Source: Pseudomonadales bacterium
GTDB lineage: Bacteria > Pseudomonadota > Gammaproteobacteria > Pseudomonadales > JBFGWM01
Length of the DNA: 64,000 bases
NCBI GenBank assembly: GCA_041682035.1
Contig: JBFKKR010000002.1
Location: 216-64,215 of the forward strand
Direction of reading: 5' to 3'
Shown: piece by piece, positions 1 to 64,000 of the stretch
Position numbering within the stretch: the first letter of the stretch is position 1
Layout of the letters: each line of letters begins with the position of its first letter
The notes under the pieces: generated by a model
Seen by the model: only the letters and a program-made list of their open reading frames with translations
Told to the model about the DNA's origin: nothing
Database searches by the model: none
Program-made: the position numbers and the translations under genes

Positions 1-1
1 C

Positions 2-781
2 CGCTACCTGGAGCAGACCGGTGATTTCGAGGCGGTCCTGCTGTGGGACTTCTACCGCGCCTACCGCGCCGTGGTGCGCGCCAAGATCGCCCTGTTCCAG
101 CGCAACACACCGGGACTGGACGCAGCCGGGCAGGACCGGCTGCTGGAAACGTACCGCAGCTACGCCGCGCTCGCGGAACGCTACACCAGCATCCCGCAGC
201 CCTACCTGCTGATCATGCACGGCGTCTCCGGCACCGGTAAAAGTACCGCCAGCGGCGCCATCGTCGAGAAGCTGGGCGCCATCCGCATCCGCTCGGACGT
301 GGAACGCAAGAGAATGCACGGCCTGGAGCGACAGGCCCGCAGTGACAGCGAACTGGACGGTGGGCTGTACACCCCGGAGGCATCCGCGGCGCTCTACCGG
401 CGGCTGGCGAACCTCGCCGAAACGCTGCTGCGCGCCGGCCACCCGGTTGTCATCGATGCGGCGTTCCTCAAGCGCGCGCAGCGGACCCTCTTCCACGATG
501 TCGCCCAGCGGCTGGGCGTGGCCCACCTGATCGTGCACTGCAATACCGAGGAGTCGTTCGTGCGGGAATGGATCCGCCGGCGCGCCGCAGCCGGGACTGA
601 CGTGTCCGAGGCCGGCGAGTCGGTGCTGGATGCGCAACTGGCGAGCCAGGAAAAGCTCGGCGAGGACGAGATCATGTACACGTGGGAAGTCGCCCCGCTG
701 CTGCCCGAGAGCATCGATGCGCTGGTCATCCGCCTGCACCACGTCCTCGCGCAGGACCGGCGCGGGCCGGTTCAGCCGTAG
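2..781 (+). CDS. P-loop kinase / AAA-type ATP-binding domain. This is the 3' part of a CDS that begins upstream of the window (bifunctional phosphotransferase/ATP-binding protein type).
   Basis: The frame stays open to the left window edge (RYLEQTGDFEAV...). Walker A is GVSGTGKST and the stop is TAG 779-781. Confidence 0.7.
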   Translation, partial: RYLEQTGDFEAVLLWDFYRAYRAVVRAKIALFQRNTPGLDAAGQDRLLETYRSYAALAERYTSIPQPYLLIMHGVSGTGKSTASGAIVEKLGAIRIRSDVERKRMHGLERQARSDSELDGGLYTPEASAALYRRLANLAETLLRAGHPVVIDAAFLKRAQRTLFHDVAQRLGVAHLIVHCNTEESFVREWIRRRAAAGTDVSEAGESVLDAQLASQEKLGEDEIMYTWEVAPLLPESIDALVIRLHHVLAQDRRGPVQP

Positions 782-1272
782 GCGTACCACCACCAGGCCA
801 GTCCGGCGGCAACCGCCACCAGCAGCAGGACCATCAGCAGTTCCGCGCGCAGGCCCCGCTCCGGCGCGGGAACGGCCCGCTTGGCCGCCTCCGCCTGCAA
901 CCAGTTGTCGAGCAGCCTGACATTGCGCAGGTTGGCGCGGTTGGCAATATCGAGCAGGTCGCCGATGCCCGGCACCAGGCCGACCAGGAAATCCACCGCG
1001 ACGTTGCCCAGCATGCGCATGCGCAGCCGGGAAGGAGCGCCGGCGCGGCGTGCCAGCCAGATCACGTAGCCGGAGAGCGTCATGCTGAGCGCATCGCCCG
1101 CCACCGGCACCAGTCCCAGCAGCACGTCCCACCCCACCCGCCAGCGCGTGCCGGGAATGCGGAACGCGCTGTCGAGCAGGCGGGACAGTTGCGCCACCCG
1201 ATCGGCAGCGGCCTGCTGGCGGGCCATCCCGGCATCGGCCGGCGGCACTGGTTCATCAGCCTGCATGTGCAT
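772..1272 (-). CDS. DUF4112-like small membrane protein
   Basis: 166-aa ORF with hydrophobic helices and the motif RIPGTRWRVGWD..LGLVPVAGD, which I associate with DUF4112. It has a 10-nt convergent overlap with the preceding CDS. Confidence 0.65.
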   Translation of the reverse strand: MHMQADEPVPPADAGMARQQAAADRVAQLSRLLDSAFRIPGTRWRVGWDVLLGLVPVAGDALSMTLSGYVIWLARRAGAPSRLRMRMLGNVAVDFLVGLVPGIGDLLDIANRANLRNVRLLDNWLQAEAAKRAVPAPERGLRAELLMVLLLVAVAAGLAWWWYAYG

Positions 1273-1336
1273 GTCACTTGGGCTCCGATAGAACGGGCTA
1301 CACTATCATGACCAGTTGCAGCACTCCTGACCCTCC

Positions 1337-2491
1337 ATGACCAAACGCCGCTCTCTGTTGGTGCTAGGCGCGTTGGGCGTCGGTGCAGCAATGACCGCGG
1401 GTTACTGGAAGATTACGCGTCCATCCACAGAGCCGGCCCCGAAAGCACCACCGGCACCGCAGCCTTTCGATCCCGGCCGCACCGTGACGCTCGGATTCAT
1501 CTACGTCGGAGATCCGGCGGATGGCGGCTACAACCAGAGCCACGCGATGGCCGCCCGCGCACTGGGCGAACTGCCGTGGACGCGGGTGGTGGAGGCGGCG
1601 AACGTCGCCGAGGACGCCGGCGTCACGGCGGTCATGCAGCGCATGATCGAGAAGGACGGCGCCGAGTTCGTGTTCCCCACCTCCTACGGATACTTCGATC
1701 CGCACCTGCTGGCCTTCGCGCCGCGCTATCCGAAAGTCCGCTTCCTGCACACCGGCGGCCTGGCACTGCCCGGACATCCACCGAACATCAGCAGCAGTTA
1801 CGGCTACATCGACGAGGCCATGTTCCTGTGCGGGATCGTCGCCGCCCATGTCACCGGGGGCGCGGACCTCGGCTTCGTGGGCGCGATCCCGATCCCGGTC
1901 GTGCTGCGCAACATCAACGCGTTCACCCTCGGTGCGCGGCAGGTGCACCCGGATACCCGTGTGCACGTCCGGTTCACCGGCGGCTGGACCGTGCCCGAGG
2001 CGGAGCAGCAGCTCACCGCCGACCTGGTCGGGGCCGGGGCGCAGGCAATCGCCTGCCACGTGGACAGCCCTGTTCACGTCATGCGGCAATGCGAGGCACT
2101 GGGCGTTCACGCCATCGGCTATCACATCGACCAGTCGCAGAACGCGCCCGGGCAGTTCCTGACCGGCGCGGAGTGGCGCTGGCAGGGCATGTACGAGCAA
2201 TACCTTCGCAGGCACCTGCGGGGCGAGAGCTGGCCGACGATGTTCCGGGGCGGACTCGGGGATGGCATGGTGGCCCTCTCCGGGTTCGCAGAGGCGGTTC
2301 CCCCGGCGGCCCGGCAGGAGGTCGAGGCGCGGCTGCAGGATGCGCGGAAAAACCGGCTGCGCATCTACTCCGGCCCCATCCTCAGCAACGAGGGCGAGGT
2401 CATGATCCCGCAGGGCACCCACCGCAGCCAGGACGACCCCTGGCTCGAGACGATGGACTGGTTCGTGGAGGGCGTGGTGAACCCCGCCTGA
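1337..2491 (+). CDS. BMP-family (PnrA/Med-like) periplasmic substrate-binding protein, paralogue 1
   Basis: Tat-like signal TKRRSLLVLG. Motifs GFIYVG..DGGYNQSH, PTSYGYFDP and GYIDE. The C-terminus DDPWLETMDWFVEG is shared with the next ORF. Confidence 0.8.
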   Translation: MTKRRSLLVLGALGVGAAMTAGYWKITRPSTEPAPKAPPAPQPFDPGRTVTLGFIYVGDPADGGYNQSHAMAARALGELPWTRVVEAANVAEDAGVTAVMQRMIEKDGAEFVFPTSYGYFDPHLLAFAPRYPKVRFLHTGGLALPGHPPNISSSYGYIDEAMFLCGIVAAHVTGGADLGFVGAIPIPVVLRNINAFTLGARQVHPDTRVHVRFTGGWTVPEAEQQLTADLVGAGAQAIACHVDSPVHVMRQCEALGVHAIGYHIDQSQNAPGQFLTGAEWRWQGMYEQYLRRHLRGESWPTMFRGGLGDGMVALSGFAEAVPPAARQEVEARLQDARKNRLRIYSGPILSNEGEVMIPQGTHRSQDDPWLETMDWFVEGVVNPA

Positions 2492-2498
2492 AACCGCC

Positions 2499-3611
2499 AT
2501 GAAGAAGTTGTCCAGACGCAATCTGCTTCGCGCCGGGGGTATCTCGCTACTCGGACTCGCCGCCCTCTCCACCCAGCAGATCAGGGTCCGCCAGCAGGTG
2601 CAGGACGAGTTCCGCATCGGGTTCATCTACGTCGGCGCGCGTGACGACTTCGGCTACAACCAGGCCCATGCGATGGCCGCCGCCCGTCTCGCGCGGGAAC
2701 CGAACGTGCGCGTCTTCGAGCAGGACCGGGTGCCTGAAACTGAAGAGGTACTGGCGGTCATGCAGGGCATGATCGAAAACCACGGCGTGCAGGTCATGTT
2801 CCCGACCTCCTACGGCTACTTCGACCCCTACGTGCTGGAAGCGGCGCGCAGCAATCCGGAGGTGCACTTCGTCCACGCGGGCGGACTGTACCTCCCCGGT
2901 CATCCGCAGAACGTCAGTTCCTACTTCGGTTACATCGACGAAGGGATGTTCCTCGCCGGCATCGCCGCCGGCCACGTGACCCAGACCGGCCGACTGGGCT
3001 TCGTCGCCGCCATGAACATCCCCCACGTGCACCGCAACGTCAACGCGTTCCTGCTCGGCGCACGCACGGTGCAGCCGTTCGCCACGCTCGAGGTCCGTTT
3101 CACCGGCGGATGGTTCCTCCCCGAGGCGGAACGGGCCACCTGCAATGCATTGATCGATGCCGGCGCAGACGTCATGACCTGTCACGTGGACAGCCCGCGC
3201 GCGGTGATCGAGACCAGCGGCGGCCGCGGCGTCGCCTGCGTGGGGTACCACTCGGATCTCGCATCGCTGGCGCCGGAACATGTACTGACCAGTGTCCAGT
3301 GGGACTGGTGGCCACTGGTATCGGACTACCTGCGGAAACTGCGGGCGGGTGAGGAGATTCCCCACATGCAACGCCTCGGCATGCGGGAGGGTATTGTGGT
3401 GCTCGCGCCATTCGGACCGCGGGTGCCCCAGGCCGCGCGGCTGCAGATCGCCGGGATGCACCGGAAGTTCCTCGCCGGGCAGCACAGCGTCTACACCGGA
3501 CCGATCTACGACCAGTCCGGTGAGGTGCTGATCCCGACCGGCGTGCAGCGCGAACGGGACGACCCTTGGCTGGAAACCATGGACTGGTTCGTGAAGGGCG
3601 TGCAGGCTTGA
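2499..3611 (+). CDS. BMP-family periplasmic substrate-binding protein, paralogue 2
   Basis: Tat signal LSRRNLLRAGG. It carries the same motif set as 1337-2491 (clearly a tandem paralogue by eye) and starts 7 nt after it. Confidence 0.8.
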   Translation: MKKLSRRNLLRAGGISLLGLAALSTQQIRVRQQVQDEFRIGFIYVGARDDFGYNQAHAMAAARLAREPNVRVFEQDRVPETEEVLAVMQGMIENHGVQVMFPTSYGYFDPYVLEAARSNPEVHFVHAGGLYLPGHPQNVSSYFGYIDEGMFLAGIAAGHVTQTGRLGFVAAMNIPHVHRNVNAFLLGARTVQPFATLEVRFTGGWFLPEAERATCNALIDAGADVMTCHVDSPRAVIETSGGRGVACVGYHSDLASLAPEHVLTSVQWDWWPLVSDYLRKLRAGEEIPHMQRLGMREGIVVLAPFGPRVPQAARLQIAGMHRKFLAGQHSVYTGPIYDQSGEVLIPTGVQRERDDPWLETMDWFVKGVQA

Positions 3612-6145
3612 GCCGCAGCGCAATCCTCGGTCTTCTCCTGACGACACTCATCGGGGTGGCCGGTTCATTCGGCCTCTACCGCATGGCGATGCAGAGCATC
3701 GAGCGCGACGAGCGGGCGGTGTTCATGCGGCTGGCCACCGCGCGCAGCGGCGCCATCGCGCAGCGACTTATTTCGACCCAGGAGAGCGCCATGAACATGC
3801 ATGGCCTCTACAAGGCGTCGGATCACGTCGACCCGCACGAGTTCGAGTTGTTCGGCGATCTGCAGCACCGCAGGCACACGTCCGTCCACGCCCTGCAGTG
3901 GGTGCCGCACGTACCCGGCGGCGAGCGGGCCGCCTACGAGGAGAAAGTCTCGGCCATGCTGCGGACGCCCTTCCGCATCACGGAGATGAACCAGAATGGC
4001 CTGCTGGTGCCGGCCGCTGAACGTCCCGATTACCTGCCGGTGCAGTACGTGGTCCCCTTGAAGGTGAACAAGACGCTCCTGGGGTTCGACCATGGCAGTG
4101 AAGCGGTCGTCCGCAAGACCCTGGAACTGGCGCGGTCCAGCGGGCTCACCCAGGCCACCACGGCGGTCCGGCTGCCACAGGAGATCGACCCGGCGCCTGG
4201 CGTCCTGGTGGTGGAACCGGTGTACCGGGGCAGTCGCAGCACCAGTATCGACCGGCAGAAGAACCTGACGGGATTCGTCATCGCGGTGGTGCGCATCAAG
4301 ACCGTGCTGCAAAACGCCGTGCACAGCCTGAACCAGGCCGATGCACAGATTCACACCGCGCTGTACGACGTCACCAGCGGCGCGGAGCGGTTCCTGTACA
4401 GCTACGGATCCAGTCCGGCCCGGCCCGTTTCCCCGGAATGGTTGCAGGAGACGATCGTGAACTTCGCTGGTCGCACCTGGGCCGTACGCAACCAGCCCAA
4501 CCTGCCCCTGGTGACAGGCATGCAGTGGCAGCCCCTGAGCATGCTGCTGGGCATGCTGACGCTGACGACGGTCGTCTCCATATTCATCTTCACGTTGATG
4601 TACCGGGAACAGCTGGTGTCCATCGCGGTCGCCGAGCGCACCCGCGAACTGCGGCGCAGCGAAGCCCGCATCCGCGGCCTCCTCGACACCGCCACCAACG
4701 CGATTTTCATCCTCGATGACGGCGGGCGCATCGAGAGCAGCAACCAGGCCGCGAACCGCCTGTTCGGCGACGAGGACGATGGCGGGCTGCCTGCGCATTT
4801 CGCCGAACTGTTTCCGGGTGTGCCCGAGAAGCAGCTCCTGCAGGCCTCCAACCAGGAATTCCAGGTCGTCCTGAGAGACCAGGAAAGGCGCTACCTGCAG
4901 GTCTCGGTCAGCAGCACCGGCGCCGAGGGCCAGCAGTCGCGCATCGCCGTCCTGAACGACGTCACGCTCAGGCGCCGCATGGAGAACAACGAGCGCGAGC
5001 AGAAGCTGCTGCTGCAGAACATCATGCGGTCTATGGATGAAGGTCTGCTGGTGTCGCGCGCCGGCCATCCGCTGATGGTCAACCCCAAGACCGAGTCGCT
5101 GTTTCCGAACGCATCCGCGCTGGTCCGGTCCAGGCCGGTGCCCAACCAGGTCGGCTGGCTGGACCCGGAAACGCTGGAGCCGATCCTCGAGGAGAGCCTG
5201 CCGCTGCACCGCATCCTCGTCGGCGAGGAAGTGCAGAACGAGGAGTATTTCATCCAGAACGAGTACCAGCCCGAGGGCGTCCATGTCGAAGTGACCGGCA
5301 ATGCGCTGCTTGACGCGGGCATGCGGCGCATCGGCGCGATGGTGGTGCTGCGTGACATCTCCCACCGCAAGGCATACGAGCGCAGGCTGCAGGAGACCGC
5401 CGCCCAGCTGGCACTCAGCAACCAGGAACTGGAGAGCTTTGCCCGCGCGGCCTCGCACGACCTGCAGGAACCCCTGCGCAAGGTGCAGCGCTTCGGCTCC
5501 CTGCTGCGCATGTCGCGCGCCGACCAACTGGACGAACAGGGGCTGGATTTCCTCGACCGCATGATCAATGCCGCCGACCGCATGTCCGCGCTGATCGACG
5601 GCCTGCTGACGCTGGCGCGGGTCACCTCCAAGGCCGCGCCGTTCTCCTCGACGCGCCTGAATACGGTGCTCAGCGAGGTACTGGAGGACCTGCAGATCCG
5701 GATCGAGGATACCGGCGCCGAGATCGACGCCGGTTCGCTGCCGACCATCGACGCGGACCCGGTGCAGATGCGCCAGCTGTTCCAGAACCTGATCAGCAAC
5801 GGCCTGAAATACCAGCCCGAGGGCAACCGGCCCAAGATCACCATACGCGCGGAACAGCTGATCCGGGCCCGACCGGTCGAGCACCGCTGCTGGAAGCTGA
5901 CCTTCCAGGACAACGGCATCGGCTTCGCACAGGAAGACGCGGGCCGGATTTTCGGCGTGTTCTCGCGCCTGCACGGCCGCGGCGAATACGAGGGCTCCGG
6001 CGTCGGCCTGTCCATCTGCCGCAAGATCGCCGAGCGACATCATGGCGAGATCAGCGCCACCTCGGTGCCGGGCGAGGGCGCCACCTTCACGGTCATCCTG
6101 CCGGAAAATCAGCCCGGCGCCGCCCGCACCCCGGAACCGGCATGA
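3566..6145 (+). CDS. Sensor histidine kinase: TM, periplasmic CHASE domain, TM, 2x PAS, HisKA, HATPase_c. No receiver domain.
   Basis: CHASE-like segment (LQWVPHV..ERAAYE..LPVQYVVPL). H-box FARAASHDLQEPLRKV. G-box GSGVGLSICRKIAERHHGEI. An alternative start at TTG 3608 would overlap the upstream stop as TTGA. Confidence 0.85.
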   Translation: MAGNHGLVREGRAGLSRSAILGLLLTTLIGVAGSFGLYRMAMQSIERDERAVFMRLATARSGAIAQRLISTQESAMNMHGLYKASDHVDPHEFELFGDLQHRRHTSVHALQWVPHVPGGERAAYEEKVSAMLRTPFRITEMNQNGLLVPAAERPDYLPVQYVVPLKVNKTLLGFDHGSEAVVRKTLELARSSGLTQATTAVRLPQEIDPAPGVLVVEPVYRGSRSTSIDRQKNLTGFVIAVVRIKTVLQNAVHSLNQADAQIHTALYDVTSGAERFLYSYGSSPARPVSPEWLQETIVNFAGRTWAVRNQPNLPLVTGMQWQPLSMLLGMLTLTTVVSIFIFTLMYREQLVSIAVAERTRELRRSEARIRGLLDTATNAIFILDDGGRIESSNQAANRLFGDEDDGGLPAHFAELFPGVPEKQLLQASNQEFQVVLRDQERRYLQVSVSSTGAEGQQSRIAVLNDVTLRRRMENNEREQKLLLQNIMRSMDEGLLVSRAGHPLMVNPKTESLFPNASALVRSRPVPNQVGWLDPETLEPILEESLPLHRILVGEEVQNEEYFIQNEYQPEGVHVEVTGNALLDAGMRRIGAMVVLRDISHRKAYERRLQETAAQLALSNQELESFARAASHDLQEPLRKVQRFGSLLRMSRADQLDEQGLDFLDRMINAADRMSALIDGLLTLARVTSKAAPFSSTRLNTVLSEVLEDLQIRIEDTGAEIDAGSLPTIDADPVQMRQLFQNLISNGLKYQPEGNRPKITIRAEQLIRARPVEHRCWKLTFQDNGIGFAQEDAGRIFGVFSRLHGRGEYEGSGVGLSICRKIAERHHGEISATSVPGEGATFTVILPENQPGAARTPEPA

Positions 6146-6492
6146 ACAGGGGGCAATGGCAACCGGTATTCGAGAGCACCGCGCTCCCCGGCGGCGCGGC
6201 ACGCGAGTTCTGGGTGCAGGGCGTGGCCGGCTTCGCGCTGCGCCTCCACGGCCACCTGGGGGCGTTCGTCAACCACTGCCCGCACCAGGGCCTGCCCCTG
6301 AACTGGCGCCCGCACGACTTCCTGTCCGTGGACCGCCTGCACATCGTCTGCGCCAATCACGGCGCGGTGTTCGACTGCTACAGCGGCCACTGCCTGGGCG
6401 GTCCCTGCGCGGGCGGCGGGCTGGCGCCCTGGGACGTCCGCGAGCAGGACGGCATGATCGAGGTGTGTACGCCGCCCCCGCCGTTCCGCTGA
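6142..6492 (+). CDS. Small Rieske [2Fe-2S] domain protein
   Basis: 116 aa with CPH...CANH (a CxH / CxxH ligand pair). The ATG overlaps the kinase stop as ATGA (6142-6145). Confidence 0.75.
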   Translation: MNRGQWQPVFESTALPGGAAREFWVQGVAGFALRLHGHLGAFVNHCPHQGLPLNWRPHDFLSVDRLHIVCANHGAVFDCYSGHCLGGPCAGGGLAPWDVREQDGMIEVCTPPPPFR

Positions 6493-6499
6493 CGCCGCC

Positions 6500-7702
6500 T
6501 TACCCGTCCAGCGCGCGCCGGATGCGTGCGACCCCCTCCTGCAGGCGCGCGATGTCCGTGGTGTAGGCCAGCCGGATGCGGCGGTCTGCCTCCTGCACGC
6601 CGAAATCATCGCCCGGCGTGACAGCGACACCGTGATCCTCCAGCAGGCGACGACAGAACTCCATGGCGCGCTCCCCGGTGGCGCCGATGTCGAGATACAG
6701 GTAGAAGGCGCCGGCGGGATCGGCGAGCAGCGGCAGCGGCAGCGGCGCCAGCGCTTCCAGCAGCGCATCGCGACGCTGCGCGAACCGGGCGCAACGGGCC
6801 TGCAGTTCCTCCTGTACGCCGGGCTCGAAGGCTGCCAGTGCGGCGTACTGTGACGGCGTCGGTGCGGCCAGGTAGATATTCTGCGCCAGCCGCTCCAGCG
6901 CCTCGCCGGCCCAGTCGGGCGCGACCAGCCAGCCAACCCGCCAGCCGGTCATACCGAAATACTTCGAGAAACTGTTGATCACGATCACGTGGTCACCGCA
7001 CCGCAGCGCCGTGCAGGGTTCCCCGCTGTACTGCAGCCCCTGGTAGATCTCGTCGCACAGGACCAGCCCGCCCAGCCCGGCCACGGCATCGCAGATCCGC
7101 CCGAGCTGTTCACCGTCCAGGACCGAACCGGTCGGGTTGGCCGGGCTGGCGAGCATGACCGCGCGGGTACGGCCGGTCCAGTGGCGCGCAATCAGTTCGG
7201 GGGTCAGTTGCCAGTTGTCCGCCGCGCAGACCGGCACCATTACCGGGCGCGCCCCGCTGCACAGCACGAAGCTGCGATTGCACGGATAGCCGGGGTCCGG
7301 CAGCAGCACCTCGTCCCCGGGGCCGAAGAAGCAGGGCGCGATGATCGAGAGCGCGCCCGAGGCGCCCGGCGTGACGAGCACCCTTCCGGGTGCCACCTCC
7401 AGCCCGAACCGCGTGCGGTACCAGTTCGCGATGGCCGCCCTGAGGGCCGGCAGCCCGGCCGCCGGGGTGTAGTGGGTGCGCCCGGCCTGCAGCGCCTCGA
7501 CGCCACGCCGGCAGACCGCTTCCGGTGTCGCAAAATCCGGTTCGCCCACCTCCAGGTGGACGATATCCTGCCCCTGCGCCTCCAGTTCGCGGGCGCGGCC
7601 CAGCAGCGCCATCACGTGGAACGGCCGGACCTCCCGCATGCGCGCGGCGATCGCCCCGGCCCGCCGGTTCCCGGGCTGCCCCGGCCCCGAATGCACTGTC
7701 AC
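6500..7702 (-). CDS. Class I/II PLP-dependent aminotransferase
   Basis: PFHVM..LEVGEPDF, SPANPTG, and SFSKYFGMTGWRVG (the PLP lysine motif). I chose the GTG 7702 start (GGGAG upstream); ATG 7639 is the alternative. The 476-aa ORF in the track is N-terminally over-extended. Confidence 0.85.
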   Translation of the reverse strand: MTVHSGPGQPGNRRAGAIAARMREVRPFHVMALLGRARELEAQGQDIVHLEVGEPDFATPEAVCRRGVEALQAGRTHYTPAAGLPALRAAIANWYRTRFGLEVAPGRVLVTPGASGALSIIAPCFFGPGDEVLLPDPGYPCNRSFVLCSGARPVMVPVCAADNWQLTPELIARHWTGRTRAVMLASPANPTGSVLDGEQLGRICDAVAGLGGLVLCDEIYQGLQYSGEPCTALRCGDHVIVINSFSKYFGMTGWRVGWLVAPDWAGEALERLAQNIYLAAPTPSQYAALAAFEPGVQEELQARCARFAQRRDALLEALAPLPLPLLADPAGAFYLYLDIGATGERAMEFCRRLLEDHGVAVTPGDDFGVQEADRRIRLAYTTDIARLQEGVARIRRALDG

Positions 7703-7951
7703 AAAATGGTGCTCCCGCCCGGATGGTGGCCAGTGACTATAATTGACCGCAGGCAGGGAAGCACTCACGACGCCTGGATGCCGGCGGGAACCTGGAAGGG
7801 GCCATGCTGGTATGCCCTCCGGATTTCTGATAGCTTCGCTCCGTTTTGCAGGGCCGCCAGCCGATTCGACCGGTTTCCGTGTGTCGATGGGCAGGGTTTC
7901 ACCGGGAGGGCGGCCGCAAGGGATTGTCATCGTCAGCGGGAGGCCTCAGGC

Positions 7952-9058
7952 ATGCCAAAGGGCACGAAATCCACGACCAAGAAGACCGGCGCCAGCCGCC
8001 AGGCCACCACCGCCAAGAGCAGCCGGGCCGCCCGGCCAGCCAGAAGCGCCGCGGCTCGCAAGCCCGCCGCAAAGAAGACCGCCACCTCGGCCCGGACGAC
8101 AACGAAAAAACCCGCCCCGCGCAAGAGCGCGGCAGCATCCGTCAAAGAAGCAGTAGCGAAGGCAGTGAAGAAAGTATCCAGCAAGCGGACCGCAACCACC
8201 CCGGCCAAGAAGACCTCCACGGCACGCAAGCCGACGACGGCCGGCAAGACCGCCGCCAGCAAGACCCGGCGCACGACGACGGCCAAGGCTGCCACGCGCA
8301 AGCCGGCCACGAAGGCCAAGGCCGCAGCCGCCGGCAAGGCGAAGACCACGGCACGGGCGGCCACCAAGACCAAGGCGACCGCGAAAAAGACCCCGGTCAG
8401 GAAAACGGGCGCTGCCAGCAGCAAGCCGGCGGCCAAGGCGGCTGCGCCGGCGAAGCCGTCCCGCGCCAGGGCGGCCGCCGCGAAGACGACAACGCGCAAG
8501 CCCTCCGGCACCGCGCGCAAGCCCGCCGCGACCAAGGCCCCGGCGAAGGCTGCCGCCACGCAGAAGAAGCCGGCGGCGCGGAAACCGGCCGGCAGCGCGC
8601 GCCCGAACCCACGGCGCGCCTCGGCGAGCATCCTGTCGGGCCCGATGATGTCGGAAATCCAGCCCTACAAGTCGAAGTCGAACGAAGAGTACATGTCGCG
8701 CGAGCAGCTCGAGCACTTCTCGCAGATTCTCCTGAAGTGGAAGCAGGAACTGATGCAGGAAGTGGATCGCACCATGATCCACATGAAGGAAGAGGCGGCG
8801 AACTTTGCCGACCCGAGCGACCGCGCCACCCAGGAGGAGGAGTTCAGCCTGGAGCTGCGCACCCGCGACCGGGAGCGGAAGCTGATCCGGAAGATCGATG
8901 ACACGCTCGATCTGATCGACCGGGAAGACTACGGTTATTGCGAATCCTGCGGCGTCGAGATCGGCGTCCGTCGCCTCGAGGCACGCCCCACCGCCACGCT
9001 CTGCATCGACTGCAAGACCCTGGCCGAGGTGAAAGAGCGGCAGGTCGGCGGCCGCTAG
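7952..9058 (+). CDS. dksA: RNA polymerase-binding factor DksA with a ~228-aa Lys/Ala/Thr-rich N-terminal extension
   Basis: The C-terminal ~140 aa are near-identical in pattern to E. coli DksA (FADPSDRATQEEEFSLELR, CESCGVEIGVRRLEARPTATLCIDC). ATG 7952 is preceded by GGGAGG. One frame runs uninterrupted through the basic low-complexity region. Confidence 0.8.
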   Translation: MPKGTKSTTKKTGASRQATTAKSSRAARPARSAAARKPAAKKTATSARTTTKKPAPRKSAAASVKEAVAKAVKKVSSKRTATTPAKKTSTARKPTTAGKTAASKTRRTTTAKAATRKPATKAKAAAAGKAKTTARAATKTKATAKKTPVRKTGAASSKPAAKAAAPAKPSRARAAAAKTTTRKPSGTARKPAATKAPAKAAATQKKPAARKPAGSARPNPRRASASILSGPMMSEIQPYKSKSNEEYMSREQLEHFSQILLKWKQELMQEVDRTMIHMKEEAANFADPSDRATQEEEFSLELRTRDRERKLIRKIDDTLDLIDREDYGYCESCGVEIGVRRLEARPTATLCIDCKTLAEVKERQVGGR

Positions 9059-9083
9059 GCCGCCGGAGCGTCTCCCACCGCGG

Positions 9084-10010
9084 ATGGGTCCGGCCCGGCG
9101 CACGGCGGGCGCCGCCATCGTCGGCCGGTTCGCTCCGTCCCCCACGGGCCCCCTGCACTTCGGTTCCCTGTTCGCCGCGCTGGCGAGCTACCTGGATGTC
9201 GCTTCGCGCGGCGGGCGCTGGCTGGTCCGCATCGAGGACATCGACCCCCCGCGCGAGGTAACCGGCGCCCGCCAGGCCATCCTGGAGGCGCTTGCCGCGC
9301 ACGGGCTGAACCCGGTCGAGGATGTCATCTACCAGTCGCACCAGGCGGCACTGCACGATGCGTCGCTGCAGGCACTGGGCCGGGACGGCCACCTGTTCTA
9401 CTGCACCTGCACCCGCAAGGCCCTGGCGGCGGTCCCGGGCCCCTACCCGGGCACCTGCCGCAACCGGCGCGAGCCACCCCGGCGCTCGCACGCGGTGCGG
9501 TTCCGGGTCGCGGAGGGAGCAGCCATCCGCTTCGAAGACGGCATCCTCGGTCCGCAGGTTTTCGAACCGGGGGATCTGGGCGATTTCATCGTGCGCCGGC
9601 GCGACGGGCTGGTGGCCTACCACCTGGCGGTGGTCGCCGACGATGCGGCACAGGGCATCTCCACGATCCTGCGCGGCGCCGACCTGCTGGATTCCACGCC
9701 GCTGCATATCTGCCTGCAACACGCACTGGGACACCCGGTACCGGAGTACCTGCACGTTCCGGTCCTGACCTGTGGCGGCGCCAAGCTGAGCAAGCAGACC
9801 GGCGCTCCCGCCCTCGATGCCACGCGCGCGGCCGAGAACCTGTGCCGGGCGCTCGCCCTGCTTGGCCAGCCGGTGCCCGGCAGCGGGCCGGGCCGCGAGG
9901 TGACGACGCTGCTGAAGACCGCGTGCGCCAACTGGCGGCGCGAGCTGGTCCCCAGGCAGGCGGAGATCGAGCTGGGGCCGGAATTCGGCGATGTCACGGG
10001 CGGTGCATGA
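9084..10010 (+). CDS. gluQ: tRNA glutamyl-Q(34) synthetase (GluQRS)
   Basis: GRFAPSPTGPLHFGSL, RIEDID and a KLSKQ-type motif. It sits immediately downstream of dksA, as in E. coli and Pseudomonas. Confidence 0.85.
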   Translation: MGPARRTAGAAIVGRFAPSPTGPLHFGSLFAALASYLDVASRGGRWLVRIEDIDPPREVTGARQAILEALAAHGLNPVEDVIYQSHQAALHDASLQALGRDGHLFYCTCTRKALAAVPGPYPGTCRNRREPPRRSHAVRFRVAEGAAIRFEDGILGPQVFEPGDLGDFIVRRRDGLVAYHLAVVADDAAQGISTILRGADLLDSTPLHICLQHALGHPVPEYLHVPVLTCGGAKLSKQTGAPALDATRAAENLCRALALLGQPVPGSGPGREVTTLLKTACANWRRELVPRQAEIELGPEFGDVTGGA

Positions 10011-10155
10011 ACTGGCCCTGCCCGGCCCGTTACGGTAGATTGAGGCAAGGAACGCGCAAGGATGCCCGCCCGCCGATGACCGATGTCTTCCTTTCTCCGG
10101 CAGCTGTCGGACGAGACCGGCGCCACCGGAACACCCCCACCGGAATCCAGCCCGC

Positions 10156-11190
10156 ATGAAGCGGCAGGCGCCTGCCCGACCGGATTCCACGCCGACGACC
10201 GTACCGTCCTCTTTCCACGGCATGATCGGCGCGTCGCCGCCCATGCAGGCCGTATTCCGTTATATCGAGCGCGCTGCGCCCACCGACGCCACCGTGCTGA
10301 TCAGCGGTGAAACCGGCACCGGCAAGGAACTGGCGGCGCGTGCGCTGCACGCCCTGAGCAATCGTGACAGCGGCGAATTCATCGCGGTGAACTGCGCGGC
10401 CATCCCGGAAACCCTGGTGGAGGCCGAACTGTTCGGTAACGAGAAGGGCGCGTTCACCGGCGCCGTCAGCAAGCGGCGCGGCCTGGTGGAGGCCGCTGAC
10501 CGCGGCACGCTGTTCCTTGACGAGGTGGGCGAACTGCCACTGGAGGCGCAGGCCCGGCTCCTGCGGGTATTGCAGGAAGGCGAGATCCGGCGCGTCGGCG
10601 CGACGCGCACCAACACGGTCAACGTCCGTATCATCGCCGCAACCCACCGCAACCTGTCCGCCCTGGTGCAGGAGGGTCGTTTCCGCGAGGATCTCTACTT
10701 CCGGCTGAACGTGCTGTCGATCCGCATGCCGCCCCTGCGCGAACGCGCCGAGGACATCCCGGCCCTCGCCGAAAGCCTGCTGCGTCAGCACGCGGCGGGC
10801 CTGCAACGGCCGGTCCGTGGCTTCGAGAGCGAGGCGCTGCGGACGCTGTGCCGGGCGCCGTGGCGCGGCAACGTGCGGGAACTGGACAACGTCATCCACC
10901 GCGCCTGCATCCTCAGCGACAGCCCGGTCATCGCGCAGGGTGATCTGCAGTTCGACGGCGAAGGGGAAGCTGGCGCCGATGACGGCCACGATGTCGCCGA
11001 CTGGCCCCGGCAACTGAGCCTGGAGCAGTACGTGGAGCACTTCCTGCTCGCCAACCAGCACCACATGACCGAGACCGAGATTGCCCAGAACCTGGGCATC
11101 AGCCGCAAGTGCCTGTGGGAGAAGCGTCAGAAACTGGGCATTCCGCGCCGCCAGGCCAGCGAGCGGCGGGGCGAGACGGAACGCGCGTGA
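10156..11190 (+). CDS. Sigma-54-dependent transcriptional activator (bEBP) with an AAA+ domain and Fis-type HTH only. No receiver or sensory domain.
   Basis: Walker A GETGTGKE, GAFTGA loop, Walker B FLDEVG, C-terminal HTH IAQNLGISRKCLWEKRQKLGI. An in-frame TAG at 10036-10038 limits any N-terminal extension to 39 codons. Confidence 0.9.
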   Translation: MKRQAPARPDSTPTTVPSSFHGMIGASPPMQAVFRYIERAAPTDATVLISGETGTGKELAARALHALSNRDSGEFIAVNCAAIPETLVEAELFGNEKGAFTGAVSKRRGLVEAADRGTLFLDEVGELPLEAQARLLRVLQEGEIRRVGATRTNTVNVRIIAATHRNLSALVQEGRFREDLYFRLNVLSIRMPPLRERAEDIPALAESLLRQHAAGLQRPVRGFESEALRTLCRAPWRGNVRELDNVIHRACILSDSPVIAQGDLQFDGEGEAGADDGHDVADWPRQLSLEQYVEHFLLANQHHMTETEIAQNLGISRKCLWEKRQKLGIPRRQASERRGETERA

Positions 11191-11192
11191 AC

Positions 11193-11239
11193 TGTTACCA
11201 ATCGAAACACTTCGCGATTATTTTGACCATCCGGTAACA
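11193..11239. promoter_or_regulatory. Candidate upstream activator sites: TGTTAC (11193-11198) and the inverted GTAACA (11234-11239)
   Basis: The two are exact inverted hexamers about 105-145 bp upstream of the -24/-12 element. They match the CbrB half-site hexamers as I recall them, but the spacing is 35 bp rather than about 12 bp. Confidence 0.4.
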
Positions 11240-11313
11240 CTTTGCGCTTGATTATTGCAGTAATTTCTTCGATAAATATCGTATACCTTTGTATTTATTG
11301 ATTATTTTTTATT

Positions 11314-11329
11314 TGGCACGCAACCTGCA
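11314..11329 (+). promoter_or_regulatory. Sigma-54 (-24/-12) promoter
   Basis: TGGCACGCAACCTGCA compared with the consensus TGGCACG-N4-TTGCW. The GG to GC spacing is exact and there is one mismatch. A visibly AT-rich stretch of about 70 bp precedes it. Confidence 0.7.
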
Positions 11330-11339
11330 CAGCATATCA

Positions 11340-11495
11340 CGCCAAGAGGACACACGCTGCGGCGAAGGCTTTCGGCCAGGGTCACGAGGACCAGAGTCTG
11401 CGGGTGACGAGGCATGGACGCCTCACGGAATAACAACAACAATCCCTTGCTTCAACCTGTGAGGGGAAGCTCTTCGGAGCTTCCTCCTCGTTTTT
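11340..11495 (+). ncRNA. Candidate sigma-54-dependent sRNA, CrcZ-like (Hfq-binding A-rich tract)
   Basis: The predicted start is about 12 nt after the -12 GC. It contains AAUAACAACAACAAU at 11429-11443 and ends at an intrinsic terminator. No credible ORF is present. Its position between the bEBP gene and pcnB mirrors crcZ. Confidence 0.5.
11463..11495 (+). terminator. Intrinsic terminator
   Basis: A 10-bp stem GGGGAAGCUC/GAGCUUCCUC with a UUCG loop, followed by CUCG and U5. Confidence 0.7.
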
Positions 11496-11803
11496 CCGGG
11501 ATGATCCGTTTTCCTGAGTGGCAAAGTCGTGGTAAAAAGACGCCGCGATTCGCCGGCCCATGCAGCAGACCCGCCCACCCCCTCTGCATGGCTGGTCGCG
11601 CCCGGTTTCCCCGGAAACTGTGAGTGCGCCGGCGAAAGGGGCAAGGTCCGCCGATCCGGACCGGCCCCGCAAGCCAGACGGCCCGCCCGATCCAGCCTCG
11701 CCGCCCCCTGGCGCGAAGCGTCGCTGATCGTCGACCCGGAGCGTGCCCGGACCGGTGGCAACTGGAAGGTACCTGGGCTCGCCCGACTGCGAGAGGAGTT
11801 CGC

Positions 11804-13168
11804 GTGAAGGAAATCACGGAATCGGAGCATGGCATCGCGCCTGCACAGATCAATCCGAATGCGCTGGAGATCGTCGAGAGGCTGAACGAGGCGGGCCACG
11901 AGGCCTACCTCGTCGGCGGCTGCCTGCGGGACCTCCTGCTGGGCATCCCGCCCAAGGACTTCGACGTCGCCACGTCGGCGCACCCGGAGCAGGTGCGCTC
12001 GCTGTTCCGGAACTCGCGCCTGATCGGCCGCCGGTTCCGGCTCGCGCACATCCGCCACGGCAGGGAGACCACCGAGGTCGCCACGTTCCGGGCCGGCGGC
12101 GAGCACTGGGACAGCGCCGACAGCGAGGCCGATGCCGAACTGCACGTGGAAACCGGCCGCATCCTGCGGGACAACGTGTACGGCACGCTGGAAACGGACG
12201 CCGCCCGCCGCGACTTCACCATCAACGCGCTGTACCTGCGGCCGGCCGACTGGACCGTGCTGGATTTCAGCGACGGGATCGGCGACCTGCGCAAGAAAAA
12301 GATCCGCGTGCTGGGCACCCCGGCGGAACGCTTCCGCGAAGACCCCGTGCGCATGCTGCGGGCTGCGCGGCTGCAGGCCAAGCTGGGCCTGAAGATCGGC
12401 AGGGAGGAAGAGGAGGCCATCCGCAAGCTGGGCAAGCTGCTGGTGCACGTGCCGCCCGCCCGCCTGTTCGATGAGTACACCAAGCTGTTCATGCACGGCC
12501 ACGCCGTACGGAGCATGGAACTGCTCGACGAGTACGGCCTGACCGAGTACCTGTTCCCGACCCTGGCGGAATACTACCCGGAACAGCCGGAAGTGGCGGC
12601 GCTGGTCCGCCAGGCGCTGGTCAACACCGATGAACGGGTGGCCAACGACCAGCGCATCACGCCCGCATTCCTCATCGCCGTGTTCCTGTGGCCGGAGTTC
12701 CTGGAGCAGCATCGCGCCCAGCTCGACGCCGGCGATTCGCCACTGGAAGCCTGCAACCGCGCGGCGCACGCCGTCATCATGGAGCAGTGCCAGTCGATCA
12801 GCATCCCGAAGCGCTTCAGCATGGTCGTCAAGGACATCTGGGACCTGCAGTTCCGGCTGCCGAACAACGGCAACCGCAAGCGTGCCGTGCAGCTCCTGGA
12901 CCACCGCCGCTTCCGTGCGGCCTACGACTTCCTGCTGTTGCGCGAGATGGCCGGGGAAAACCTCGAAGGCCTGGGCGAATGGTGGACGCACTTCCAGGAG
13001 GAAGATCACGGCCCGCGACCGGAACGGACGGACGAGGACGAAAACGAGGACGAGGAATCCGAAGAGCGCGCGCCGCGCCGGCCGCGCGGTGAGCAGCGGA
13101 GCGAGCAGCCCGCCGGACCGCGCCGCAGACGCCGCCGGCGCCGGCGCCGGCGTCCTGCTCCGGAGTGA
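11804..13168 (+). CDS. pcnB: Poly(A) polymerase I
   Basis: LVGGCLRDLLLG..PKDFDVAT and RRDFTINALY. GTG 11804 has GAGAGGAG 5 nt upstream. The upstream part of the 514-aa ORF is Arg/Pro-rich junk. The C-terminus is an Arg run. Confidence 0.9.
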   Translation: MKEITESEHGIAPAQINPNALEIVERLNEAGHEAYLVGGCLRDLLLGIPPKDFDVATSAHPEQVRSLFRNSRLIGRRFRLAHIRHGRETTEVATFRAGGEHWDSADSEADAELHVETGRILRDNVYGTLETDAARRDFTINALYLRPADWTVLDFSDGIGDLRKKKIRVLGTPAERFREDPVRMLRAARLQAKLGLKIGREEEEAIRKLGKLLVHVPPARLFDEYTKLFMHGHAVRSMELLDEYGLTEYLFPTLAEYYPEQPEVAALVRQALVNTDERVANDQRITPAFLIAVFLWPEFLEQHRAQLDAGDSPLEACNRAAHAVIMEQCQSISIPKRFSMVVKDIWDLQFRLPNNGNRKRAVQLLDHRRFRAAYDFLLLREMAGENLEGLGEWWTHFQEEDHGPRPERTDEDENEDEESEERAPRRPRGEQRSEQPAGPRRRRRRRRRRRPAPE

Positions 13169-13659
13169 GCAATCGCTATCACGCCGCCGCAATCGGCGTC
13201 GGCGCCAACCTGGGCAGGCCACGCCTGCAGGTGCGTAACGCGCTGCGTGCGATCCGGCGCCTGCCGGCCACGCACATCGAGGCCGTCTCGGCGCTTTATC
13301 GCAGCGCCCCGCTCGGACCGCAGATCCAGCCGGCCTACCTCAACGCCGCCGTCCGCGTCCGGACGCGGCTGGGCCCGCTGGCACTGCTGCGTAACCTGCA
13401 GTCGATCGAAGACCGCCAGGGGCGTCATCGTGGCCGTCGCTGGGGCGCACGCACGCTGGATCTGGACCTGCTGCTCTACGATCAGCTGGCGGTGCAGACA
13501 ACGCTGCTGACGGTACCCCATCCGGAGATGGTCAAGCGGGATTTTGTTCTATACCCTTTGGCCGATATCGCGCCCGGATGGCAGCTGCCGGACGGGCGCA
13601 CGGTACAGGCCCTGGCCGGCGCGCGCGCCGGGGGCAGCCTGCGCAGGGTCAGCTACTAG
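13165..13659 (+). CDS. folK: 2-amino-4-hydroxy-6-hydroxymethyldihydropteridine diphosphokinase
   Basis: IGVGANLG, RWGARTLDLDLLLY and PHPEM..RDFVL. It overlaps the pcnB stop as GTGA. Confidence 0.9.
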   Translation: MSNRYHAAAIGVGANLGRPRLQVRNALRAIRRLPATHIEAVSALYRSAPLGPQIQPAYLNAAVRVRTRLGPLALLRNLQSIEDRQGRHRGRRWGARTLDLDLLLYDQLAVQTTLLTVPHPEMVKRDFVLYPLADIAPGWQLPDGRTVQALAGARAGGSLRRVSY

Positions 13660-13670
13660 TCGGCCGGGAC

Positions 13671-14354
13671 ATGCCTCCAGCAACCAGCAAATTCATCGCC
13701 ATCGAGGGCACCATCGGCGTGGGCAAGACCACGCTGGCGCGGCGGCTGGCGGACACCTTCGGCTACGCCACCGTCCTGGAACAGCCGGAAGCCAACCCCT
13801 TCCTGCAGCGCTTCTACGAGGATCGCGCGCAGAACGCGCTGGCGACGCAGCTTTTCTTCCTCTTCCAGCGTTCACAGCAGATGCAGGCGCTGACCACGCC
13901 GGCTGCCGGCGCGCAGCAGGGTGAACTGTTCCGCCGGGGGCACGTCGCAGACTACATGCTGGAGAAGGACCGCATCTTCGCCGGCATCAACCTCACCCCG
14001 GATGAAATCGACCTGTACAACCGCGTCTACGCGAGTATGACCATCGACGTGCCGGCACCCGACCTCGTCATCTACCTGCAGGCGCCGGCGGACGTGCTGC
14101 AGAAGCGCATCGCCCGCCGCGGCAACGCCTTCGAGCAGCGTATTGCCGCCAGTTACCTGGAAGCGCTGAACGCGGCCTACACGGCATTCTTCCACGACTA
14201 CCAGGACGCCCCGCTGCTGATCGTCAACGCGGCCGATATCAACCTTGCCGCCAGCGAACAGGATTACCAGGAACTGCTCACCCGTATCGCGGAGTGTTCC
14301 AGCGGGCGCAACTACTTCAACCCATTGCCAGCGGCGGAAACTCGGCTAACCTGA
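13671..14354 (+). CDS. Deoxynucleoside kinase family protein
   Basis: FIAIEGTIGVGKTTL P-loop, LEQP..NPFL..FY and a DRIFA motif. The start is taken at MPPATSKF. Confidence 0.8.
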   Translation: MPPATSKFIAIEGTIGVGKTTLARRLADTFGYATVLEQPEANPFLQRFYEDRAQNALATQLFFLFQRSQQMQALTTPAAGAQQGELFRRGHVADYMLEKDRIFAGINLTPDEIDLYNRVYASMTIDVPAPDLVIYLQAPADVLQKRIARRGNAFEQRIAASYLEALNAAYTAFFHDYQDAPLLIVNAADINLAASEQDYQELLTRIAECSSGRNYFNPLPAAETRLT

Positions 14355-14379
14355 GCCGCAGGATCACCGGTATAACGAA

Positions 14380-15189
14380 ATGAAACGAATCAACCTGCTG
14401 ACGCTCGCGGGCTACCGCGAACGCGGCGAGCACTTCGCCTGCCTGACCGCCTACGACGCCAGCTTCGCGCGCTGCATGGCGGACGCCGGCGTCGAGGTCA
14501 TACTCGTGGGCGATTCGCTCGGCATGGTCCTGCAGGGACACAGCAGCACCATCCCGGTCACCGTGCAGGACATGGCCTACCACGTCAGGGCCGTGAAACG
14601 CGGGACCCGGGAAACGGAACTGCGGCCGATGATCATGGCCGACATGCCGTTCATGAGCTTCGCCACGCTGGAGGACACCCTCAGCAATGCCGGCGTGCTC
14701 ATGCGCGCGGGCGCTCAGGTGGTGAAGATCGAGGGTGGCCGGGAACTGGCCGAGCGCGTCGCGCGACTGCACGAGAACGGCGTGCCCTGCTGCGTGCACC
14801 TGGGCCTGACCCCGCAGTCGGTCAACTGCTTCGGGGGATTCCGGGTGCAGGGCCGGGGCGCCGAGCAGGCCGCGCAGATGCTGGAGGATGTCCGCATCCT
14901 CACCGAGGCCGGTGCCGCGATCGTCCTGCTCGAGTGCGTGCCGGAGCCACTGGCCACCCGCATCCAGCAGGAAGTATCCGTACCCACCATCGGGATCGGC
15001 GCCGGCCCCAACCTGGACGGGCAGGTCCTGGTCATGCACGACATCCTTGGCCTCGGCGTCGGCCGGTCACCGCGCTTCGTGAAGAATTTCCTGGCCGGCG
15101 AGGAAAGCATCACCGGCGCGTTCCGGGCGTTCGGCGACGCGGTGCGCAAGGGCACCTACCCGGCGGCGGAACACTGGTTCGCCGAGTGA
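14380..15189 (+). CDS. panB: 3-methyl-2-oxobutanoate hydroxymethyltransferase
   Basis: LTAYDASFA and ILVGDSLGMVLQGH. Confidence 0.92.
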   Translation: MKRINLLTLAGYRERGEHFACLTAYDASFARCMADAGVEVILVGDSLGMVLQGHSSTIPVTVQDMAYHVRAVKRGTRETELRPMIMADMPFMSFATLEDTLSNAGVLMRAGAQVVKIEGGRELAERVARLHENGVPCCVHLGLTPQSVNCFGGFRVQGRGAEQAAQMLEDVRILTEAGAAIVLLECVPEPLATRIQQEVSVPTIGIGAGPNLDGQVLVMHDILGLGVGRSPRFVKNFLAGEESITGAFRAFGDAVRKGTYPAAEHWFAE

Positions 15190-15223
15190 CGATCCCGTCG
15201 CCGCGCCGCTGATCACACCTGCC

Positions 15224-16069
15224 ATGCACAGCGCCAGCACCATTGCCGAAGTTCGCAGCGAGGTCGCGGCGTTGCGCGACGCGGGCCGGCGCGTCGCGCT
15301 CGTTCCAACCATGGGCAACCTGCACACCGGCCATCTTGATTTGGTGGCTGCGGCGCGCGCGGACGGTCACGCCGTGGTGGCCAGCATCTTCGTGAATCCG
15401 CTGCAGTTCGGCGCCGGCGAGGACCTCGACCGGTACCCGCGCACACCCGCTGCGGATATCGACAAGCTGACCCGTGCCGGCACCGCGCTCCTGTTCATGC
15501 CGACCGTGGAAGAAATGTACCCGGTGCCGCTGGAGCAGCAGACGGCCGTCGAGGTGCCGGGCCTCTCCACGCTGCACTGCGGCGCCTCGCGACCGGGTCA
15601 TTTCCGCGGCGTCGCCACGGTGGTCTGCAAGCTGTTCAACATTGTCGGGCCGGACGCTGCCTATTTCGGCGAGAAGGACTTCCAGCAGTTGCAGGTGATC
15701 CGTCGCATGGTGCGGGATCTGTGCCTGCCGGTCTCGGTGCATGGCGTGCCGACCCGCCGCGAGGAGGATGGCCTGGCCATGAGTTCCCGCAACGGCTACC
15801 TGAGCCGGGAGGAGCGCGCACTGGCGCCCGTGCTGCGCCGCGAACTGCTGGCGCTGGCGGACCTGGCGGGCGGTTCGGAAATCCCCTTCCGGGAACTGGA
15901 GTGGCAGTGCGAGAGGCGCCTGGAGGCGGCGGGGTTCGAACCGGACTATGTCTCGATCTGCCACCGGGACGACCTGCTACCGGCGCAGCGCGGTGAGTCC
16001 GGACTCGTCATTCTGGCCGCCGCAAAACTCGGCCGGACCCGCCTGATCGACAATGTGACACTGGCATGA
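15224..16069 (+). CDS. panC: Pantoate--beta-alanine ligase
   Basis: VPTMGNLHTGHLDLV, FVNPLQF and GEKDFQQ. Confidence 0.92.
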   Translation: MHSASTIAEVRSEVAALRDAGRRVALVPTMGNLHTGHLDLVAAARADGHAVVASIFVNPLQFGAGEDLDRYPRTPAADIDKLTRAGTALLFMPTVEEMYPVPLEQQTAVEVPGLSTLHCGASRPGHFRGVATVVCKLFNIVGPDAAYFGEKDFQQLQVIRRMVRDLCLPVSVHGVPTRREEDGLAMSSRNGYLSREERALAPVLRRELLALADLAGGSEIPFRELEWQCERRLEAAGFEPDYVSICHRDDLLPAQRGESGLVILAAAKLGRTRLIDNVTLA

Positions 16070-16197
16070 AATGTGTCTACGATGGCGTTGTACGTGTTCG
16101 ATAGTTAGGGCATACTTTTGCGCCCGTTGCCGTAAGGCCCTTGATTCTCATGGGTTTTACACGGGCATGAGAGCGATACAGGCGAGGTGGCAGGACG

Positions 16198-16578
16198 ATG
16201 CACTCGATCATGTTGAAGGCCAAGCTGCACCAGGCGCGCGTGACCCACGCGGTCCTGGAATATGAAGGTTCCTGCGCCATCGATGGCGAGCTGCTGGACC
16301 TCGCCGGACTGCGTGAATACGAGCAGATCCAGATCTACAACATCGACAACGGCGAACGCTTCACCACCTACGTCATCCGCGGCGAGGCAGGCTCCCGCAT
16401 CATTTCCGTGAACGGCGCCGCGGCGCACAAGGCCAAGCCCGGCCACCGCATCATCATTTGCGCCTACGCCCATTACAGCGAGGCCGAACTGGTCGGCTAC
16501 AAGCCGCGCCTGGTCTATCTCGACGAAAACAACGACGTCCGCGAAACGGCGCGGGCGATCCCCGTGCAGGTCGCCTGA
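16198..16578 (+). CDS. panD: Aspartate 1-decarboxylase
   Basis: [23 protein letters not shown], which contains the Gly-Ser self-cleavage site. Confidence 0.92.
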
Positions 16579-16639
16579 CCCGGCTCGGCTACATCCCTTT
16601 CGTTGCTACAATCCCTGCAGGCTTTTTCCAAGAGGGAGC

Positions 16640-18340
16640 ATGCGCCGGACCGGCGCTTCAGCTGTTTTGACCGGCAACACCCCGCCTGAGACAACCGCCC
16701 CCAACGGACTGCCGGAATGGCAGTCCCTGGCCGCACACCGCCGGGAACTGGAACCGGTCACCATCCAGGCACTGTTTGACGGGGACGCCCGCCGCTTCGA
16801 ACATTTCTCGGCCCGGGCCGCCGGGCTGCACCTGGACTTCTCCAAGAACCGCCTGACCCGGCAGACTCTGCTCCTGCTGGCGGCACTGGCCCGCGCGCGG
16901 GGCCTGGAATCCGCCATCGCGAGGCTGTTTTCGGGTGCCGAGGTGAACGGCACGGAAGGTCGTCCCGCACTGCACACCGCGTTGCGCGCGCCCGAAGGCG
17001 CTGACATCCGGGTACACGGTGAGAACATCGTGCCGCTGGTGCAGTCCACGCTTGCGCGGATGAAAGACCTGACCCGGCAACTGCACGCCGGCGCCTGGCC
17101 GGGCGGAACCGGGAAGCCCGTGCGTGACGTGGTCTGTATCGGCATCGGCGGCTCGCACCTCGGCCCGAAGATGGTGACGACGGCACTGCGGCCGTACCGG
17201 AACGGTCCGCTGCGCTGCCGCTTCGTCGCGAACATCGACGGCGCCCACATCACCGAGGTGCTGCAGGGTCTCGATGCGGAAACCACGCTGTTCCTGGTCG
17301 CATCCAAGTCGTTCACCACCCGGGAGACACTCGCCAACGCCCGTACCGCCCGCGACTGGTTCCTGCAGCAGGGCGGCAGCGAAACCGACCTCGCCCGGCA
17401 CTTCATCGCCGTGACGGCGAACACGCCGCGTGCCACCGAATTCGGTGTCGCGCCCGCGAACGTCTTCCCGATGTGGGACTGGGTCGGCGGCCGTTACTCG
17501 TTGTGGTCGGCCATCGGGCTGCCGATCTGCTTCAGCATCGGTTTCGAGCACTTCCAGGCGCTGCTGGCGGGCGCCCGGGAGATGGACACGCATTTCCGGG
17601 ACGCACCAATTGCGGAGAACATGCCCGCCCTGCTGGCGCTGCTGGCGGTCTGGCACCGCAATTTCTGGGGCGCCGCCTCCCACGCGGTCGTACCCTATGA
17701 CCATTCGCTGCGTACGCTCCCCGCCTACCTGCAGCAGCTGGACATGGAGAGCAGCGGCAAGTCCGTGCGCAACAACGGCCAGGCGGCGGACTACCCGACC
17801 GGTCCGGTGCTCTGGGGTGGCGAGGGCAGCAACGGTCAGCACGCGTTCCACCAGTTGCTGCACCAGGGGTCTGACCTGGTGCCGGTGGACTTCATCGTGC
17901 CCCTGCGTCCACACCACGGGCTGGCGGACCAGCATACGCAGCTGTTCGCCAGCTGCCTGAGCCAGGGCGCGGCATTGATGCACGGCCGGACCGCGGCGGA
18001 GGCATACGGGGAACTGGTCGCATCCGGTCTGCCGGAAACGGAGGCGAAGCGGCTCGCGCCGCACAAGGCACATCCGGGCAACCGCCCCTCCAACACGCTG
18101 ACCATGGACCAGCTCACGCCACGGACGCTGGGTGCGCTGATCGCGCTGTACGAGCACAGGGTGTTCACCCAGGGGGTGATCTGGGACATCAACCCGTTCG
18201 ACCAGTGGGGGGTGGAACTGGGCAAGCAACTCGCCGGCGCATTGTACGAGCAGTTGCAACAACCGGCAGGCGGGCGGGCGCTGGACAGTTCCACCGCCGG
18301 TCAGTGCGCGCGGTACAGCGCCGCGAACCGCGGCCGCTAG
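16640..18340 (+). CDS. pgi: Glucose-6-phosphate isomerase
   Basis: [15 protein letters not shown] and the [18 protein letters not shown] signature. The N-terminus may be about 15 aa too long. Confidence 0.9.
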
Positions 18341-18410
18341 CCGAATTTCAGTTTGCGGTAGCGGCGCGCTATCATCAGGCGCATCGCTGAACGATCCGCG
18401 GAGTGTTCCC

Positions 18411-20345
18411 ATGTCCGGCAAGATTTACCCCGTCGATGCTGCCTACGCCGCCGGCGCCAACATCGACCGCGCCACCTACGACGCCTGGTACCGGGAATCG
18501 CTGGAGAATCCGGACGCATTCTGGGCGGCCCGGGCGCGCGAACACCTGGACTGGTTCGAGGCATGGGACCAGGTCCGCGAAAGTGACCTCTCGCAGGGCC
18601 GGGTACAGTGGTTCCGGAACGGCAAACTCAACGTCAGCCACAACTGCATCGATCGTCACCTCGAAAAACGGGGCGACCAGGTGGCGATCATCTGGGAGGG
18701 TGACGAACCGGACTCGGATGCGCACATCACCTACGGCGAATTGCATGCCGAGGTCTGCAGGCTGGCGAATGTCCTGAAATCGCGCGGTGTGAAAAAAGGC
18801 GACCGCGTCTGTATCTACATGCCCATGATTCCGCTGGCCGCCTACGCAATGCTGGCCTGCACCCGCATCGGCGCGATCCACTCGGTGGTGTTCGGCGGAT
18901 TCTCGCCGGAATCGCTGAAGGACCGGATCCTCGACTCTGACTGCCAGACCGTGATCACCGCCGACGAGGGCGTGCGCGGCGGGAAGACCATCCCGCTCAA
19001 GGCCAATACCGATGCAGCCGTCGCCCAGTGCCCGAACGTGCACACGGTGCTGGTGGCGCGCCGGACCGGCGGCGAGATCGACTGGAAAGACGGGCGTGAC
19101 GTCTGGATGCAGGAGGCGATGGAAGCGGCCGCGGCGGATTGCCCGGCCGAACCGATGGACGCCGAGGACCCGATGTTCATCCTCTATACCTCCGGCTCCA
19201 CCGGCAAGCCCAAGGGGGTGCTGCACACCACCGGCGGGTACCTGCTGCAGGCCACCATGACGCACCGCTACGTGCTGGACTACCGCGAAGGCGACATCTA
19301 CTGGTGCACCGCCGACGTCGGCTGGGTCACCGGTCACAGCTACATCGTCTACGGTCCGCTCGCGAACGGTGCGACGACGCTCATGTTCGAGGGCGTGCCC
19401 ACCTACCCGGATGCCAGTCGCTGCTGGCAGATCGTCGACAAGCACCAGGTCAACACCTTCTACACCGCGCCCACGGCGATCCGCGCCCTGATGGCGCTGG
19501 GCGACGAACCGGTGCGGTCGACCTCCCGCAGGTCGCTGCGACTGCTCGGCACGGTGGGGGAACCGATCAACCCGGAAGCCTGGGAGTGGTACCACCGGGT
19601 GGTGGGTGATGCGCGCTGCCCGATCGTGGACACCTGGTGGCAGACCGAGACCGGTGCGATCATGATCGCGCCGCTGCCCGGGGCCTTCGACCTGAAACCC
19701 GGCTCCGCCACCCTGCCCTTCTTCGGTGTCAAGCCGGGGCTGATGGACGAGAGCGGCAAGCTGATCGAGGGCGCGGCGTCGGGCAACCTGGTGATCCTGG
19801 CCGCCTGGCCCAGCCAGCTCCGCACCGTGTTCGGCGACCATGAGCGTTGCGTGCAAACCTACTATTCCGCCTACCCCGGTTACTACTTCACGGGCGACGG
19901 GGCGCGCCGCGACGAGGACGGCTACTACTGGATCACCGGCCGCGTGGACGATGTGCTGAACGTGTCCGGGCACCGGATCGGTACGGCGGAGGTCGAGAGC
20001 GCGCTGGTGCTGCACGAGCAGGTGGCGGAGGCCGCCGTGGTCGGCTACGAGCACGCGGTGAAGGGACAGGGCATCTACGCCTACGTCACCCCGATGAAAG
20101 GCGTCGAAGGCGATGCCGAACTGGAACAGTCCCTGCGCGACATGGCGGTGCGCGAGATCGGCGCCATCGCCAGGCCGGACCTGATCCAGTTCGCACCCGC
20201 GTTGCCCAAGACCCGGTCCGGCAAGATCATGCGCCGCATCCTGCGCAAGATCGCAGCCAACGAACTGGACAACCTCGGCGACACCACGACACTGGCCGAC
20301 CCGGGCGTGGTGAATGCATTGATCGAGAACCGAAAGAACCGGTGA
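18411..20345 (+). CDS. acs: Acetyl-CoA synthetase
   Basis: [18 protein letters not shown] and [12 protein letters not shown]. Confidence 0.95.
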
Positions 20346-20358
20346 CTGTTGGTCCGCT

Positions 20359-20424
20359 GTCAGCATGCATGCTGACCCACGGCACCCTTTTTTGCGGGCG
20401 CCGTGGGTCAGGCTTCAGCCTGAC
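20359..20424. repeat. REP-like palindromes (two units forming a composite hairpin)
   Basis: GTCAGCATGCATGCTGACCCAC at 20359-20380 and GTGGGTCAGGCTTCAGCCTGAC at 20403-20424. CTGACCCACGGC and GCCGTGGGTCAG are inverted. Confidence 0.7.
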
Positions 20425-20445
20425 GCCGACAGGGCCTGCGCCGGG

Positions 20446-20667
20446 CTACGTGCCGCCGTAGCGGAACAGCACATACGCGGCGGCCGCTGACAACACCAAC
20501 AGGTAGACCATTCCTTCCAGCACGACATCACGCAGCGCGGAACGATTCTCCGCGCGCCCTTCGGGCGTCCTGCGGTTGCGCCATACGGCGCGTGCCGCCA
20601 GGATCAGGATCGCGGCGCTCGCCACCAGTACCAGCACGCCGGCGCTGATTTTCAGGAATTCCTCCAA
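20446..20667 (-). CDS. Hypothetical small two-helix membrane protein
   Basis: 73 aa with a TTG start and AAGAGG 7 nt upstream. It has two hydrophobic segments and no family was recognised. Confidence 0.4.
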   Translation of the reverse strand: MEEFLKISAGVLVLVASAAILILAARAVWRNRRTPEGRAENRSALRDVVLEGMVYLLVLSAAAAYVLFRYGGT

Positions 20668-20720
20668 GCCTGCCTCTTTTCCAGTATCTTCAATTCATTG
20701 TTACCCAGTCCGACTGCATT

Positions 20721-20814
20721 GTGGGTGCGGCTCCAGTCCCACTCAGTCCGGCTGAAGCCGGACCCACAACAGCAGGGCATGGGTGCGACTTCGTGGGTGC
20801 GACTTCAGTCGCAC
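20721..20814. repeat. REP-like palindromes (2-3 units)
   Basis: GTCCGGCTGAAGCCGGACCCACA at 20746-20768, GTGGGTGCGACTTCAGTCGCAC at 20793-20814, and a degenerate unit at 20721-20742. Confidence 0.7.
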
Positions 20815-20826
20815 GGCTGAGCATAC

Positions 20827-20860
20827 AAAAAAAAAACGGGCCTCCTCGCGGAAGCCCGTT
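20827..20860 (-). terminator. Intrinsic terminator of pnp
   Basis: On the minus strand, an ACGGGC...GCCCGU hairpin is followed by U10. Confidence 0.8.
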
Positions 20861-20881
20861 TCCCTGCCACGCGGTGGTGGA

Positions 20882-22993
20882 TCAGACCGTGGTTTCGGCC
20901 ACGACCTCCGCACTCGCGTTCTGGTCGACATCCTTCATGGTCAGCTTGATGCGACCGCGGTTGTCGATGTCGAGCACCAGCACGTTGATTTCCTGGCCCT
21001 CTTCCAGGTGATCGTTGACCCGCTCCACCCGCTCGTTCTTGATCTGCGAGATATGCACCAGTCCGTCCTTGCCCGGCAGGATATTGACGAATGCACCGAA
21101 GTCCACGATGCGCACGACCCGGCCGCGGTAGACCCGGCCCACCTCGGCTTCCGCCGTGATGGCGTCGATCTGCGACTTGGCCTCTTCCAGGCCCTCGCGC
21201 GTATCGGCGTAGATCCGTACCTGGCCGTCATCCTCTATATCGATCGACGCACCCGTCTCCTCGCAGATGGCGCGAATGACCGCGCCACCCTTGCCGATGA
21301 CATCACGGATCTTGTCGACCGGGATGCGCATCGTCTCCATCGCCGGTGCGTTACCGGATACCTCGGCACGCGGCTCGGCAATGACGGCACACATCTGCTC
21401 GAGGATCTGGGCCCTCGCCTCACCGGCCTGGTTCAGCGCGATCTCCATGATCTCCTCGGTGATGCCCGCGATCTTGATGTCCATCTGCAGGGCGGTGACA
21501 CCGGCATCGGTACCGGCCACCTTGAAGTCCATGTCGCCGAGGTGATCCTCGTCACCGAGGATGTCGGTCAGGACGGCGAAGCGATCGCCTTCCTTCACCA
21601 GGCCCATGGCGATACCGGCCACCGGCGCCGAGATCGGCACACCGGCGTCCATCAGCGCCAGCGAGCTGCCGCAGACGCTGGCCATGGAACTGGAGCCGTT
21701 GGACTCGGTGATCTCCGAGACCACGCGCAGCGTGTACGGGAACTCCTCCTCGGTCGGGATCACCGCCTGGATACCGCGACGCGCCAGCCGGCCGTGACCG
21801 ATCTCGCGACGTTTCGGCGAACCGATGAAACCGGTCTCGCCGACGCAGAACGGCGGGAAGTTGTAATGCAGCATGAGGTGATCCTTCCGTTCACCTTCCA
21901 GCGCGTCGATGATCTGCGCATCGCGGGCGGTGCCCAGCGTCGCGGTCACCAGCGCCTGCGTCTCACCCCGGGTGAACAGCGCCGAACCGTGGGTCTTGGG
22001 CAGGACGCCCACCTCGATGCTCAGGTTGCGCACCGTCTTGGTATCACGGCCGTCGATGCGCGGCTCGCCACTGAGGACGCGTTCGCGCACGATGCGCTTC
22101 TCCATTGCACCGAACTGGCCAGCGACGATGTCGGCCTCGATGTCCTCGCCAGCCAGTTGCTCGATGGCGGCCGAACGCAGTTCGTCGAGACGGTCCCGCC
22201 GCTCCATCTTGTCGATGATGCGGTAGGCGTCGCCGATCTGCGCACCGAAGCCCTGCTCCAGTTTCGACGCGAGCTCGGAGTAATCCGGGCCGGCCGGAAT
22301 CTCCCAGGCCGGCTTGGCGCCTTCCGCCGCGAATTCCTTGATGGCGTTGATGACGACCTGCATCTCCTGGTGTCCGTAGAGCACGGCGCCCAGCATCTGG
22401 TCCTCGCTGAGTTCCTTGGCCTCTGACTCGACCATCAGGACGGCGTCGTCGGTACCGGCGACCACCATGTCCAGCAGCGATTCACGCAGTTCGTCGTAGC
22501 CCGGGTTGAGGATGTAGCACCCGTCGCGGTAACCGACGCGCGCGCCACCGATCGGCCCCTGGAACGGGATGCCGGAAACCATCAGGGCAGCCGAGGTACC
22601 GATCATTGCGGCGATATCCGGGTCCATGTCGCGGTCCGCGGACATGACCGTGGCGACCACCTGGACCTCGTTCATGAAACCCTTCGGGAACAGCGGCCGG
22701 ATGGGCCGGTCGATCAGGCGCGACGTCAGCGTCTCCTTCTCGGACGGACGCCCCTCGCGCTTGAAGAAGCCACCGGGGATCTTGCCGGCGGCGTAGGTCT
22801 TTTCCTGGTAATGCACGGACAGCGGGAAGAAATCCTGTCCCGGCTTCATGTCGCGACGACCCGTGACCGCGACCAACACCGAGGTGTTGCCCATGGTGAC
22901 CAGCACCGCGCCGGTGGCCTGGCGGGCGATGCGCCCGGTTTCCAGTGTTACTTCATGCTTACCGTATTGAAATGTTTTTCTGATTACGTTCAA
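20882..22993 (-). CDS. pnp: Polyribonucleotide nucleotidyltransferase (PNPase)
   Basis: Two RNase PH domains, then KH and S1 ([18 protein letters not shown]). It uses a TTG start, as in E. coli. Confidence 0.95.
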
Positions 22994-23073
22994 CGCTCAA
23001 ACCTCTTTTAAGTTTTCTCTATCTCTGCTGTCAATCCAATGCATTACGATGCAGGTTCCCTGCCTCTCATCGC

Positions 23074-23102
23074 ACGAAGGCCCGGAACTGGTCCGGGCCT
23101 TC
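23074..23102 (-). terminator. rpsO terminator / pnp leader hairpin
   Basis: A perfect 12-bp stem CGAAGGCCCGGA/UCCGGGCCUUCG with a 5-nt loop lies just after the rpsO stop. There is no clear U tract. Confidence 0.55.
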
Positions 23103-23112
23103 GCGCAGATGC

Positions 23113-23382
23113 CTAGCGCCGCAGTCCAAGGCTGCCAATCAGCCTGGTGTAGCGTTCGACATCCTGTTTCTTCAGGTAGTCCAGCAGTTTGCGCCGCTGG
23201 TTCACCATCCGGATCAGTCCGCGACGGGAATGGTGATCCTTCTTGTGCTTGCCGAAATGCTCCTGCATCTGCTCGATCCGCCGGGTGAGCAGTGCAACCT
23301 GCACTTCCGCCGATCCCGTGTCGCCGTCAACCGTCTTGAACTCGGCGATCACCTGCGCTTTCTCATCTGCCGTCAATGCCAT
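23113..23382 (-). CDS. rpsO: 30S ribosomal protein S15
   Basis: MALTADEK...[19 protein letters not shown]. 89 aa from the internal ATG. Confidence 0.95.
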
Positions 23383-23509
23383 CTTCATTCGCTCCAATGT
23401 TGCATATGCTTTCGTTTACACGGCTTCTTGCCGCTTCGATCCCGCGAACCACGCATACCTGCAGTTCCCGGGTCCCGGCCCCTGGGGGCCGAAACTTTTT
23501 AAAATTCCT

Positions 23510-24454
23510 TTACTGCGCCACGTCCCGCAACAGGCGGCGTGGCGCCACGCGACCGTCCTCGAGGACCTCGCCGACACCCACGAAGCGCGGCTGCGCCGGT
23601 TCCGAATCCAGCAGGCGCACCCAGGAGGCGTCCGGCGGTTCGGGCACCAGCACCGACTGGCCGCGGCGGATCGAGTTCATTCCCACGCGGCTGAGGTACA
23701 CGCCGGGCCAGTGCAGCACCGGCGTCTCGACCGGCAGGAGCATGGCGTCCAGCGCCTGAAGACCGGCGCGTTCGCGCGCGTCCCGCAGCAGCTCCAGCGT
23801 GACCATGCTGTTCAGGCCGTACGGCCCGACACCGATGCGGCGCAGCGCGGTGACCATCGCGCCACAACCCAGCAACTCGCCGAGGTCGTCGACGATGGTG
23901 CGGACGTAGGTGCCCTTGCTGCAATGCACGTCGAGTTCGACCTCGTCGCCCCCCGCACGCAGCAGCGTGATCTCGTGAATGGTGACAGTCCGTGGCTTGC
24001 GCTCAACGGTCTCGCCCTTGCGCGCGTACACGTACAGGGGCACGCCATCCTTCTTCAGCGCCGAGTACATCGGCGGCAACTGCTCGATCTCACCCCGGAA
24101 GTGCTCATCCAGCAGCTGCGGGATCCGCGCGCGCATCGCTTCGGTCACCGCACACTCGCGCAGGACCTCGCCGTCGCTGTCACCGGAGTCGGTACGTACG
24201 CCCAGCCGCGCCGTGACCACGTACCGCTTGTCGGCGTCCAGCAGGTAACTGGAGAACTTGGTGGCCTCGCCCAGGCAGATCGGCAGCAGGCCGGTCGCGA
24301 GCGGGTCCAGGCTGCCTGTATGGCCGGCCTTGGCTGCCTGGAAGAGGTGCTTGACCTGCTGCAGCGCCGCGTTGGACGAGATGCCGGTGGGCTTGTCGAG
24401 CAGCACCACGCCGGAGACATCCCGACGGACCGAGCGGCGCGGCTGCATGATCAC
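23510..24454 (-). CDS. truB: tRNA pseudouridine(55) synthase
   Basis: GVVLLDKPTGISSN and GHTGSLDPLATGLLPICLGEATK. Confidence 0.93.
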   Translation of the reverse strand: MIMQPRRSVRRDVSGVVLLDKPTGISSNAALQQVKHLFQAAKAGHTGSLDPLATGLLPICLGEATKFSSYLLDADKRYVVTARLGVRTDSGDSDGEVLRECAVTEAMRARIPQLLDEHFRGEIEQLPPMYSALKKDGVPLYVYARKGETVERKPRTVTIHEITLLRAGGDEVELDVHCSKGTYVRTIVDDLGELLGCGAMVTALRRIGVGPYGLNSMVTLELLRDARERAGLQALDAMLLPVETPVLHWPGVYLSRVGMNSIRRGQSVLVPEPPDASWVRLLDSEPAQPRFVGVGEVLEDGRVAPRRLLRDVAQ

Positions 24455-24837
24455 GCGTCGTCACCGTCCGGGAGTTTCCCGGCCGCCTGCCGGTCGGACT
24501 GCACGGCGCGGTCGATCAGGTCTTCCATGCGCCGTGCGTTCGCCACGGTGGGGTCGAAATGAAAGCGCAGGCGCGGTACCGAGCGCAGCGACATGCGCGC
24601 GGCCAGCAGGGACCGGATGTAACCGGCCGCGCCGCCGAGCGCCTTCTCGGAGTCGCCCGCGTCATCGGCGTCCATGCGGGTGTAGTAGACATCCGCCCAG
24701 GCCAGGTCACGGCTCACCTTCACCTCGTTCACGGTAATCATGCCGAGCCGGGGATCCTGGATTTCCTGCAGCAGGATGCCACCCAGCTCGCGCTGAATCT
24801 GGTCACCCACGCGCTGGGTGCGCCCCTCGTTCGCCAT
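24451..24837 (-). CDS. rbfA: Ribosome-binding factor A
   Basis: RTQRVGDQIQRELG..ITVNEVKVSRDL. The ATG lies 13 nt after the infB stop. Confidence 0.9.
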   Translation of the reverse strand: MANEGRTQRVGDQIQRELGGILLQEIQDPRLGMITVNEVKVSRDLAWADVYYTRMDADDAGDSEKALGGAAGYIRSLLAARMSLRSVPRLRFHFDPTVANARRMEDLIDRAVQSDRQAAGKLPDGDDA

Positions 24838-24850
24838 GCCGGCAGCACCC

Positions 24851-27412
24851 TCAATCACCCAGCGTACGCGCGACTTCGACCGATCTGTACACCTCGATCT
24901 TGTCACCCGGCTTGACGTCGTTGTAGTTCTTCACGCCGATACCGCACTCCATGCCGTTGCGCACCTCGCCGACGTCCTCCTTGAAGCGCCGCAGCGATTC
25001 CAGCTCGCCCTCGTAGATGACGACGTCGTCGCGCAGCACGCGGATCGGCTGGTTCCGCTTGACGTTGCCCTCGATCACCATGCAGCCGGCGATGTTGCCG
25101 TACTTCGGCGAGCGGAACACGTCGCGCACCTCGGCCACGCCGATGATCTCCTCGCGCAGTTCCGGCGCCAGCATGCCCTCGAGCATCTTCCGCACGTCAT
25201 CGAGGATGTCGTAGATCACGCTGTAGTAGCGCAGGTCCAGGCCTTCCTTCTCGATCAGCTTGCGGGCACCCGCCTCGGCGCGCACGTTGAAACCGAAGAT
25301 GACCGCACCGGACGCGAGCGCCAGGCTGGCGTCGGTCTCGGAAATCCCGCCGACCCCGCCGGAGACGATGACCGCTTCCGCTTCATCGGTGGAGATGTCC
25401 GCGATGGCGCTCTGCAGCGCCTCCAGGGAGCCACGCACGTCCGCCTTCAGCACAATGTTCAGGACCCGCTTCTCACCCGCCGCCATCATCGCGAAAGGAT
25501 CGAACTTGGCGGCGCCGGACTGCTGTGCCATGCGCTCGTCGCGGCTGCGGATGTTGCGGAAGTCCGCCACCTCGCGCGCCTTGCGCTCGTCCTCGACCAC
25601 CAGCACCTCGTCACCGGCTTCCGGGCAGCCGTTCAGGCCCAGCACCTCGATCGGGGTGGACGGGCCGGCGGTCTGCAGCTGCTGGCCGTTTTCGTCCTGC
25701 ATTGCGCGCACGCGGCCGAAGCAGGAGCCTGCGAGGATCACCTCGCCCCGTGTCAGCGTACCGGCCTGGATCAGCAGGGTGGCGACCGGGCCGCGGCCCT
25801 TGTCGATGCGCGATTCGATGACGACGCCCTGCGCAGGGCCGTCTACCGGCGCCTTGAGTTCCAGCAGTTCGGACTGCAGCACGATCGCGTCCAGCAGGTC
25901 CTCGACCCCCTGGCCGGTGTGCGCGGAGACGTGCAGGAACTGCGTGTCACCGCCCCAGTCCTCGGAAATGACCTCGCGCTGGGACAGTTCGTTGCGCACG
26001 CGTTCCGGATCGGCGTCCTCGCGGTCGATCTTGTTGATGGCCACGACCAGCGGCACCCCGGCCGCCCGTGCGTGCAGGATGGCTTCCTCGGTCTGCGGCA
26101 TGACGCCGTCATCGGCCGCCACCACCAGCACCACGATATCGGTGCACTTCGCGCCACGGGCACGCATCGCGGTGAACGCAGCATGGCCGGGTGTATCGAG
26201 GAACGTGATCTCGCCCTTGTCGGTCTTCACCCGGTAGGCGCCGATGTGCTGGGTGATGCCACCGGCCTCGCCGGTCGCCACCCGCGACTTGCGGATGTAG
26301 TCCAGCAGCGAGGTCTTGCCGTGGTCGACATGGCCCATCACCGTCACCACCGGCGCACGCGGCTGCCCTTCGCCCCCGACCTTCGCGACGGCCTTCTCCA
26401 CGAGCGTTTCCTCGATCGACCGCGGCGCGACCTGGACCGCCCTGTGCCCGAGTTCCTCGACCACCAGCACCGCGGTGTCCTGGTCGATGCTCTCGTTCAC
26501 GGTGGCCATGACGCCCATTTTCATGAGCGTCTTGATCAGTTCACCGGACTTGATGGAAAGCCGCTGCGCGAGTTCAGCGACCTGGATGGTATCGGGTACT
26601 TCCACCTCGCGCACCGAGGGCGCGGTCGGCCGGGCGAAGCCATGCCGGTCCTGGCCCATGACCTTGTTCAGCACCTTGGGCCTGGACACCGTGCCGCGGC
26701 GCACTGCGACCGGCTGGTCGAAACCGATGCCGCCGACCTTCGCGCCCGGCGTGAACGACTCTATTTCCTTTTCCTTCTGCCACTTGCCGCCCTTCTCGCG
26801 CTCGCGCTTCGTCGCACCGGGCCGCCGCGGACGGGCCTCCTCGCGTTCCTTGTGGGCGCCCTTTTCGTGGGCGCCCTTCGCGGCGCCGCGCCGGTGTGCA
26901 TCCGCGCCAGGCGCGGCGACGGGCGGTACGTCGGGAATGATCTTCTTCGGCTTCTCGGCCTGTTCTTCCGTGGCCGTTTCGGGCTGGGCTTCCGGCGTGG
27001 CACCGTCCGCGGTGGTTTCCGGCGCGGCCTGGCCGGCTTCCGTGGTATCGGTTTCCTCGACCAGCGTTTCCGCCGCCGCCTCTTCCAGGGGCTGGACCTC
27101 GTCCTCCAGCACGCCGCGCTTGATGTAGGTGCGTTTCTTGCGCACCTCCACGTTGACCGTCTTGTTACGGCCCTGGGTGCCGGTCATCTTGAGCGTGCTC
27201 AGCCGCTTGCGCTTGAGCGTGATGCGGGCGGGCTCCTCGGCGGATTCGCCGTGGCTGCGCTTCAGGAAGGCGAGCAACTGCTGCTTTTCGTCGTCCGTGA
27301 CAACCTGGTCGGGCTTCTCATGACTGAGGCCCGCTTCCTGCATCTGCGTGAGCAGACGTTCCACCGTGGCGCCCACGTCTGCCGCGAGCTGTTCAACCGT
27401 AACTTCTGCCAT
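24851..27412 (-). CDS. infB: Translation initiation factor IF-2
   Basis: [17 protein letters not shown] and AINKID. Confidence 0.95.
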
Positions 27413-27451
27413 ACATTCCTCCCGAGTTCGACCAGACCAGCGCGAGAGCCG

Positions 27452-28981
27452 TTACTCGTTCTCGAACCAGGGTGCACGCGCCTGCATGATCAGTGCGCCA
27501 GCCTTTTCTTCATCCATGTCCTCGATCTCCAGCAGGTCGTCCACCGCCTGTTCGGCAAGGTCTTCCATGGTCTGGATGCCGGCCTGCGCGAGCCGGTTCG
27601 CCAGTTCCACGGACATGCCCTCCATGGCCAGCAGATCCTCGGCCGGTTTGCGCGATGCCCGTTCCTCCTGGTCGGCCAGTTCCATCAGCAGAAGCTTGTC
27701 CTTGGCGCGCCGGCGCAGTTCCTCGACAATCTCCTCATCGAAGCCCTCGATGGCGAGCATCTCTTCCAGCGGCACGTAGGCGACTTCTTCCAGCGAGGTG
27801 AAACCTTCCTCCACCAGGACGCCGGCCAGTTCCTCGTCGACTTCAAGCTGCACGACGAACTTCTGGGCGATCTCGGTGAGTTCCGCTTCCTGGCGTTCCG
27901 CCGCATCCTCGACGCTCATGACGTTGAGGGTCCAGCCGGTCATCTCGCTCGCGAGCCGAACGTTCTGGCCGCCCCGGCCAATCGCCAGCGGCAGGTTTTC
28001 CTCGGTGACGGCGACATCCATGGAGCGGGCATCCTCGTCGACGACGATGGAGACCACTTCCGCCGGCGCGATGGCGTTGATGACGAGCTGCGCCGGGTTG
28101 TCGTCCCAGAGCACGATGTCGATGCGCTCGCCGCCGAGTTCGTTGGAGACCGCCTGCACGCGTGAGCCGCGCATGCCGACGCAGGCGCCGATCGGGTCGA
28201 TGCGCTGGTCGTTGGTCTTCACGGCGATCTTGGCGCGCGCACCCGGGTCGCGGGCGGCACAGCGAATCTGGATCACCTGCTCGGATATTTCCGGGACCTC
28301 GATCTTGAACAATTCGACCAGCATTTCCGGGCAGGTACGCGACAGCATCAGCTGCGGGCCGCGCAGGTCACGCTGGATGTGGTGCAGGATCGCGCGAACG
28401 CGGTCGGAAATCCGGAAGATTTCGCGCGGGATGATCTGCTCACGCGGCATGATGCCCTCGGCGTTGTTGCCGAGGTCGACGATGATGTTGTCCCGGGTGA
28501 CTTTCTTGACCGTACCGCTGACCAGCTCGCCGACGCGGTTCTCGTAGGCCTTGACGATCTGGTTGCGCTCCGCCTCGCGCACCTTCTGCACGATGACCTG
28601 CTTGGCCGCCTGCGCCGCGATGCGGCCGAACTCGACCGACGCCACCGGCTCCTCGATCACACCGCCCACCTCGATGTCCGGCTGCCGTTCGCGTGCCTCG
28701 CTGAGCGTCAGCACGCCGTCGGGATTCTCGACCTCGGCGTCGTCCTCGACGATGTCCCAGTAGCGGAACGACTCGTAGCTGCCGGTCTTCCGATCGATGC
28801 TGACGCGGATGTTCACGTCGTCCGAGTAGCGCTTCTTGGTCGCCGAGGCCAGCGCCAGCTCGATGGCCTCGAAGATGTTCTCCTCGGCGACGTTCTTCTC
28901 GTTGGAGACCGACTCGATAACAGTCAGCAGCTCCTTGTTCAGCTTCCCCTGCGCCAGTTCGGCAACGGCCGGTTCACTCAT
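27452..28981 (-). CDS. nusA: Transcription termination/antitermination factor NusA
   Basis: An S1 domain, 2x KH, and C-terminal acidic repeats. VSNEKNV and [12 protein letters not shown]. Confidence 0.95.
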
Positions 28982-28995
28982 CTAGATTCCTGCCT

Positions 28996-29460
28996 TCAGT
29001 TTCCGGGTACGACACGCACCCTTTCCAATACCGCAAAGGGGACGACGTATTCGTCTTCTTCCCCGCCCGTTCGAATCACCAGGTCCCCGTCCCGCACGGC
29101 GACCAGCTCGCCCGAAAAATTCCGGCGTCCGCCCACCAGTTCGGCGGCGCGCACCCTGACCTGTTCGCCGATGTAGCGCGCGCACTGCTCCTCGGTGAAG
29201 AGCCGGCGGTCCATGCCCGGCGAGGACACCTCGAGCACGTACTCCCCGGGAATCGGGTCCTCGACCTCCAGCACCACGCTCACCTGGCGGCTGACCCGCT
29301 CGCAGTCTTCCAGGCTGATGCCCGCATCGGCGTCGATGTACAGGCGCAGCACCGGGCGCTTGCTGGGGCCGGCCAGTTCGATGCCCCAGAGTTCGCACCC
29401 CAGCGACCCGACGACCGGACCAAGTACCGCTGTAAGCCGTTCCAGTCGCTGATCCCGCAT
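28996..29460 (-). CDS. rimP: Ribosome maturation factor RimP
   Basis: VLRLYID..GISLEDCERVSRQ and LEVSSPGMDRRL. The start is at MRDQRLERL. Confidence 0.88.
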   Translation of the reverse strand: MRDQRLERLTAVLGPVVGSLGCELWGIELAGPSKRPVLRLYIDADAGISLEDCERVSRQVSVVLEVEDPIPGEYVLEVSSPGMDRRLFTEEQCARYIGEQVRVRAAELVGGRRNFSGELVAVRDGDLVIRTGGEEDEYVVPFAVLERVRVVPGN

Positions 29461-29525
29461 CGCATTCCAACCGGCCTGCCGGGCCCAAAAACAAAAAATG
29501 GGCCCACAGGCCCACTTTCCGATCA

Positions 29526-29554
29526 ACAAAAAACCCCTGCGAACAGGGGTTTTT
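29526..29554 (-). terminator. Intrinsic terminator/attenuator between tRNA-fMet and rimP
   Basis: CCCCUG-UUCG-CAGGGG followed by U6 on the minus strand. The same arrangement occurs in the E. coli metY-rimP-nusA operon. Confidence 0.7.
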
Positions 29555-29576
29555 GCGAAGAAAACCTCTAAAAAAG

Positions 29577-29653
<77 letters not shown>

Positions 29654-29669
29654 TCACGTGAGGGGGGCG

Positions 29670-29698
29670 ATTATAGGTACCTGATATATCGGGGTCAA
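29670..29698 (-). promoter_or_regulatory. Sigma-70 promoter of the tRNA-fMet / rimP-nusA-infB operon
   Basis: On the minus strand: TTGACC, a 17-nt spacer, TATAAT, then the GC-rich discriminator CGCCCCCC. Confidence 0.65.
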
Positions 29699-29731
29699 TA
29701 CACCGCCCGCTTCCAGTTCCCGGATGCCGCC

Positions 29732-30004
29732 TCAGAGGCCGGCCCCGAACACGGAGGCATTCCCCTTGAGCGTATCCTCCAGGCGACGCTCGACGCGCTC
29801 ACGCTGCAGGTCCGCCCGCGCTTTCGCGGTCAGTTCCACGCCGGCCGCGGTCGCCGGGAGTTGCTCCAGGGACTGCACGGTCGTGGCCTGTTCGGCTTCT
29901 GCCTCGGCGGCCACCGCGCCCTGCGCGTCGGCTTCTGCAGCGCTCACCGTGCCGGCGAACATGAAGAAGGATGCAAATGCATATGCGTGGATTTTTGCTT
30001 TCAT
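29732..30004 (-). CDS. Hypothetical small secreted protein
   Basis: 90 aa. MKAKIHAYAFASFFMFAGTVSA is a signal peptide, followed by an Ala/Glu-rich helical region. AGAGAGG lies upstream. The longer 149-aa ORF in the track runs into tRNA-Leu. Confidence 0.45.
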   Translation of the reverse strand: MKAKIHAYAFASFFMFAGTVSAAEADAQGAVAAEAEAEQATTVQSLEQLPATAAGVELTAKARADLQRERVERRLEDTLKGNASVFGAGL

Positions 30005-30103
30005 GGCGTGAGCCTCTCTTGTTTCACAATGTCGCGAAACTATAAAAAAGTGTGGCACGCGCGTCACTCGTAATTTTTCAGTAGCCCGGCGGCAGGCGAG
30101 AAA

Positions 30104-30133
30104 GAAAAAGGGCAGTGTAAAACTGCCCTTTTC
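30104..30133 (-). terminator. Intrinsic terminator after tRNA-Leu
   Basis: A GGGCAGU/ACUGCCC hairpin followed by U5 on the minus strand. Confidence 0.7.
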
Positions 30134-30139
30134 GCTTGA

Positions 30140-30225
30140 TGGTGCCGAAGGCCGGACTTGAACCGGCACGGCTTGCGCCACTGCCCCCTCAAGACAGCGT
30201 GTCTACCAATTCCACCACTTCGGCA
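30140..30225 (-). tRNA. tRNA-Leu (GAG)
   Basis: The reverse complement GCCGAAGTGGTGGAATTGGTAGACAC...CTTGAGGGGGCAG...GGTTCAAGTCCGGCCTTCGGCACCA shows a long variable arm. It sits downstream of secG, like E. coli leuU. Confidence 0.9.
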
Positions 30226-30244
30226 TAGCAAAACATAATATTTG

Positions 30245-30760
30245 TCACTGGGGAGGCATCGCGCCCGGGACCCTTTCAGGCGTAGCTGTCGCCCCGTCCG
30301 CGCCAGCCGCCTCACCGGCCGCCTGCGCTTCGGCGTCCAGCGCCTCCTGCAGGATGGCCGGAGTCTCCTCGGCGGCGGGCGTGTCGCCCTCCGGCGCAGC
30401 GGGCACGTCCAGCGCGTCCGGCGCCACCGGCACCTCCGAATCACCGGTGTCGTTCAGGATGTCCTGCAGGTTCGCAGGCACCTCGACCGCCGCCGGCACC
30501 TCGATACGGAATTCCCCGGTCTGCTTCGCCTTGTCGCTGGCGACGATCGCCAGGCCGACGCTGGTGGCGAAGAAAAAGAACGCCAGGAAGCCGGTCGCCC
30601 GCGCCAGGAAGCCGACTGAACCGGTGCTTCCGAACAATGTCTGCGAAGCGCCGCTACCGAAGGAGGCGCCCATTTCGGCGCCCTTGCCCTGCTGCAGCAG
30701 CACCAGCCCGACCAGCGCGACCGCGGCCAGCACGTGAAAAATCAAGAGGATCTGTTCCAT
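30245..30760 (-). CDS. secG: Preprotein translocase subunit SecG with a long acidic/Pro-rich C-terminal tail
   Basis: MEQILLIFHVLAAVALVGLVLLQQGKGAEMGASFG. It is 171 aa, versus about 110 aa in E. coli (from memory). Confidence 0.85.
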   Translation of the reverse strand: MEQILLIFHVLAAVALVGLVLLQQGKGAEMGASFGSGASQTLFGSTGSVGFLARATGFLAFFFFATSVGLAIVASDKAKQTGEFRIEVPAAVEVPANLQDILNDTGDSEVPVAPDALDVPAAPEGDTPAAEETPAILQEALDAEAQAAGEAAGADGATATPERVPGAMPPQ

Positions 30761-30767
30761 CCCGCCT

Positions 30768-31538
30768 TCAATCCAGTTTCTGTTCCGGATCTGCCGCCCG
30801 GCAGATCTGTGCAAATTCGGCAGCCTTCAGGGACGCGCCCCCGACCAGGCCACCATCGATGTCCGTCATCGCGAAAAGTTCCGCGGCGTTGTCGGATTTT
30901 ACGCTGCCGCCGTAGAGAATCCGCGTGTTCTCCGCCAGAGCGCCGTCCACCGCCGCCAGTCGCCCACGCAGGAACCCATGCACTGCCTGGGCCTGCTCCG
31001 GCGTCGCCGTCAGGCCGGTGCCGATCGCCCAGACCGGCTCGTAGGCGACGACCAGGCGGTCCAGCTCAGCGGCCGCGATTCCCGCGAGCACCGCCTCCAG
31101 CTGACGCGCCACCACGGCTTCGGTCTGGCCCGCCTCGCGCTCCGCGCGCGTTTCCCCGACACAGAGAATGGGCACCAGCCCGGCCGCCAGCGCGGCCCGC
31201 ACCTTCGCCAGGACCCGCTCATCGGTGTCGCCGAACAGGGTCCGACGCTCGGAGTGCCCGATGATGACGTACCGGCACTGGCAGTCGACCAGCATGGCCG
31301 CGGACGTCTCCCCGGTATAGGCGCCAGACTCGTACTCGCTGACATCCTGGCCGCCCACCCCGATGTTGGTGTCCTGCAGCGCGCCGGCCACCGCGCGGGC
31401 CATGACGTGCGGTACGCAGACCACCAGTTCGGACTGTAATGACGCCACCGCGGGACAAAGACCGTCCAGGAGTTCCCGGGCAAACGGGAGATCCCCGTTC
31501 ATTTTCCAGTTTCCGGCTACCAGCGGTCGGCGACTCAC
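30768..31538 (-). CDS. tpiA: Triose-phosphate isomerase
   Basis: PLVAGNWKMNG, IIGHSERR and AYEPVWAIGTG. I prefer GTG 31538 (AAGGGA 7 nt upstream) over TTG 31559. Confidence 0.92.
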   Translation of the reverse strand: MSRRPLVAGNWKMNGDLPFARELLDGLCPAVASLQSELVVCVPHVMARAVAGALQDTNIGVGGQDVSEYESGAYTGETSAAMLVDCQCRYVIIGHSERRTLFGDTDERVLAKVRAALAAGLVPILCVGETRAEREAGQTEAVVARQLEAVLAGIAAAELDRLVVAYEPVWAIGTGLTATPEQAQAVHGFLRGRLAAVDGALAENTRILYGGSVKSDNAAELFAMTDIDGGLVGGASLKAAEFAQICRAADPEQKLD

Positions 31539-31643
31539 GGCGAATTCCCTTTGGTCCAAGGGGCGCAGATGTTACCCAAGTGGCCCCTGACTGACAACTT
31601 GAAACCGGCCACCGGGCGGAATCGGCCCGCGGGCGGCGGGGTC

Positions 31644-32984
31644 CTAGGCGGCGCAGGCGCCCTCGACGCGGTCGGCGAGCTGCCGGGCGAGTCGTTCCAC
31701 CTCGCCGGCGTCCTCGCCCTCCACCATGACCCGCACCACCGGCTCGGTACCGGACGGACGCAGCAGGACGCGGCCGCGGTTGCCCAGTTCCGCCTCCACC
31801 TCGGCCACGGCCGCCTTCACACCCGGGTCGGCCAGCACGTCGCGCTGGCTCTGGAGGCGCACGTTGATCATTTTCTGGGGGAACTTGCGCATGCCCTTTT
31901 TCAGCTCGTGCAGCGTGGCGCCGGCGCGGTTGAGCGCGACCAGCACCTGCAGGGCGGCGACGATGCCGTCGCCCGTGGTCGTCACCGACCGGCACACGAC
32001 GTGGCCGGAGGTCTCCCCGCCGAGCTGCCAGTCCCGCGCGGCAAGTTCCGCCATGACGTAGCGGTCACCCACCTTCGCCCGGCAGAACTCGATGCCGAGG
32101 TCGCGCAGCGCCAGTTCCAGGCCGAGGTTGCTCATCTGCGTGCCGACCACGCCACCGCTCAGCTTGCCGACCGCGTGACGGTCCTTGGCGGTGATGAAGA
32201 GCAACTCGTCGCCATCGACGATCTCACCCTTGTGATCGACCATGATGACCCGGTCGCCGTCGCCGTCGAACGCGATGCCAAGATCGGCATGCTCGTCCAG
32301 CACGCGCTGGCGCAGCATCGCGGGAGACGTCGAACCGCAATCCTTGTTGATGTTGAGCCCGTCCGGCTCGGCGTTGATCGCGATCACGCTGGCGTTCAGT
32401 TCACGGAAAACGCCCGGGGCGACCTGGTAGGTGGCGCCATTGGCGCAGTCCAGCACGATCTTCATCTCGTGCAGGTCGGTCACCGCCGGGATGGTGCTCT
32501 TGCAGAACTCGATATAGCGGCCGGTGGCGTCGGTGATGCGCGCCGCCTTGCCGAGCGATTCCGCCGGCACCGTCGTCATCGGCGCCTCGATCTGGCGCTC
32601 GATCGCCAGTTCCACCTCGTCGGCGAGCTTCACGCCGGCCTGGGAGAAGAACTTGATGCCGTTGTCGGGGTAGGCGTTGTGGGAAGCGCTGATGACGATG
32701 CCGGCCTGCGCCTTGAAGGTGCGCGTGAGGTAGGCGATCGCCGGCGTCGGCATCGGGCCGAGCAGGCGGATATTCACACCCGCGGCGGAGAGACCGGCCT
32801 CCAGCGCCGACTCGAACATGTAACCGGAGATGCGCGTGTCCTTGCCGATCAGCACCTTGCTGTTGGGCTTGTCGGCGAACACCTTGCCCACCGCCCAGCC
32901 CAGCTTGAGCATGAACTCGGCGGTGATCACGCCCTCGCCGACCGTGCCGCGGATACCGTCCGTCCCGAAGTATTTCCTGGTCAT
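31644..32984 (-). CDS. glmM: Phosphoglucosamine mutase
   Basis: [24 protein letters not shown] and GGETSGH. Confidence 0.95.
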
Positions 32985-33844
32985 GGCTCCTCCGCCTCGC
33001 GCACTGCGGCCCAGATCTTCAGGGCGTCCACGGTGGGGCCCACATCGTGCACCCGGATAATACTAGCACCCCGTTCCGCAGCCAGAACGGCCGCGGCGAC
33101 GCTGGCGTGGAGGCGGCCCGCCACCGGCCGGTCCGCCAGCAGCCGGCCGAGCATGGACTTGCGCGAGAGGCCGGCCAGCACGGGAAAGCCGAGCGCGGCG
33201 AATTCCGCCAGGGATGCCAGCAGCGACAGGTTGTGGCCGAGGGTCTTGCCGAAGCCGAAACCGGGATCGAGGCAGATACGCTCGTCGCCGATGCCGGCAG
33301 CACGGCAGGCCGCCACCCGTTCGAGCAGGAAATCGCGCACGTCGGCGACCACGTCGGTGTACTGCGGGTCATCCTGCATGTGCCCCGGCTCGCCCTGCAT
33401 GTGCATCAGGCAGACCCCGGCCGGCGTGGCGGCAACCGCCTCCAGCGCGCCCGGGCGGGTCAGTGCCCGCACATCGTTGACCAGCACCGCGCCCAGCGCG
33501 ATCGCTTCCGTCATGAGTTCCGGCGCACTGGTGTCCACGGAGATGGCGACCGGCAGTTCGGCCGCGATCCGTTCCACCACCGGCAGCACGCGATCCATTT
33601 CCTCCTGCAGGGAAGGCCGGTGCGACCCGGGACGGGTCGATTCACCGCCCACGTCCACGATCATCGCCCCCTCCGCCTGCATGGCCTCGGCGTGACGGAC
33701 GGCGGCATCGAGGAGGGCGCGCCCTTCGCCGTGCCAGCGGCCGCCGTCGAAGAAGGAATCCGGCGTGACGTTGAGTATGCCCATCACCATGGGCAGGCAG
33801 GCGCCGGGGGTACGGCCGGACCAGGGCGGCCGCGACTTGCTCAT
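32981..33844 (-). CDS. folP: Dihydropteroate synthase
   Basis: [25 protein letters not shown] and IRVHDV. ATGA overlaps occur at both ends. Confidence 0.93.
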
Positions 33845-34308
33845 GCCTGCCCGCAGCGGGCCAGCAACTCGACCTCGGCCTCGGTCAGCTGGTCACGCGG
33901 CAGCATGTGGAACAGCGTGGTCATGGGGTAGATGAGCACCATTTCCGGAAACACGCCGACCTTCTTCAGTTCCGCGAAGGTATAGCGCGCCTCGCCATGC
34001 GCGGATTGCAGATGCACGCCGCCTGCCGTGATCTCGAAGAACTGCTCCTGGTGCAGTAGTTCGTTGCGGCGGTAGATGCGGCGGAACATCCAGCGGTTGA
34101 TGGCGGGCGCCAGCAAGAACATGAAGATGATCAGCGCCAGGTAGTAGGACAGGCCGAGCTGGAGCCAGTCGATCTCCCGCCCCTGCAGGATGGGAACGGC
34201 GAGCAGGGGCAGAACGAACAGCGCGACGATCAGCCGGCGGCGCGTCGGCGCGAACGCGTAGACGCTGCCGCGCACGAACTGGTCCTCGGTGATGTGGTAG
34301 CTGCGCAT
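33841..34308 (-). CDS. YcxB-like small membrane protein (family call tentative)
   Basis: 155 aa with two central TM helices and then a ~70-aa soluble domain. Its stop overlaps the folP start as ATGA. Confidence 0.5.
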   Translation of the reverse strand: MRSYHITEDQFVRGSVYAFAPTRRRLIVALFVLPLLAVPILQGREIDWLQLGLSYYLALIIFMFLLAPAINRWMFRRIYRRNELLHQEQFFEITAGGVHLQSAHGEARYTFAELKKVGVFPEMVLIYPMTTLFHMLPRDQLTEAEVELLARCGQA

Positions 34309-34332
34309 GCTGTGAGTCTTGGTTAAAGCGTT

Positions 34333-34532
34333 GTCCGGCTGAAGCCGGACCCACAGGCCGCTCCGGCTATTGGTCGGCTGAAGCCGGGCCTACAGGCAAT
34401 GCCGGTCATTGTCCGGCTGAAGCCGGACCCACAAATCATTCGAATCATTGTGAACCCACAAATCACTGTGGAATCACAAATCAGTGTGGGTCCACAGGTC
34501 GATCCAACTGTGGGTCAGACGTCAGTCTGACA
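34333..34532. repeat. Cluster of REP-like palindromes (4 clear units plus related CACAAATCA[C/G]TGTGG motifs)
   Basis: GTCCGGCTGAAGCCGGACCCACA at 34333-34355 and 34411-34433, GGTCGGCTGAAGCCGGGCCTACA at 34372-34394, and the inverted unit TGTGGGTCAGACGTCAGTCTGACA at 34509-34532. Confidence 0.8.
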
Positions 34533-34554
34533 CCAGACCTCTGCCCGACAGGCA

Positions 34555-36489
<1,935 letters not shown>

Positions 36490-36594
36490 GTCGTTCAAAA
36501 TTGCACCCTCACTGCCGGGCGGTCCCCACCGGGGAACCGTCCTCAATATTTCCTGAATTTCAGCTTACACCAGAAGCCCTGTCGCAACCGAACC

Positions 36595-37269
36595 CTACGC
36601 GCCACGGTAACCGCGCGCGAGATAGTAGGTTTCGCGGGACCGGTCCCGCGACGCACGTGGCTTGCGCGTCTTCAGCTGTTCGAACAAGTCCTTGATCTCT
36701 GTGCGAAATGCTTCAATGCCCTCGCCCTGGAACACTTTGACAAGCAAATCCCCGCCGGGTTTCAGGTGTTCCCGCGCGAATTCGAGGGCCAGTTCGGCCA
36801 GCAGCATGGCGCGGGGCTGGTCGATCGCCTTGTTACCACTGATATTGGGGGCCATATCGGACATTACAAGGTCCAGCCGGCGGTCTCCAAGGGCGGCCCG
36901 TATGCCGGCCAGCGCCGCCTCCCCGGTGAAATCACCCTGGATGAAAGCCACCTCGGGCAGCGCATCCATGGGCAGGATGTCGCTGGCGACCACCAGCCCG
37001 CCGGGGCCGACCCAGTCAGCCGCCAGCTGCGACCAGCCGCCCGGCGCGGCGCCGAGGTCCATCACGGCCATGCCCGGCCGGATGATCCGGTCCTTCTCCT
37101 GGATCTCGATCAGCTTGAAGGCGGCGCGGGACCGGTAGCCCTCCCGGCGTGCCGCCTGCACGTATGCATCCGCCTCGTGCTCGTCGATCCAGCGCTGGCT
37201 GCTGCCTGTCCGCTTCGCCACGCCCACTCTCCACGCAACAACGATTTGACTTCGCGCCCGGATTGGCAA
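36595..37269 (-). CDS. rlmE: 23S rRNA (U2552-2'-O)-methyltransferase RlmE/FtsJ
   Basis: SSQRWIDEH..YRSRAAFKL and DLGAAPGGWSQ. The true start may be GTG 37221. Confidence 0.9.
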   Translation of the reverse strand: MPIRARSQIVVAWRVGVAKRTGSSQRWIDEHEADAYVQAARREGYRSRAAFKLIEIQEKDRIIRPGMAVMDLGAAPGGWSQLAADWVGPGGLVVASDILPMDALPEVAFIQGDFTGEAALAGIRAALGDRRLDLVMSDMAPNISGNKAIDQPRAMLLAELALEFAREHLKPGGDLLVKVFQGEGIEAFRTEIKDLFEQLKTRKPRASRDRSRETYYLARGYRGA

Positions 37270-37329
37270 AGGCTCTCACCGAGCCGTGCCTGCCGACGGC
37301 CGCCTCCATTTTACTGTGTGCTGGCGGTG

Positions 37330-39633
37330 ATGATGAAAAAACTCCTGCTGCTGGTCCTGGTCGTCGTCATCGGCATCCCCGCCCTCCTCTTCGGGTGGAT
37401 CCTGGTCGACCGGGAACTGAACCCCACCACCTTCGAGACCATCGGCGAATACAGCCAGGCGCCGATCCCGCCGGAGCGCCGCCGGGATGCCGCGCTGCGG
37501 CAACAGGCCGCCCGCAGTGCACTCGGCGTCGCCGACGGCCGGCAGATCCTGTTCGGCGACCTGCACGTGCACACCACTTTCTCCATCGACGCCTTCACCT
37601 GGAGTCTGCCATCCATGCACGGCACCGGCCTGCACCCGCCGGCGGACGCCTGCGATTACGCGCGGTTCTGCTCCCAGCTGGATTTCTGGTCCACCAATGA
37701 CCACTCGGAAGGACTGACGCCGCGCCACTGGGAAATGATCCGCGACAACGTCAATCAATGTAACGCGCTGTCGGGCGACCCCGCCGACCCGGAAATGGTG
37801 ACCTTCCTCGGCTGGGAGTGGACCCAGATGGGCAACACGCCCGAGGCGCATTACGGCCACCGCGTGGTGGTGATGAAGGACGAGGAGCGCGAGCGGACGC
37901 CGGCGCGGCCGATCATGTCGGGCGGGCTGGCGGTGAGCGCCATGCGCAAGGACTCCATCCCGCCGCTGCAGAAGCTCACCGCGCCCTATCTCGGCATGCC
38001 ATTCAATGCCGAGAACCGCCAGATGCTGCGCAACCTCTACGCCAAGCAGGATTACCTGCGCGCGCAGGAACTGTGCAGCAACGACGTGCCGTCGCCCGAC
38101 CTGCCGCAGAACTGCATGGAGTACGCCGACACGCCGGGCGACCTGCAGCGCAAGCTGCGCGAGTGGGGTTTCCCGGCGCTGGTCATCCCGCACGGCACCA
38201 CGTGGGGCTACTACACGCCCCCCGGCACGAAGTGGGACAAGCAGCTCAGCCGCGACATGCACGACCCGGCGCTGCAGGCCCTGATCGAGGTGTTCTCCGG
38301 ACACGGCAATTCCGAGGAGTACCGCGACTGGCGGGCCGTGGATTTCGCCGCGGACGGCTCGATGTCCTGCCCGGAGCCCACCGGCGATTACACACCGTGC
38401 TGCCATCGCGCCGGCGAGATCATCCAGTCGCGCTGTGAGGACCCGTCCTCGACGGAATGCGCGGCCCGCGTGGCAACAGCCGAGATCAATTACCTGCAGG
38501 CCGGCCGGGGCGGCCGGCTGACGGTGCCTGACGTGGCGCCGGAGGAATGGCTGAACTGCGGCCAGTGCACCGACTGCTACATGCCCGCCTTCAATTTCCG
38601 GCCCGGAAATTCCGTGCAGTACATCATGCAGCTCGCCAACCACGCCGAGCAGGACGCCAACGGCGATCCGTTGCGGTTCCGCTTCGGTTTCATCGGCTCC
38701 AGCGACAACCACCTGGCGCAACCGGGCGTGGGCTACAAGGAAGTGGACCGGCACCTGAACACCGATACTTCCGGCCTCGCCACGAAATTCCTGAACGACC
38801 AGCTGCACCGTGTCGCCGAACCGCAGACCGATCCGCGCCACTCGGTGGCACTGGATTTGGAAAACACGCCCTTCAATTTCCTGCAGGTCAACGAGTCGGA
38901 ACGGCAGTCCGCGTTTTTCATGACCGGCGGGCTGGTGGCAGTCCACAGCCCCGCGCGTGACCGCGACACGATCTTCAGCGCTTTGCAGCAGAAAGAGGTG
39001 TACGGCACTTCCGGCCCGCGCATCCTCCTGTGGTTCGACCTGCTGCAGCCGGACGGCACCACGCTGCCCATGGGCAGCGGGCTGAAGACCGGCGCCGCGC
39101 CGCGCTTCCGGGTCCGCGCCGCCGGTTCCTACGTCCAGAAGCCGGGCTGCCCGCAGGAGAGCATCGATGCGCTCGGCGCGGAACGGCTGGAGCACATGTG
39201 CGGCGGGGAATGCTACAACCCCGGGGACGCACGCATCCCGATCGAGCGCATCGAGGTCGTTCGCATCCGCCCGCGCCTGAACGACAGCGAGCCGGCCGGC
39301 CGGCTGATCGAGGACCCGTGGAAGGTCATCCCCTGCGACACCGGCGCCGACGGCTGCAGCGTGGAGTTCAGTGACCCGGAATACGCCACCGCGGGCCGCG
39401 ACACGCTCTACTATGTGCGCGCGCTGCAGGTCCCCACGCCGACGGTCAACGGCAAGCCGCTGCAGTGCGTGAAGGAGGACGCCAACGGCCGTTGCGCCGA
39501 GGTGAAGATCTGCTGGGGCGACCAGCGTACCGAACTGGACGATGACTGCCTGGAAGATGTCAGCGAGCGCGCCTGGTCCTCGCCGATCTTCCTGGATTAT
39601 GCCCGGGTTTCCGCAGCGCCCCCGACGGACTGA
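37330..39633 (+). CDS. DUF3604-like / PHP-type metal-dependent phosphoesterase-like protein with an N-terminal membrane anchor
   Basis: 767 aa. MMKKLLLLVLVVVIGIPALLF, GDLHVHTTFSIDA, FWSTNDHSE and FLGWEWTQ. The family call is from memory of the DUF3604 motif pattern. Confidence 0.6.
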   Translation: MMKKLLLLVLVVVIGIPALLFGWILVDRELNPTTFETIGEYSQAPIPPERRRDAALRQQAARSALGVADGRQILFGDLHVHTTFSIDAFTWSLPSMHGTGLHPPADACDYARFCSQLDFWSTNDHSEGLTPRHWEMIRDNVNQCNALSGDPADPEMVTFLGWEWTQMGNTPEAHYGHRVVVMKDEERERTPARPIMSGGLAVSAMRKDSIPPLQKLTAPYLGMPFNAENRQMLRNLYAKQDYLRAQELCSNDVPSPDLPQNCMEYADTPGDLQRKLREWGFPALVIPHGTTWGYYTPPGTKWDKQLSRDMHDPALQALIEVFSGHGNSEEYRDWRAVDFAADGSMSCPEPTGDYTPCCHRAGEIIQSRCEDPSSTECAARVATAEINYLQAGRGGRLTVPDVAPEEWLNCGQCTDCYMPAFNFRPGNSVQYIMQLANHAEQDANGDPLRFRFGFIGSSDNHLAQPGVGYKEVDRHLNTDTSGLATKFLNDQLHRVAEPQTDPRHSVALDLENTPFNFLQVNESERQSAFFMTGGLVAVHSPARDRDTIFSALQQKEVYGTSGPRILLWFDLLQPDGTTLPMGSGLKTGAAPRFRVRAAGSYVQKPGCPQESIDALGAERLEHMCGGECYNPGDARIPIERIEVVRIRPRLNDSEPAGRLIEDPWKVIPCDTGADGCSVEFSDPEYATAGRDTLYYVRALQVPTPTVNGKPLQCVKEDANGRCAEVKICWGDQRTELDDDCLEDVSERAWSSPIFLDYARVSAAPPTD

Positions 39634-39685
39634 CCAGCGCCCGCGCAGTACAATAGGCGCTCCGGATGCTGCAGGAACCCAGTGC

Positions 39686-39991
39686 ATGACCACCCTTTCC
39701 CCAGAACAGAAGCGAAAACTGCGCGGTATCGGCCACGGCCTGAAGGCGGTCGTGCAGGTCGGCCAGCAGGGCCTGACCGAGGGCGTCCGTGCCGAGGTGC
39801 AGCGCGCGCTGGAGGATCACGAACTGATCAAGGTGCAGTTGCCGGCCGGTGACCCGAAGCAGCGCAAGGCGCTGGCGGAGGAACTGGCGCGGGCGACCGG
39901 CGCGGAACTGGTACAGTCGATCGGTCGCATCTCGCTGTATTTCCGCGAGAATCCGCAGGCGAACCCGAAACACTCCAACGTCAGGAAGTAG
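39686..39991 (+). CDS. yhbY: Ribosome assembly RNA-binding protein YhbY (CRM domain)
   Basis: LSPEQKRKLRGIGHGLKAVVQVGQQGLTEGV..ELIKV. Confidence 0.88.
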   Translation: MTTLSPEQKRKLRGIGHGLKAVVQVGQQGLTEGVRAEVQRALEDHELIKVQLPAGDPKQRKALAEELARATGAELVQSIGRISLYFRENPQANPKHSNVRK

Positions 39992-39993
39992 CA

Positions 39994-41106
39994 ATGGCCG
40001 GCGCAGCGGACGTTTACAAGCTCTACGGCATGGACCACTCCTACTACACCGGCAAGGTGCGCCCCTACCTGCGCTTCAAGGGCATACCGCACCGCGAGGT
40101 GCTCTCCACACTGCTGGTGTACCAGCGCTTCATCCAGCCGCGCACCGGCGTGCGCTTCATCCCGGTGCTGCAGACGCCCGAAGACGAAGTGGTGCAGGAC
40201 ACCACCGAGATCATCGAGTTCCTCGAGGCGCGCTTCACCGACCGGCCGGTGATCCCGCAGACGCCACGCCAGAAACTGGTGACCCTGCTGCTCGAACTCT
40301 ACGCCGACGAGTGGTTCCTGCTGCCCGCCATGCACTTCCGCTGGAATTACCTTGACCGTCACGAAGCCTGGCTGATGGAGGAGTTCGGCCGCGTCGGCGG
40401 CGACTTCCTGCCGGCATTCGTGCGGCGCCAGATCGGCCGCAGGGTCAGCGGGTATTTCCGCGGTTCCATCCCGAACCTCGGCGTCACGCCAAGGACGGCG
40501 CCGGCCATCGAGGCGTGGTTCCGGCAGTTCCTGTCGGCGCTGGATACGCACCTGGGCGAACACCCGTTCCTGCTCGGCACGCGGCCGTCGCTGGCGGATT
40601 TCGCCATGGCCGGCCCCCTGTACGCACACGTCTGGCGCGATCCGGGCTCACGGCCGGTGATCGAGGCCCAGGGGCCGCGCACCGTCGAATGGCTGCATCG
40701 CATGAACGAAAGCGGGCAGGATGCCGGTACGTTCCTGCCCGGCGACGCGGTGCCGGAAACCCTGTTTCCGATCCTGGCGCACCTGTTCGCGGAGCAATGG
40801 CCCCTGTTGCAGGACACCAGCACCCGGCTCGCCGCGTGGCGCGGTGAACACCCGGAGAAGACGCGCATCTCCCGCGTGATCGGCGAGCACACGTTCCGGA
40901 TCGGAGACGTGGAGGAACGACGCCTCGTCTTCCCCTATGCGCAGTGGATGATGCAGCGTCCGCTGGATCACTACGCATCCCTCGATGTTGATGAGAAAGC
41001 ATCGGTGGATGCGCTTCTGAAAAAGGTCGGTGGCCTGGAAGCGATGCAGTGGCAGGTTCCGGCGCGCGTGCGGCGCGAGAAGAACCGGCTGGTTTTCGCC
41101 TCCTGA
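39994..41106 (+). CDS. Glutathione S-transferase-like protein (N-terminal thioredoxin-like fold)
   Basis: YKLYGMDHSYYTGKVRPYLRFKGIPH and IPVLQTPEDEVVQDTTEIIEFLE, a GST_N pattern. AGGAAG lies 5 nt upstream, and the ATG starts 2 nt after the yhbY stop. Confidence 0.55.
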   Translation: MAGAADVYKLYGMDHSYYTGKVRPYLRFKGIPHREVLSTLLVYQRFIQPRTGVRFIPVLQTPEDEVVQDTTEIIEFLEARFTDRPVIPQTPRQKLVTLLLELYADEWFLLPAMHFRWNYLDRHEAWLMEEFGRVGGDFLPAFVRRQIGRRVSGYFRGSIPNLGVTPRTAPAIEAWFRQFLSALDTHLGEHPFLLGTRPSLADFAMAGPLYAHVWRDPGSRPVIEAQGPRTVEWLHRMNESGQDAGTFLPGDAVPETLFPILAHLFAEQWPLLQDTSTRLAAWRGEHPEKTRISRVIGEHTFRIGDVEERRLVFPYAQWMMQRPLDHYASLDVDEKASVDALLKKVGGLEAMQWQVPARVRREKNRLVFAS

Positions 41107-41111
41107 ACGAA

Positions 41112-41137
41112 AAAGCCCCGCCGGACGGCGGGGCTTT
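41112..41137. terminator. Bidirectional intrinsic terminator
   Basis: AAAGCCCCGCC-GGAC-GGCGGGGCTTT between convergent genes. Confidence 0.7.
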
Positions 41138-41159
41138 ACCTGTGAATTGCTGCGCGCCG

Positions 41160-42878
41160 TTATTTCTTTTTCTCTTTCGGTCCGCAGTTCACCAGCCCGG
41201 GGTGATCGGCTTCCTTTTCCCTGCCCTGTGATTTCACCGGGCCGCAGTGCCGGTCCGGGTCGGCGCCATCATCGCCATTTTCCCAGTCGGGCCAGCCCTC
41301 GTCATTCACCCGCACGATGAAGAACCCGGCAAAACCGTCCGTGTACCAGATCTCCTTGCGCTCCGGAAAAAACGCCGGCGCCGACATGGCCCAGTTGCTG
41401 GCGGTCACGTAGGGCGTGAAACGCGGCGGGATGGCCGGATTGAAGTAGGCCGTCTCGACCGGGTTGGCCGGATCACGGATGTCGAACACGCGCAGGCCGG
41501 AGACGATCATCCCGCAGGCGACGATGGTGGGGTTGTCGCGGGTGGGCACGGCGCAATAGTGCCCGGCATAACCCTGCACCGGCGGCTGCGCGCCCGGGTC
41601 GTTGGCGATCGCGGCGCGGTTCTCCGGTTCGTGCACGGCGAGGCGCAGGTCGGAGAGCACCTTGGGGTTGGCGGGATCCGCGATGTCGATGATGCGCGCG
41701 GCGCCGACGCGCGGACCGTGGGCCGCCACGCTGCCGCCTCCCGCGGGCTGGGAGAACTCGTCCACCTCGATGACATAATCACGGCCCTGGATCGTGACCG
41801 GAATCGCATTCTGTGGAATGGTCACGTTGTCCCAGGTCACGTAACCGATCTCGGTCACGTTCGGCTCGCTGGTCCGGCCACTGGGATCCTGACCGGGGAA
41901 TGGGTGGCCGAATTTCGTCGGATCACCGGCCGCCGCGTTCACCTCGCTGACATCCAGGATCAGCAGTCCGCTGCCCTGGTCCTTGAACTGGCTTTCATCG
42001 TTGTCGCGCGGCGTGTAGGCCAGATAGGCGGTGTTCCCGTCGTTGCTGATGTTCATGCCGTGCACCGAGTAGGGCCCGGTCCAGATGGGACGCGGCTGGA
42101 ACGGCTCGGTGATATCCACGGCGGTGAGCGTCGGCGTGGAAGGCGATGCCGACCAGAAGATGCGCCCGTCCGGCGACATGCCGCCCTCGTGTCCGAACAC
42201 ACCCACCGGGGCAGAGGCCCTCAGTTCCGGCTCCGTGCAGTTGGCCGACAGGTCGTAGACATCCACCACGCCCGGACCGAGCGAGGGGTTGCCGAGGACG
42301 GCGGCCAGGATGCCCTTCTCCTCCGACAGCACCAGGGACTCGTGCGGAGACAGCATGGCCGGGGTGCGCAGCGTGGTGGCATATTTCAGGGTCGGCTCGC
42401 CAGCCGCGTCCCGGCTGACCTGAAGAACATTCACGCCGCCCTCCAGGTCGAAGATATTCGTCGGGTACAGCAGCGTGGAGTCATAGATCGCGCACTCGTT
42501 GCCCTGGCTGTCGACGTAGCGGTGGGTCTTGAAGCCCCCGACCGAGCCGGTCGGGTCCAGTCCGGTATTGCTGCCGCGCACCGTGAACTGCGCGAGCGCC
42601 CGGGTGTTGCAGGTGATGTCCTGGTCGGAGCCGGCGGGCCGGCCGTCCGGCAAATGCCCCGCGTAGGTCTGCTGCTGGGAGAACGCGCCGGTGAACCGGC
42701 GCCCCTGCATGCCGCCCGCCGCCGCCGAAGGCTCCGGGTTGTCTCCTGCCGAGCAACCGGCAATCACCTGTGCCGACTGGGGCGTCGGGGCGGCCACGAC
42801 GCCCGGCGACAACCCGGCCAGGAGCCCGGCCAGCAGAAGGAAAGGAACGACTTCAATACGGATGCTTGCTTGTTTCAT
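41160..42878 (-). CDS. Secreted beta-propeller protein with LVIVD-type repeats
   Basis: Signal peptide LLLAGLLAGLSPGVVAA. Recurrent hydrophobic-D-x-x-x-P segments: VVDVYDLS, LTAVDITEP, LLILDVSE, ARIIDIADPANP and LRVFDIRDPANP. Confidence 0.55.
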   Translation of the reverse strand: MKQASIRIEVVPFLLLAGLLAGLSPGVVAAPTPQSAQVIAGCSAGDNPEPSAAAGGMQGRRFTGAFSQQQTYAGHLPDGRPAGSDQDITCNTRALAQFTVRGSNTGLDPTGSVGGFKTHRYVDSQGNECAIYDSTLLYPTNIFDLEGGVNVLQVSRDAAGEPTLKYATTLRTPAMLSPHESLVLSEEKGILAAVLGNPSLGPGVVDVYDLSANCTEPELRASAPVGVFGHEGGMSPDGRIFWSASPSTPTLTAVDITEPFQPRPIWTGPYSVHGMNISNDGNTAYLAYTPRDNDESQFKDQGSGLLILDVSEVNAAAGDPTKFGHPFPGQDPSGRTSEPNVTEIGYVTWDNVTIPQNAIPVTIQGRDYVIEVDEFSQPAGGGSVAAHGPRVGAARIIDIADPANPKVLSDLRLAVHEPENRAAIANDPGAQPPVQGYAGHYCAVPTRDNPTIVACGMIVSGLRVFDIRDPANPVETAYFNPAIPPRFTPYVTASNWAMSAPAFFPERKEIWYTDGFAGFFIVRVNDEGWPDWENGDDGADPDRHCGPVKSQGREKEADHPGLVNCGPKEKKK

Positions 42879-42923
42879 GCGACTTCACTTCAATCGGGCT
42901 TGCAATGCAGGACAGCGCCCAGT

Positions 42924-44399
42924 ATGCACTGGCTAAATCTTGAGCGGAAGCCGCGCGCAACGCGACCAGCGGTGCTGATTACACTGTGCGCGGCGACACC
43001 GGCCCTCGCACACGTGTTCGGCAGCACCTACACCCCGCCCGTCCCGGTGGTTTATTACCAGGCCGGCGCGGCGGCCGCGCTCCTGCTTTCCTTCGTCGTC
43101 GCCGCGTGGTTGTTGCGCTCACCCACACTGTCGCGATCCGGCGGTTCAGTCTCAATCTCGCTGGATCGCGCTCCGAAACCAACTCGGTTCCTGGTGCTGT
43201 GCCTACAGCTGGCCGGTGTCGCGCTGCTGCTGCTGGCGGTCTGCAGTGGATTCCTCGGCACGCCCAACCCTTACCTCAACTTCAGCATGACCGGCTTCTG
43301 GGTCGTATTCGTGCTCGGCTTCCTCTACGCGCACGTGGTGTTCGGCAATCTGCTGGAGCCGCTCAATCCCTGGCGGACGGTCTGCACCTGGAGCGGCAGG
43401 CTGGCGCCGGGCATGTTTCGCGGCAGGCTGCGCGACCCGGCCCGGTACGGGTACCTTCCCGCGCTGGTGCTCTACATCGCGTTCATCTGGTTCGAACTGT
43501 ATGGCGCGGGCGCACCAGTCCATACCGCACGCCTGCTGCTCGGCTATACGATCGTCTGCCTGGCCGGCGCCTTGATCTGGGGCGTGCCTGGCTGGCTGCG
43601 CTACGGGGAATTGTTCTCGGTGCTGTTCCGGCTGGTCTCGCACCTGGCGCCGCTGGCACGGTGCGGCGGGACGCTGATCCTGCGCTGGCCGCTGGCAGGA
43701 CTGCTGCGGGCGCGCACCGACGGGCTGTCACACCTGCTGTTCATCCTGTTCATGCTGGCCTCGACCGCGTTCGACGGCCTGCAGTCGATGATCTCCTGGC
43801 TGGAGATGACATGGAGTTTCCTGCGCGCCGCGCTGGCCGACGCCGTCGCCGCCAACCCTGCCGGGGCGGTGAGCCTGCTGCAGACCGCCTTCAAGGTGTA
43901 CCACGGTGTCGGGCTGGTGCTGGCGCCGTTCTGGTATTTCCTCGTCTACCAGCTGGCGCTGGCGCTGGCGCGGGCGATCGCCGGCAGCCGGCACAGCTTC
44001 CGCGACTGGCTGCTGGCATTCGGCATGTCCCTGGTGCCGATCGCCGTGGTGTACCACGCAGCCCATTACTACACGCTGCTGCAGGTGCAGGGGCTAAAAG
44101 TGTTCCCCCTGCTCTCGGACCCGTTCGGCCAGGGCCGCGACCTGCTGGGCACCCTGCACTGGTTCCACCGGCCGATCTATCCCGATCCGCCGACCGTCTG
44201 GAACGCACAGGTAGCGCTGATCCTGCTGGGGCACCTGCTGGGGGTGCTGGTCGCACACATCGCCGCGCTGCGGTTGCTGCGTGGCACCTGCAGCCGGCCA
44301 CGCCTGATCGCCAGCCAGCTGCCGCTGCTGCTGCTGATGGTGGTGCTGACCGTGTTCGGGCTGTGGATCCTGGCGCAGCCGGCCGCGACGGGGCGGTGA
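42924..44399 (+). CDS. Hypothetical polytopic membrane protein (about 10-12 TM), family not recognised
   Basis: 491 aa taken from the tail of the 1050-aa ORF in the track. The signal-like N-terminus ends ..TPALA|HVFG. It is divergent from 41160-42878 with a 45-bp spacer. Confidence 0.55.
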   Translation: MHWLNLERKPRATRPAVLITLCAATPALAHVFGSTYTPPVPVVYYQAGAAAALLLSFVVAAWLLRSPTLSRSGGSVSISLDRAPKPTRFLVLCLQLAGVALLLLAVCSGFLGTPNPYLNFSMTGFWVVFVLGFLYAHVVFGNLLEPLNPWRTVCTWSGRLAPGMFRGRLRDPARYGYLPALVLYIAFIWFELYGAGAPVHTARLLLGYTIVCLAGALIWGVPGWLRYGELFSVLFRLVSHLAPLARCGGTLILRWPLAGLLRARTDGLSHLLFILFMLASTAFDGLQSMISWLEMTWSFLRAALADAVAANPAGAVSLLQTAFKVYHGVGLVLAPFWYFLVYQLALALARAIAGSRHSFRDWLLAFGMSLVPIAVVYHAAHYYTLLQVQGLKVFPLLSDPFGQGRDLLGTLHWFHRPIYPDPPTVWNAQVALILLGHLLGVLVAHIAALRLLRGTCSRPRLIASQLPLLLLMVVLTVFGLWILAQPAATGR

Positions 44400-44427
44400 G
44401 AGGTTTACGGGGATTGCTGGGGATTTT

Positions 44428-44476
44428 TGTAGGTCAGACTTTAGTCTGACTGATGTAAGGCTGAAGCCTTACCTAC
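44428..44476. repeat. REP-like palindromes (2 units)
   Basis: TGTAGGTCAGACTTTAGTCTGAC at 44428-44450 and GTAAGGCTGAAGCCTTACCTAC at 44455-44476. Confidence 0.75.
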
Positions 44477-44521
44477 GAGAGAATGTGGCGTGGGTAAGGC
44501 TTTCACAGGTGGCGCCGGGAA

Positions 44522-44998
44522 TCAGATGTGCTCGATCGAATCGATCTCGTACTCGACCGAGCCGCCCGGCGTCTGCACGGTGACGAAGTCGCCCTGCTCC
44601 TTGCCGATCAGGGCGCGGGCGATGGGCGAGTTGACAGAGATGCGCCCCGCACTGGCGTCCGCCTCGTCGTCGCCGACGATCTGGTAGCGTTTCTCTTCCT
44701 CGGTCTCGCAGTCCACCAGCCCGACGGTGACGCCGAAGATCACCTTGCCGGTGTTCTCGATACGGGTGACGTCGATGACCTGCGAATGGGACAGCTTGCC
44801 CTCGATCTCGGCGATGCGCCCCTCGATGAAACCCTGCTGTTCCTTGGCCGCGTGATACTCCGCGTTCTCTTTCAGGTCGCCGTGTTCACGCGCTTCCGCG
44901 ATGGCCTTGATGATGCGCGGCCGGTCTTCCGATTTCAGCCGGGCGAGCTCTGCGTTCAGCGCATCGGCGCCACGCTTCGTCATGGGGTGCTTGTTCAT
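44522..44998 (-). CDS. greA: Transcription elongation factor GreA
   Basis: [26 protein letters not shown]. Confidence 0.95.
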
Positions 44999-45003
44999 GC
45001 GGG

Positions 45004-48234
<3,231 letters not shown>

Positions 48235-48237
48235 GGT

Positions 48238-49392
48238 CTACTGCGCCCCCGCGCGGCGCGCGCGCATATCAGCAATGAACGGATCGAACAGCGATGCGGC
48301 CTCGTGCGGGCCGGGGCTGGCTTCCGGGTGGCCCTGGAAGCTGTAGGCGGGCCGGTCCTTCAGCCGGATGCCCTGCAGGCTGCCGTCGAACAGGGACACG
48401 TGAGTGACCTCGACGTTGTCCGGCAGGGAGTCCGCGTCCACCGCGAAGCCATGGTTCTGGCTCGTGATCATCACCACCCTGTCGGCCAGCCGCTGCACCG
48501 GGTGGTTGGCGCCGTGGTGGCCGAATTTCATCTTCACGCTCTGCCCGCCCACCGCCAGGCCCAGCAACTGATGCCCGAGGCAGATCCCGAACAGGGGGAT
48601 GCGCTGATCCAGCAGGGTGCGGATGGCGTTGATGGCGTAGCCGCAGGGCTCGGGATCGCCAGGGCCGTTGGAGAGGAACACGCCGTCCGGCTGCATCGCC
48701 AGCACTTCCTCCGCCGGCAGCGTGGCGGGCACCACCTGCACGGCGCAACCCCGGTCGGTGAGCATGCGCAGGATGTTGCGCTTCACGCCGAAGTCATAGG
48801 CCACCACGCGGAATTCGGCATCCCCCTCCCGGACCGGGTGACCGGCACCCAGGGACCACGTGCCTTCGCGCCAGTCGTAGGGTGCGGCCGTGGTGACTTC
48901 TCTCGCCAGGTCCATGCCCTGGAGCCCGGGAAACGCCCGCGCCTCGCGCAGCGCCCGCTCCCGCCCGGCCGGCGTACCCGCCTCGGCGGTGGTCAGCAGG
49001 CAGCCGTTCTGCGCGCCCTTCTCGCGCAGGATGCCGGTCAGCTGCCGGGTATCGATGCCCGCGATGCCGGGGATGCCGCGCTCGCGCATCCAGCTGTCGA
49101 GATCCTGCTGCGCGCGCCAGTTGCTGTGACGGCGCGGGACGTCCCGCACGATGAGGCCGGACGCCCATACCCGCGAGCACTCCTCGTCCTCCGGATTGAC
49201 CCCGGTATTGCCGATATGCGGGACCGTCAGTGTGATCAGCTGCCGCGCGTAGGACGGGTCGGTGAGAATTTCCTGATAGCCGGTAATGGAAGTATTGAAA
49301 ACGACTTCCCCGCTGGAGCAGGATTCTGCTCCCACGCGTTCTCCCTCAAAGACGGTGCCGTCAGCGAGCACCAGGAGGGCCGATTCAGGCAC
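48238..49392 (-). CDS. carA: Carbamoyl-phosphate synthase small subunit
   Basis: Glutamine amidotransferase motif [12 protein letters not shown] start with GGAGG upstream. Confidence 0.93.
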
Positions 49393-49432
49393 TGGGCGAC
49401 CTCCAGGTCAGTGGTTTTTCCGTGCGCGCTCG

Positions 49433-49467
49433 AAAAAAAGCGGAACGAAGACTGGCTTCATTCCGCT
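49433..49467 (-). promoter_or_regulatory. Terminator-like hairpin in the carA leader (candidate attenuator)
   Basis: On the minus strand, AGCGGAA-N15-UUCCGCU is followed by U7. It lies 40 nt upstream of the carA GTG and is spanned by a 29-codon mini-ORF (49474..49385). Confidence 0.45.
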
Positions 49468-49582
49468 CCTTCATTATTGCATCGAGTACATCGCGTCCGT
49501 TTGCAGCCCACGCGGTGGCGCGAACTGAATCTGGCGCGGATTTTACCCAGCGAAGGGCGGGGCGTCCAGCGAATCGGCTGAT

Positions 49583-51540
<1,958 letters not shown>

Positions 51541-51726
51541 CGTGTTCGCTTGCACTCTCTTCTTTCAACCCTTGGATGTCAGCCGGCTCATGATCCGGGT
51601 TCGTCCAAAGCGCCACCCGGACGGGCGCCGGTCAGCGAATCCTACACAAGAACGAGGCGCGGAGCTGAATCAGCCTCGCGCCCCGCCCGGTTCCAACCAC
51701 TCGTCGCTGTGGCTGATTCTGTTCCT

Positions 51727-51744
51727 GTCAGACTGAAGTCTGAC

Positions 51745-51748
<4 letters not shown>
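51727..51748. repeat. REP-like palindrome
   Basis: GTCAGACTGAAGTCTGACCTAC, abutting or overlapping the dnaK stop codon. Confidence 0.7.
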
Positions 51749-53679
<1,931 letters not shown>

Positions 53680-53764
53680 CTGGATGTACTCCGAAATAAC
53701 TGAATTTGTTCACTTTTCCGGGCCGTTTCGCAACGACCCGGCGATGTTTCCTAACCTTGGTCCC

Positions 53765-53793
53765 TATATTGGTGCGGGTGCGCGGATTTCAAC
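53765..53793 (-). promoter_or_regulatory. Sigma-32-type heat-shock promoter of dnaK
   Basis: On the minus strand: GTTGAAA, a 14-nt spacer, then CCAATATA, compared with the consensus CTTGAAA-N13-15-CCCCATNT. Confidence 0.55.
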
Positions 53794-53809
53794 CTCGCGC
53801 CGCGCGCAA

Positions 53810-54487
53810 TCACACGGTCTCGTTGACAGGCTGCACCGGCGCCCGCGACACCACCACCTTGGCAGCCCGCACCAGCCGGCCGTTCAGGGTGAAGCCCTTC
53901 TGGAACACGTCGATGACGGTGTTGGGCTCGCAATCGGGGTGCTCGATCATGGTCATGGCCTCGTGGAGTTCCGGATTGAATGGCTCCCCGGCCGGGTCGA
54001 TGGTCTCGACATTGAAGCGCCTGAGGGTGTCGAGCAGCATCTTCAGCGTCAGCTCGATGCCCTCGCGCATCGGCCGCAGCTGTTCCTCGGCGCCCTCGGG
54101 CACCGGCACTGCCAGCGCCTGCGCGAGGCTGTCGTGCACCGGCAGCAGGGCCTCGGCGAACTTCTCCAGGCTGAACTTGTGCGCCTTCTCGACGTCGCGC
54201 TGCGCGCGCAGGCGGATATTCTCGGTCTCGGCAGTGGCGCGCAGGGCCTGGTCACGCCACTTGTCGGCCTCGGCCAGGGCGGCTTCCAGTTCCTTTTCCA
54301 TGACCGGATCCGGCGCCGCGCCGAGCGCGATACCGCCGGCATCGTCCAGCGGACTGCCCGTGCCCGCCGGTGCGGCCTGCTCGTTGCCGGCCGGCGGGCC
54401 TTGCGGTTGTTCGGAAGGCGCGGCCTGTGCGGCCTCGGCCTCTTCTGCCAGTCGCGCCTGCTCTTTCTGCTCTTCTGTCTGCATCAT
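53810..54487 (-). CDS. grpE: Nucleotide exchange factor GrpE
   Basis: [23 protein letters not shown] and the C-terminal beta domain. Confidence 0.93.
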
Positions 54488-54569
54488 TCGATCGGGGCCA
54501 GTGATTATCGGGTTGAAAAGGTATAGCGGCGGACAAGCCCCCGCTCTACCTGCAAGGTGGGGACGAACC

Positions 54570-55604
54570 TTACTGGTTCAAGACCTCGCTGAACAGTCTC
54601 GAGGTGGCATCCACCAGCGGAATGACCCGCTCGTAGTGCATGCGGGTGGGTCCGATCACCCCCAGCACGCCCACCCGGCGGCCCTCGACCTCGTACGGGG
54701 CGGTCACCACGGTCATCGAGCCCAGCGCCTGGTAGCCGGACTCTTCACCGATGAACAGCTGCACGCCGTCCGAGTCCTGGCACTGGTCCAGCAGGTGCAG
54801 AAGTTCCTGTTTCTGCTGGAATGCGTCGAACAGCTCGCGCAACCGGCCGATGTCCTCGGGACCGGCGAAGTCGATCAGGTTGGACTGCCCGGCCAGCACG
54901 TAGTCAGGCTCCGGCGGCGTGGCCTCCAGCGCGCCGCCGGCGAGGTCCAGCAGGGTCTGCATCATGGTGTCGAGCCGGTCCTTGTCGGCGCGCATGCCCT
55001 CGACCAGCTCGCGGCGGATCTGTTCCACGCTGCTGCCGGCGTAGTGCTGGTTGATGTAGTTGGCGGCCTGCTGCAGTTCCGACTGGTTGTACTGGCGCTG
55101 GGTGTGGATGATGCGGTTCTCCACGTTGCGCTCGCCCAGCACCACGATGACCAGCACGCGCCGTTCGGAGAGCGGCAGGAACTCGATGTGGCGCAACTGG
55201 TTGGACTCGGGCCGCGGCACCGTCACGAGGCTGACCATGCTGGTCACCTGCGAGAGCAGGTTGCTCACGTCGCTGGCCAGCGCCTCGGGCGGATTGTCCG
55301 GATTCAGCCGGCGCTGCATCTCCTGGATGTCCCTGCGGGTGGGCGGCTGCACGGTGATCAGGCAGTCGACGAAGAAGCGCAGACCCCGCGCCGTGGGAAT
55401 GCGGCCGGCGGAAGTGTGCGGTGACGCGATCAGGCCGAGGTCCTCGAGATCCGCCATGACGTTACGCACGGTCGCCGGGCTGAGTTGCAGGCGCGTCGAT
55501 TCCGCCAGGAGCTTGGACCCGACCGGCTGGCCGTCCCGGATGTAGCACTGGATCAGGGACCGGAGGATGTCCTGCGCGCGGTCACTGATCTTGGGTATGC
55601 GCAT
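54570..55604 (-). CDS. hrcA: Heat-inducible transcription repressor HrcA
   Basis: [25 protein letters not shown] and [28 protein letters not shown] 55616 is an alternative start. Confidence 0.9.
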
Positions 55605-55701
55605 GCACTCTCCCACTCTCGCACTCTCCCACCGCCCCCTGCTCTTCCGCGCCCCGGGGGCCGTGCCGGGTCAAAAAAACAGCGTGAGCCCCGCCCGGGG
55701 C

Positions 55702-55717
55702 CTGATAGAATATGCAG
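55702..55717 (+). promoter_or_regulatory. Candidate LexA (SOS) box upstream of recN
   Basis: CTGATAGAATATGCAG fits CTG-N10-CAG with an AT-rich core. It lies 25 nt upstream of the recN ATG and has two symmetric deviations from CTGT-N8-ACAG. Confidence 0.5.
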
Positions 55718-55742
55718 GCCATTTTCTCCAATCTCAAGCTGC

Positions 55743-57410
55743 ATGCTAACGAACCTGTCATTGCGCAACCTCGTGCTGGTCGAGGAACTCGAACTGGAGT
55801 TCGGTCCCGGCATGACGGTCCTGAGCGGCGAAACAGGCGCCGGCAAGTCCATTCTCATCAATGCGTTACAGCTGGCGCTGGGCGCGCGCGCGCAGGCCGA
55901 CATGGTCCGCGCCGGGGCGCCGCGGCTGGAGGTCCATGCCAGTTTCGACCTCTCCGGCATCCCCGCCGCGCGGGACTGGCTGCTGGCGGCGGAACTGGCC
56001 AGCGACGACGACTGCATTCTCGGCCGCAGCGTGGCCAGCGACGGCCGCAGCAAGGCCACCATCAACGGCCGCCCGGTCACTGCCGCCAGCCTGCGCGAAC
56101 TCGGCGCGATCCTGCTCGACATCCACGGCCAGCACGAGCACCACGGCCTGATGCAACGCGGCGTGCACCGCGAACTGCTGGACGAGAGCGCGGGTCTTTC
56201 CGCCCGCCGCGAGGCGCTCGACCAGCTGGCCCGGAACTGGCGCTCGACGCGTGAGCAGATCACCGCCATCACGTCCGGCGCCGATTCCGGGACCGCGCAC
56301 GCCGAACTGCTGCGTTACCAGGTCGGGGAACTGGACCAGCTCGAACTCGGCGACGGCGAGCTGGAATCGCTGGAGAACGAACACCGCATGCTGGCCGGCG
56401 CCGAGGAGTCCATCCGCGGCTGTGCGGAGGCCGCCGCGCTGATCCGCGCCGAGGATTCTGACTGCGCGCTGTCGCTGGTGCGGCAGGCGCAGTCCGCCCT
56501 GCAGCAGGTGGCCGGACCGGAAACCGCGCTCGCCGGCATCCGGGACTGCCTGGAGAACGCCCGCATCCAGCTGGAGGAAGGCGCCCGGGAACTGGAGCGC
56601 TACCAGGACCGGCTGGAGGTCAACCCGGAGCGTCTGCAGGAGGTGGAATCCCGCCTGGAGGCGATCCAGGTGCTGGCGCGCAAGCACCACGTGCTGCCGC
56701 GCGAGCTCACCGCCCGCCACGCGGCCCTGCAGGCGGAACTGGCGGAGCTGGAAAGCCGCGACGAGCGGCTGGCGGCGCTGCGCCGGGAAGCGGAGCGGAT
56801 CGCGAGCGCGTGGCGGCAGGAAGCCGCCGGCCTGTCGCAGGCCCGGGCCGAAGCGGCCACCAACCTGGGCGAAGCAGTCGGCGCCCGGCTGCATGCACTG
56901 GGGCTGCGGGACGCGGTTTTCGAGGCGCGCCTGCTGCCGGCCGATGATTCGCAGCCGGTGGCCGGCGGGGCCGAGCAGGTCGAATTCCACGTCTCCATGA
57001 ACCCCGGCCAGCCCCCCGGCCCGCTGGCCAGGATTGCCTCGGGCGGCGAGCTAAGCCGCACCGGGCTGGCCATCCGCGTGGTCACGGCGGAACGCTCTTG
57101 CACGCCGAGCCTGGTGTTCGACGAAGTGGACTCCGGCATCGGCGGCGCCACCGCCGAGATCGTCGGCCGCCAGTTGCAGGAGCTTTCACGGCACTGCCAG
57201 GTGCTGTGCATCACCCACCTGCCACAGGTGGCCAGCCTGGCCCATGCCCACCTGCAGGTCAGCAAGCAGGTGGTCGACGGCGTGACCCGTTCCAGCATCG
57301 CGGCGCTCTCGAAGGAAGAACGCCTGGAAGAGATCGCCCGCATGCTGGGCGGCCTGAAGGTGAGCCGCCACACGCGCAAGACCGCCAAAGAAATGCTGGA
57401 AAACGCCTAG
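55743..57410 (+). CDS. recN: DNA repair protein RecN
   Basis: MLTNLSLRNLVLVEELELEF..LSGETGAGKSIL, a coiled coil, and the SGGELSR signature. Confidence 0.93.
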   Translation: MLTNLSLRNLVLVEELELEFGPGMTVLSGETGAGKSILINALQLALGARAQADMVRAGAPRLEVHASFDLSGIPAARDWLLAAELASDDDCILGRSVASDGRSKATINGRPVTAASLRELGAILLDIHGQHEHHGLMQRGVHRELLDESAGLSARREALDQLARNWRSTREQITAITSGADSGTAHAELLRYQVGELDQLELGDGELESLENEHRMLAGAEESIRGCAEAAALIRAEDSDCALSLVRQAQSALQQVAGPETALAGIRDCLENARIQLEEGARELERYQDRLEVNPERLQEVESRLEAIQVLARKHHVLPRELTARHAALQAELAELESRDERLAALRREAERIASAWRQEAAGLSQARAEAATNLGEAVGARLHALGLRDAVFEARLLPADDSQPVAGGAEQVEFHVSMNPGQPPGPLARIASGGELSRTGLAIRVVTAERSCTPSLVFDEVDSGIGGATAEIVGRQLQELSRHCQVLCITHLPQVASLAHAHLQVSKQVVDGVTRSSIAALSKEERLEEIARMLGGLKVSRHTRKTAKEMLENA

Positions 57411-57423
57411 CCTGACCGACGCC

Positions 57424-57852
57424 CTACCGCCCGCCCTTGCAGCCCGGCCGGATGCACTCGCCGTAGATGTAGTGGCTGTGCGAGGTGATGCGGAAGCCGT
57501 GTGATTCGGCCACCTCCTCCTGGCGCCGCTCGATCTCCTCGTCGAGGAATTCCACCACCTTGCCGCACTTCACGCAGACGATGTGGTCGTGGTGCTCGTC
57601 GGTGGAGAGCTCGAACACGCTGTGCCCGCCCTCGAAATGATGGCGCATGACCAGGCCGGCAGACTCGAACTGGGTCAGCACGCGGTAGACCGTCGCCAGG
57701 CCGACATCATCGCCCTGGTCCAGCAGCGCCTTGTAGACGTCCTCCGCACTCATGTGGTGCGTGGCGTTGTTCTCGAGGATATTGAGAATCTTGACGCGGG
57801 GCAGCGTGACCTTCAGTCCGGCGTCGCGCAGTTCCTGATTTTCATTGGACAT
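57424..57852 (-). CDS. fur: Ferric uptake regulator
   Basis: [21 protein letters not shown] and [11 protein letters not shown]. The start is at MSNENQ. Confidence 0.93.
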
Positions 57853-57964
57853 GGTGACGATCCAGGGTCGGGATGTGGGGACTGCCTGCCGCGCCCTGCT
57901 TGCAGCCAACCGGATGCGGCGTACAATGTCGGGCGTCGAAAACAATAATTCAAGACACTGGCCG

Positions 57965-58435
57965 ATGCAAAAAGCGATGCCCCGAACCCTGCTTTCCCTG
58001 GCCGCGGCGACCCTGCTGCTGGCCGGCTGTTCGAGCTGGTCCATTCCCAGCATCCCTGGCGTCTACAAGATCGACATCCAGCAGGGCAACGTGATCGAAC
58101 AGGACATGGTCGACACGCTGCGCCCCGGCATGACCAAGCGGCAGGTCCGCTTCGTCATGGGAACACCGCTGCTGATCGACCCGTTCCAGCCTGACCGCTG
58201 GGACTATGTCTACTCCTTCCAGCCGGGTGGCGGCAAGCGCACCCAGGAACAGCTCGCACTGTTCTTCGAGGATGACAAGCTGACCCACTTCACCGGCCAC
58301 TTCCGACCGACTGCGAACAAGCCCAAGGACGACAGTGACAAAGCCGGCGAGCGTGAGGTGTCACCGGACGAGTTGATGGAAGAAGGCACACAGGAAAAAG
58401 AGGAAGAAAGTTCCTTCCAGTTCCTGAAGTTCTGA
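57965..58435 (+). CDS. bamE: Outer membrane protein assembly factor BamE (OmlA)
   Basis: Lipobox LLLAGCS and [23 protein letters not shown]. It is divergent from fur. Confidence 0.9.
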
Positions 58436-58452
58436 CATCATTCAGAGCGCAG

Positions 58453-58524
58453 GTCAGACTTCAGTCTGACAACCCACGAAACACAATCCGCCGTTAATGA
58501 ATGGAAGGCTGAAGCCTTACCTAC
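58453..58524. repeat. REP-like palindromes (2 units)
   Basis: GTCAGACTTCAGTCTGAC at 58453-58470 and AAGGCTGAAGCCTTACCTAC at 58505-58524. Confidence 0.75.
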
Positions 58525-58563
58525 GCATCTACAGCAACAGCAGGTACACGGCGGAACAATCTT

Positions 58564-58875
58564 TCACGATTTTTCCTTTGCCTTTTTCGCCCGGTTCGCG
58601 CGCGCTTCCTTCGGGTCGATCAGCAGCGGGCGGTAGATCTCCACGCGGTCACCGGGCTGCAGCACGTGCTCGTCCGGCTTCGCGATGGCCTTGCTGAAGA
58701 TGCCCATTTTCGCGGTATCGAGGTCGATCTGCGGGAAGTGTTCGAGGATGCCGGAGTCGTGCACCGCCTGCAGCGCGGTGCTGCCGGGCGCGACGCGCAC
58801 CGGGATGATCATCTGTTCGGTGGGCAGCGCATACGCCACCTCCACCTCGATGCTCTCGGGTTCCGGTTCGCTCAC
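58564..58875 (-). CDS. rnfH: RnfH family ubiquitin-like protein
   Basis: IEVEVAYALP..Q and GDRVEIYRPLLIDPKEARANR. The GTG start overlaps the upstream stop as GTGA. Confidence 0.8.
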   Translation of the reverse strand: MSEPEPESIEVEVAYALPTEQMIIPVRVAPGSTALQAVHDSGILEHFPQIDLDTAKMGIFSKAIAKPDEHVLQPGDRVEIYRPLLIDPKEARANRAKKAKEKS

Positions 58876-60242
58876 TGCGAGAAGTACCGGTACAGCGTCA
58901 GGGTGAAGATGACCAGCACCGCCGCCGGTGACAGGTACCGCACCAGGAGCCGCCAAATGCGGTAAATGGCCGGCGTCTCCAGCGCCAGTTCACCATGCAC
59001 GTCCGGCTCGCGCATCTTCCAGCCGACGAAGATCGCGATCGCCACGCCGCCCAGGGGCAGCATGATGTTGGCGGTGAGGAAATCCAGGGCATCGAAGAAG
59101 GTCAGCCCGAAGACCTGCACCTCTTTCCAGATGTTGAACGAGAAGACCGTGCCCAGCCCGAGCAACCAGGTCAGGAAGCCCAGGAGAATGGAAATCTTTA
59201 CGCGACTGATGCCGAACTTCTCCACCGCCCAGGCCACCGCCGGCTCGATCAGGGAAATGGAGGAACTCCATGCCGCGAACGTCACCAGCACGAAAAACAG
59301 CACGCCGAAGAAGCCGCCCAGGGGCATGTTGCCGAACGCCAGGGGCAGCGTGACGAACATCAGGCCGGGCCCCGCACCGGCCTCCAGGTCGTTGGCGAAC
59401 ACGATCGGGAAGATGGCGAGCCCGGCAACCAGCGCGACCAGCGTATCGAGGAACGCCACCATGCAGACCGTCGCGCCGATGGAAGATCTTTTCGGCATGT
59501 AGGCGCCGTAGATCATGATCGCGCCCATGCCGAGACTGAGCGTGAAGAAGGCGTGGCCCATGGCCACCACCAGGCTGTTCACGTTGAGGTTCTCGGCACG
59601 CATGCTGAACAGGAAGGTGAAACCCTTCATGAAAGCACCGGTGTTGACGGCGTACCCGACCAGGATCAGCAGCAGCACGAACAGCGCGGGCATCAGGATG
59701 CGCACCGCTGCCTCGAGGCCCCGGTTGACGCCGCGTGCAACGACGAACATGGTCATGAACATGAACACCGTGTGCCAGAACGCCAGCCGTGCCGGGTTCG
59801 CGGTGAGATCGTTGAAGGTGCTGCCGGCGAACTCCGATTTCGCCATGTGGAACGTGCCATCGGCCATCCGCAGGATGTACTCCAGCGCCCACCCGGCGAT
59901 CACGCTGTAATAGGAGAGGATGAGGAAACCGGCGATGACGCCGACCCAGCCCAGCAGGCCCCAGGCGCGTGACACGCCGGCTTCGCCCGCCAGCGAAATC
60001 ATGGTGTTGACCGGACTCTGGCGGCCACTGCGACCGAGCAGCACCTCCGCCATCATGATGGGCACGCCGACCATGAGGATGCACAGCAGGTAGACCAGCA
60101 CGAACACACCGCCGCCGTTTTCACCGGCGATGTAGGGAAATTTCCAGATGTTGCCCAGGCCCACCGCGGAGCCGGTGGCGGCGAGGATGAAGGTCAGGCG
60201 GCTGGCCCAGATTCCGTGGATCGACTGGCTGTCTCTTGGCAT
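58872..60242 (-). CDS. Sodium-dependent transporter, NSS/SNF family
   Basis: [20 protein letters not shown] and about 12 TM segments. Confidence 0.88.
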
Positions 60243-60336
60243 AACGGCACCCGCGCCCGGTCAGGAAGCTGACATTCTCGGGGAATTGCCCCGGCCACTC
60301 AAGCTGGCCACGGGAGCGAGCGCGTATAATCCGGCC

Positions 60337-60816
60337 ATGAACAAAAAGCAGAAAAGCAATACCAGCGCGACCATCGCGCAGAACCGCAAGGCGCGGCACG
60401 ACTACCACCTGCGCGAACGCCTGGAAGCCGGCCTGGTGCTGGAGGGCTGGGAGGTGAAAAGCCTGCGGGCGGGCAAGGTGCAGCTGGTGGACAGTTACGT
60501 GCTGCTGAAAGGCGGCGAAGCCTTCCTGCTGGGCGCGCTCATCACGCCACTGACCAGCGCGAGCACGCACCGTGAAACCGACCCGACCCGCACCCGCAAA
60601 CTGCTGCTGCACCAGGAGGAACTCGCCCGGATCCACAACGCCACGCAGGCCAAGGGCATGGCCTGTATCCCGGTTTCCCTCTACTGGAAGAAACAGCGCG
60701 TGAAATGCGAGATCGCGCTGGCCGAGGGCAAGAAGGACTTCGACAAGCGCGAGGACATGAAGAAGAAAGACTGGGACCGCCAGCGCGCCCGCATCATGCG
60801 GAGTCAGAATCGCTGA
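60337..60816 (+). CDS. smpB: SsrA-binding protein SmpB
   Basis: [28 protein letters not shown] and RTRKLLLHQ. Confidence 0.93.
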
Positions 60817-62698
60817 CCCCGGGACGCTGCAGGCAGACGATGAACACGCTGCCCTCGCCCGGCGTGGACTCGATCGTCAGCCTGCCCCGGTTCCGTTCCA
60901 CGATCCGCACCACGGTGGCCAGGCCCAGCCCGAATCCCTCGTATTCCGCGCTGGAATGCAGCCGCGTCAGCGGCTTGTGGATTTGCGCCAGGTACTTGTT
61001 CTCGATCCCGATGCCGTTGTCGCGAACGATCACCTCGACGGTGGACGGCGTCGGGCCCGGCCGCGAGCTGATCTCCACCCGCGGCGTGCGCTCGCAGAAC
61101 TTCAGCGCATTGGCGATGAGATTCTGGAATACCTGGCGCATGTCGCCCGCATTGGACCAGACCACCGGCAGGTCCCCGACGACGACCTCGGCGCCGCGCT
61201 CTGCGACCTCCTGGTCCAGCATTTCGAGCACATCCTCCAGCACGGCGCGCAGGCGCACTTCCCCGGCCTCGGTGGGGGCGTCGGCGCTGGCGTAGCTGAG
61301 CAGGCGCGAGATGAGTTCCAGCATGAATCCCGACAGGCGCTGGATCGCTGCGAGGTGGGCCTCAACCGATTCGGAGCGCTCCCCGAGCTTCCGACGCACC
61401 AGGTCCACGAAGGCGCCGATCTTGCGGGCCGGGGATTTCAGGTCGTGGGCGGCGACGGCGGCAAACTGGGACAGCGCCTCGTTGCTGGCGCGCAGCTTGT
61501 CCTCGGCCTCGCGGCGACGCTGGATGCTCTGCAGGGAGCCGGACACGTACACGTGACCGTCCGCGGCGCGGCTCGCGACCCCCTTGATCCCGAACCAGCG
61601 GTATTCGCCGGCGCCGGTCCGCATGCGGCATTCGACCTCGAACGCATCCAGCGCGCCCCTCGCCTGCTCGAAGCGGGTCTTCACCTCCAGCCGCCGCTCT
61701 TCTTCGACAAGCTCAAGCACCTCGTCCATGCTCGCGGGCAGTTCGCTGATCTTTATACCCAGCAGCCGGCTGACCTGGAACGACATCCACAGCCGGGTCC
61801 CGCCCCCGACCTGCCACTCCCAGAGGCCGTCCCGGGAGCCGTCCACCGCGCGCTGGAAGCGTTCCTCGCCGCGCGCCACGGCCAATTGCAGATCGAGCTC
61901 GCGCTGTGAGCGGGCCAGGTCCCGCTCGGACTCACTGAGCAGATCCTGCACCCGCAGCAACAACCGCCCCAGCAGGATCAACATGGGGTTGGCGATCAAC
62001 AGGAAGATCAGCAGATCCGGCGCGCCCTGGCGGGTGGAGAAATAATCCCACTGCGGCAGCATGCGCACCAGCGCCATCGTCGACACGATGAACCAGACCG
62101 CCCAGCAGGCTTTCTCGGAAACCTGCCGGGGCAGGAATACGAGGAACGAGAAGTAGAGCACCGCGTGATAGCCGAAGAGCGGCATGAACATGGACAGGTC
62201 TTCCCGGCGGCTGGATGGCCCGTACAGCAGGGAGCCCTCGCGATAGAGAAAGAAGACGGCCAGGCAGCCGCACATGAAGTAGCTGGCCACCATGAGGCGG
62301 CTTGCATCCCGCCAGAGCCAGATGCCCAGCCCCGAGAGCAGCAGCGCGAACACCAGGCCCAGGTAGTGCTCGTTCTGGAACAGCCCCGGGTTGGCGGCCA
62401 TCACCTTGGTTCCGGCCAGGAAGTTCAGGATGACCAGCGGCAGGAAATAAAGAAGCGCGATACGCCGGTACCGCTCTTCCCGGGAGACGCCCGCTCCCTT
62501 GGCCTGGTCAGCCAAGGACCTGTTCCGGCATGTTGGGTGTTGCCATTCTCGATCCCGAAAGCATCCCTGACAGTCTAGCAATCCCTCAAAAGCGCCCACC
62601 ACGCGGTTTACGGGAAACATACGTAGGTGTTCTGCCCGCCAGCCCATATATTGAATGGATGGGAAAGGTGACGACGTTGTTTGGGCTGCTGCTCGCAC
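60794..62698 (-). CDS. Sensor histidine kinase: N-terminal multi-TM domain, coiled coil, PAS, HisKA, HATPase_c. No receiver domain.
   Basis: H-box [16 protein letters not shown] and G-box [20 protein letters not shown]. The start is uncertain (ATG 62698, ATG 62620 or TTG 62515). The 3' end overlaps the smpB 3' end by 23 nt. Confidence 0.85.
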
Positions 62699-63456
62699 TC
62701 GGCGTGCTGGGGGCAGCCGCGTCGCATGCCGAATCCGGGGGTGCCGTGGAGGCGCACATCATGGTCGGCGTCATGGACACCGAGCCGCCCCTCAATGCCC
62801 CCATGCAGGCCATCGTCCGCGATGCCTACGTCGCCATCGGGCGGGTGCCGCACTTCGTCTTCAGCCCGCCGCGCCGCTCCCTGATGCTGGCCGGTACCGG
62901 CATGCTGGATGCCGAACTCTTCCGCGCCCCGGACGTGGAGCAACTTTACCCGGACCTCGTGCGGGTGGACTTTCCTCTCTACCGCGTGCAGGTGATCGCC
63001 TACACCCACGATGCCACCGCACCGATCTACGGCTGCCCGGACCTGCGCAATTACCGGGTGGGCGTGATCCGGGGCATCGTACTGATGGAAAACTGCGCGG
63101 AGGGGGCACAGCAGGTCGCCCGGGCACCGGATACCGCCCGGCTGGCGCAGATGCTCCGGAATCGCCGCGTGGATGTCATCCTGGTGGAGCGCGCCATGGG
63201 CGAGTTGCAGATCGCGCCGGTGGTCGGCATGGAGATTGTCGCGCTGCCACAACCATTGCTCACGGTGCCCGTTCATCACTACGTCCACCGCAAGCAGGCG
63301 CACCTGGCGGCGCCCCTGGCCGAGGCGCTCCGCGACCTGCACAGGAACGGGGAGATCGACTTCCGGCTCGCCCAGTGGCGCACCCAGGCCTACCCGGCCG
63401 CCATTGGCCCTGAAACCCTGGAAGCCAACGGCGCAGACGGTCCGGAACCGGAGTAA
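62659..63456 (+). CDS. Periplasmic solute-binding protein, family-3-like (orphan)
   Basis: Signal peptide [25 protein letters not shown] ~240-aa two-lobe SBP-like body (DAELFR..RV, RVDVILVE). No permease or ATPase gene is adjacent. Confidence 0.6.
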   Translation: MGKVTTLFGLLLALGVLGAAASHAESGGAVEAHIMVGVMDTEPPLNAPMQAIVRDAYVAIGRVPHFVFSPPRRSLMLAGTGMLDAELFRAPDVEQLYPDLVRVDFPLYRVQVIAYTHDATAPIYGCPDLRNYRVGVIRGIVLMENCAEGAQQVARAPDTARLAQMLRNRRVDVILVERAMGELQIAPVVGMEIVALPQPLLTVPVHHYVHRKQAHLAAPLAEALRDLHRNGEIDFRLAQWRTQAYPAAIGPETLEANGADGPEPE

Positions 63457-63600
63457 GGACGGGCGGCCAGTCCGCTGATCGGTCTTTTAGCGCCAGCCAT
63501 CCGGCGGGCTCGGCGGATGAGCCAGTCCTGGTGCATAATGGTCGTACCGGAATGCGTGAAGGCGCGGGTCTAACCCCGGCGCCCGGGCGCTACAGGTATT

Positions 63601-63957
63601 GGGGGCGATTTGGCTTCGACGTGGGTCGCGAACCCCAAGGTGCATGCCGAGATGGCAGCGAATCTCGTAAATCCAAAGCTGTAAACCAATAGTTGCCAAC
63701 GACGACAACTACGCACTAGCGGCCTAAACCCCGCTAGCAGTTCTGAAGAGGGGCCTGTACTTCTGAAAGAACTGTCATATTCACAGGATCGCGTGAGGGG
63801 GTGTTCGTGACCCGAGCGTTAAAACCCAAACTGCGGACTCGCCCTACACACCCTGCCCGTTGGGTCGTGATGGGTTAAATCAATAGACGGACCTAAGCAT
63901 GTAGAGCCGAGGGCAGAGGGCTGACGGACGCGGGTTCAACTCCCGCCGCCTCCACCA
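63601..63957 (+). ncRNA. ssrA: tmRNA (SsrA), one-piece
   Basis: The 5' GGGGGCG pairs with the 3' CGCCTCC-ACCA, including a G3:U pair. The tag ORF GCC AAC GAC GAC AAC TAC GCA CTA GCG GCC TAA (63695-63727) encodes ANDDNYALAA. The T-arm is GGTTCAACTCC. Confidence 0.93.
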
Positions 63958-64000
63958 AATACGGCGTCGCGGGAGACCACCCGAGACCACTCCAAACCAA

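Follow-up and report, generated by a model that had tools for sequence, protein, structure and literature searches.

Two Bmp-family binding proteins as candidate co-sensors of a CHASE histidine kinase encoded in a conserved four-gene unit

A conserved four-gene unit, defined by gene order and overlaps, encodes two Bmp-family periplasmic binding proteins (Bmp1 and Bmp2), a CHASE-domain histidine kinase, and a small Rieske protein in the 64-kb window, the term used here for the whole stretch of DNA that was analyzed. From gene organization alone, we infer that Bmp1 and Bmp2 could be dedicated co-sensors for the CHASE kinase in a binding-protein-assisted sensor, a reading in which we place slightly less than even confidence. 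In the proposed mechanism, Bmp1 and Bmp2 would capture ligand in the periplasm, and the liganded proteins would dock on the periplasmic CHASE domain and shift the autokinase/phosphatase balance of the kinase. From there the signal would cross the two PAS domains in the cytoplasm, reach the HisKA/HATPase core, and be handed to a response regulator whose gene lies elsewhere. The Rieske protein, which is co-translated, could be a cytoplasmic accessory that supplies, for example, a redox input.

Both binding proteins are encoded on the + strand and match Pfam PF02608, for which the gathering threshold is 24.1 bits. Bmp1 (384 aa; 1337–2491) scores 103.9 bits (E 1.1e-29), and Bmp2 (370 aa; 2499–3611) scores 126.7 bits (E 1.2e-36). 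The two are 47.8% identical, in keeping with the paralogous Bmp-family pair named in the preliminary description, and the 7-nt spacing that it gave for bmp1 and bmp2 is seen in the window sequence. It had also put the overlap of the kinase gene with Bmp2 at 4 or 46 nt. Both candidate starts were found: TTG 3608 (TTGA), which gives the 4-nt overlap, and TTG 3566, which gives the 46-nt overlap. The start at 3608 is favored because the 4-nt overlap appears in the gene calls of five related contigs. The resulting 845-aa form is identical to a protein database entry (P0124, 100% identity and coverage), and the database has no entry for the form that starts at 3566. At the downstream end of the kinase gene, the ATG of the Rieske gene overlaps the kinase stop codon (ATGA). 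No terminator-like sites were found on the + strand inside the four-gene unit.

When the arrangement of two Bmp genes and a CHASE kinase gene was sought in other genomes, as had been proposed, the unit turned up on eight further contigs, which come from about six species-level lineages. Identity across the related contigs ranges from 50 to 81% for Bmp2, from 57 to 75% for Bmp1, and from 36 to 70% for the CHASE sensor. The 4-nt overlap between Bmp2 and the kinase is present at every readable junction (6/6: the window, L001, L002, L003, L017, and L019). Because the unit is co-conserved and the periplasmic module of the kinase is CHASE by profile search, a binding-protein-dependent signaling module stays the best reading of the locus. 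Gene organization thus sustains this part of the preliminary description; its ligand argument fares less well, as detailed below.

The N-termini of both binding proteins contain twin-arginine motifs. In Bmp1, the motif TKRRSLLV precedes a hydrophobic segment, after which comes a Pro-rich linker, and inspection of this N-terminus reveals no lipobox Cys; the Bmp2 motif is LSRRNLLR. The RR pair is conserved in orthologue N-termini with a called start, and R6 and R7 are almost invariant in an 80-sequence alignment. The twin-arginine signals that had been noted are thus seen as motifs, and profile support is subthreshold: Bmp2 scores 11.6 bits against PF10518 (cutoff, 22.7), Bmp1 does not match that profile, and neither protein matches TIGR01409. 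The motif is also family-wide, occurring in 99 of 120 members, transporter-linked ones included. Tat export, as read from these motifs, is a family trait and nothing special to the window copies. Bmp1 and Bmp2 probably reach the periplasm by this pathway.

The AF2 model of Bmp2 (pLDDT 92.7) has the two-lobed binding-protein fold, and its top 22 Foldseek matches in the PDB are all Bmp-family structures. The best matches, by both sequence and structure, are AtzT (6PI5/6PI6) and Brucella 3S99, which are base/triazine binders of Bmp-family cluster B-I (PMC6834077). These proteins match the window Bmps with E about 1e-45 and about 31% identity (for Bmp2, 3.8e-47 with 3S99 and 4.4e-45 with 6PI5), and the target-normalized TM scores against the Bmp2 model are 0.92 for AtzT (rmsd 2.0 Å) and 0.90 for 3S99. 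Nucleoside binders score below them, at 0.74–0.84, and in the PDB sequence search, the nucleoside binder PnrA matches Bmp2 only at E 3e-4. The ligands of the nearest solved relatives are free purine bases or s-triazines.

The ligand pocket was compared at nine columns in AtzT numbering (45, 97, 98, 139, 165, 169, 194, 218, and 220). The signature is Y-S-Y-M-V-N-W-H-D in Bmp1 and Y-S-Y-M-H-N-W-H-D in Bmp2. The aromatic sandwich (Tyr45 and Trp194) and Ser97 are kept in Bmp1, Bmp2, and all orthologues; these residues and Asn169 are shared with AtzT and 3S99, and His218 and Asp220 match 3S99. More broadly, the kinase-linked Bmp proteins retain 124 of 135 family-conserved columns. However, position 165, which is Gln in 100% of the family, is Val in all eight Bmp1 sequences and His in all seven Bmp2 sequences. 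In AtzT, the ligand contacts include the Glu165 carboxylate, which hydrogen-bonds guanine (PMC6834077), and this carboxylate is missing from both Bmp1 (Val) and Bmp2 (His). A key hydrogen-bonding residue thus differs from AtzT, 3S99, and the biuret-operon relatives alike, in a pocket that is intact but altered. Since Glu165 is replaced by Val or His and Thr139 by Met, the AtzT ligand is unlikely to be shared. Judged from these residues, Bmp1 and Bmp2 look like functional binders of changed specificity. The ligand held in each aromatic-sandwich pocket is probably a small, planar molecule rich in nitrogen, and the two paralogues likely differ in specificity. Candidate ligand classes are s-triazines, ureides resembling biuret, and N-heterocyclic bases such as purines. 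The earlier suggestion of a purine nucleoside or cytokinin ligand is weakened accordingly: nucleoside binders are distant, base/triazine binders are nearer, and the pocket residue has changed.

The closest sequence relatives of the window Bmps, at 46–49% identity, head operons with the order Bmp/permease/permease/BiuH/ATPase. The isochorismatase inside these operons is BiuH-like, matching 6AZO at 1e-120 and 6XJM ("Biuret hydrolase") at 4e-107. In described biuret and triuret clusters, a Bmp-type importer, bmpA-nupABC, is collocated with biuH, trtA, and atzF (PMC12625717). The window Bmps share the RR-motif signal and pocket scaffold of these biuret-type proteins, but they lack neighboring transporter and catabolic genes, and the invariant pocket Gln is replaced. 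AtzT, too, differs from them in being encoded in an ABC operon, atzRSTUVW. In a neighbor-joining tree, the kinase-linked Bmp1 and Bmp2 proteins form a single clade of 21 tips, in which the Bmp1 orthologues are a monophyletic subclade.

These relationships bear on whether the Bmp pair might instead be orphans that serve an ABC importer with genes at another place in the genome, with the kinase co-transcribed only for co-regulation of uptake capacity and sensing, and itself sensing independently through its CHASE or PAS domains. We regard this explanation as somewhat unlikely. It is favored by the wider family of these relatives, which is transporter-associated throughout, and by the 124 retained positions, given that a permease-docking surface could still be intact. 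A second, sigma54-type architecture, in which a Bmp gene adjoins both a CHASE kinase and a transporter, points the same way: the transporter there has no binding protein other than that Bmp, since the usual binding-protein slot is taken by a gene whose product resembles an outer-membrane barrel. Between the two Bmp-linked architectures, the CHASE sensors do not group as sisters, which counts against the co-sensor reading. In addition, adjacency of a binding-protein gene and a kinase gene does not guarantee interaction, as adjacent pairs in P. aeruginosa without detectable binding have been reported (PMC11113362). However, searches with phmmer seeds found no Bmp-type permease or ABC ATPase in the 64-kb window, and none was found on the eight related contigs, which together with this one contig of the genome define the scope of the transporter search. 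An importer pairing also sits poorly with a Bmp2/kinase overlap conserved across about six lineages and with kinase-linked copies that branch off as a clade of their own and differ at a ligand-contact residue. A mixed version, in which the Bmp proteins serve both transport and signaling, can be envisioned. The absence of adjacent permease, ATPase, and response-regulator genes, as originally described, is thus confirmed and extends to the whole window. No receiver domain was detected in the 64 kb with a seven-sequence REC HMM run with filters off, and no cognate response regulator is adjacent. A sigma54 activator at 10156–11190 lacks a receiver domain, although one is present in the protein encoded at the corresponding position in L009.

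The sensor histidine kinase (3608–6145, or from TTG 3566 with the alternative start; + strand) is organized as TM, CHASE, TM, PAS, PAS, HisKA, and HATPase_c. Pfam E-values are 3.5e-38 for CHASE, 3e-09 for PAS, 4.6e-08 for PAS_4, 3.3e-09 for HisKA, and 6.9e-28 for HATPase_c; no receiver domain was found by Pfam in the kinase itself. The periplasmic module (3821–4399, + strand; residues 86–278 of the 859-aa ORF) had been proposed to be CHASE-like, and it is a full-length match to PF03924 (profile positions 1–189 of 189). Hydrophobic segments flank this domain in the translation. The sequence also contains the class I kinase motifs, namely the H-box SHDLQEPL, DNGIG, and GSGVGL. The sole PDB sequence match for the sensor region is a weak, partial alignment with the CHASE domain of PcrK from Xanthomonas campestris (6K62; E 0.011). 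Like the window kinase, PcrK is a bacterial histidine kinase that sits in the membrane and senses through a CHASE domain in the periplasm; unlike it, PcrK has a cognate regulator, PcrR, and no known binding protein. PcrK, the only solved bacterial CHASE sensor, senses cytokinin with reported direct ligand binding, and its closed pocket has been suggested to open with the help of some periplasmic factor yet to be named (PMC7072313).

The CHASE domain might bind the signal directly, with the Bmp proteins acting as accessories, either as periplasmic ligand buffers or scavengers that set how much ligand is free or as operon products that make no contact with the kinase. No CHASE mechanism other than direct binding of the ligand has been documented, the examples being AHK4 and PcrK (PMC7072313), and the strong, full-length profile match would suit it. 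Most sampled CHASE kinases, moreover, work without a Bmp neighbor. Among seven more distant CHASE kinases with at least ~5 kb of flank, none has one, which counts against the co-sensor reading. Nevertheless, we consider direct binding improbable, as it leaves unexplained two diverged, translationally coupled binding proteins without any transporter genes, in which the pocket residues are clearly constrained within each paralogue. Finally, the genes might have no functional link, their order being a chance feature of this lineage that closely related genomes share by descent. This might be entertained since every instance of the operonic form comes from a single order-level group, rare and uncultured, of Pseudomonadales MAGs, and only five full-length kinase clusters occur in about 5.8 billion proteins. 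It is very improbable, however, as the genes keep their order, their orientation, and the 4-nt overlap despite large divergence (the sensor to 36% and Bmp2 to 50%) while the flanking genes vary (relatives have an ECF sigma cluster that the window lacks, and DUF4112 is present or absent).

The co-sensor reading has precedents among known two-component systems. In LuxP/LuxQ and TorT/TorS, a periplasmic binding protein without its own transporter is encoded beside a membrane histidine kinase, docks on the periplasmic sensor domain of that kinase, and thereby controls it. As in the window, the binding-protein genes of these systems adjoin or are operonic with the kinase gene, and no dedicated transporter is nearby. 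They differ in using other binding-protein families, non-CHASE sensors, and a single binding protein, and they are not known to include a Rieske protein. Docking on the kinase is a property of LuxP/LuxQ and TorT/TorS, whereas a Bmp–CHASE contact in the present system is one that we infer. Activation of sensor kinases by binding proteins is established, and the sbp genes often adjoin those of their kinases (PMC8050422). In the GltB/GtrS-GltR system of Pseudomonas aeruginosa, ligand cannot activate the kinase unless the binding protein is present (PMC7927077; reviewed in PMC8050422). GltB offers a model of a binding protein that functions in both transport and signaling; however, it is part of an ABC system for glucose whose transporter genes lie together with its own, whereas the window encodes Bmp-family proteins and a CHASE sensor with no transporter nearby. 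Within the Bmp fold, Med (2HQB), which bears the deposition name "transcriptional activator of comK gene", matches Bmp2 with E 7.4e-8, a target-normalized TM score of 0.89, and about 20% identity, and it provides a precedent for a regulatory Bmp-family member. Med is a Gram-positive lipoprotein and, unlike the window Bmps, has no known CHASE kinase partner. No description of a Bmp–CHASE kinase pairing was found. A 2021 review of binding-protein signaling lists 13 receptor-activating binding-protein families, from which Bmp is absent, and mentions neither "Bmp" nor "CHASE", so the pairing appears to lack precedent.

Hardly any ligands or activation mechanisms have been assigned to CHASE sensors of bacteria. 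A conserved, transporter-free Bmp pair tied to a CHASE kinase offers a clear-cut case, open to testing, of what may be a new pairing of receptor and co-receptor. If Bmp1 and Bmp2 are co-sensors, the system would represent a new variant of binding-protein-assisted two-component sensing. A fuller and more speculative proposal, which we consider possible but doubtful, is that this is the first binding-protein-gated CHASE receptor, in which two paralogous Bmp proteins with distinct pockets present two related nitrogen-rich molecules (purine-like or ureide/triazine-like) to one kinase, with the co-translated Rieske protein adding a cytoplasmic redox input via the PAS domains. Were CHASE receptors gated in this manner, Bmp-type proteins would be a class in which to look for the "unidentified periplasmic molecule" postulated for PcrK, and bacterial CHASE sensing would extend beyond direct ligand binding. 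Given their kinship with binding proteins of the biuret and triazine type, Bmp1 and Bmp2 may be part of a sensor that responds to small molecules rich in nitrogen, and such a sensor could be useful as a biosensor scaffold.

The fourth gene of the unit (6142–6492, + strand), overlooked in the preliminary description, encodes a 116-aa Rieske [2Fe-2S] protein (Pfam PF00355, E 6e-10) with no obvious N-terminal signal sequence. It follows the kinase gene in all five contigs that reach past the kinase (the window, L001, L003, L009, and L019). It is unusual for a histidine kinase to have an invariant Rieske partner. Across the five aligned sequences, the Rieske ligands C46-P-H48 and C70-A-N-H73, together with C84 and C89, are invariant.

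The three reading frames of the preliminary description were recovered at the positions it gave, and they belong to a compact gene unit. Bmp1 (384 aa; 1337–2491, + strand; Pfam Bmp PF02608, E 1e-29) and Bmp2 (370 aa; 2499–3611, + strand; PF02608, E 1e-36) share 47.8% identity, and their genes are separated by a gap of 7 nt. They are followed on the same strand by a sensor histidine kinase, which begins at a TTG codon at either 3566 or 3608 and ends at 6145. Its order is a hydrophobic segment, CHASE, a second hydrophobic segment, two PAS domains, HisKA, and HATPase_c. The CHASE match is full length (PF03924, E 3.5e-38), and a Pfam search detected no receiver domain in the kinase. With the start at 3608, the kinase gene overlaps the Bmp2 stop codon as TTGA. 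A matching 4-nt overlap is annotated on five related contigs, and the public protein collection contains this form rather than the 3566 form. The three-gene arrangement described earlier is borne out, but a fourth gene had been overlooked. It encodes a Rieske [2Fe-2S] protein of 116 aa (6142–6492, + strand; PF00355, E 6e-10), and its ATG overlaps the kinase stop codon as ATGA. The + strand has no terminator-like sites within the four genes, which lie in the GC-rich first 10 kb of the window (about 66–71% G+C).

The order Bmp1-Bmp2-CHASE kinase occurs on eight other contigs, some of them truncated (related loci L001, which is the L008 contig, L002, L003, L009, L016, L017, L018, and L019). These contigs represent about six species-level lineages, and two of the eight are Pseudomonadales bacterium MAGs. 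Assemblies with the unit include GCA_041637915.1, GCA_041594535.1, GCA_041565315.1, and GCA_041620935.1, besides that of the window. Identity to the window copy ranges from 81 to 50% for Bmp2, from 75 to 57% for Bmp1, and from 70 to 36% for the CHASE sensor. Wherever the sequence continues past the kinase, as it does on five contigs (the window's own, L001, L003, L009, and L019), a Rieske gene comes next (L001 8398–8736, L003 7883–8206, and L019 4331–4687), and the CxH and CxxH ligands of its product, together with two extra cysteines (C84 and C89), are invariant. The flanks differ, with DUF4112 present in some contigs and missing in others; therefore, the conserved unit is the four genes and not the wider neighborhood. 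Most relatives carry, immediately upstream of their Bmp genes, a divergent three-gene cluster (L001 1577–3032, L002 5177–6568, L003 1364–2767, and L016 3865–5194), encoding an ECF sigma factor, a 112–117-aa protein with a faint DUF3619 match, and a 140–161-aa protein. The window lacks this cluster, which was therefore not counted as belonging to the unit; there the operon is bordered by DUF4112 and an AAA_33 kinase gene. When about 5.8 billion protein clusters were searched with the full-length kinase, only five clusters matched, at 62–100% identity, all from MAG or Logan assemblies. The unit is real, conserved, and apparently undescribed, and it is confined to a lineage that is rare and uncultured.

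By sequence, the closest solved structures to the Bmp proteins are 3S99 (E 3.8e-47) and AtzT 6PI5 (E 4.4e-45); PnrA matches only at E 3e-4. The AF2 model of Bmp2 is confident (pLDDT 92.7) and superposes best on AtzT (target-normalized TM 0.92, rmsd 2.0 Å) and then on 3S99 (0.90), as compared to target-normalized TM values of 0.74–0.84 for the nucleoside binders Lbp, BmpD, and PnrA. AtzT binds guanine (KD 0.11 μM), ammeline, adenine, and 2-hydroxyatrazine. Tyr45 and Trp194 sandwich its ligand, Ser97, Glu165, and Asn220 form hydrogen bonds to it, and Asn218 contacts it as well; adenine is present in the deposited 3S99 model (PMC6834077). When the AtzT ligand positions are mapped onto 132 family sequences, Tyr45, Ser97, Asn169, Trp194, His218, and Asp220 are kept in all of them. 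Position 165 is Gln in every one of the 109 family sequences that fall outside the kinase-linked clade, Val in all Bmp1 orthologues, and His in all Bmp2 orthologues. Of 135 columns conserved across the family, the kinase-linked clades show a consistent change in only 11. Bmp1 and Bmp2 are therefore intact binding proteins in which a ligand-contacting position has been specifically altered, and the paralogues differ from each other. In a neighbor-joining tree (no bootstrap), the kinase-linked Bmp1 and Bmp2 sequences group into one clade of 21 tips in which Bmp1 is monophyletic, a topology that suggests a single recruitment followed by duplication.

Both proteins had been credited with twin-arginine signals. 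RR-x-hydrophobic-hydrophobic motifs are present and are conserved in the orthologues, but the Tat profile scores fall below threshold. Of 120 family members, 99 have the RR motif, transporter-linked ones among them; Tat export of Bmp1 and Bmp2 is plausible, but it is a trait of the family. Classical Bmp proteins are lipoproteins; neither Bmp1 nor Bmp2 has a lipobox.

Family members at 46–49% identity head operons that encode, in order, Bmp, two permeases, an isochorismatase, and an ABC ATPase (L004, L007, L020, and L021); an allophanate hydrolase gene is usually close by. The embedded isochorismatase is biuret-hydrolase-like. It matches 6AZO and 5BK6, which we take to be Rhizobium BiuH entries, at about 1e-120 and 6XJM ("Biuret hydrolase") at 4e-107; its match to 6XIX and 6XJ4, presumably the triuret hydrolase TrtA, is 1e-64. 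Clusters of biuH, trtA, and atzF are collocated with bmpA-nupABC transporters (PMC12625717). The preliminary description had reasoned from BMP proteins that bind purine nucleosides for importers. The nearest relatives are base/triazine binders and biuret-linked proteins, and that premise is therefore not the best guide. The Bmp ligand is more plausibly a small, planar, nitrogen-rich compound (a base, a triazine, or a ureide-like molecule), and the exact compound is not readable from the pocket.

The best-supported mechanism is one in which Bmp1 and Bmp2 may act as dedicated periplasmic co-sensors that assist the CHASE kinase, a proposal that we hold tentatively and put at slightly less than an even chance. 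A regulator not linked to the unit would relay the kinase's output, with the Rieske protein perhaps serving as a cytoplasmic accessory; every mechanistic step beyond the gene organization is one that we infer. The support is entirely genomic: translational coupling is conserved, all transporter genes have been lost, the Bmp proteins form a clade of their own, and their pockets are altered yet under constraint. Activation of kinases by binding proteins is well established (PMC8050422). The terms "Bmp" and "CHASE" are both absent from that review, and literature searches returned no description of a Bmp-CHASE kinase pairing. An unidentified periplasmic factor has been suggested to open up the closed CHASE pocket of PcrK (PMC7072313). 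However, the CHASE ligands so far known bind directly, and for adjacent sbp and kinase genes of P. aeruginosa, no binding was detectable (PMC11113362). Bmp1 and Bmp2 could instead be orphan binding proteins for a distant importer encoded elsewhere in the genome, as their relatives that head ABC operons might suggest. The preliminary description had noted no adjacent permease or ATPase gene, and phmmer searches seeded with the transporter-linked relatives detected no Bmp-type permease or ABC ATPase across the 64-kb window; we regard the distant importer as unlikely, though worth keeping in view. Direct sensing by the CHASE domain, with the Bmp proteins as accessories, appears more doubtful still. 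The lack of any functional link between the Bmp genes and the kinase is very improbable when set against their conserved translational coupling. The unit provides a specific and testable candidate mechanism for the activation of a bacterial CHASE sensor. It is unusual for a histidine kinase to have a Rieske protein as its fixed partner.

A 7-sequence REC HMM, run with filters off, detected no receiver domain in the 64-kb window, extending the earlier remark that no response-regulator gene is adjacent. A sigma54 (NtrC-type) activator of 344 aa (10156–11190, + strand), located downstream of gluQ and 4 kb downstream of the unit, was considered as the output partner. It has no Response_reg match in Pfam and therefore cannot be the phospho-acceptor in this genome. 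The L001 counterpart is likewise short (321 aa) and has no Response_reg on record, and the positional counterpart in L009 (10083–11426, 447 aa) contains Response_reg, an AAA+ domain, and HTH_8; it looks like the receiver domain was lost in one sub-lineage. A second histidine kinase (60794–62698, − strand, 634 aa) contains PAS_3, HisKA, and HATPase_c, and no receiver-domain gene was detected near it within the window. The remaining window encodes core housekeeping functions (pcnB, panBC, pgi, acs, pnp, truB, infB, nusA, glmM, folP, carAB, dapB, dnaJK, grpE, and recN), among which there is no hint of a regulon.

CHASE kinases became associated with this Bmp family twice. On several unrelated metagenomic contigs, including a Planctomycetota MAG (L005, L006, L011, L022, L023, and L024), a monocistronic Bmp gene with a Sec-type signal lies between a sigma54 response regulator with a CHASE hybrid kinase on one flank and a biuret-type ABC operon on the other. 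The Bmp-linked CHASE sensors of the two architectures fall on separate deep branches that are not sister groups, and shared ancestry is not supported. The sigma54-type Bmp was considered as an extra, sensor-dedicated copy and rejected as such; the unannotated gene in the transporter's binding-protein slot does not match a Bmp HMM. This gene (L005 4896–6080, L022 1080–2168, and L023 3246–4334, all − strand) matches no Pfam family, and its conserved product of 362–394 aa, with a signal peptide and a ...GFG[IV]NF C-terminus, is most likely an outer-membrane barrel. The Bmp would then be the transporter's only binding protein, and the sigma54-type architecture therefore cannot discriminate sensing from transport; it can alternatively be explained as a regulator adjoining its target operon. 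The slot gene heads biuret-type Bmp ABC operons, L020 has a Tsx channel in that place, and the gene probably represents a family of outer-membrane channels for biuret-like solutes that has not been described before. No Bmp gene neighbors any of the seven more distant CHASE kinases whose flanks are adequate; therefore, Bmp linkage is not a general CHASE property. Genome and metagenome scans by narrow peptide patterns, 8 loci each, revealed no further Bmp-linked CHASE kinases. The cluster that recurs in L005/L011, L022, L023, and L024 (CHASE hybrid kinase, sigma54 response regulator, monocistronic Bmp, porin-like gene, two permeases, BiuH-like gene, ATPase, and often allophanate hydrolase) is a candidate CHASE-controlled biuret-utilization regulon, of which no description was found in the papers searched.

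Three further features of the window were recorded. A 1506-aa ORF (35113–39633, + strand) has only a partial DUF3604 match, and a 1050-aa ORF (41247–44399, + strand) has no Pfam match at E 1e-5 and a coding-like codon bias. A DksA homologue (7952–9058, + strand) carries DksA_N and the dksA/traR zinc finger at residues 252–358, preceded by a highly basic, low-complexity N-terminal extension of about 250 aa that consists almost entirely of Ala, Lys, Thr, Ser, Arg, and Pro and coincides with a strong AT-skew spike at 7.5–9 kb.

Follow-up and report, generated by a model that had tools for sequence, protein, structure and literature searches.

The reading frame at positions 7952–9058 of the window (the whole stretch of DNA that was analysed, 64,000 nucleotides from a Pseudomonadales contig) is a real gene and encodes a DksA protein with a 228-residue polycationic N-terminal tail. 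As judged from codon usage and composition, translation very probably starts at ATG 7952 and includes the tail. Long-form DksA proteins of this kind are, by sequence comparison, common in Gammaproteobacteria, and the window protein appears as an unusually long member of a known architecture. Its core is the orthodox housekeeping DksA of a dksA–gluQ locus, and probably the sole DksA. The features of the locus are the following.

7703–7951, plus strand: divergent intergenic region and dksA leader, between the aminotransferase gene (minus strand) and dksA (non-coding score in six of six frames; L011 gene calls)
7938–7943, plus strand: Shine–Dalgarno sequence GGGAGG, 8 nt upstream of ATG 7952 (the relative L001 has GAGGGA at similar spacing before MPAKSK)
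7952–8635, plus strand: polycationic low-complexity N-terminal tail, aa 1–228 (composition, AlphaFold2 and codon evidence)
8636–9055, plus strand: DksA core, aa 229–368, with linker, coiled coil, zinc ribbon and C-terminal helix (family matches, 1TJL match and structural model)
8810–8827, plus strand: coiled-coil tip DPSDRA (DxxDxA; D287, D290, A292), invariant in 13- and 61-sequence alignments
8939–9013, plus strand: C4 zinc finger C330, C333, C351 and C354, and also R345 and K355 (invariant columns; Pfam zf-dksA_traR)
9056–9058, plus strand: stop codon TAG (sequence and translation)
9084–10010, plus strand: gluQ-like gene (glutamyl-Q tRNA(Asp) synthetase family, PF00749), 25 nt downstream of dksA
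7946–9145, minus strand: antisense shadow ORF of 399 aa, which crosses the DksA core, has no Pfam match and a poor synonymous score

Gene model, core and tail

One unbroken frame of 368 codons runs on the plus strand from ATG 7952–7954 to TAG 9056–9058. Sequence and translation confirmed this single frame and its upstream GGGAGG, both of which the initial annotation had described, and they also confirmed its statement that no in-frame start lies between 8168 and 8644: the only in-frame ATG, GTG or TTG codons before the core are ATG 7952, GTG 8165 and ATG 8645/8648. The nearest relative, the Pseudomonadales MAG L001, encodes a DksA of 345 aa, which starts with MPAKSK after a Shine–Dalgarno sequence, carries a K/A/T tail of ~205 aa, has gluQ downstream and is 74% identical to the window protein in its core.

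Translation of the tail is supported by synonymous codon choice, by a switch in composition at ATG 7952 and by this relative with the same start. GC3 in the tail frame is 0.864, compared with 0.86–0.88 in neighbouring genes, and the synonymous-codon score of the tail is 0.48 in the sense frame versus at most 0.16 in every antisense frame, in agreement with the gene-like codon usage noted at the outset. At position 7952 itself the A–T skew changes abruptly from −0.19 to +0.79, and the 249 nt upstream of this position have a non-coding score in all six frames. Whole-codon log-odds, which scored the tail no better than two other frames, are uninformative here because of the amino-acid bias of the tail, and the synonymous-only score was therefore used instead.

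The last ~140 codons, which had been read as DksA with its coiled-coil tip and C4 zinc finger, pass the family cut-offs, with these residues intact. Pfam DksA_N (PF21157) matches residues 252–322 (E = 1.4e-31, 108.9 bits, cut-off 27), zf-dksA_traR (PF01258) matches residues 326–358 (E = 2.2e-11, 44 bits, cut-off 24.9), and the dksA family TIGR02420 reaches 166.4 bits (cut-off 115.5). PRK10778, a narrow enterobacterial model, aligns from position 9 to 151 of its 151 positions, yet its 215.8 bits fall below the cut-off of 289. E. coli DksA (PDB 1TJL) matches over aa 222–367 in a phmmer comparison (E = 2.7e-58), and the identity of the core to proteobacterial DksA is 60–79%. The AlphaFold2 model contains core helices at 250–283, 291–323 and 352–366; the tip, DPSDRATQEEEF, comprises residues 287–298. 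In the alignment, K314, R345 and K355 are invariant and correspond to K98, R129 and K139 of E. coli DksA (numbered by counting along the aligned sequence), which we take to be the residues of ppGpp site 2. The window contains only one DksA-family ORF (7952–9058). The adjoining gluQ-like gene identifies the locus as the orthologous dksA–gluQ operon, and the same pairing is present in L001, L013, L014 and L015.

The tail consists almost entirely of the six residue types K, A, T, R, P and S, as the initial annotation had stated for the first ~228 codons: 68 A, 43 K, 38 T, 22 R, 19 P and 19 S account for 209 of 228 residues (92%). It has 65 basic residues (43 K + 22 R) versus a single acidic one, which corresponds to a net charge of about +64 and a pI of 12.0; the pI of the whole protein is 10.9, compared with ~5 for the core alone. 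AlphaFold2 gives the tail pLDDT values of 41–55 without secondary structure, and the tail is predicted to be fully disordered. Its earlier description as histone-H1-like stood with respect to composition, since the tail is a polycation, but not with respect to homology: Pfam and NCBIfam searches with the tail alone returned no family at E ≤ 10, including no HC2 (PF07382), so “H1-like” is a label of composition only. A precomputed PF07382 match is carried by many relatives. With 19% K, 10% R and 17% Thr, the tail has a Lys density below that of H1, AlgP and most homologues. The tetrapeptides KPAA, ARKP and RKPA are scattered through it, four copies of each; Tandem Repeats Finder detected no tandem repeat in 7800–9100 at a score of at least 30, and the tail is thus not a recent repeat expansion.

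The intergenic region 7703–7951 has a GC content of 0.63–0.68. The dksA leader within it contains a perfect TATAAT at 7738–7743 and a block at 7821–7852 that is conserved with the relative L001; a strict sigma-70 scan of 7500–9300 returned no promoter. Five terminator-like matches inside the tail on the minus strand are at chance level, as are all Rfam matches in the dksA region. The overlapping ORFs at 7946–9145 (minus strand), 7933–8631 (minus strand) and 7846–8901 (plus strand) were rejected as genes and represent high-GC artefacts. The dksA–gluQ locus is of gammaproteobacterial type, and the tmRNA tag is ANDDNYALAA.

Relatives and distribution of long-form DksA

By long-form DksA we mean a protein of the orthologous locus in which the PY…YM core is preceded, in frame, by a K/A/P(T)-rich extension of at least 60 aa, which is the arrangement found here. 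Comparison of length and architecture with DksA orthologues, which the initial annotation had named as the check on its proposal, revealed that the basic-tailed form encoded by one ORF recurs widely. The best 120 full-length matches are all 204–304 aa long and all have basic tails. In the window protein, 237 residues precede the PY anchor, which is the longest such segment in comparison with these best 120 matches (74–174 aa). In a core-only search, more than 60 aa precede the core in 86 of 119 anchored representatives, and K+R make up at least 20% of the residues in 62 of these 86 longer tails. Basic tails among the core-only matches span 60 to more than 300 aa, with total protein lengths of up to 452 aa, and include tails comparable to or longer than the 237 aa of the window protein.

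The long form occupies the sfsA/aminotransferase–dksA–gluQ locus in Luminiphilus, in a Thiohalobacteraceae MAG and on a third metagenomic contig. Tail length is highly variable and differs in 98% of the pairs with a core identity of 95% or more. Basic-tailed DksA proteins are also present in low-GC lineages, and public protein sets contain hundreds of long DksA proteins, including those of complete genomes. An extended match in Pseudomonas sp. RIT409 was rejected as a low-complexity artefact; the DksA of this strain is short. The architecture itself is already on record, in the form of DdbA (an H1-like and a DksA-like domain), the long DksA of Xanthomonas and database entries. A full-text literature search for a function of the proteobacterial tail found none; most subscription journals lie outside its coverage, and this absence is not proof.

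Possible roles of the tail

We consider it reasonably probable that the gene produces a 368-aa long-form DksA from ATG 7952, whose core acts as an ordinary DksA and whose tail binds DNA or another polyanion non-specifically. In the C-terminal 140 residues, the coiled coil with its DxxDxA tip would enter the secondary channel of RNA polymerase, with the zinc-ribbon globular domain at the rim of this channel, and the core would act together with ppGpp to reprogram initiation at rRNA and amino-acid promoters. The DksA N-terminus lies outside the channel, so the tail would project into the solvent. As an intrinsically disordered polycation, it would measure ~80 nm when fully extended and have an Rg of ~5 nm as a random coil. 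Its charge may mediate non-specific binding of DNA or another polyanion, through which DksA could be concentrated and retained on the nucleoid beside RNA polymerase; if present in many copies, DksA would then be a nucleoid-associated protein in its own right. What appears to be under selection in the tail is its overall charge and its length rather than its sequence. DNA or nucleoid tethering by the tail is plausible by analogy with DdbA (PMC3643593), AlgP/PhaF (PMC9239181) and CarD (PMC2919716).

It is also possible, though in our view unlikely, that the tail is translated but has a main partner other than DNA: it may bind polyP or RNA, join RNA polymerase or polyP condensates, or allow the stability of DksA to be regulated. 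DNA is no better a ligand for a polycation than RNA, polyphosphate or acidic proteins. In the stability version of this reading, degradation of basic proteins by a polyP- or Lon-type route could be involved, for example, or proteolysis could release the canonical core. A partner of this type would couple the dosage or location of DksA to starvation signals, instead of tethering the protein to the nucleoid. Pure charge and disorder, the lack of sequence conservation and rapid length change suit any polyanion. Furthermore, AlgP, whose tail is comparable, is found in association with polyP granules (PMC9239181), and DksA regulates polyP accumulation in E. coli, according to a reference cited in PMC9239181. 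A processed, shorter DksA was also seen in Xanthomonas (PMC5559785), and the tail may thus be removed from part of the pool. However, DdbA, the only analogue tested, binds DNA (PMC3643593). The processing variant is further opposed by the lack of a conserved cleavage motif: a PRR-like linker at the tail/core junction is present in only 6 of 119 homologues, and a conserved processing site of this type was rejected.

We regard it as improbable that the functional product is instead a canonical DksA of ~137 aa, started at Met232/233 (8645/8648), with the upstream frame being a high-GC artefact or a functionless translated leader. High-GC DNA does yield long spurious ORFs here, as exemplified by the 399-aa antisense ORF, and the whole-codon score does not single out the tail frame. 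A start at Met232 would keep every invariant DksA column, the first of which is P238. The claim of the initial annotation that this start clips conserved DksA sequence thus draws faint support from the phmmer match, which extends weakly to residue 222, but none from the invariant columns. The scarcity of a near-core Met is a stronger argument: of 119 tailed homologues, only 8 have a Met in the 20 residues that precede the core, and 111 lack one. Moreover, no Shine–Dalgarno sequence precedes 8645, GC3 and synonymous usage of the upstream frame are gene-like, and the composition switches exactly at ATG 7952. Basic tails are also found in low-GC lineages, in which a long ORF is unlikely to arise by chance. 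In Xanthomonas, the peptide AAPAAAKPAAKPVASK, detected by mass spectrometry, shows translation of the tail of DksA (PMC5559785).

That the fusion arose in assembly or sequencing, through a lost stop or a frameshift that joins a separate basic-protein gene to dksA, is scarcely credible: although the DNA comes from a metagenome and GC-rich low-complexity sequence is prone to errors, an identical 368-aa protein is called on two other contigs from independent MAG assemblies, hundreds of relatives, complete genomes included, share the one-ORF architecture, and the core lacks a separate start or Shine–Dalgarno sequence.

Extending the reading of a 368-aa DksA with a polyanion-binding tail beyond the window, we tentatively suggest that in many Gammaproteobacteria the sole housekeeping DksA may double as an abundant nucleoid-associated or polyphosphate-responsive protein, with a fast-evolving tail that would physically couple ppGpp/DksA to chromosome compaction or to polyP/RNA polymerase condensates. 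To our knowledge, the mechanism of DksA has been worked out almost entirely on the E. coli protein of 151 aa. In many environmental and plant-pathogenic Gammaproteobacteria, a tail that tethers DksA to DNA or polyP would make the concentration of DksA, its search kinetics and perhaps its promoter selectivity fundamentally different; tethering would also connect the core transcription machinery, physically and directly, with a nucleoid-binding element. If DksA indeed has the double role, the state of the nucleoid or of polyP would set its availability at RNA polymerase, a layer absent from the E. coli paradigm, and the published view of the H1–DksA fusion as streptomycete-specific would be wrong by a wide margin. 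Such genes are also a trap for annotation, since they are often truncated or overlaid by false antisense genes, as in Xanthomonas and as with the 399-aa shadow ORF here. For the window alone the result is modest and consists of a correct gene model and an extreme-length case of an architecture that is partly documented and visible in databases.

Comparison with known systems

Canonical DksA, which comprises 151 aa in E. coli and 147 aa in Pseudomonas (PDB 1TJL; RNA polymerase complexes 5VSW and 7KHI), aligns end to end with the core of the window protein and shares the DxxDxA motif, the C4 zinc finger, the ppGpp-site residues and the dksA–gluQ context. In contrast to it, the window protein has 228 extra N-terminal residues with a net charge of about +64.

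Mass spectrometry and start-codon mutagenesis established a length of 256 aa, not 147 aa, for the long DksA of Xanthomonas euvesicatoria, and the false gene XCV2557 is an antisense ORF over its dksA tail (PMC5559785). Like the window protein, it is gammaproteobacterial and has an in-frame K/A/P-rich N-terminal extension overlaid by a spurious antisense ORF, but its tail is shorter (~109 aa versus 228 aa), it starts with GTG and it has other gene neighbours (PMC5559785 supplement).

DdbA (SCO2075) of Streptomyces coelicolor has the same architecture of an H1-like N-domain and a DksA-like C-domain. On its own, the N-domain can bind and condense DNA, and DdbA is a suppressor of relA phenotypes; it was reported to be streptomycete-specific, with a conserved position near ftsZ (PMC3643593). 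Unlike the window protein, DdbA comes from an actinobacterium, where it is one of three DksA-like paralogues, and its tail of ~93 aa contains (S/T)(A/T)AKK repeats. Judged from its gammaproteobacterial dksA–gluQ locus and from the identity of its core to proteobacterial DksA, the window protein is the proteobacterial housekeeping orthologue and not an orthologue of SCO2075; DdbA and the proteobacterial fusions probably originated independently.

The KPAA-repeat H1-like tails of AlgP/PhaF from Pseudomonas bind DNA and tether granules to the nucleoid (PMC9239181). They resemble the tail described here in being long, disordered, K/A/P-rich polycations attached to a functional domain, but are C-terminal and built of regular tandem repeats, whereas the window tail is N-terminal, non-repetitive at the DNA level and Thr- and Arg-rich. 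Finally, the HMGA or histone-H1-like tail of myxobacterial CarD is essential for the activity of this RNA polymerase-interacting factor (PMC2919716). CarD likewise combines an RNA polymerase-binding module with a basic tail that binds DNA non-specifically, but its polymerase-binding module has an unrelated fold (CarD_TRCF, with the beta subunit as its target) and its tail is C-terminal.

Gene model and DksA core

The 368-residue protein is encoded in a single uninterrupted frame, which is overlain by three shadow ORFs:

7952 (ATG) to 9056–9058 (TAG), + strand: dksA ORF, 368 codons, read from the sequence and its translation
7938–7943, + strand: Shine–Dalgarno sequence GGGAGG, 8 nt 5′ of ATG 7952
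7946–9145, − strand: shadow ORF of 399 aa, over dksA tail and core
7933–8631, − strand: shadow ORF of 232 aa, over dksA tail
7846–8901, + strand: shadow ORF of 351 aa, over dksA tail and core

In-frame start-like codons 5′ of the core are limited to ATG 7952, GTG 8165, and ATG 8645/8648 (Met232/233), and no Shine–Dalgarno site was found upstream of the latter pair. Two further MAG contigs, assembled independently, carry calls for an identical 368-aa product with the same neighbours. It is very probable that the gene model starting at ATG 7952 is correct. Translation, family profiles, and composition bear out the initial annotation, which had described one open frame joining a K/A/T-rich tail to a DksA core, with no in-frame start codon between 8168 and 8644.

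The core (residues 229–368, pI 5.0) matches Pfam DksA_N at residues 252–322 (E = 1.4e-31) and the dksA/traR zinc finger at residues 326–358 (E = 2.2e-11), and scores 166.4 bits against NCBIfam TIGR02420 (dksA; cut-off 115.5). Positions 9–151 of the E. coli-type model PRK10778 align to residues 225–367, and the protein matches E. coli DksA both alone (PDB 1TJL, E = 2.7e-58) and in RNA polymerase complexes (5VSW, 5W1T, 7KHE, 7KHI). The DxxDxA tip (D287, D290, A292), the cysteines C330, C333, C351, and C354, and the residues K314, R345, and K355, which align with E. coli K98, R129, and K139, are invariant in alignments of 13 and 61 sequences. AlphaFold2, run on the 61-sequence alignment, predicts the hairpin helices (250–283 and 291–323), zinc ribbon, and C-terminal helix with pLDDT 80–90. 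Judged by its sequence, the DksA core is intact; no second DksA-family ORF was found within the window.

Coding signal and composition of the tail

An open frame across the tail (residues 1–228) is little evidence by itself, because the DNA is 66–75% GC; the antisense 399-aa and forward 351-aa ORFs even cross the unmistakable DksA core, and neither has any family match. Such shadow ORFs are of the type that gene callers label hypothetical proteins, and the false gene XCV2557 in Xanthomonas was the product of an equivalent situation (PMC5559785). Whole-codon scoring failed to separate the frames of the tail because its amino-acid composition is so unusual. Translation from 7952 is nevertheless supported by five lines of evidence. 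GC3 in the tail frame is 0.864 (0.86–0.88 in neighbouring genes), and the synonymous codons used for K, A, T, R, and P agree with those genes. A synonymous-only codon score gives 0.48 for the sense and at most 0.16 for the antisense frames (0.69–0.70 in the core and gluQ). The 249 nt upstream (7703–7951) score as non-coding in all six frames, and at position 7952 itself A–T skew shifts from −0.19 to +0.79. The lack of an internal Shine–Dalgarno site and the independent contigs complete the set.

The tail comprises 68 A, 43 K, 38 T, 22 R, 19 P, and 19 S with a single acidic residue (pI 12.0, net charge about +64), and AlphaFold2 models residues 1–230 without secondary structure (pLDDT 41–55), so that it is predicted to be a disordered polycation of 228 residues. 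It contains no DNA tandem repeats, the tetrapeptides KPAA, ARKP, and RKPA being merely scattered, and has no Pfam or NCBIfam matches even at E ≤ 10; “histone-H1-like” is therefore a label of composition, not homology. Arg and Thr are more frequent in this tail than in most homologues, and its K/(K+R) of 0.66, against a homologue median of 0.94, is consistent with high GC content.

Long-form DksA in relatives and the surrounding locus

The closest species-representative genome, a Pseudomonadales MAG (L001), encodes a 345-aa DksA (start MPAKSKDKSK, preceded by GAGGGA) with a K/A/T-rich tail of ~205 aa, a core 74% identical to that of the window protein, and gluQ directly 3′. The best 120 full-length matches are all DksA proteins of 204–304 aa with basic tails, many with a precomputed HC2 (PF07382) match. 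The conserved PY anchor is preceded by 74–174 residues in these proteins and by 237 in the window protein, which exceeds them all. Since this search is tail-biased, the core alone was searched against 1.84 billion cluster representatives. More than 60 residues precede the anchor in 86 of the 119 top matches with a recognisable anchor, and K+R reaches at least 20% in 62 of these 86 tails, counts in which 50%-identity clustering over-represents variable-tail proteins and some starts may be over-called. Protein length extends to 452 aa, and lineages that are clearly low-GC and Lys-rich have basic tails too. The length and architecture comparison called for initially thus shows long basic tails to be widespread, and the window protein is an extreme-length member of this long-form class. 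The 20 residues preceding the core include a Met in only 8/119 tailed homologues, so initiation at an internal AUG is not conserved as an option. Where two cores are at least 95% identical, tail length is unequal in 98% of the pairs, by up to 58 residues. The tail appears to be kept yet free to vary, the pattern expected where its charge and length count but its sequence does not.

Long-form dksA lies in the orthologous sfsA/aminotransferase–dksA–gluQ locus in Luminiphilus syltensis, a Thiohalobacteraceae MAG, and a metagenomic contig of 579 kb (L015), and the order Rieske–aminotransferase–dksA–gluQ recurs in the last of these. Other features of the window are as follows:

About 2952–7702 (1–4751 of contig L011, whose gene calls cover this region): Bmp-family gene, 845-aa CHASE-PAS histidine kinase, small Rieske protein, divergent class I/II aminotransferase
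7738–7748: perfect TATAAT adjoining TTGACC
7821–7852: upstream block GGATTTCTGATAGCTTCGCTCCGTTTTGCAGG, aligning with GTTTTTCTGGTAGCTTCTGCAGGCTTTGCTG 5′ of the L001 long dksA
10156–11190, + strand: sigma-54 activator gene, 344 aa, AAA+ domain, no receiver domain
11313–11329, + strand: candidate sigma-54-type promoter TTGGCACgcaacCTGCA, within the low-GC gap 11191–11803
11429–11442: CA motif AATAACAACAACAA, about 100 nt 3′ of the promoter
11461–11495, + strand: strong hairpin and T-run, after the CA motif
29577–29653, − strand: tRNA-Met
30140–30224, − strand: tRNA-Leu
46978–47059, + strand: tRNA-Trp call
59802–59894, + strand: tRNA-Arg call
63601–63957, + strand: tmRNA, tag ANDDNYALAA

Apart from block 7821–7852, the window and L001 dksA upstream regions are unalignable. 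A strict promoter scan of the dksA upstream region returned nothing; the block and the TATAAT may form a promoter or leader element. Directly 3′ of the activator gene, the set at 11313–11495 resembles the CbrB–CrcZ arrangement that adjoins dksA–gluQ in Pseudomonas. Luminiphilus (L013) has the same order between activator and pcnB (about 6275–6380: TTGGCACtacacGTGCAT, CA motifs, hairpin). By analogy, the region may encode a short CrcZ-like Hfq/Crc-sponge sRNA; Rfam gave no match there even at E ≤ 1. The Luminiphilus gene in the activator position encodes 472 aa with a receiver domain; the 146-nt gap between gluQ and the window activator gene is too short to hold a missed N-terminal domain. ARAGORN and Rfam agree on tRNA-Met and tRNA-Leu; the calls for tRNA-Trp (82 nt) and tRNA-Arg (93 nt) come from ARAGORN only and may be false positives. 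The tmRNA tag is presumably of Pseudomonas type, which would fit a gammaproteobacterial source.

Possible role of the tail and known systems

In DksA–RNA polymerase structures, the coiled coil occupies the secondary channel while the globular domain and N-terminus remain at the channel rim, so an N-terminal tail must point outwards. The tail has a contour length of about 80 nm and, as a random coil, an Rg of about 5 nm. It could reach DNA around or beyond the polymerase and bind it electrostatically, an interaction that would enrich DksA at the nucleoid and might add to nucleoid compaction, as with the Streptomyces protein DdbA. By analogy, we favour this reading, a DksA core with a translated, DNA-binding polycationic tail, as probable. 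Binding of polyP or RNA, condensate partitioning, or control of stability or processing is a less likely role for the tail. Translation from Met232, leaving the tail outside the functional protein, is improbable, given the missing Shine–Dalgarno site and the rarity of a Met near the core in homologues. An assembly artefact is highly improbable in view of the two independently assembled contigs with the same product.

Whether DksA with a basic domain had already been described was initially left unsure; the architecture is not unique and has been described before. Its frequency may mildly surprise specialists working from E. coli. Within the literature searched, which excludes most subscription journals, no study of the tail's role in any proteobacterium was found, and the term “N-terminal” is absent from the text of a functional study on Xanthomonas citri DksA. 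In Xanthomonas euvesicatoria, dksA was extended from 147 to 256 aa by proteogenomic re-annotation, based on the MS peptide AAPAAAKPAAKPVASK 5′ of the old start and start-codon mutagenesis; a processed, shorter DksA was also seen, and deletion of the overlapping antisense gene was proposed (PMC5559785). Streptomyces DdbA combines a histone-H1-like N-domain, which binds and condenses DNA, with a DksA-like C-domain, and its overexpression suppresses relA phenotypes; the fusion was considered streptomycete-specific (Aldridge et al, 2013; PMC3643593). Comparable tails of AlgP/PhaF (PMC9239181) and CarD (PMC2919716) bind DNA or anchor structures to the nucleoid, and that of CarD shows that an H1-like tail can be essential to an RNA polymerase-interacting factor (PMC2919716). 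Of the initial proposal of a nucleoid- or DNA-tethered DksA variant, the fusion is thus real, and tethering is a reasonable reading by analogy with DdbA, AlgP/PhaF, and CarD.

Follow-up and report, generated by a model that had tools for sequence, protein, structure and literature searches.

The 64-kb stretch of DNA analysed here (the window) carries a gene cluster whose layout resembles that of the cbrB locus in Pseudomonas; the features from gluQ to pcnB lie on the forward strand. The gene for glutamyl-Q tRNA(Asp) synthetase, gluQ (9084–10010; Pfam tRNA-synt_1c), is directly followed by a gene for a 344-aa activator (10156–11190). Downstream of it lie a CbrB-type enhancer, a sigma-54 promoter, a predicted small RNA, and the poly(A) polymerase gene pcnB (11804–13168). 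The GTG start of pcnB is conserved and matches that of the gene called in contig L001, and its product displays the Pfam PolyA_pol domains. Gene order agrees on both sides with that on a Pseudomonas contig (L089), with an aminotransferase gene, dksA, and gluQ upstream and pcnB, folK, panBCD, and pgi downstream; the window is also syntenic with contig L090. The gluQ gene is the same upstream neighbour in L002, L003, L087, L088, and L089. The gene order given for Pseudomonas in the initial annotation, dksA-gluQ-cbrA-cbrB-crcZ-pcnB, was seen on the Pseudomonas contig with the addition of cbrX (dksA-gluQ-cbrX-cbrA-cbrB-crcZ-pcnB). Thus, cbrX and cbrA sit between gluQ and cbrB in Pseudomonas but are not adjacent to the activator gene in the window.

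The activator is composed of a 22-residue linker-like tail, an AAA+ sigma-54 interaction domain (Pfam Sigma54_activat, residues 23–189, 242 bits), a lid (AAA_lid_14, residues 195–267), and a CbrB-type HTH. The AAA+ core had been described as complete, and alignments with CbrB homologues agree with this: no variation was found in Walker A (GETGTGKE), GAFTGA, Walker B (LFLDE), and the arginine/sensor positions. The Pfam match of the C-terminus to HTH_8 is sub-threshold (18.6 bits; cut-off 22). The C-terminal HTH is, however, almost the same as the DNA-binding helix of CbrB (LGISRKCLWEKRQKLGIPR), and the motif …MTETE(I/L)A..LGISRKCLWE(K/R)RQ(K/R)LGIPR… is nearly invariant in all aligned CbrB-family sequences, including the activator.

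No Pfam match to Response_reg was obtained for the activator, even with the maximal reading frame (10039–11187). The gluQ stop (TGA, 10008–10010) and a TAG codon at 10036–10038, which is in frame with the activator ORF, bound the gene upstream, and no ATG, GTG, or TTG codon occurs in the activator frame between this TAG and position 10156. Since at most 39 codons could be added upstream of 10156, a receiver domain (REC) of about 115 aa would not fit, as the initial annotation had stated. Its estimate of the N-terminal tail, about 25 residues, needs correction to 22, but the tail is indeed too short for a REC. The reported lack of a frameshifted remnant agrees with tblastn searches using three REC domains, one of them from a 70%-identical relative, which found nothing near 9–10.2 kb in any frame.

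Beyond the REC-less clade, the closest database matches are CbrB proteins from Azotobacter, Pseudomonas, Marinobacter, and Kistimonas (55–60% identity, with more than 90% of the query aligned). Overall, the activator scores 385–400 bits with CbrB, 257–344 bits with proteins of the NtrC/ZraR/NifA type, and 200–257 bits with PspF models and structures. In a neighbour-joining tree, it is placed within the CbrB clade, apart from 11 generic bEBPs. Some of these outgroups came from a contig search with the activator protein, which returned unrelated bEBPs (43–59% identity) and no close relatives. The activator shares 61% identity with Pseudomonas CbrB in the AAA+ core and 72% in the DNA-binding domain. 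Judged by synteny, tree position, and the DNA-binding domain, the activator is a true CbrB orthologue. Membership in an unrelated REC-less family, which had been named as a way in which the initial assignment could fail, is excluded by this placement. Specifically, a relationship to PspF or HrpS was considered and rejected: the activator nests within CbrB, and PspF is a weaker match (202 bits for PDB PspF) than NtrC-type proteins (257–267 bits for ZraR, NifA, FleQ, and NtrC1). The two NCBIfam pspF models gave 257 and 218 bits, with cut-offs of 444 and 529, respectively.

The enhancer downstream of the activator gene (11193–11239) consists of TGTTAC and GTAACA half-sites separated by 35 nt, with an internal GAAACA; it is unique in the window, where 0.01 occurrences are expected by chance. 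Its half-sites correspond to the published consensus for CbrB sites, TGTTAC/GTAACA (PMC8871633), and do not vary among five lineages. The enhancer spans 47 bp, the same distance as from F1 to R2 at crcZ of Pseudomonas. The middle subsite differs, being GTAACA 12–14 nt after F1 in Pseudomonas and GAAACA 6 nt after F1 in the window. An AT-rich spacer of 74 nt (11240–11313; 76 nt in Pseudomonas L089), a possible bending/IHF region in which visual inspection revealed no exact IHF consensus, leads to the sigma-54 promoter TGGCAC-N5-CTGCA (11314–11329; GG at 11315–11316, GC at 11327–11328). This promoter is the sole match in the window and is present in five lineages. The module thereby resembles that of Pseudomonas and Azotobacter, where TGTTAC/GTAACA sites are followed, after a spacer of about 75 nt, by a sigma-54 promoter and then by an A-rich sRNA, and its geometry agrees with that of Pseudomonas crcZ within 2 bp.

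The predicted small RNA of about 155 nt (11340–11495) occupies the position of crcZ; its 5′ end is deduced from the promoter, and it is strongly conserved across lineages. It carries the A-rich motif AAUAACAACAACAA (11429–11442), a run of ARN repeats of the ‘CA motif’ type to which Hfq/Crc bind; the motif is conserved in all lineages and unique in the window (0.00 expected). Enhancer, promoter, and A-rich motif thus occur only once each in the 64 kb and in the correct order, and five lineages retain the module as a whole. The window sRNA contains a single block of five ARN triplets, compared with two blocks in the L005/L088 lineage. The RNA ends at an intrinsic terminator (11463–11495) with a 10-bp stem, showing compensatory changes, and a T run. 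CrcZ, CrcY, and CrcX, the RNAs that titrate Hfq/Crc in Pseudomonadaceae, have in common with it the position after cbrB, the CbrB/sigma-54-type promoter, an A-rich motif of the AANAANAA type, and an intrinsic terminator. CrcZ differs in being about 400 nt long with five or six motifs, compared with one extended A-rich motif in the window sRNA. The Rfam CrcZ model (RF01675) had no match in the window, even at E ≤ 10, or in L002, L087, and L088; the positive control, Pseudomonas L089, gave 306 bits at the equivalent spot. No other RNA family in Rfam matched the sRNA at gathering or permissive thresholds. A metagenome contig search with the conserved sRNA core returned one unrelated low-GC contig (L091) and no more members of the lineage.

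The claim that a cbrA-like kinase is lacking holds for the window. Two CbrA proteins used as tblastn queries gave only weak, generic kinase-core matches (5333–6142 and 60866–61609), and the SLC5/transporter part of cbrA was not found in the 64 kb. A CHASE-PAS kinase (3566–6145) was considered as a replacement kinase and rejected: it is irrelevant to an activator without a receiver. Since its gene keeps its place in REC-bearing and REC-less genomes alike, a former link between the two is neither supported nor excluded. The initial description of an activator at the cbrB position without REC, at a locus from which cbrA is missing, is thus borne out by the direct adjacency of gluQ and by the lack of Response_reg.

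Two related proteins, P0005 (447 aa) and P0004 (450 aa), retain the REC, yet their genes also have gluQ directly upstream and no cbrA at the locus. Because these REC-bearing relatives already lack cbrA there, the losses of cbrA and REC were separate and sequential. The REC domains of P0004 and P0005 are only 29–31% identical to that of Pseudomonas, whereas other Pseudomonadales CbrBs (Kistimonas, Marinobacter, and Hahella) display 70% REC identity; adjacency of cbrA in the latter group was checked only for P0006, a close Kistimonas relative. AAA+ identity is 58–73% throughout, including the proteins with diverged REC. In all five sequences of the P0004 clade, the conserved Thr/Ser is replaced by Ala and the conserved Lys by His, and the Pfam score of their REC is only 33 bits. 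NusA identities (87%, 77%, then ≤70%) give the same branching order. With cbrA gone earlier, the REC of the relatives diverged, and the Thr and Lys missing from the sister clade, the loss of the REC looks like the end point of a stepwise decay that started with the departure of cbrA from the locus. The domain loss is recent and, on this comparison, traceable within one orthologous lineage.

The region between gluQ and the activator start measures 119–146 bp in all REC-less loci (145 bp in the window). It contains a conserved TAGATT box (10036–10041), a possible –10 element that includes the in-frame TAG; TAGATTG is kept just past gluQ in the REC-less loci and in REC-bearing L003. Being part of a conserved non-coding block, the TAG is not a recent nonsense mutation. 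A simple sigma-70 scan called no promoter upstream of the activator, so the box counts as a conserved motif only. The window, L002, and L004 share a conserved leader block, CGCGCAAGGATGCCCGC (10053–10069). Next comes an upstream ORF of 27 codons (10076–10159), whose TGA overlaps the activator ATG (ATGA). Start-overlapping upstream ORFs (uORFs) also occur in L002 (TAATG), L004 (ATGA), and REC-bearing L003 and L087 (TGATG), compared with a base rate of 2–3% for a random ATG in the window. Translational coupling of the uORF and the activator is likely; since the encoded peptides are unrelated, it is deduced from geometry only. The TAGATT box, the leader block, and the uORF on the start codon are common to REC-bearing and REC-less loci, so an in-frame deletion probably removed the REC and left the native 5′ region in place, with its promoter, leader, start codon, and start-overlapping uORF.

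In Pseudomonas, carbon catabolite repression is headed by the CbrA/CbrB system, in which CbrA is the cognate kinase (SLC5 transporter-PAS-HK) and CbrB an NtrC-family sigma-54 response regulator that activates crcZ and crcY; to our knowledge, the signal sensed by CbrA is still unknown. The window protein has no receiver and hence no Asp52 phospho-acceptor. Without a kinase and without a receiver, such an activator must, as far as can be read from the locus, be controlled otherwise or not at all. We lean, with modest confidence, towards a REC-less CbrB that acts as a phosphorylation-independent activator at an intact CbrB-type module, with an output set by dosage. It would still bind the TGTTAC/GTAACA sites, assemble there, and use ATP to open the sigma-54 promoter. 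This promoter would drive a CrcZ-like RNA that titrates Hfq, plus Crc, if present. Within the window, hfq was not detected by tblastn, and no Crc-like EEP domain was found by Pfam in the ORFs picked. Having no receiver, the protein would escape phosphorylation control and behave as a naturally ‘unlocked’ activator. Its output would depend on protein amount, governed by its own promoter and the start-overlapping uORF, as well as on sigma-54 availability, DNA bending, and RNA turnover.

The domain loss fits the report that CbrB of P. putida is ‘barely dependent on phosphorylation’ at crcZ (PMC6296734) and the observations of a high basal level of crcZ and its induction at low CbrB~P (PMC6296734, PMC8871633). 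As Pseudomonas CbrB already behaves in this way, the loss of the receiver would be a smaller step than wholesale rewiring of the circuit. The interpretation in the initial annotation is supported in part, REC and cbrA being gone at the locus.

For NtrC, assembly is promoted by the phosphorylated receiver, and the protein does not become active when the receiver is removed. The linker between REC and AAA+ in CbrB is long, of low complexity, and rich in Pro, Ala, and Ser, and resembles that of NtrC; a bare CbrB core might, for this reason, be a weak activator unless compensated. One alignment position hints at such a compensating adaptation in the REC-less clade. Namely, the lid motif WPGNVREL is changed to WRGNVREL, with Arg237 encoded at 10864–10866. 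The window cluster, L002, and L004 have WRGN; P0004, P0005, the CbrB sequences, and all other aligned family members have WPGN.

The same substitution could mark a new interface for a protein encoded elsewhere, either a negative regulator that binds the AAA+ domain or a stand-alone sensor, which restrains a competent REC-less activator. We regard such trans control as possible though rather unlikely; carbon status would then still be sensed, via the new partner. Control in trans is the classical mode for bEBPs that lack regulatory domains (PspF/PspA, HrpRS/HrpV), and this lends the idea some appeal. The locus itself argues against it: no gene was gained, and REC-bearing and REC-less relatives do not differ in gene order. 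Pfam scans of ORFs picked across the 64 kb revealed no PspA/IM30, REC, or other obvious partner, and no pspA- or hrpV-like neighbour was among these ORFs. The activator, moreover, is unrelated to PspF and HrpS beyond the common AAA+ fold. It shares with PspF and HrpR/HrpS the AAA+ core, the HTH, the short N-terminal tail, and the lack of an N-terminal regulatory domain, which makes control in cis by phosphorylation or ligand impossible, but it stands outside those families, and its domain loss can be followed.

Less probable still is that the switch from CbrB to sRNA has gained a different sensory input, through the uORF, which could tie activator synthesis to translation or nutrient status, or through a new partner docking on the WRGN lid. 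If so, the locus would be a natural case of a re-plumbed carbon-control circuit and would reveal which part of the Cbr cascade cannot be dispensed with.

If the truncated gene were only a decaying leftover from a dismantled Cbr system, it would no longer activate anything, and the RNA would be expressed otherwise or never. Both cbrA and the REC are gone, and the sRNA, far shorter than CrcZ, fails the Rfam model, as this scenario would have it. It is nevertheless strongly disfavoured and very improbable. The REC-less form occurs with an intact reading frame on at least six contigs from three diverged lineages (about 80% aa identity), namely as four sequence variants of the 344-aa protein (NCBI/Logan) and as L002 and L004. 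Among these activators, dN/dS is 0.09–0.17, with synonymous sites almost saturated; this comparison of coding sequences shows the activator to be under strong purifying selection. The catalytic motifs are all invariant, and every lineage keeps the half-sites of the enhancer, the sigma-54 promoter, and the core of the sRNA. Metagenome-assembled genomes may carry errors, but a receiver hidden by faulty assembly or sequencing, or a gene split by a frameshift, is scarcely credible here and the corresponding objection foreseen in the initial annotation is excluded, given the same architecture in independent assemblies of three diverged lineages, the uniformly short gap behind gluQ without REC similarity in any frame, and upstream non-coding blocks that match those ahead of the REC in the REC-bearing sister clade.

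In a recent review, the CbrA/CbrB system was regarded as unique to Pseudomonadaceae (PMC8871633). The locus examined here would place the half of the cascade from CbrB to an A-rich sRNA in a deep, uncultured branch of the Pseudomonadales, where it outlasts first the kinase and then the receiver and thus represents a natural receiver-deletion experiment. No report of a receiver-deleted or REC-less CbrB was found in the searchable literature. The reach of the finding is limited, since metagenome bins are all that is known of these organisms and since bEBPs that lack regulatory domains already form a recognised class.

Receiver-deleted DctD and NtrC1 are engineered constitutive activators, and FleQ and FlbD are bEBPs with degenerate receivers. 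The preferred reading of a phosphorylation-independent CbrB has this much in common with them: an NtrC-family core can work without phosphorylation, and a receiver may degenerate while the activator remains functional. The receiver of DctD and NtrC1 represses assembly by way of a helical coiled-coil linker. The linkers of the CbrB family are unlike these, being long and Pro/Ala/Ser-rich, so the analogy cannot predict the outcome of receiver deletion. The degenerate receivers of FleQ and FlbD are resembled by those of the sister clade P0004, with their Thr-to-Ala and Lys-to-His replacements. Canonical, degenerate, and absent receivers thus form a natural protein series in which the action of the receiver on the AAA+ core may be probed.

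The activator is encoded by an ORF of 344 aa (10156–11190, + strand). The gluQ stop codon lies at 10008–10010, a TAG in frame with the activator ORF is located at 10036–10038, and the window sequence contains no ATG, GTG, or TTG between this TAG and 10156. Pfam analysis assigned residues 23–189 to Sigma54_activat (242 bits) and residues 195–267 to AAA_lid_14; Response_reg was absent, also when the frame was extended back to 10039. The Walker A, GAFTGA, Walker B, and sensor/arginine positions were invariant in alignments with CbrB homologs. The C-terminal HTH is almost identical in sequence to the DNA-binding helix of CbrB, despite an HTH_8 score of 18.6 bits, under the cut-off of 22. Searches by tblastn with three receiver (REC) domains revealed no similarity near the locus in any frame. 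Those with two CbrA proteins found no transporter part in the 64 kb; their matches were weak and confined to the kinase core of two unrelated kinases (5333–6142 and 60866–61609). The initial annotation had described a REC-less activator at the cbrB position without a cbrA-like kinase, with a complete AAA+ core (Walker A/B, GAFTGA), delimited by the gluQ stop and the in-frame TAG, and without a frameshifted REC remnant; all of this was confirmed for the 64-kb window. The tail preceding the AAA+ domain is short, as proposed, but comprises 22 residues, not about 25.

This protein is an ortholog of CbrB and not a PspF-like protein. Three REC-less clusters were retrieved by the database search: the window protein itself, P0002 (81% identity), and P0003 (80%). 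The next-best matches, P0004 (70% identity, 450 aa) and P0005 (60%, 447 aa), possess REC. So do all of the further matches, more than 110 CbrB-type proteins of 445–487 aa, which include those named CbrB in Azotobacter and Kistimonas as well as homologs in Pseudomonas, Marinobacter, Halopseudomonas, Hahella, and Zooshikella. In a neighbor-joining tree of the AAA+ to HTH region, with 11 generic sigma-54 activators (bEBPs) as outgroup, the activator and the CbrB-type sequences formed one clade separate from the outgroup; the three REC-less sequences were monophyletic, with P0004 as their sister. PspF identity was rejected, as the corresponding scores in NCBIfam and PDB searches (200–257 bits) were below those of the NtrC, ZraR, NifA, and FleQ types (257–344 bits); none of the equivalog cut-offs was reached by the activator.

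Synteny with a Pseudomonas contig is decisive for this orthology. The gene order on that contig is aminotransferase (− strand), dksA, gluQ, cbrX, cbrA (983 aa), cbrB, CrcZ (Rfam, 306 bits), pcnB, folK, panB, panC, panD, and pgi. The window displays aminotransferase (− strand), dksA, gluQ, the activator gene, an sRNA, pcnB, folK, dNK, panB, panC, panD, pgi, and acs. An Endozoicomonas-like contig also carries cbrA (994 aa) directly 5' of cbrB; the presence of cbrA before cbrB on both contigs shows that it is ancestral at this position. The gene order at 20882–58053 of the window (pnp, truB, rbfA, infB, nusA, rimP, tRNAs, secG, tpiA, glmM … greA, carB, carA, dapB, dnaJ, dnaK, grpE, recN, fur) presumably corresponds to that found after cbrB-pcnB in Pseudomonas aeruginosa, in which case the synteny would reach far past the locus.

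At least six contigs in NCBI and Logan assemblies encode the 344-aa form, in four sequence variants. This, together with the lack of any REC match by tblastn, strongly disfavors an artefact as the source of REC absence. Two more lineages, L002 (another metagenome-assembled genome) and L004 (an SRA run), have the REC-less form; their proteins, read from an upstream in-frame ATG, carry a linker-like tail of 17–22 residues with FHGM at its end. Pairwise dN/dS values among the three REC-less genes were 0.09–0.17 with 0.52–0.76 synonymous differences per site, which argues that the truncated gene has long been maintained by selection. These dN/dS values and the intact form on at least six contigs strongly disfavor the gene being a relic. 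In all REC-less sequences, and only there, the bEBP lid motif WPGNVREL is changed to WRGNVREL (Arg237; 10864–10866). This clade-specific replacement may be compensatory or a sign of a new interface.

The REC-bearing relatives (L003/L087 with P0004; L005/L006/L088 with P0005) have gluQ immediately 5' of the activator gene, and cbrA is missing at these loci. Their wider gene order is that of the window: Bmp, Bmp, CHASE-PAS kinase, Rieske protein, aminotransferase, long DksA, GluQ, activator, PcnB, and onward. Relative to Pseudomonas CbrB, the proteins of Kistimonas, Marinobacter, and Hahella share 70% identity in REC and 70–73% in AAA+; adjacent cbrA is present for P0006, a close Kistimonas relative and the sole member examined for it. 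The corresponding values are 31 and 67% for the P0005 clade and 29 and 58% for the P0004 clade, both without adjacent cbrA. In the alignment, REC of the P0005 clade (eight sequences) retains the acidic pocket, the phospho-acceptor Asp, Thr/Ser, and Lys. That of the P0004 clade (five sequences) retains Asp, with Thr/Ser replaced by Ala and Lys by His; the Pfam REC score is 33 bits in P0004 versus 53 bits in P0005. We infer that REC deletion was the last in a series of steps, in which first cbrA would have departed from the locus, then REC diverged, and then its switch residues been lost. The NusA sequences have the same branching order as the activator: identity to the window copy is 87% for the putative P0004-clade copy, 77% for the next match, and at most 70% in the named Pseudomonadales (Motiliproteus, Zooshikella, Halieaceae, Marinobacter). 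This agreement indicates vertical inheritance of the activator in a deep uncultured branch.

The REC-bearing sister L003 shares non-coding DNA 3' of gluQ with the REC-less loci, namely a TAGATTG box (the site of the in-frame TAG) and an upstream ATG within a conserved CnATGA; the CGCGCAAGGATGCaCGC block is an additional element common to the REC-less loci. From this ATG, a leader ORF extends to a stop overlapping the activator start codon in REC-less as well as REC-bearing lineages, four in total: 27 codons with an ATGA overlap in the window (10076–10159, + strand), 16 codons with TAATG in L002 (9897–9947), 26 codons with ATGA in L004 (547–627), and 35 codons with TGATG in L003 (2137–2244) and L087 (6679–6786). 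It is absent in the P0005 lineage. Only 2–3% of random ATGs in the window give such an arrangement, and the encoded peptides are unrelated across lineages. Most simply, the REC codons would have been lost through an in-frame deletion that left the original start codon in place, still translationally coupled to the leader ORF. In P. putida, the described overlap of cbrX and cbrA (PMC8871633) is alike in form only; cbrX-like peptides are longer and hydrophobic.

Directly 3' of the activator stop are, in sequence, an enhancer, TGTTAC-N35-GTAACA (11193–11239, + strand; unique in the window, 0.01 expected by chance), an AT-rich spacer of 74 nt, a sigma-54 promoter, TGGCAC-N5-CTGCA (11314–11329, + strand; the sole match in the window), and a conserved transcript. 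The latter contains AAUAACAACAACAA (11429–11442, + strand; 0.00 expected) and has a terminator with a 10-bp stem and T run at its 3' end (11463–11495, + strand). Each of these elements is conserved across five lineages, with no variation in the enhancer half-sites or in most of the sRNA core; compensatory changes occur in the terminator stem. The crcZ sites of Pseudomonas read TGTTAC-N14-GTAACA-N15-GTAACG, and a further 76 nt separate them from TGGCAC. The outer sites thus span 47 bp in both, and the enhancer-to-promoter distances differ by 2 nt. Compared with the published CbrB consensus, TGTTAC-N12-14-GTAACA-N15-19-GTAACA (PMC8871633), the middle subsite is replaced in the window by a conserved GAAACA nearer to the first half-site. 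The predicted sRNA is about 155 nt long, versus about 400 nt for CrcZ, and was not recognized by the Rfam CrcZ model. In the P0005 lineage, it has an additional 5' segment that contains a hairpin as well as a second A-rich motif, GAACAACAATAACAAG (L088, 11490–11600, and L005; alignment A2, columns 201–300), so the number of these motifs varies within the family.

Just 3' of the sRNA terminator, four lineages share a conserved block CAAAGTCGTGGTAAAAAGACGCCGC (11522–11546, + strand), which may belong to the promoter or leader of pcnB; TGGTAAAAA in it is similar to an extended −10. In the Pseudomonas control contig, the Rfam 'P36' sRNA family falls exactly on the CbrB enhancer sites 5' of crcZ (L089, 7446–7505); it may represent an enhancer and terminator region, not an independent RNA.

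Comparative analysis establishes an intact, selected CbrB-family AAA+/HTH activator adjoining a conserved CbrB-type sigma-54 promoter and A-rich sRNA, at a locus without receiver and kinase. The activator would bind the half-sites, oligomerize on DNA, and drive the sRNA, which, by analogy with CrcZ, would sequester Hfq (and Crc). With less confidence, we infer that it is now constitutively active, at a level determined by its dosage. Counted against this are the long, flexible, NtrC-like linkers of CbrB: in NtrC, the phosphorylated receiver aids assembly and deleting the receiver does not activate the protein. The main alternative is control of the activator in trans. Constitutive, dosage-set activity is favored because phosphorylation is impossible, no partner gene was gained at the locus, and P. 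putida CbrB is reportedly monomeric and barely dependent on phosphorylation, with an already high basal level of crcZ (PMC6296734, PMC8871633).

The activator would work like bEBPs devoid of a regulatory domain (PspF, HrpRS) and receiver-deleted DctD or NtrC1. By descent it is nevertheless a CbrB, one in which two defining features are missing, namely the receiver and a neighboring CbrA. The searchable literature yielded no description of a CbrB without REC, nor of modules resembling CbrB/CrcZ in lineages of this kind. The locus is of interest chiefly as a natural receiver-deletion series and as evidence that the cascade can persist with its CbrB-to-sRNA half only; the reach of this is limited, as the organisms are uncultured and activator function is predicted from sequence.

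Several other genes of the window deserve mention. An orphan CHASE-PAS-HisKA-HATPase kinase (3566–6145, + strand; 859 aa) lies between two Bmp/PnrA-like binding proteins (5') and a Rieske protein (3'). It has the same place, 4 kb 5' of the activator, in REC-less and REC-bearing relatives and might once have been the partner of REC-bearing forms. Within the window, a multi-pass membrane PAS-HisKA-HATPase kinase of 634 aa (60797–62698, − strand) gave the best match to the kinase core of CbrA (tblastn, 28% identity, E 2e-12); an SNF-family sodium symporter (58875–60242) comes after it on this strand. Kinase and symporter on separate genes are a loose echo of the fused SLC5-kinase CbrA. The dksA gene (7952–9058, + strand) encodes 368 aa, with a normal DksA_N and zinc-finger module at residues 252–358 preceded by a Lys/Ala/Thr-rich extension of about 250 aa with histone-H1/AlgP-like composition; the long form recurs in relatives (345–385 aa), compared with 147 aa for DksA of Pseudomonas. 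Three large ORFs of coding-like composition occur amid an otherwise housekeeping region (33047–33931, 35113–39633, and 41247–44399, all + strand). Pfam detected no domains in two of them (294 and 1050 aa) and only a partial DUF3604 match in the third (1506 aa).

Follow-up and report, generated by a model that had tools for sequence, protein, structure and literature searches.

The locus analyzed here raises the question of whether the 613-bp spacer between a gene for a CbrB-type sigma-54 activator (stop at 11190) and pcnB (GTG start at 11804) carries an sRNA gene, and whether such a gene is related to crcZ, the gene found at the homologous position in Pseudomonas. An earlier note on the sequence of the window (the whole 64-kb stretch of DNA that was analyzed) had proposed a CrcZ-like RNA on the basis of five elements, and all of them are present: the half-site pair TGTTAC and GTAACA, an AT-rich tract, the promoter match TGGCACGCAACCTGCA, the A tract AATAACAACAACAAT, and a GC stem-TTCG-T5 structure (11463–11495). 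The gene that closes the 613-bp non-coding gap is indeed pcnB (table 1). Overall, the spacer probably contains an independent sRNA gene, an evolutionary counterpart of crcZ with the titration of Hfq as its presumed mechanism of action. The evidence for this reading and the alternatives to it are considered in turn.

Table 1. Features of the activator-pcnB region in window coordinates; RNA elements and their roles are predictions.
Feature	Position	Strand	Remarks
CbrB-type sigma-54 enhancer-binding protein, receiver-less	10156..11190	+	344 aa, AAA+ and C-terminal HTH; Pfam Sigma54_activat 2.9e-72
Half-site TGTTAC	11193..11198	+	Corresponds to CbrB subsite F1; at -122 from the -24 GG
GAAACA	11204..11209	+	One mismatch from GTAACA; at -111; kept in 4/5 alleles
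Half-site GTAACA	11234..11239	+	Corresponds to CbrB subsite R2; at -81 from the GG
AT-rich tract	11240..11313	+	Between enhancer and promoter; position and AT-richness conserved
Sigma-54 promoter TGGCACGCAACCTGCA	11314..11329	+	TGGCAC-N5-CTGCA; GG 11315–11316, GC 11327–11328; conserved in all alleles
Predicted sRNA, about 155 nt	11340..11495	+	Start placed by promoter geometry; end at the terminator U tract
Hairpin GAGGC-AUGGAC-GCCUC	11409..11424	+	Loop form CANGGANG; GGA-loop motif in 5/5 alleles
A tract AATAACAACAACAAT	11429..11443	+	AAU-AAC-AAC-AAC-AAU, five ARN triplets; candidate Hfq distal-face site
Invariant 12-nt UCCCUUGCUUCA	11443..11454	+	Directly 3' of the A tract; identical in 5/5 alleles
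Intrinsic terminator	11461..11495	+	12-bp stem, UUCG loop, U5; compensatory changes
TGGTAAAAA	11530..11538	+	Extended -10-like element; kept in 4/5 alleles; outside the sRNA
pcnB, poly(A) polymerase I	11804..13168	+	NCBIfam TIGR01942, 478 bits; downstream synteny anchor

The nearest named relatives of the activator are the CbrB proteins of Azotobacter, Pseudomonas, Marinobacter, and Kistimonas (55–59% identity over 91–98% of the query). Its HTH (MTETEIAQNLGISRKCLWEKRQKLGIPR) is nearly identical to that of Pseudomonas and Azotobacter CbrB, and the GAFTGA and Walker A/B motifs are intact. Judged by these features of the protein, the activator at 10156–11190 is a CbrB orthologue. A scan of reference genomes with the activator protein returned generic sigma-54 AAA+ proteins (best identity 47–59%) and no orthologues among the matches listed. 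The 344-aa protein has no Pfam match to Response_reg, no receiver remnants were found upstream of it, and the receiver domain is also missing from two further activators (P0002 and P0003). The gluQ gene lies directly upstream (145-bp gap); the adjacent cbrA and cbrX genes and the receiver with a phospho-acceptor Asp that define the CbrA/CbrB module are absent here. Since the activator has no receiver and cbrA is missing, the sRNA cannot be under the canonical CbrA/CbrB phosphorelay, and the loss of the phospho-acceptor domain leaves the expression of the activator itself, the availability of sigma-54 or an unknown partner as the means of control. Unphosphorylated CbrB keeps about 40% of its activity in vitro.

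The gene order gluQ-activator-spacer-pcnB-folK-dNK-panB is shared by the window and 10 related loci. Pseudomonas (L087) and Marinobacter (L086) have the order gluQ-cbrX-cbrA-cbrB-CrcZ-pcnB-folK, and a third CrcZ locus (L096) has cbrX-cbrA-cbrB-CrcZ-pcnB with gluQ not adjacent; the window locus equals the Pseudomonas arrangement minus cbrX and cbrA. As in these three loci, the spacer lies between cbrB and pcnB. The crcZ-syntenic position claimed by the earlier note is thus supported by the CbrB orthologue upstream and by the Rfam CrcZ model, which recovered the positive controls with 306 bits (L087), 142 bits (L096), and 50 bits (Marinobacter). The note had also assigned the DNA to a different lineage, in agreement with DnaK, whose nearest named relatives (Ketobacter, Zooshikella, and Hahella, 81–84% identity) place the organism outside the Pseudomonadaceae.

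The promoter provides a second connection to crcZ. The published CbrB site consists of three subsites, TGTTAC-N12–14-GTAACA-N15–19-GTAACA, in which F1 and R2 are 33–39 bp apart (PMC8871633). The earlier note had set the 35 bp between the half-sites in the window beside the ~12 bp of Pseudomonas; the distance is not aberrant, as it falls within the published F1–R2 range and it is the middle subsite (R1) that is missing. The GAAACA between the two half-sites is a possible degenerate extra subsite. Measured from the -24 GG, F1 falls between -122 and -125 in every family member as well as in the crcZ promoters of Pseudomonas, L096, and Marinobacter. The distal GTAACA falls between -79 and -83, again both in the family and in bona fide crcZ promoters (F1 and GTAACA are at -124 and -83 in Pseudomonas, -122 and -81 in the window). 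The CTGC variant of the -12 element is common to L087, L096, and all family alleles but one, and reciprocal nhmmer searches show similarity between the promoter parts of the family and those of crcZ (E 5e-6 to 5e-4). The spacer therefore contains, by sequence, the RpoN (-24/-12) promoter with TGTTAC/GTAACA subsites at defined spacing that marks crcZ, and the sigma-54/CbrB-type promoter proposed earlier is upheld by its enhancer geometry. The AT-rich tract (GC 0.33–0.34 in 100-nt windows vs. 0.62–0.78 in the flanking genes) is, by analogy, likely a region of DNA bending or IHF binding; a role of IHF is drawn solely from the crcZ literature, because no site within the tract matches the IHF consensus at ≤1 mismatch.

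Five alleles were compared, that of the window and four from related metagenome-assembled genomes (L081, L082, L083, and L094); the spacers of L097–L099 are identical to that of L082 and those of L100 and L101 to that of L083. Besides the window's own assembly, members of the family occur in GCA_041637915.1, GCA_041565315.1, GCA_041624155.1, and GCA_041588555.1. The activators of the five alleles are only 58–81% identical. All four other alleles keep the enhancer together with the AT-rich tract and the -24/-12 promoter, as well as the GGA-loop hairpin, the A tract, UCCCUUGCUUCA, and the terminator, and the 3' two-thirds of the RNA are conserved in them. The conservation of promoter, A tract, and terminator that the earlier note proposed to look for was thus seen. 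A metagenome pattern (GGCANGGANGCC-N12-40-TCCCTTGCTTCA) gave six loci, all of them matches by chance: they lie in coding-like sequence, lack both A tract and terminator, and give no hit with the family model.

It is conceivable that the spacer holds no RNA gene and that its motifs came together by chance or belong to a small-protein gene that reads the A tract as poly-Asn. Two of the elements are not significant alone, as the sigma-54 consensus at ≤1 mismatch was found 4 times with 2.1 expected and the terminator count of the region was 1 with 1.0 expected, and an ATG-initiated poly-Asn ORF is present in the window and L094. However, a perfect (AAN)5 occurs a single time on both strands of the 64 kb (0.11 expected even with one mismatch allowed), TGTTAC-N30–40-GTAACA occurs once in the window with 0 expected, and the ordered motif set exceeds chance because the four other alleles keep it. 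The ORF is unconserved: three alleles have ACG or AAG in place of the start codon, the best-conserved segment contains frame-shifting indels of 1 and 2 nt, and no other ORF in the sRNA region is conserved across the five alleles. The absence of an RNA gene is therefore regarded as extremely improbable.

Another explanation would be that the sigma-54 promoter drives pcnB and that the conserved RNA serves pcnB in cis as a leader or attenuator, with the level of read-through set by its terminator. The RNA has the orientation of pcnB, whose start lies 308 nt downstream, a simple scan shows no other terminator or strong sigma-70 promoter, and some conservation extends beyond the terminator. In every allele, however, the terminator is strong (12-bp GC-rich stem followed by 5–8 U), the distance to pcnB varies from ~100 to 310 nt across alleles with a poorly conserved distal part, and the homologous position in Pseudomonas is occupied by a free-standing sRNA. 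Past the terminator lies a conserved extended -10-like element, both here and in true crcZ loci (ATGCTAGAAT is found at the place equivalent to TGGTAAAAA in Pseudomonas and L096), and TGGTAAAAA is likely pcnB's own promoter. A leader function is accordingly considered very unlikely, and an independent sRNA gene is the reading that is carried forward.

A covariance model (R1) was built for the family and scored on the window and the four other alleles. The five alleles score 110–179 bits, no score exceeds 11 bits across 552 kb of control loci, and the model detects no second copy of the sRNA within the 64-kb window. The terminator is the sole helix with compensatory changes (3 pairs). In predicted folds, the A tract has an unpaired probability of 0.79–0.95 compared with a molecule mean of 0.43, and the GGA hairpin has a local pair probability of 0.54–0.96 in four alleles, with no informative covariation in its stem. 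A long-range helix around the A tract was considered next to this local hairpin, and neither displays informative covariation among the five alleles; by eye, the long-range helix contains one compensatory change (GGAU:AUCC in L081, L094, and L082 vs. GGAG:CUCC in L083), and the window itself is mismatched. The internal RNA structure is without covariation support because the alleles number only five.

The A tract is conserved across alleles and shares an AAU-AAC-AAC core with the 6xARN Hfq/Crc site of amiE, where six ARN triplets fill the distal face of Hfq (PMC6422490). Together with the U-tailed intrinsic terminator, a predicted single-stranded ARN tract gives the RNA two features of class II Hfq-binding RNAs. 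The titration of Hfq would be the most likely function of the sRNA. The receiver-less activator would bind TGTTAC and GTAACA, loop over the AT-rich tract, and use ATP to open the sigma-54 promoter, with transcription starting near 11340 and stopping at the terminator near 11495. On the resulting ~155-nt RNA, the Hfq hexamer would engage the one unpaired ARN tract of five triplets with its distal face and the U-tailed terminator with its proximal face. If abundant, it would compete for Hfq, with or without Crc, against A-rich sites near the ribosome-binding sites of mRNAs and relieve Hfq-dependent translational repression in the manner of CrcZ. The hfq gene was not found within the 64-kb window, and other near-ARN tracts in the window, which were considered as Hfq/Crc targets, are uninformative because of their location within dnaK and at the smpB start.

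Two observations argue against a pure sponge. A single five-triplet tract has far less titrating capacity per molecule than the five or six of CrcZ, and the most conserved segment of the RNA holds features that a distal-face sponge does not need, UCCCUUGCUUCA and the CANGGANG hairpin. The main rival explanation is built on UCCCUUGCUUCA: a CrcZ-derived, class II-like Hfq-dependent sRNA that is anchored by the ARN tract and the U-tailed terminator and base-pairs through the pyrimidine-rich UCCCUUGCUUCA as a seed, for example with AAGGGA-type ribosome-binding sites. UCCCUUGCUUCA is flanked by the ARN tract and the terminator, an arrangement shared with class II sRNAs such as ChiX and MgrR. Its 12 nt are identical even in the distant L083, where the flanks have diverged, and a lone Hfq site is more to be expected of an RNA that base-pairs than of a sponge. 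Against a seed function, anti-seed matches in the window number 4 with 3.8 expected, no conserved complement of UCCCUUGCUUCA was found in the available sequence, and the segment is only ~35–43% unpaired in ensemble folds and is able to pair with the GGA hairpin region. Feedback pairing with the activator leader at 10041 was discarded, as the site is not kept in relatives and the count of matches is at chance level. Overall, base pairing as the function of the RNA is judged unlikely; possible roles of UCCCUUGCUUCA are pairing with the GGA hairpin region, that of a seed, or a contact with the rim of Hfq.

The second conserved feature raises the possibility that the loop of the CANGGANG hairpin is bound by a CsrA/RsmA-type protein, with or without Hfq, in which case the RNA would connect two global regulators of post-transcriptional control. 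CsrA and RsmE prefer A(N)GGA presented in a loop, which agrees with the CANGGANG loop form. All five alleles contain the hairpin motif (GGCA-NGGA-NGCC), which is absent from the CrcZ RNAs of L086, L087, and L096. A second GGA follows 10 nt downstream in four alleles, and the activator leaders of the three receiver-less loci carry a motif that resembles the hairpin motif. Rsm/Csr sponges, however, carry many GGA motifs in hairpin loops, and here a single such hairpin is conserved; L083 has no second GGA and the other GGA triplets of the sRNA vary across alleles. In this GC-rich DNA CANGGANG has a frequency of ~0.4 per kb per strand (the 12-mer is seen twice in the window with 0.48 expected), the hairpin may be purely structural, and csrA was not found in the 64-kb window. 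Binding by a Csr-type protein is thus a decidedly improbable explanation. A combination of these ideas, in which a crcZ descendant has been remodelled so that an Hfq distal-face site is joined by a UCCCUUGCUUCA seed and/or a CANGGANG CsrA/RsmA site under a CbrB freed from its kinase, would also be rather unlikely; if true, it would represent a natural case of an RNA that changed from a protein sponge into a regulator acting by base pairing or through two proteins.

Returning to the counterpart of crcZ as the preferred reading, the loci can be arranged by their degree of reduction. Where cbrA and the receiver are present, the RNA contains 4–6 A-rich motifs (six in Pseudomonas, 4–5 in L096 and L086). 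In L083 and L082 cbrA is no longer adjacent, yet the receiver domain and its Asp are kept, and the RNA contains two motifs and one motif, respectively; the first motif of Pseudomonas CrcZ recurs unchanged as the first tract of L083 (AACAACAATAACAAG). In the window, L081, and L094, cbrA is not adjacent, the receiver is absent and a single motif is left. The CbrB-sRNA module thus appears to have been reduced stepwise along this series of loci, which suggests that the CbrB-sRNA pair is able to work without the CbrA signal. The CbrAB/CrcZ system is described in reviews as confined to the Pseudomonadaceae (PMC8871633); the module is found here in full form in Marinobacter and in stripped-down form in an uncultured lineage of the Pseudomonadales in the broad sense. 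The series, with cbrA no longer adjacent, the receiver lost, and the motifs fewer in parallel, would represent the rewiring of a global carbon-control circuit, and a natural single-motif CrcZ offers a test case for the number of Hfq sites that is needed and for the parts of CrcZ that are dispensable.

By sequence of the RNA itself, the window gene is not a member of the CrcZ family. Neither Rfam CrcZ (RF01675) nor CrcY gives a match at the gathering threshold (95 bits for CrcZ) or, on 11100–11900, at E ≤ 10, CrcZ is likewise not matched in the relatives L081–L084 and L094, and permissive thresholds return Plastid-psbA-2, c-di-GMP-I, and RAGATH-32 at E 4.6–9.5, which is noise. No similarity of the RNA body to CrcZ was found by nhmmer (E > 0.1), and the family model gives a 15-bit match at the 3' end of CrcZ only, barely over the ~11-bit noise. 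The absence of an Rfam or nhmmer match to the RNA body means that the gene is a positional and promoter-level orthologue and not an Rfam CrcZ member, in accordance with the earlier description of a single-motif CrcZ analogue. As the sRNA is invisible to Rfam, similar reduced homologues have probably been missed in genome annotation.

CrcZ of Pseudomonas and Azotobacter depends on CbrB and RpoN and sequesters Hfq/Crc, by which catabolite repression is relieved. In comparison with known systems, the window locus resembles crcZ in its position between cbrB and pcnB, the orthologous activator with a near-identical DNA-binding helix, the sigma-54 promoter with an AT-rich spacer and enhancer subsites at equal distances, A-rich AAN repeats built on the same five-triplet unit, and an intrinsic terminator that follows the last motif by ~20 nt and has a UNCG-type loop. 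CrcZ differs by its ~400 nt and five or six A-rich CA/ARN motifs, compared with ~155 nt and one motif, with none at the 5' end, in the window RNA, and it is without the CANGGANG hairpin and the invariant UCCCUUGCUUCA. At the level of the system, the window differs by the missing subsite R1, the activator without a receiver, and the lack of adjacent cbrA and cbrX. The CrcZ paralogues CrcY and CrcX (P. putida, P. fluorescens, and P. syringae) share CbrB/sigma-54 dependence, A-rich motifs, and a like enhancer (PMC6296734) but are located elsewhere in the genome and have several motifs and CrcZ-like sequence. The activator resembles the receiver-less sigma-54 activators PspF and HrpR/HrpS in consisting of AAA+ and HTH only, which makes control by phosphorylation impossible; by sequence it is a truncated CbrB and no PspF/HrpS orthologue (TIGR02974 257 bits vs. 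a cut-off of 444), and no PspA- or HrpV-like partner gene adjoins it. The enterobacterial class II sRNAs ChiX, MgrR, and CyaR differ from the window RNA in base pairing with defined targets, in their sigma-70 promoters, and in having no sequence relationship to it, and resemble it in small size, a single-stranded ARN tract, a U-tailed terminator, and strong competition for Hfq.

The spacer between the stop of the activator gene (11190) and the GTG start of pcnB (11804) is 613 bp long, and the pcnB product was identified as PcnB (TIGR01942, 478 bits). All five elements that the earlier note had listed for this spacer were found where it had placed them. Taken singly, the sigma-54 promoter match and the terminator are unremarkable (4 matches in the window vs. 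2.1 expected, and 1 vs. 1.0, respectively). The perfect (AAN)5 tract is the sole one in 64 kb (0.11 expected even with one mismatch allowed), and the TGTTAC-N30-40-GTAACA pair has a single occurrence in the window where 0 are expected.

Locations of the features discussed (window positions unless another locus is named)
Feature	Position	Strand	Remarks
Sensor kinase gene	3566-6145	+	four genes upstream
Extended DksA	about 8006-9058	+	L081 1812-2876; L100 371-1408
gluQ	9084-10010
Motifs in the activator leader	10036-10066
Sigma-54 activator gene	10156-11190
Enhancer half-site TGTTAC	11193-11198
Enhancer half-site GTAACA	11234-11239
AT-rich tract	11240-11313		GC 0.33-0.34 vs. 0.62-0.78 in flanking genes
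Sigma-54 promoter match	11314-11329		TGGCACGCAACCTGCA
A tract	11429-11443		AATAACAACAACAAT, perfect (AAN)5
Terminator	11463-11495
Stretch with extended -10-like element	11525-11540		AAGTCGTGGTAAAAAG
Inverted repeat	11559-11590		presumed pcnB leader
Two tRNA genes	29580-29653; 30143-30224	- (both)	Rfam; ordinary features
smpB	start near 60337
tmRNA	63601-63957	+	Rfam, 216 bits; ordinary feature

The gene order in the window is dksA, gluQ, the sigma-54 activator gene, the spacer, pcnB, folK, a deoxynucleoside kinase gene, and panB. The activator contains an AAA+ sigma-54 interaction domain and no receiver domain. A search of 5.8 billion database proteins gave CbrB proteins as its closest named relatives, those of Azotobacter, Pseudomonas, Marinobacter, and Kistimonas, which align over 91-98% of the activator length at 55-59% identity. 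A multiple alignment shows that Walker A, GAFTGA, and Walker B are all retained, that the C-terminal helix-turn-helix (MTETEIAQNLGISRKCLWEKRQKLGIPR) nearly matches that of Pseudomonas CbrB, and that the N-terminal ~120 residues, which form the receiver domain, are absent; no receiver remnant was found in the 145 bp upstream of the gene. Two relatives of the activator (P0002 and P0003, 80-81% identity) are likewise truncated, and two others (P0004, 70%, and P0005, 60%) retain the receiver domain and its aspartate. The activator leader carries a -10-like TAGATT that is kept in the window and in the related loci L081, L094, and L082, followed by two GGA motifs kept only in the three receiver-less loci (window, L081, and L094); the second (CAAGGATG) shares the CANGGANG form with the sRNA hairpin. 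The upstream CHASE-PAS-HisKA-HATPase sensor kinase, syntenic in L081, lacks a transporter-like domain and therefore does not resemble CbrA, and since the activator lacks a receiver domain a functional link between the two is unlikely.

Comparison contigs were chosen as encoding CbrB proteins. The order is gluQ-cbrX-cbrA-cbrB-spacer-pcnB-folK in Pseudomonas (L087) and Marinobacter (L086), and cbrX-cbrA-cbrB-spacer-pcnB in a metagenome-assembled genome (L096) that has a phosphatidyltransferase-family gene upstream instead of gluQ. The Rfam CrcZ model matches the cbrB-pcnB spacers of L087 (306 bits), L096 (142 bits), and L086 (49.7 bits, E 3e-10, under the gathering score of 95). The window spacer shares this order from CbrB-type gene to pcnB and sits at the crcZ position, as the earlier note had proposed; judged by the gene orders and the presence of CrcZ in these loci, the window contains the crcZ locus, with cbrX and cbrA deleted and cbrB truncated. 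The Marinobacter locus (L086 5393-6229) is a full gluQ-cbrX-cbrA-cbrB-sRNA-pcnB locus in which 4-5 A-rich tracts accompany a sigma-54 promoter and enhancer repeats of the CbrB type. The Cbr/CrcZ module thus occurs outside the Pseudomonadaceae, but with a CrcZ score below gathering it is missed at the Rfam threshold. Two further cbrA-cbrB loci have no sRNA after cbrB: a gene for a 255-aa protein separates cbrB from pcnB in L085 (5375-6481), and pcnB does not adjoin cbrB at all in L095 (4649-5478).

The CbrB site is described as TGTTAC-N12-14-GTAACA-N15-19-GTAACA, and activation is assisted by IHF (PMC8871633, PMC6296734). Relative to the GG of the -24 element, the subsites F1 (TGTTAC or CGTTAC), R1 (middle GTAACA), and R2 (distal GTAACA/GTAACG) lie at -124, -104, and -83 in Pseudomonas and at -125, -104, and -82 in L096; F1 and R2 lie at -125 and -81 in Marinobacter and at -122 and -81 in the window, where R1 is absent and a conserved GAAACA is found at -111 instead. 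The 35-bp spacing of the window half-sites, which the earlier note had set against ~12 bp in Pseudomonas, corresponds to F1-R2. A CTGC -12 element is common to the window, Pseudomonas, and L096, and the promoter parts of window-type and crcZ loci give reciprocal nhmmer profile matches (E 5e-6 to 5e-4, small search space). Overall, the window promoter closely matches crcZ promoters. The Rfam "Pseudomonas sRNA P36" (RF01679, 57 bits) matches L087 5446-5505 upstream of crcZ, exactly the stretch with the three CbrB subsites (TGTTAC 5451, GTAACA 5471, and GTAACG 5492), and may describe crcZ enhancer DNA and not a separate sRNA.

Window-type spacers occur in eleven loci, all between a CbrB-type gene and pcnB, and represent five distinct alleles: window, L081, L094, L082 (= L097-L099), and L083 (= L084, L100, and L101). 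The conservation of promoter, A tract, and terminator for which the earlier note had suggested looking is borne out by their alignment, which keeps both enhancer half-sites and the -24/-12 element, with the AT-rich tract between them, and then a GGCA-NGGA-NGCC hairpin, the A tract, the invariant 12-mer directly 3' of it (UCCCUUGCUUCA), and the terminator, the stem of which carries compensatory substitutions at three pairs. The more distant L083 RNA is ~260 nt long with two A tracts; the first, AACAACAATAACAAG, exactly matches the leading motif of Pseudomonas CrcZ. The number of ARN tracts per locus is 6 in Pseudomonas, 4-5 in L096 and Marinobacter, 2 in L083, and 1 in L082 and in each of the three receiver-less loci. 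A family covariance model scores 110-179 bits on members. It did not detect another copy elsewhere in the window, and its scores stayed at or below 11 bits across 552 kb of unrelated sigma-54 activator loci; a metagenome collection yielded no additional members.

The suggested check with the Rfam CrcZ/CrcY covariance models gave no match to the window or its relatives at gathering or at E<=10, and nhmmer profiles of the RNA bodies, window-type against CrcZ in both directions, gave E>0.1. On CrcZ, the family model produced a 15-bit alignment, marginally over noise, of the last A motif and terminator to their window equivalents. Judged by sequence, the window RNA is not CrcZ, and the homology claim therefore rests on position, activator, and promoter rather than on the RNA body. 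The only ORF across the A tract is present in the window as described, but its start and frame are not kept among the five alleles: the ATG, within the hairpin loop, is replaced by ACG or AAG in three, and within the best-conserved stretch L082 has lost 1 nt and L083 has gained 2 nt. Folding predictions leave the A tract unpaired in all alleles (P 0.79-0.95 vs. a molecule mean of ~0.43). A predicted hairpin (GAGGC-AUGGAC-GCCUC) and a long-range helix with UCCCUUGCUUCA compete for the same bases, and the five alleles contain no informative covariation for either. True CrcZ lacks both the invariant UCCCUUGCUUCA and the CANGGANG hairpin, and neither would be needed in a pure distal-face sponge. 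The main alternative is a class-II-like base-pairing sRNA, but no conserved site complementary to UCCCUUGCUUCA was found within the window and relative loci. The GGA hairpin might link the RNA to CsrA/RsmA, but the case is weak: a single motif is conserved, and the motif has a background of ~0.4 per kb per strand. Here and in true crcZ loci, an extended -10-like promoter that seems to belong to pcnB itself lies 3' of the terminator, which argues against the conserved RNA being a leader or attenuator of pcnB. Downstream of the terminator, AAGTCGTGGTAAAAAG is kept in 4/5 alleles and includes TGGTAAAAA, which resembles an extended -10 element, and ATGCTAGAAT is found at the equivalent place in Pseudomonas and L096; the window element is probably the pcnB promoter. 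The presumed pcnB leader contains an inverted repeat (CATGCAG...CTGCATG) that L081 shares and that is less distinct in L082.

As a CrcZ-like regulator, the sRNA would be under the control of the receiver-less CbrB-type activator, which would bind both half-sites and, acting across the AT-rich tract, switch on the sigma-54 promoter to give a transcript of ~155 nt that would stop at the terminator. Its single A tract could bind the Hfq distal face and its U tail could occupy the proximal face; when abundant, the RNA would compete for Hfq, with or without Crc, against A-rich sites in mRNAs, in the manner of CrcZ. Unphosphorylated CbrB keeps ~40% activity in vitro (PMC8871633), which makes it plausible that the receiver-less form acts without a kinase; its regulation would then have to come from its own expression or from some partner.

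The DksA encoded here is longer than the canonical protein (~150 aa) through an N-terminal extension of ~200-230 aa, which is Lys-, Ala-, Thr-, and Pro-rich with KPAA-like repeats and reminiscent of histone H1 or AlgP tails. The DksA_N and zinc-finger domains that follow are normal, and three divergent relatives have kept the extension. The window DnaK shares 81-84% identity with proteins of Ketobacter, Zooshikella, Spartinivicinus, Hahella, and "Pseudomonadales bacterium" metagenome-assembled genomes; between PcnB and Pseudomonas proteins the figure is only 49-55%. These identities agree with the proposed placement in a lineage different from Pseudomonas. The organism is an uncultured and rarely sampled member of the broad-sense Pseudomonadales that falls outside the Pseudomonadaceae. 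Reviews call the Cbr/CrcZ system unique to the Pseudomonadaceae (PMC8871633), and among the top results of a literature search for CrcZ with six non-Pseudomonas genera no paper mentions CrcZ. The predicted window sRNA is described neither in Rfam nor in searchable literature; it is a reduced version of a CrcZ-type regulator and not a new kind of regulator.
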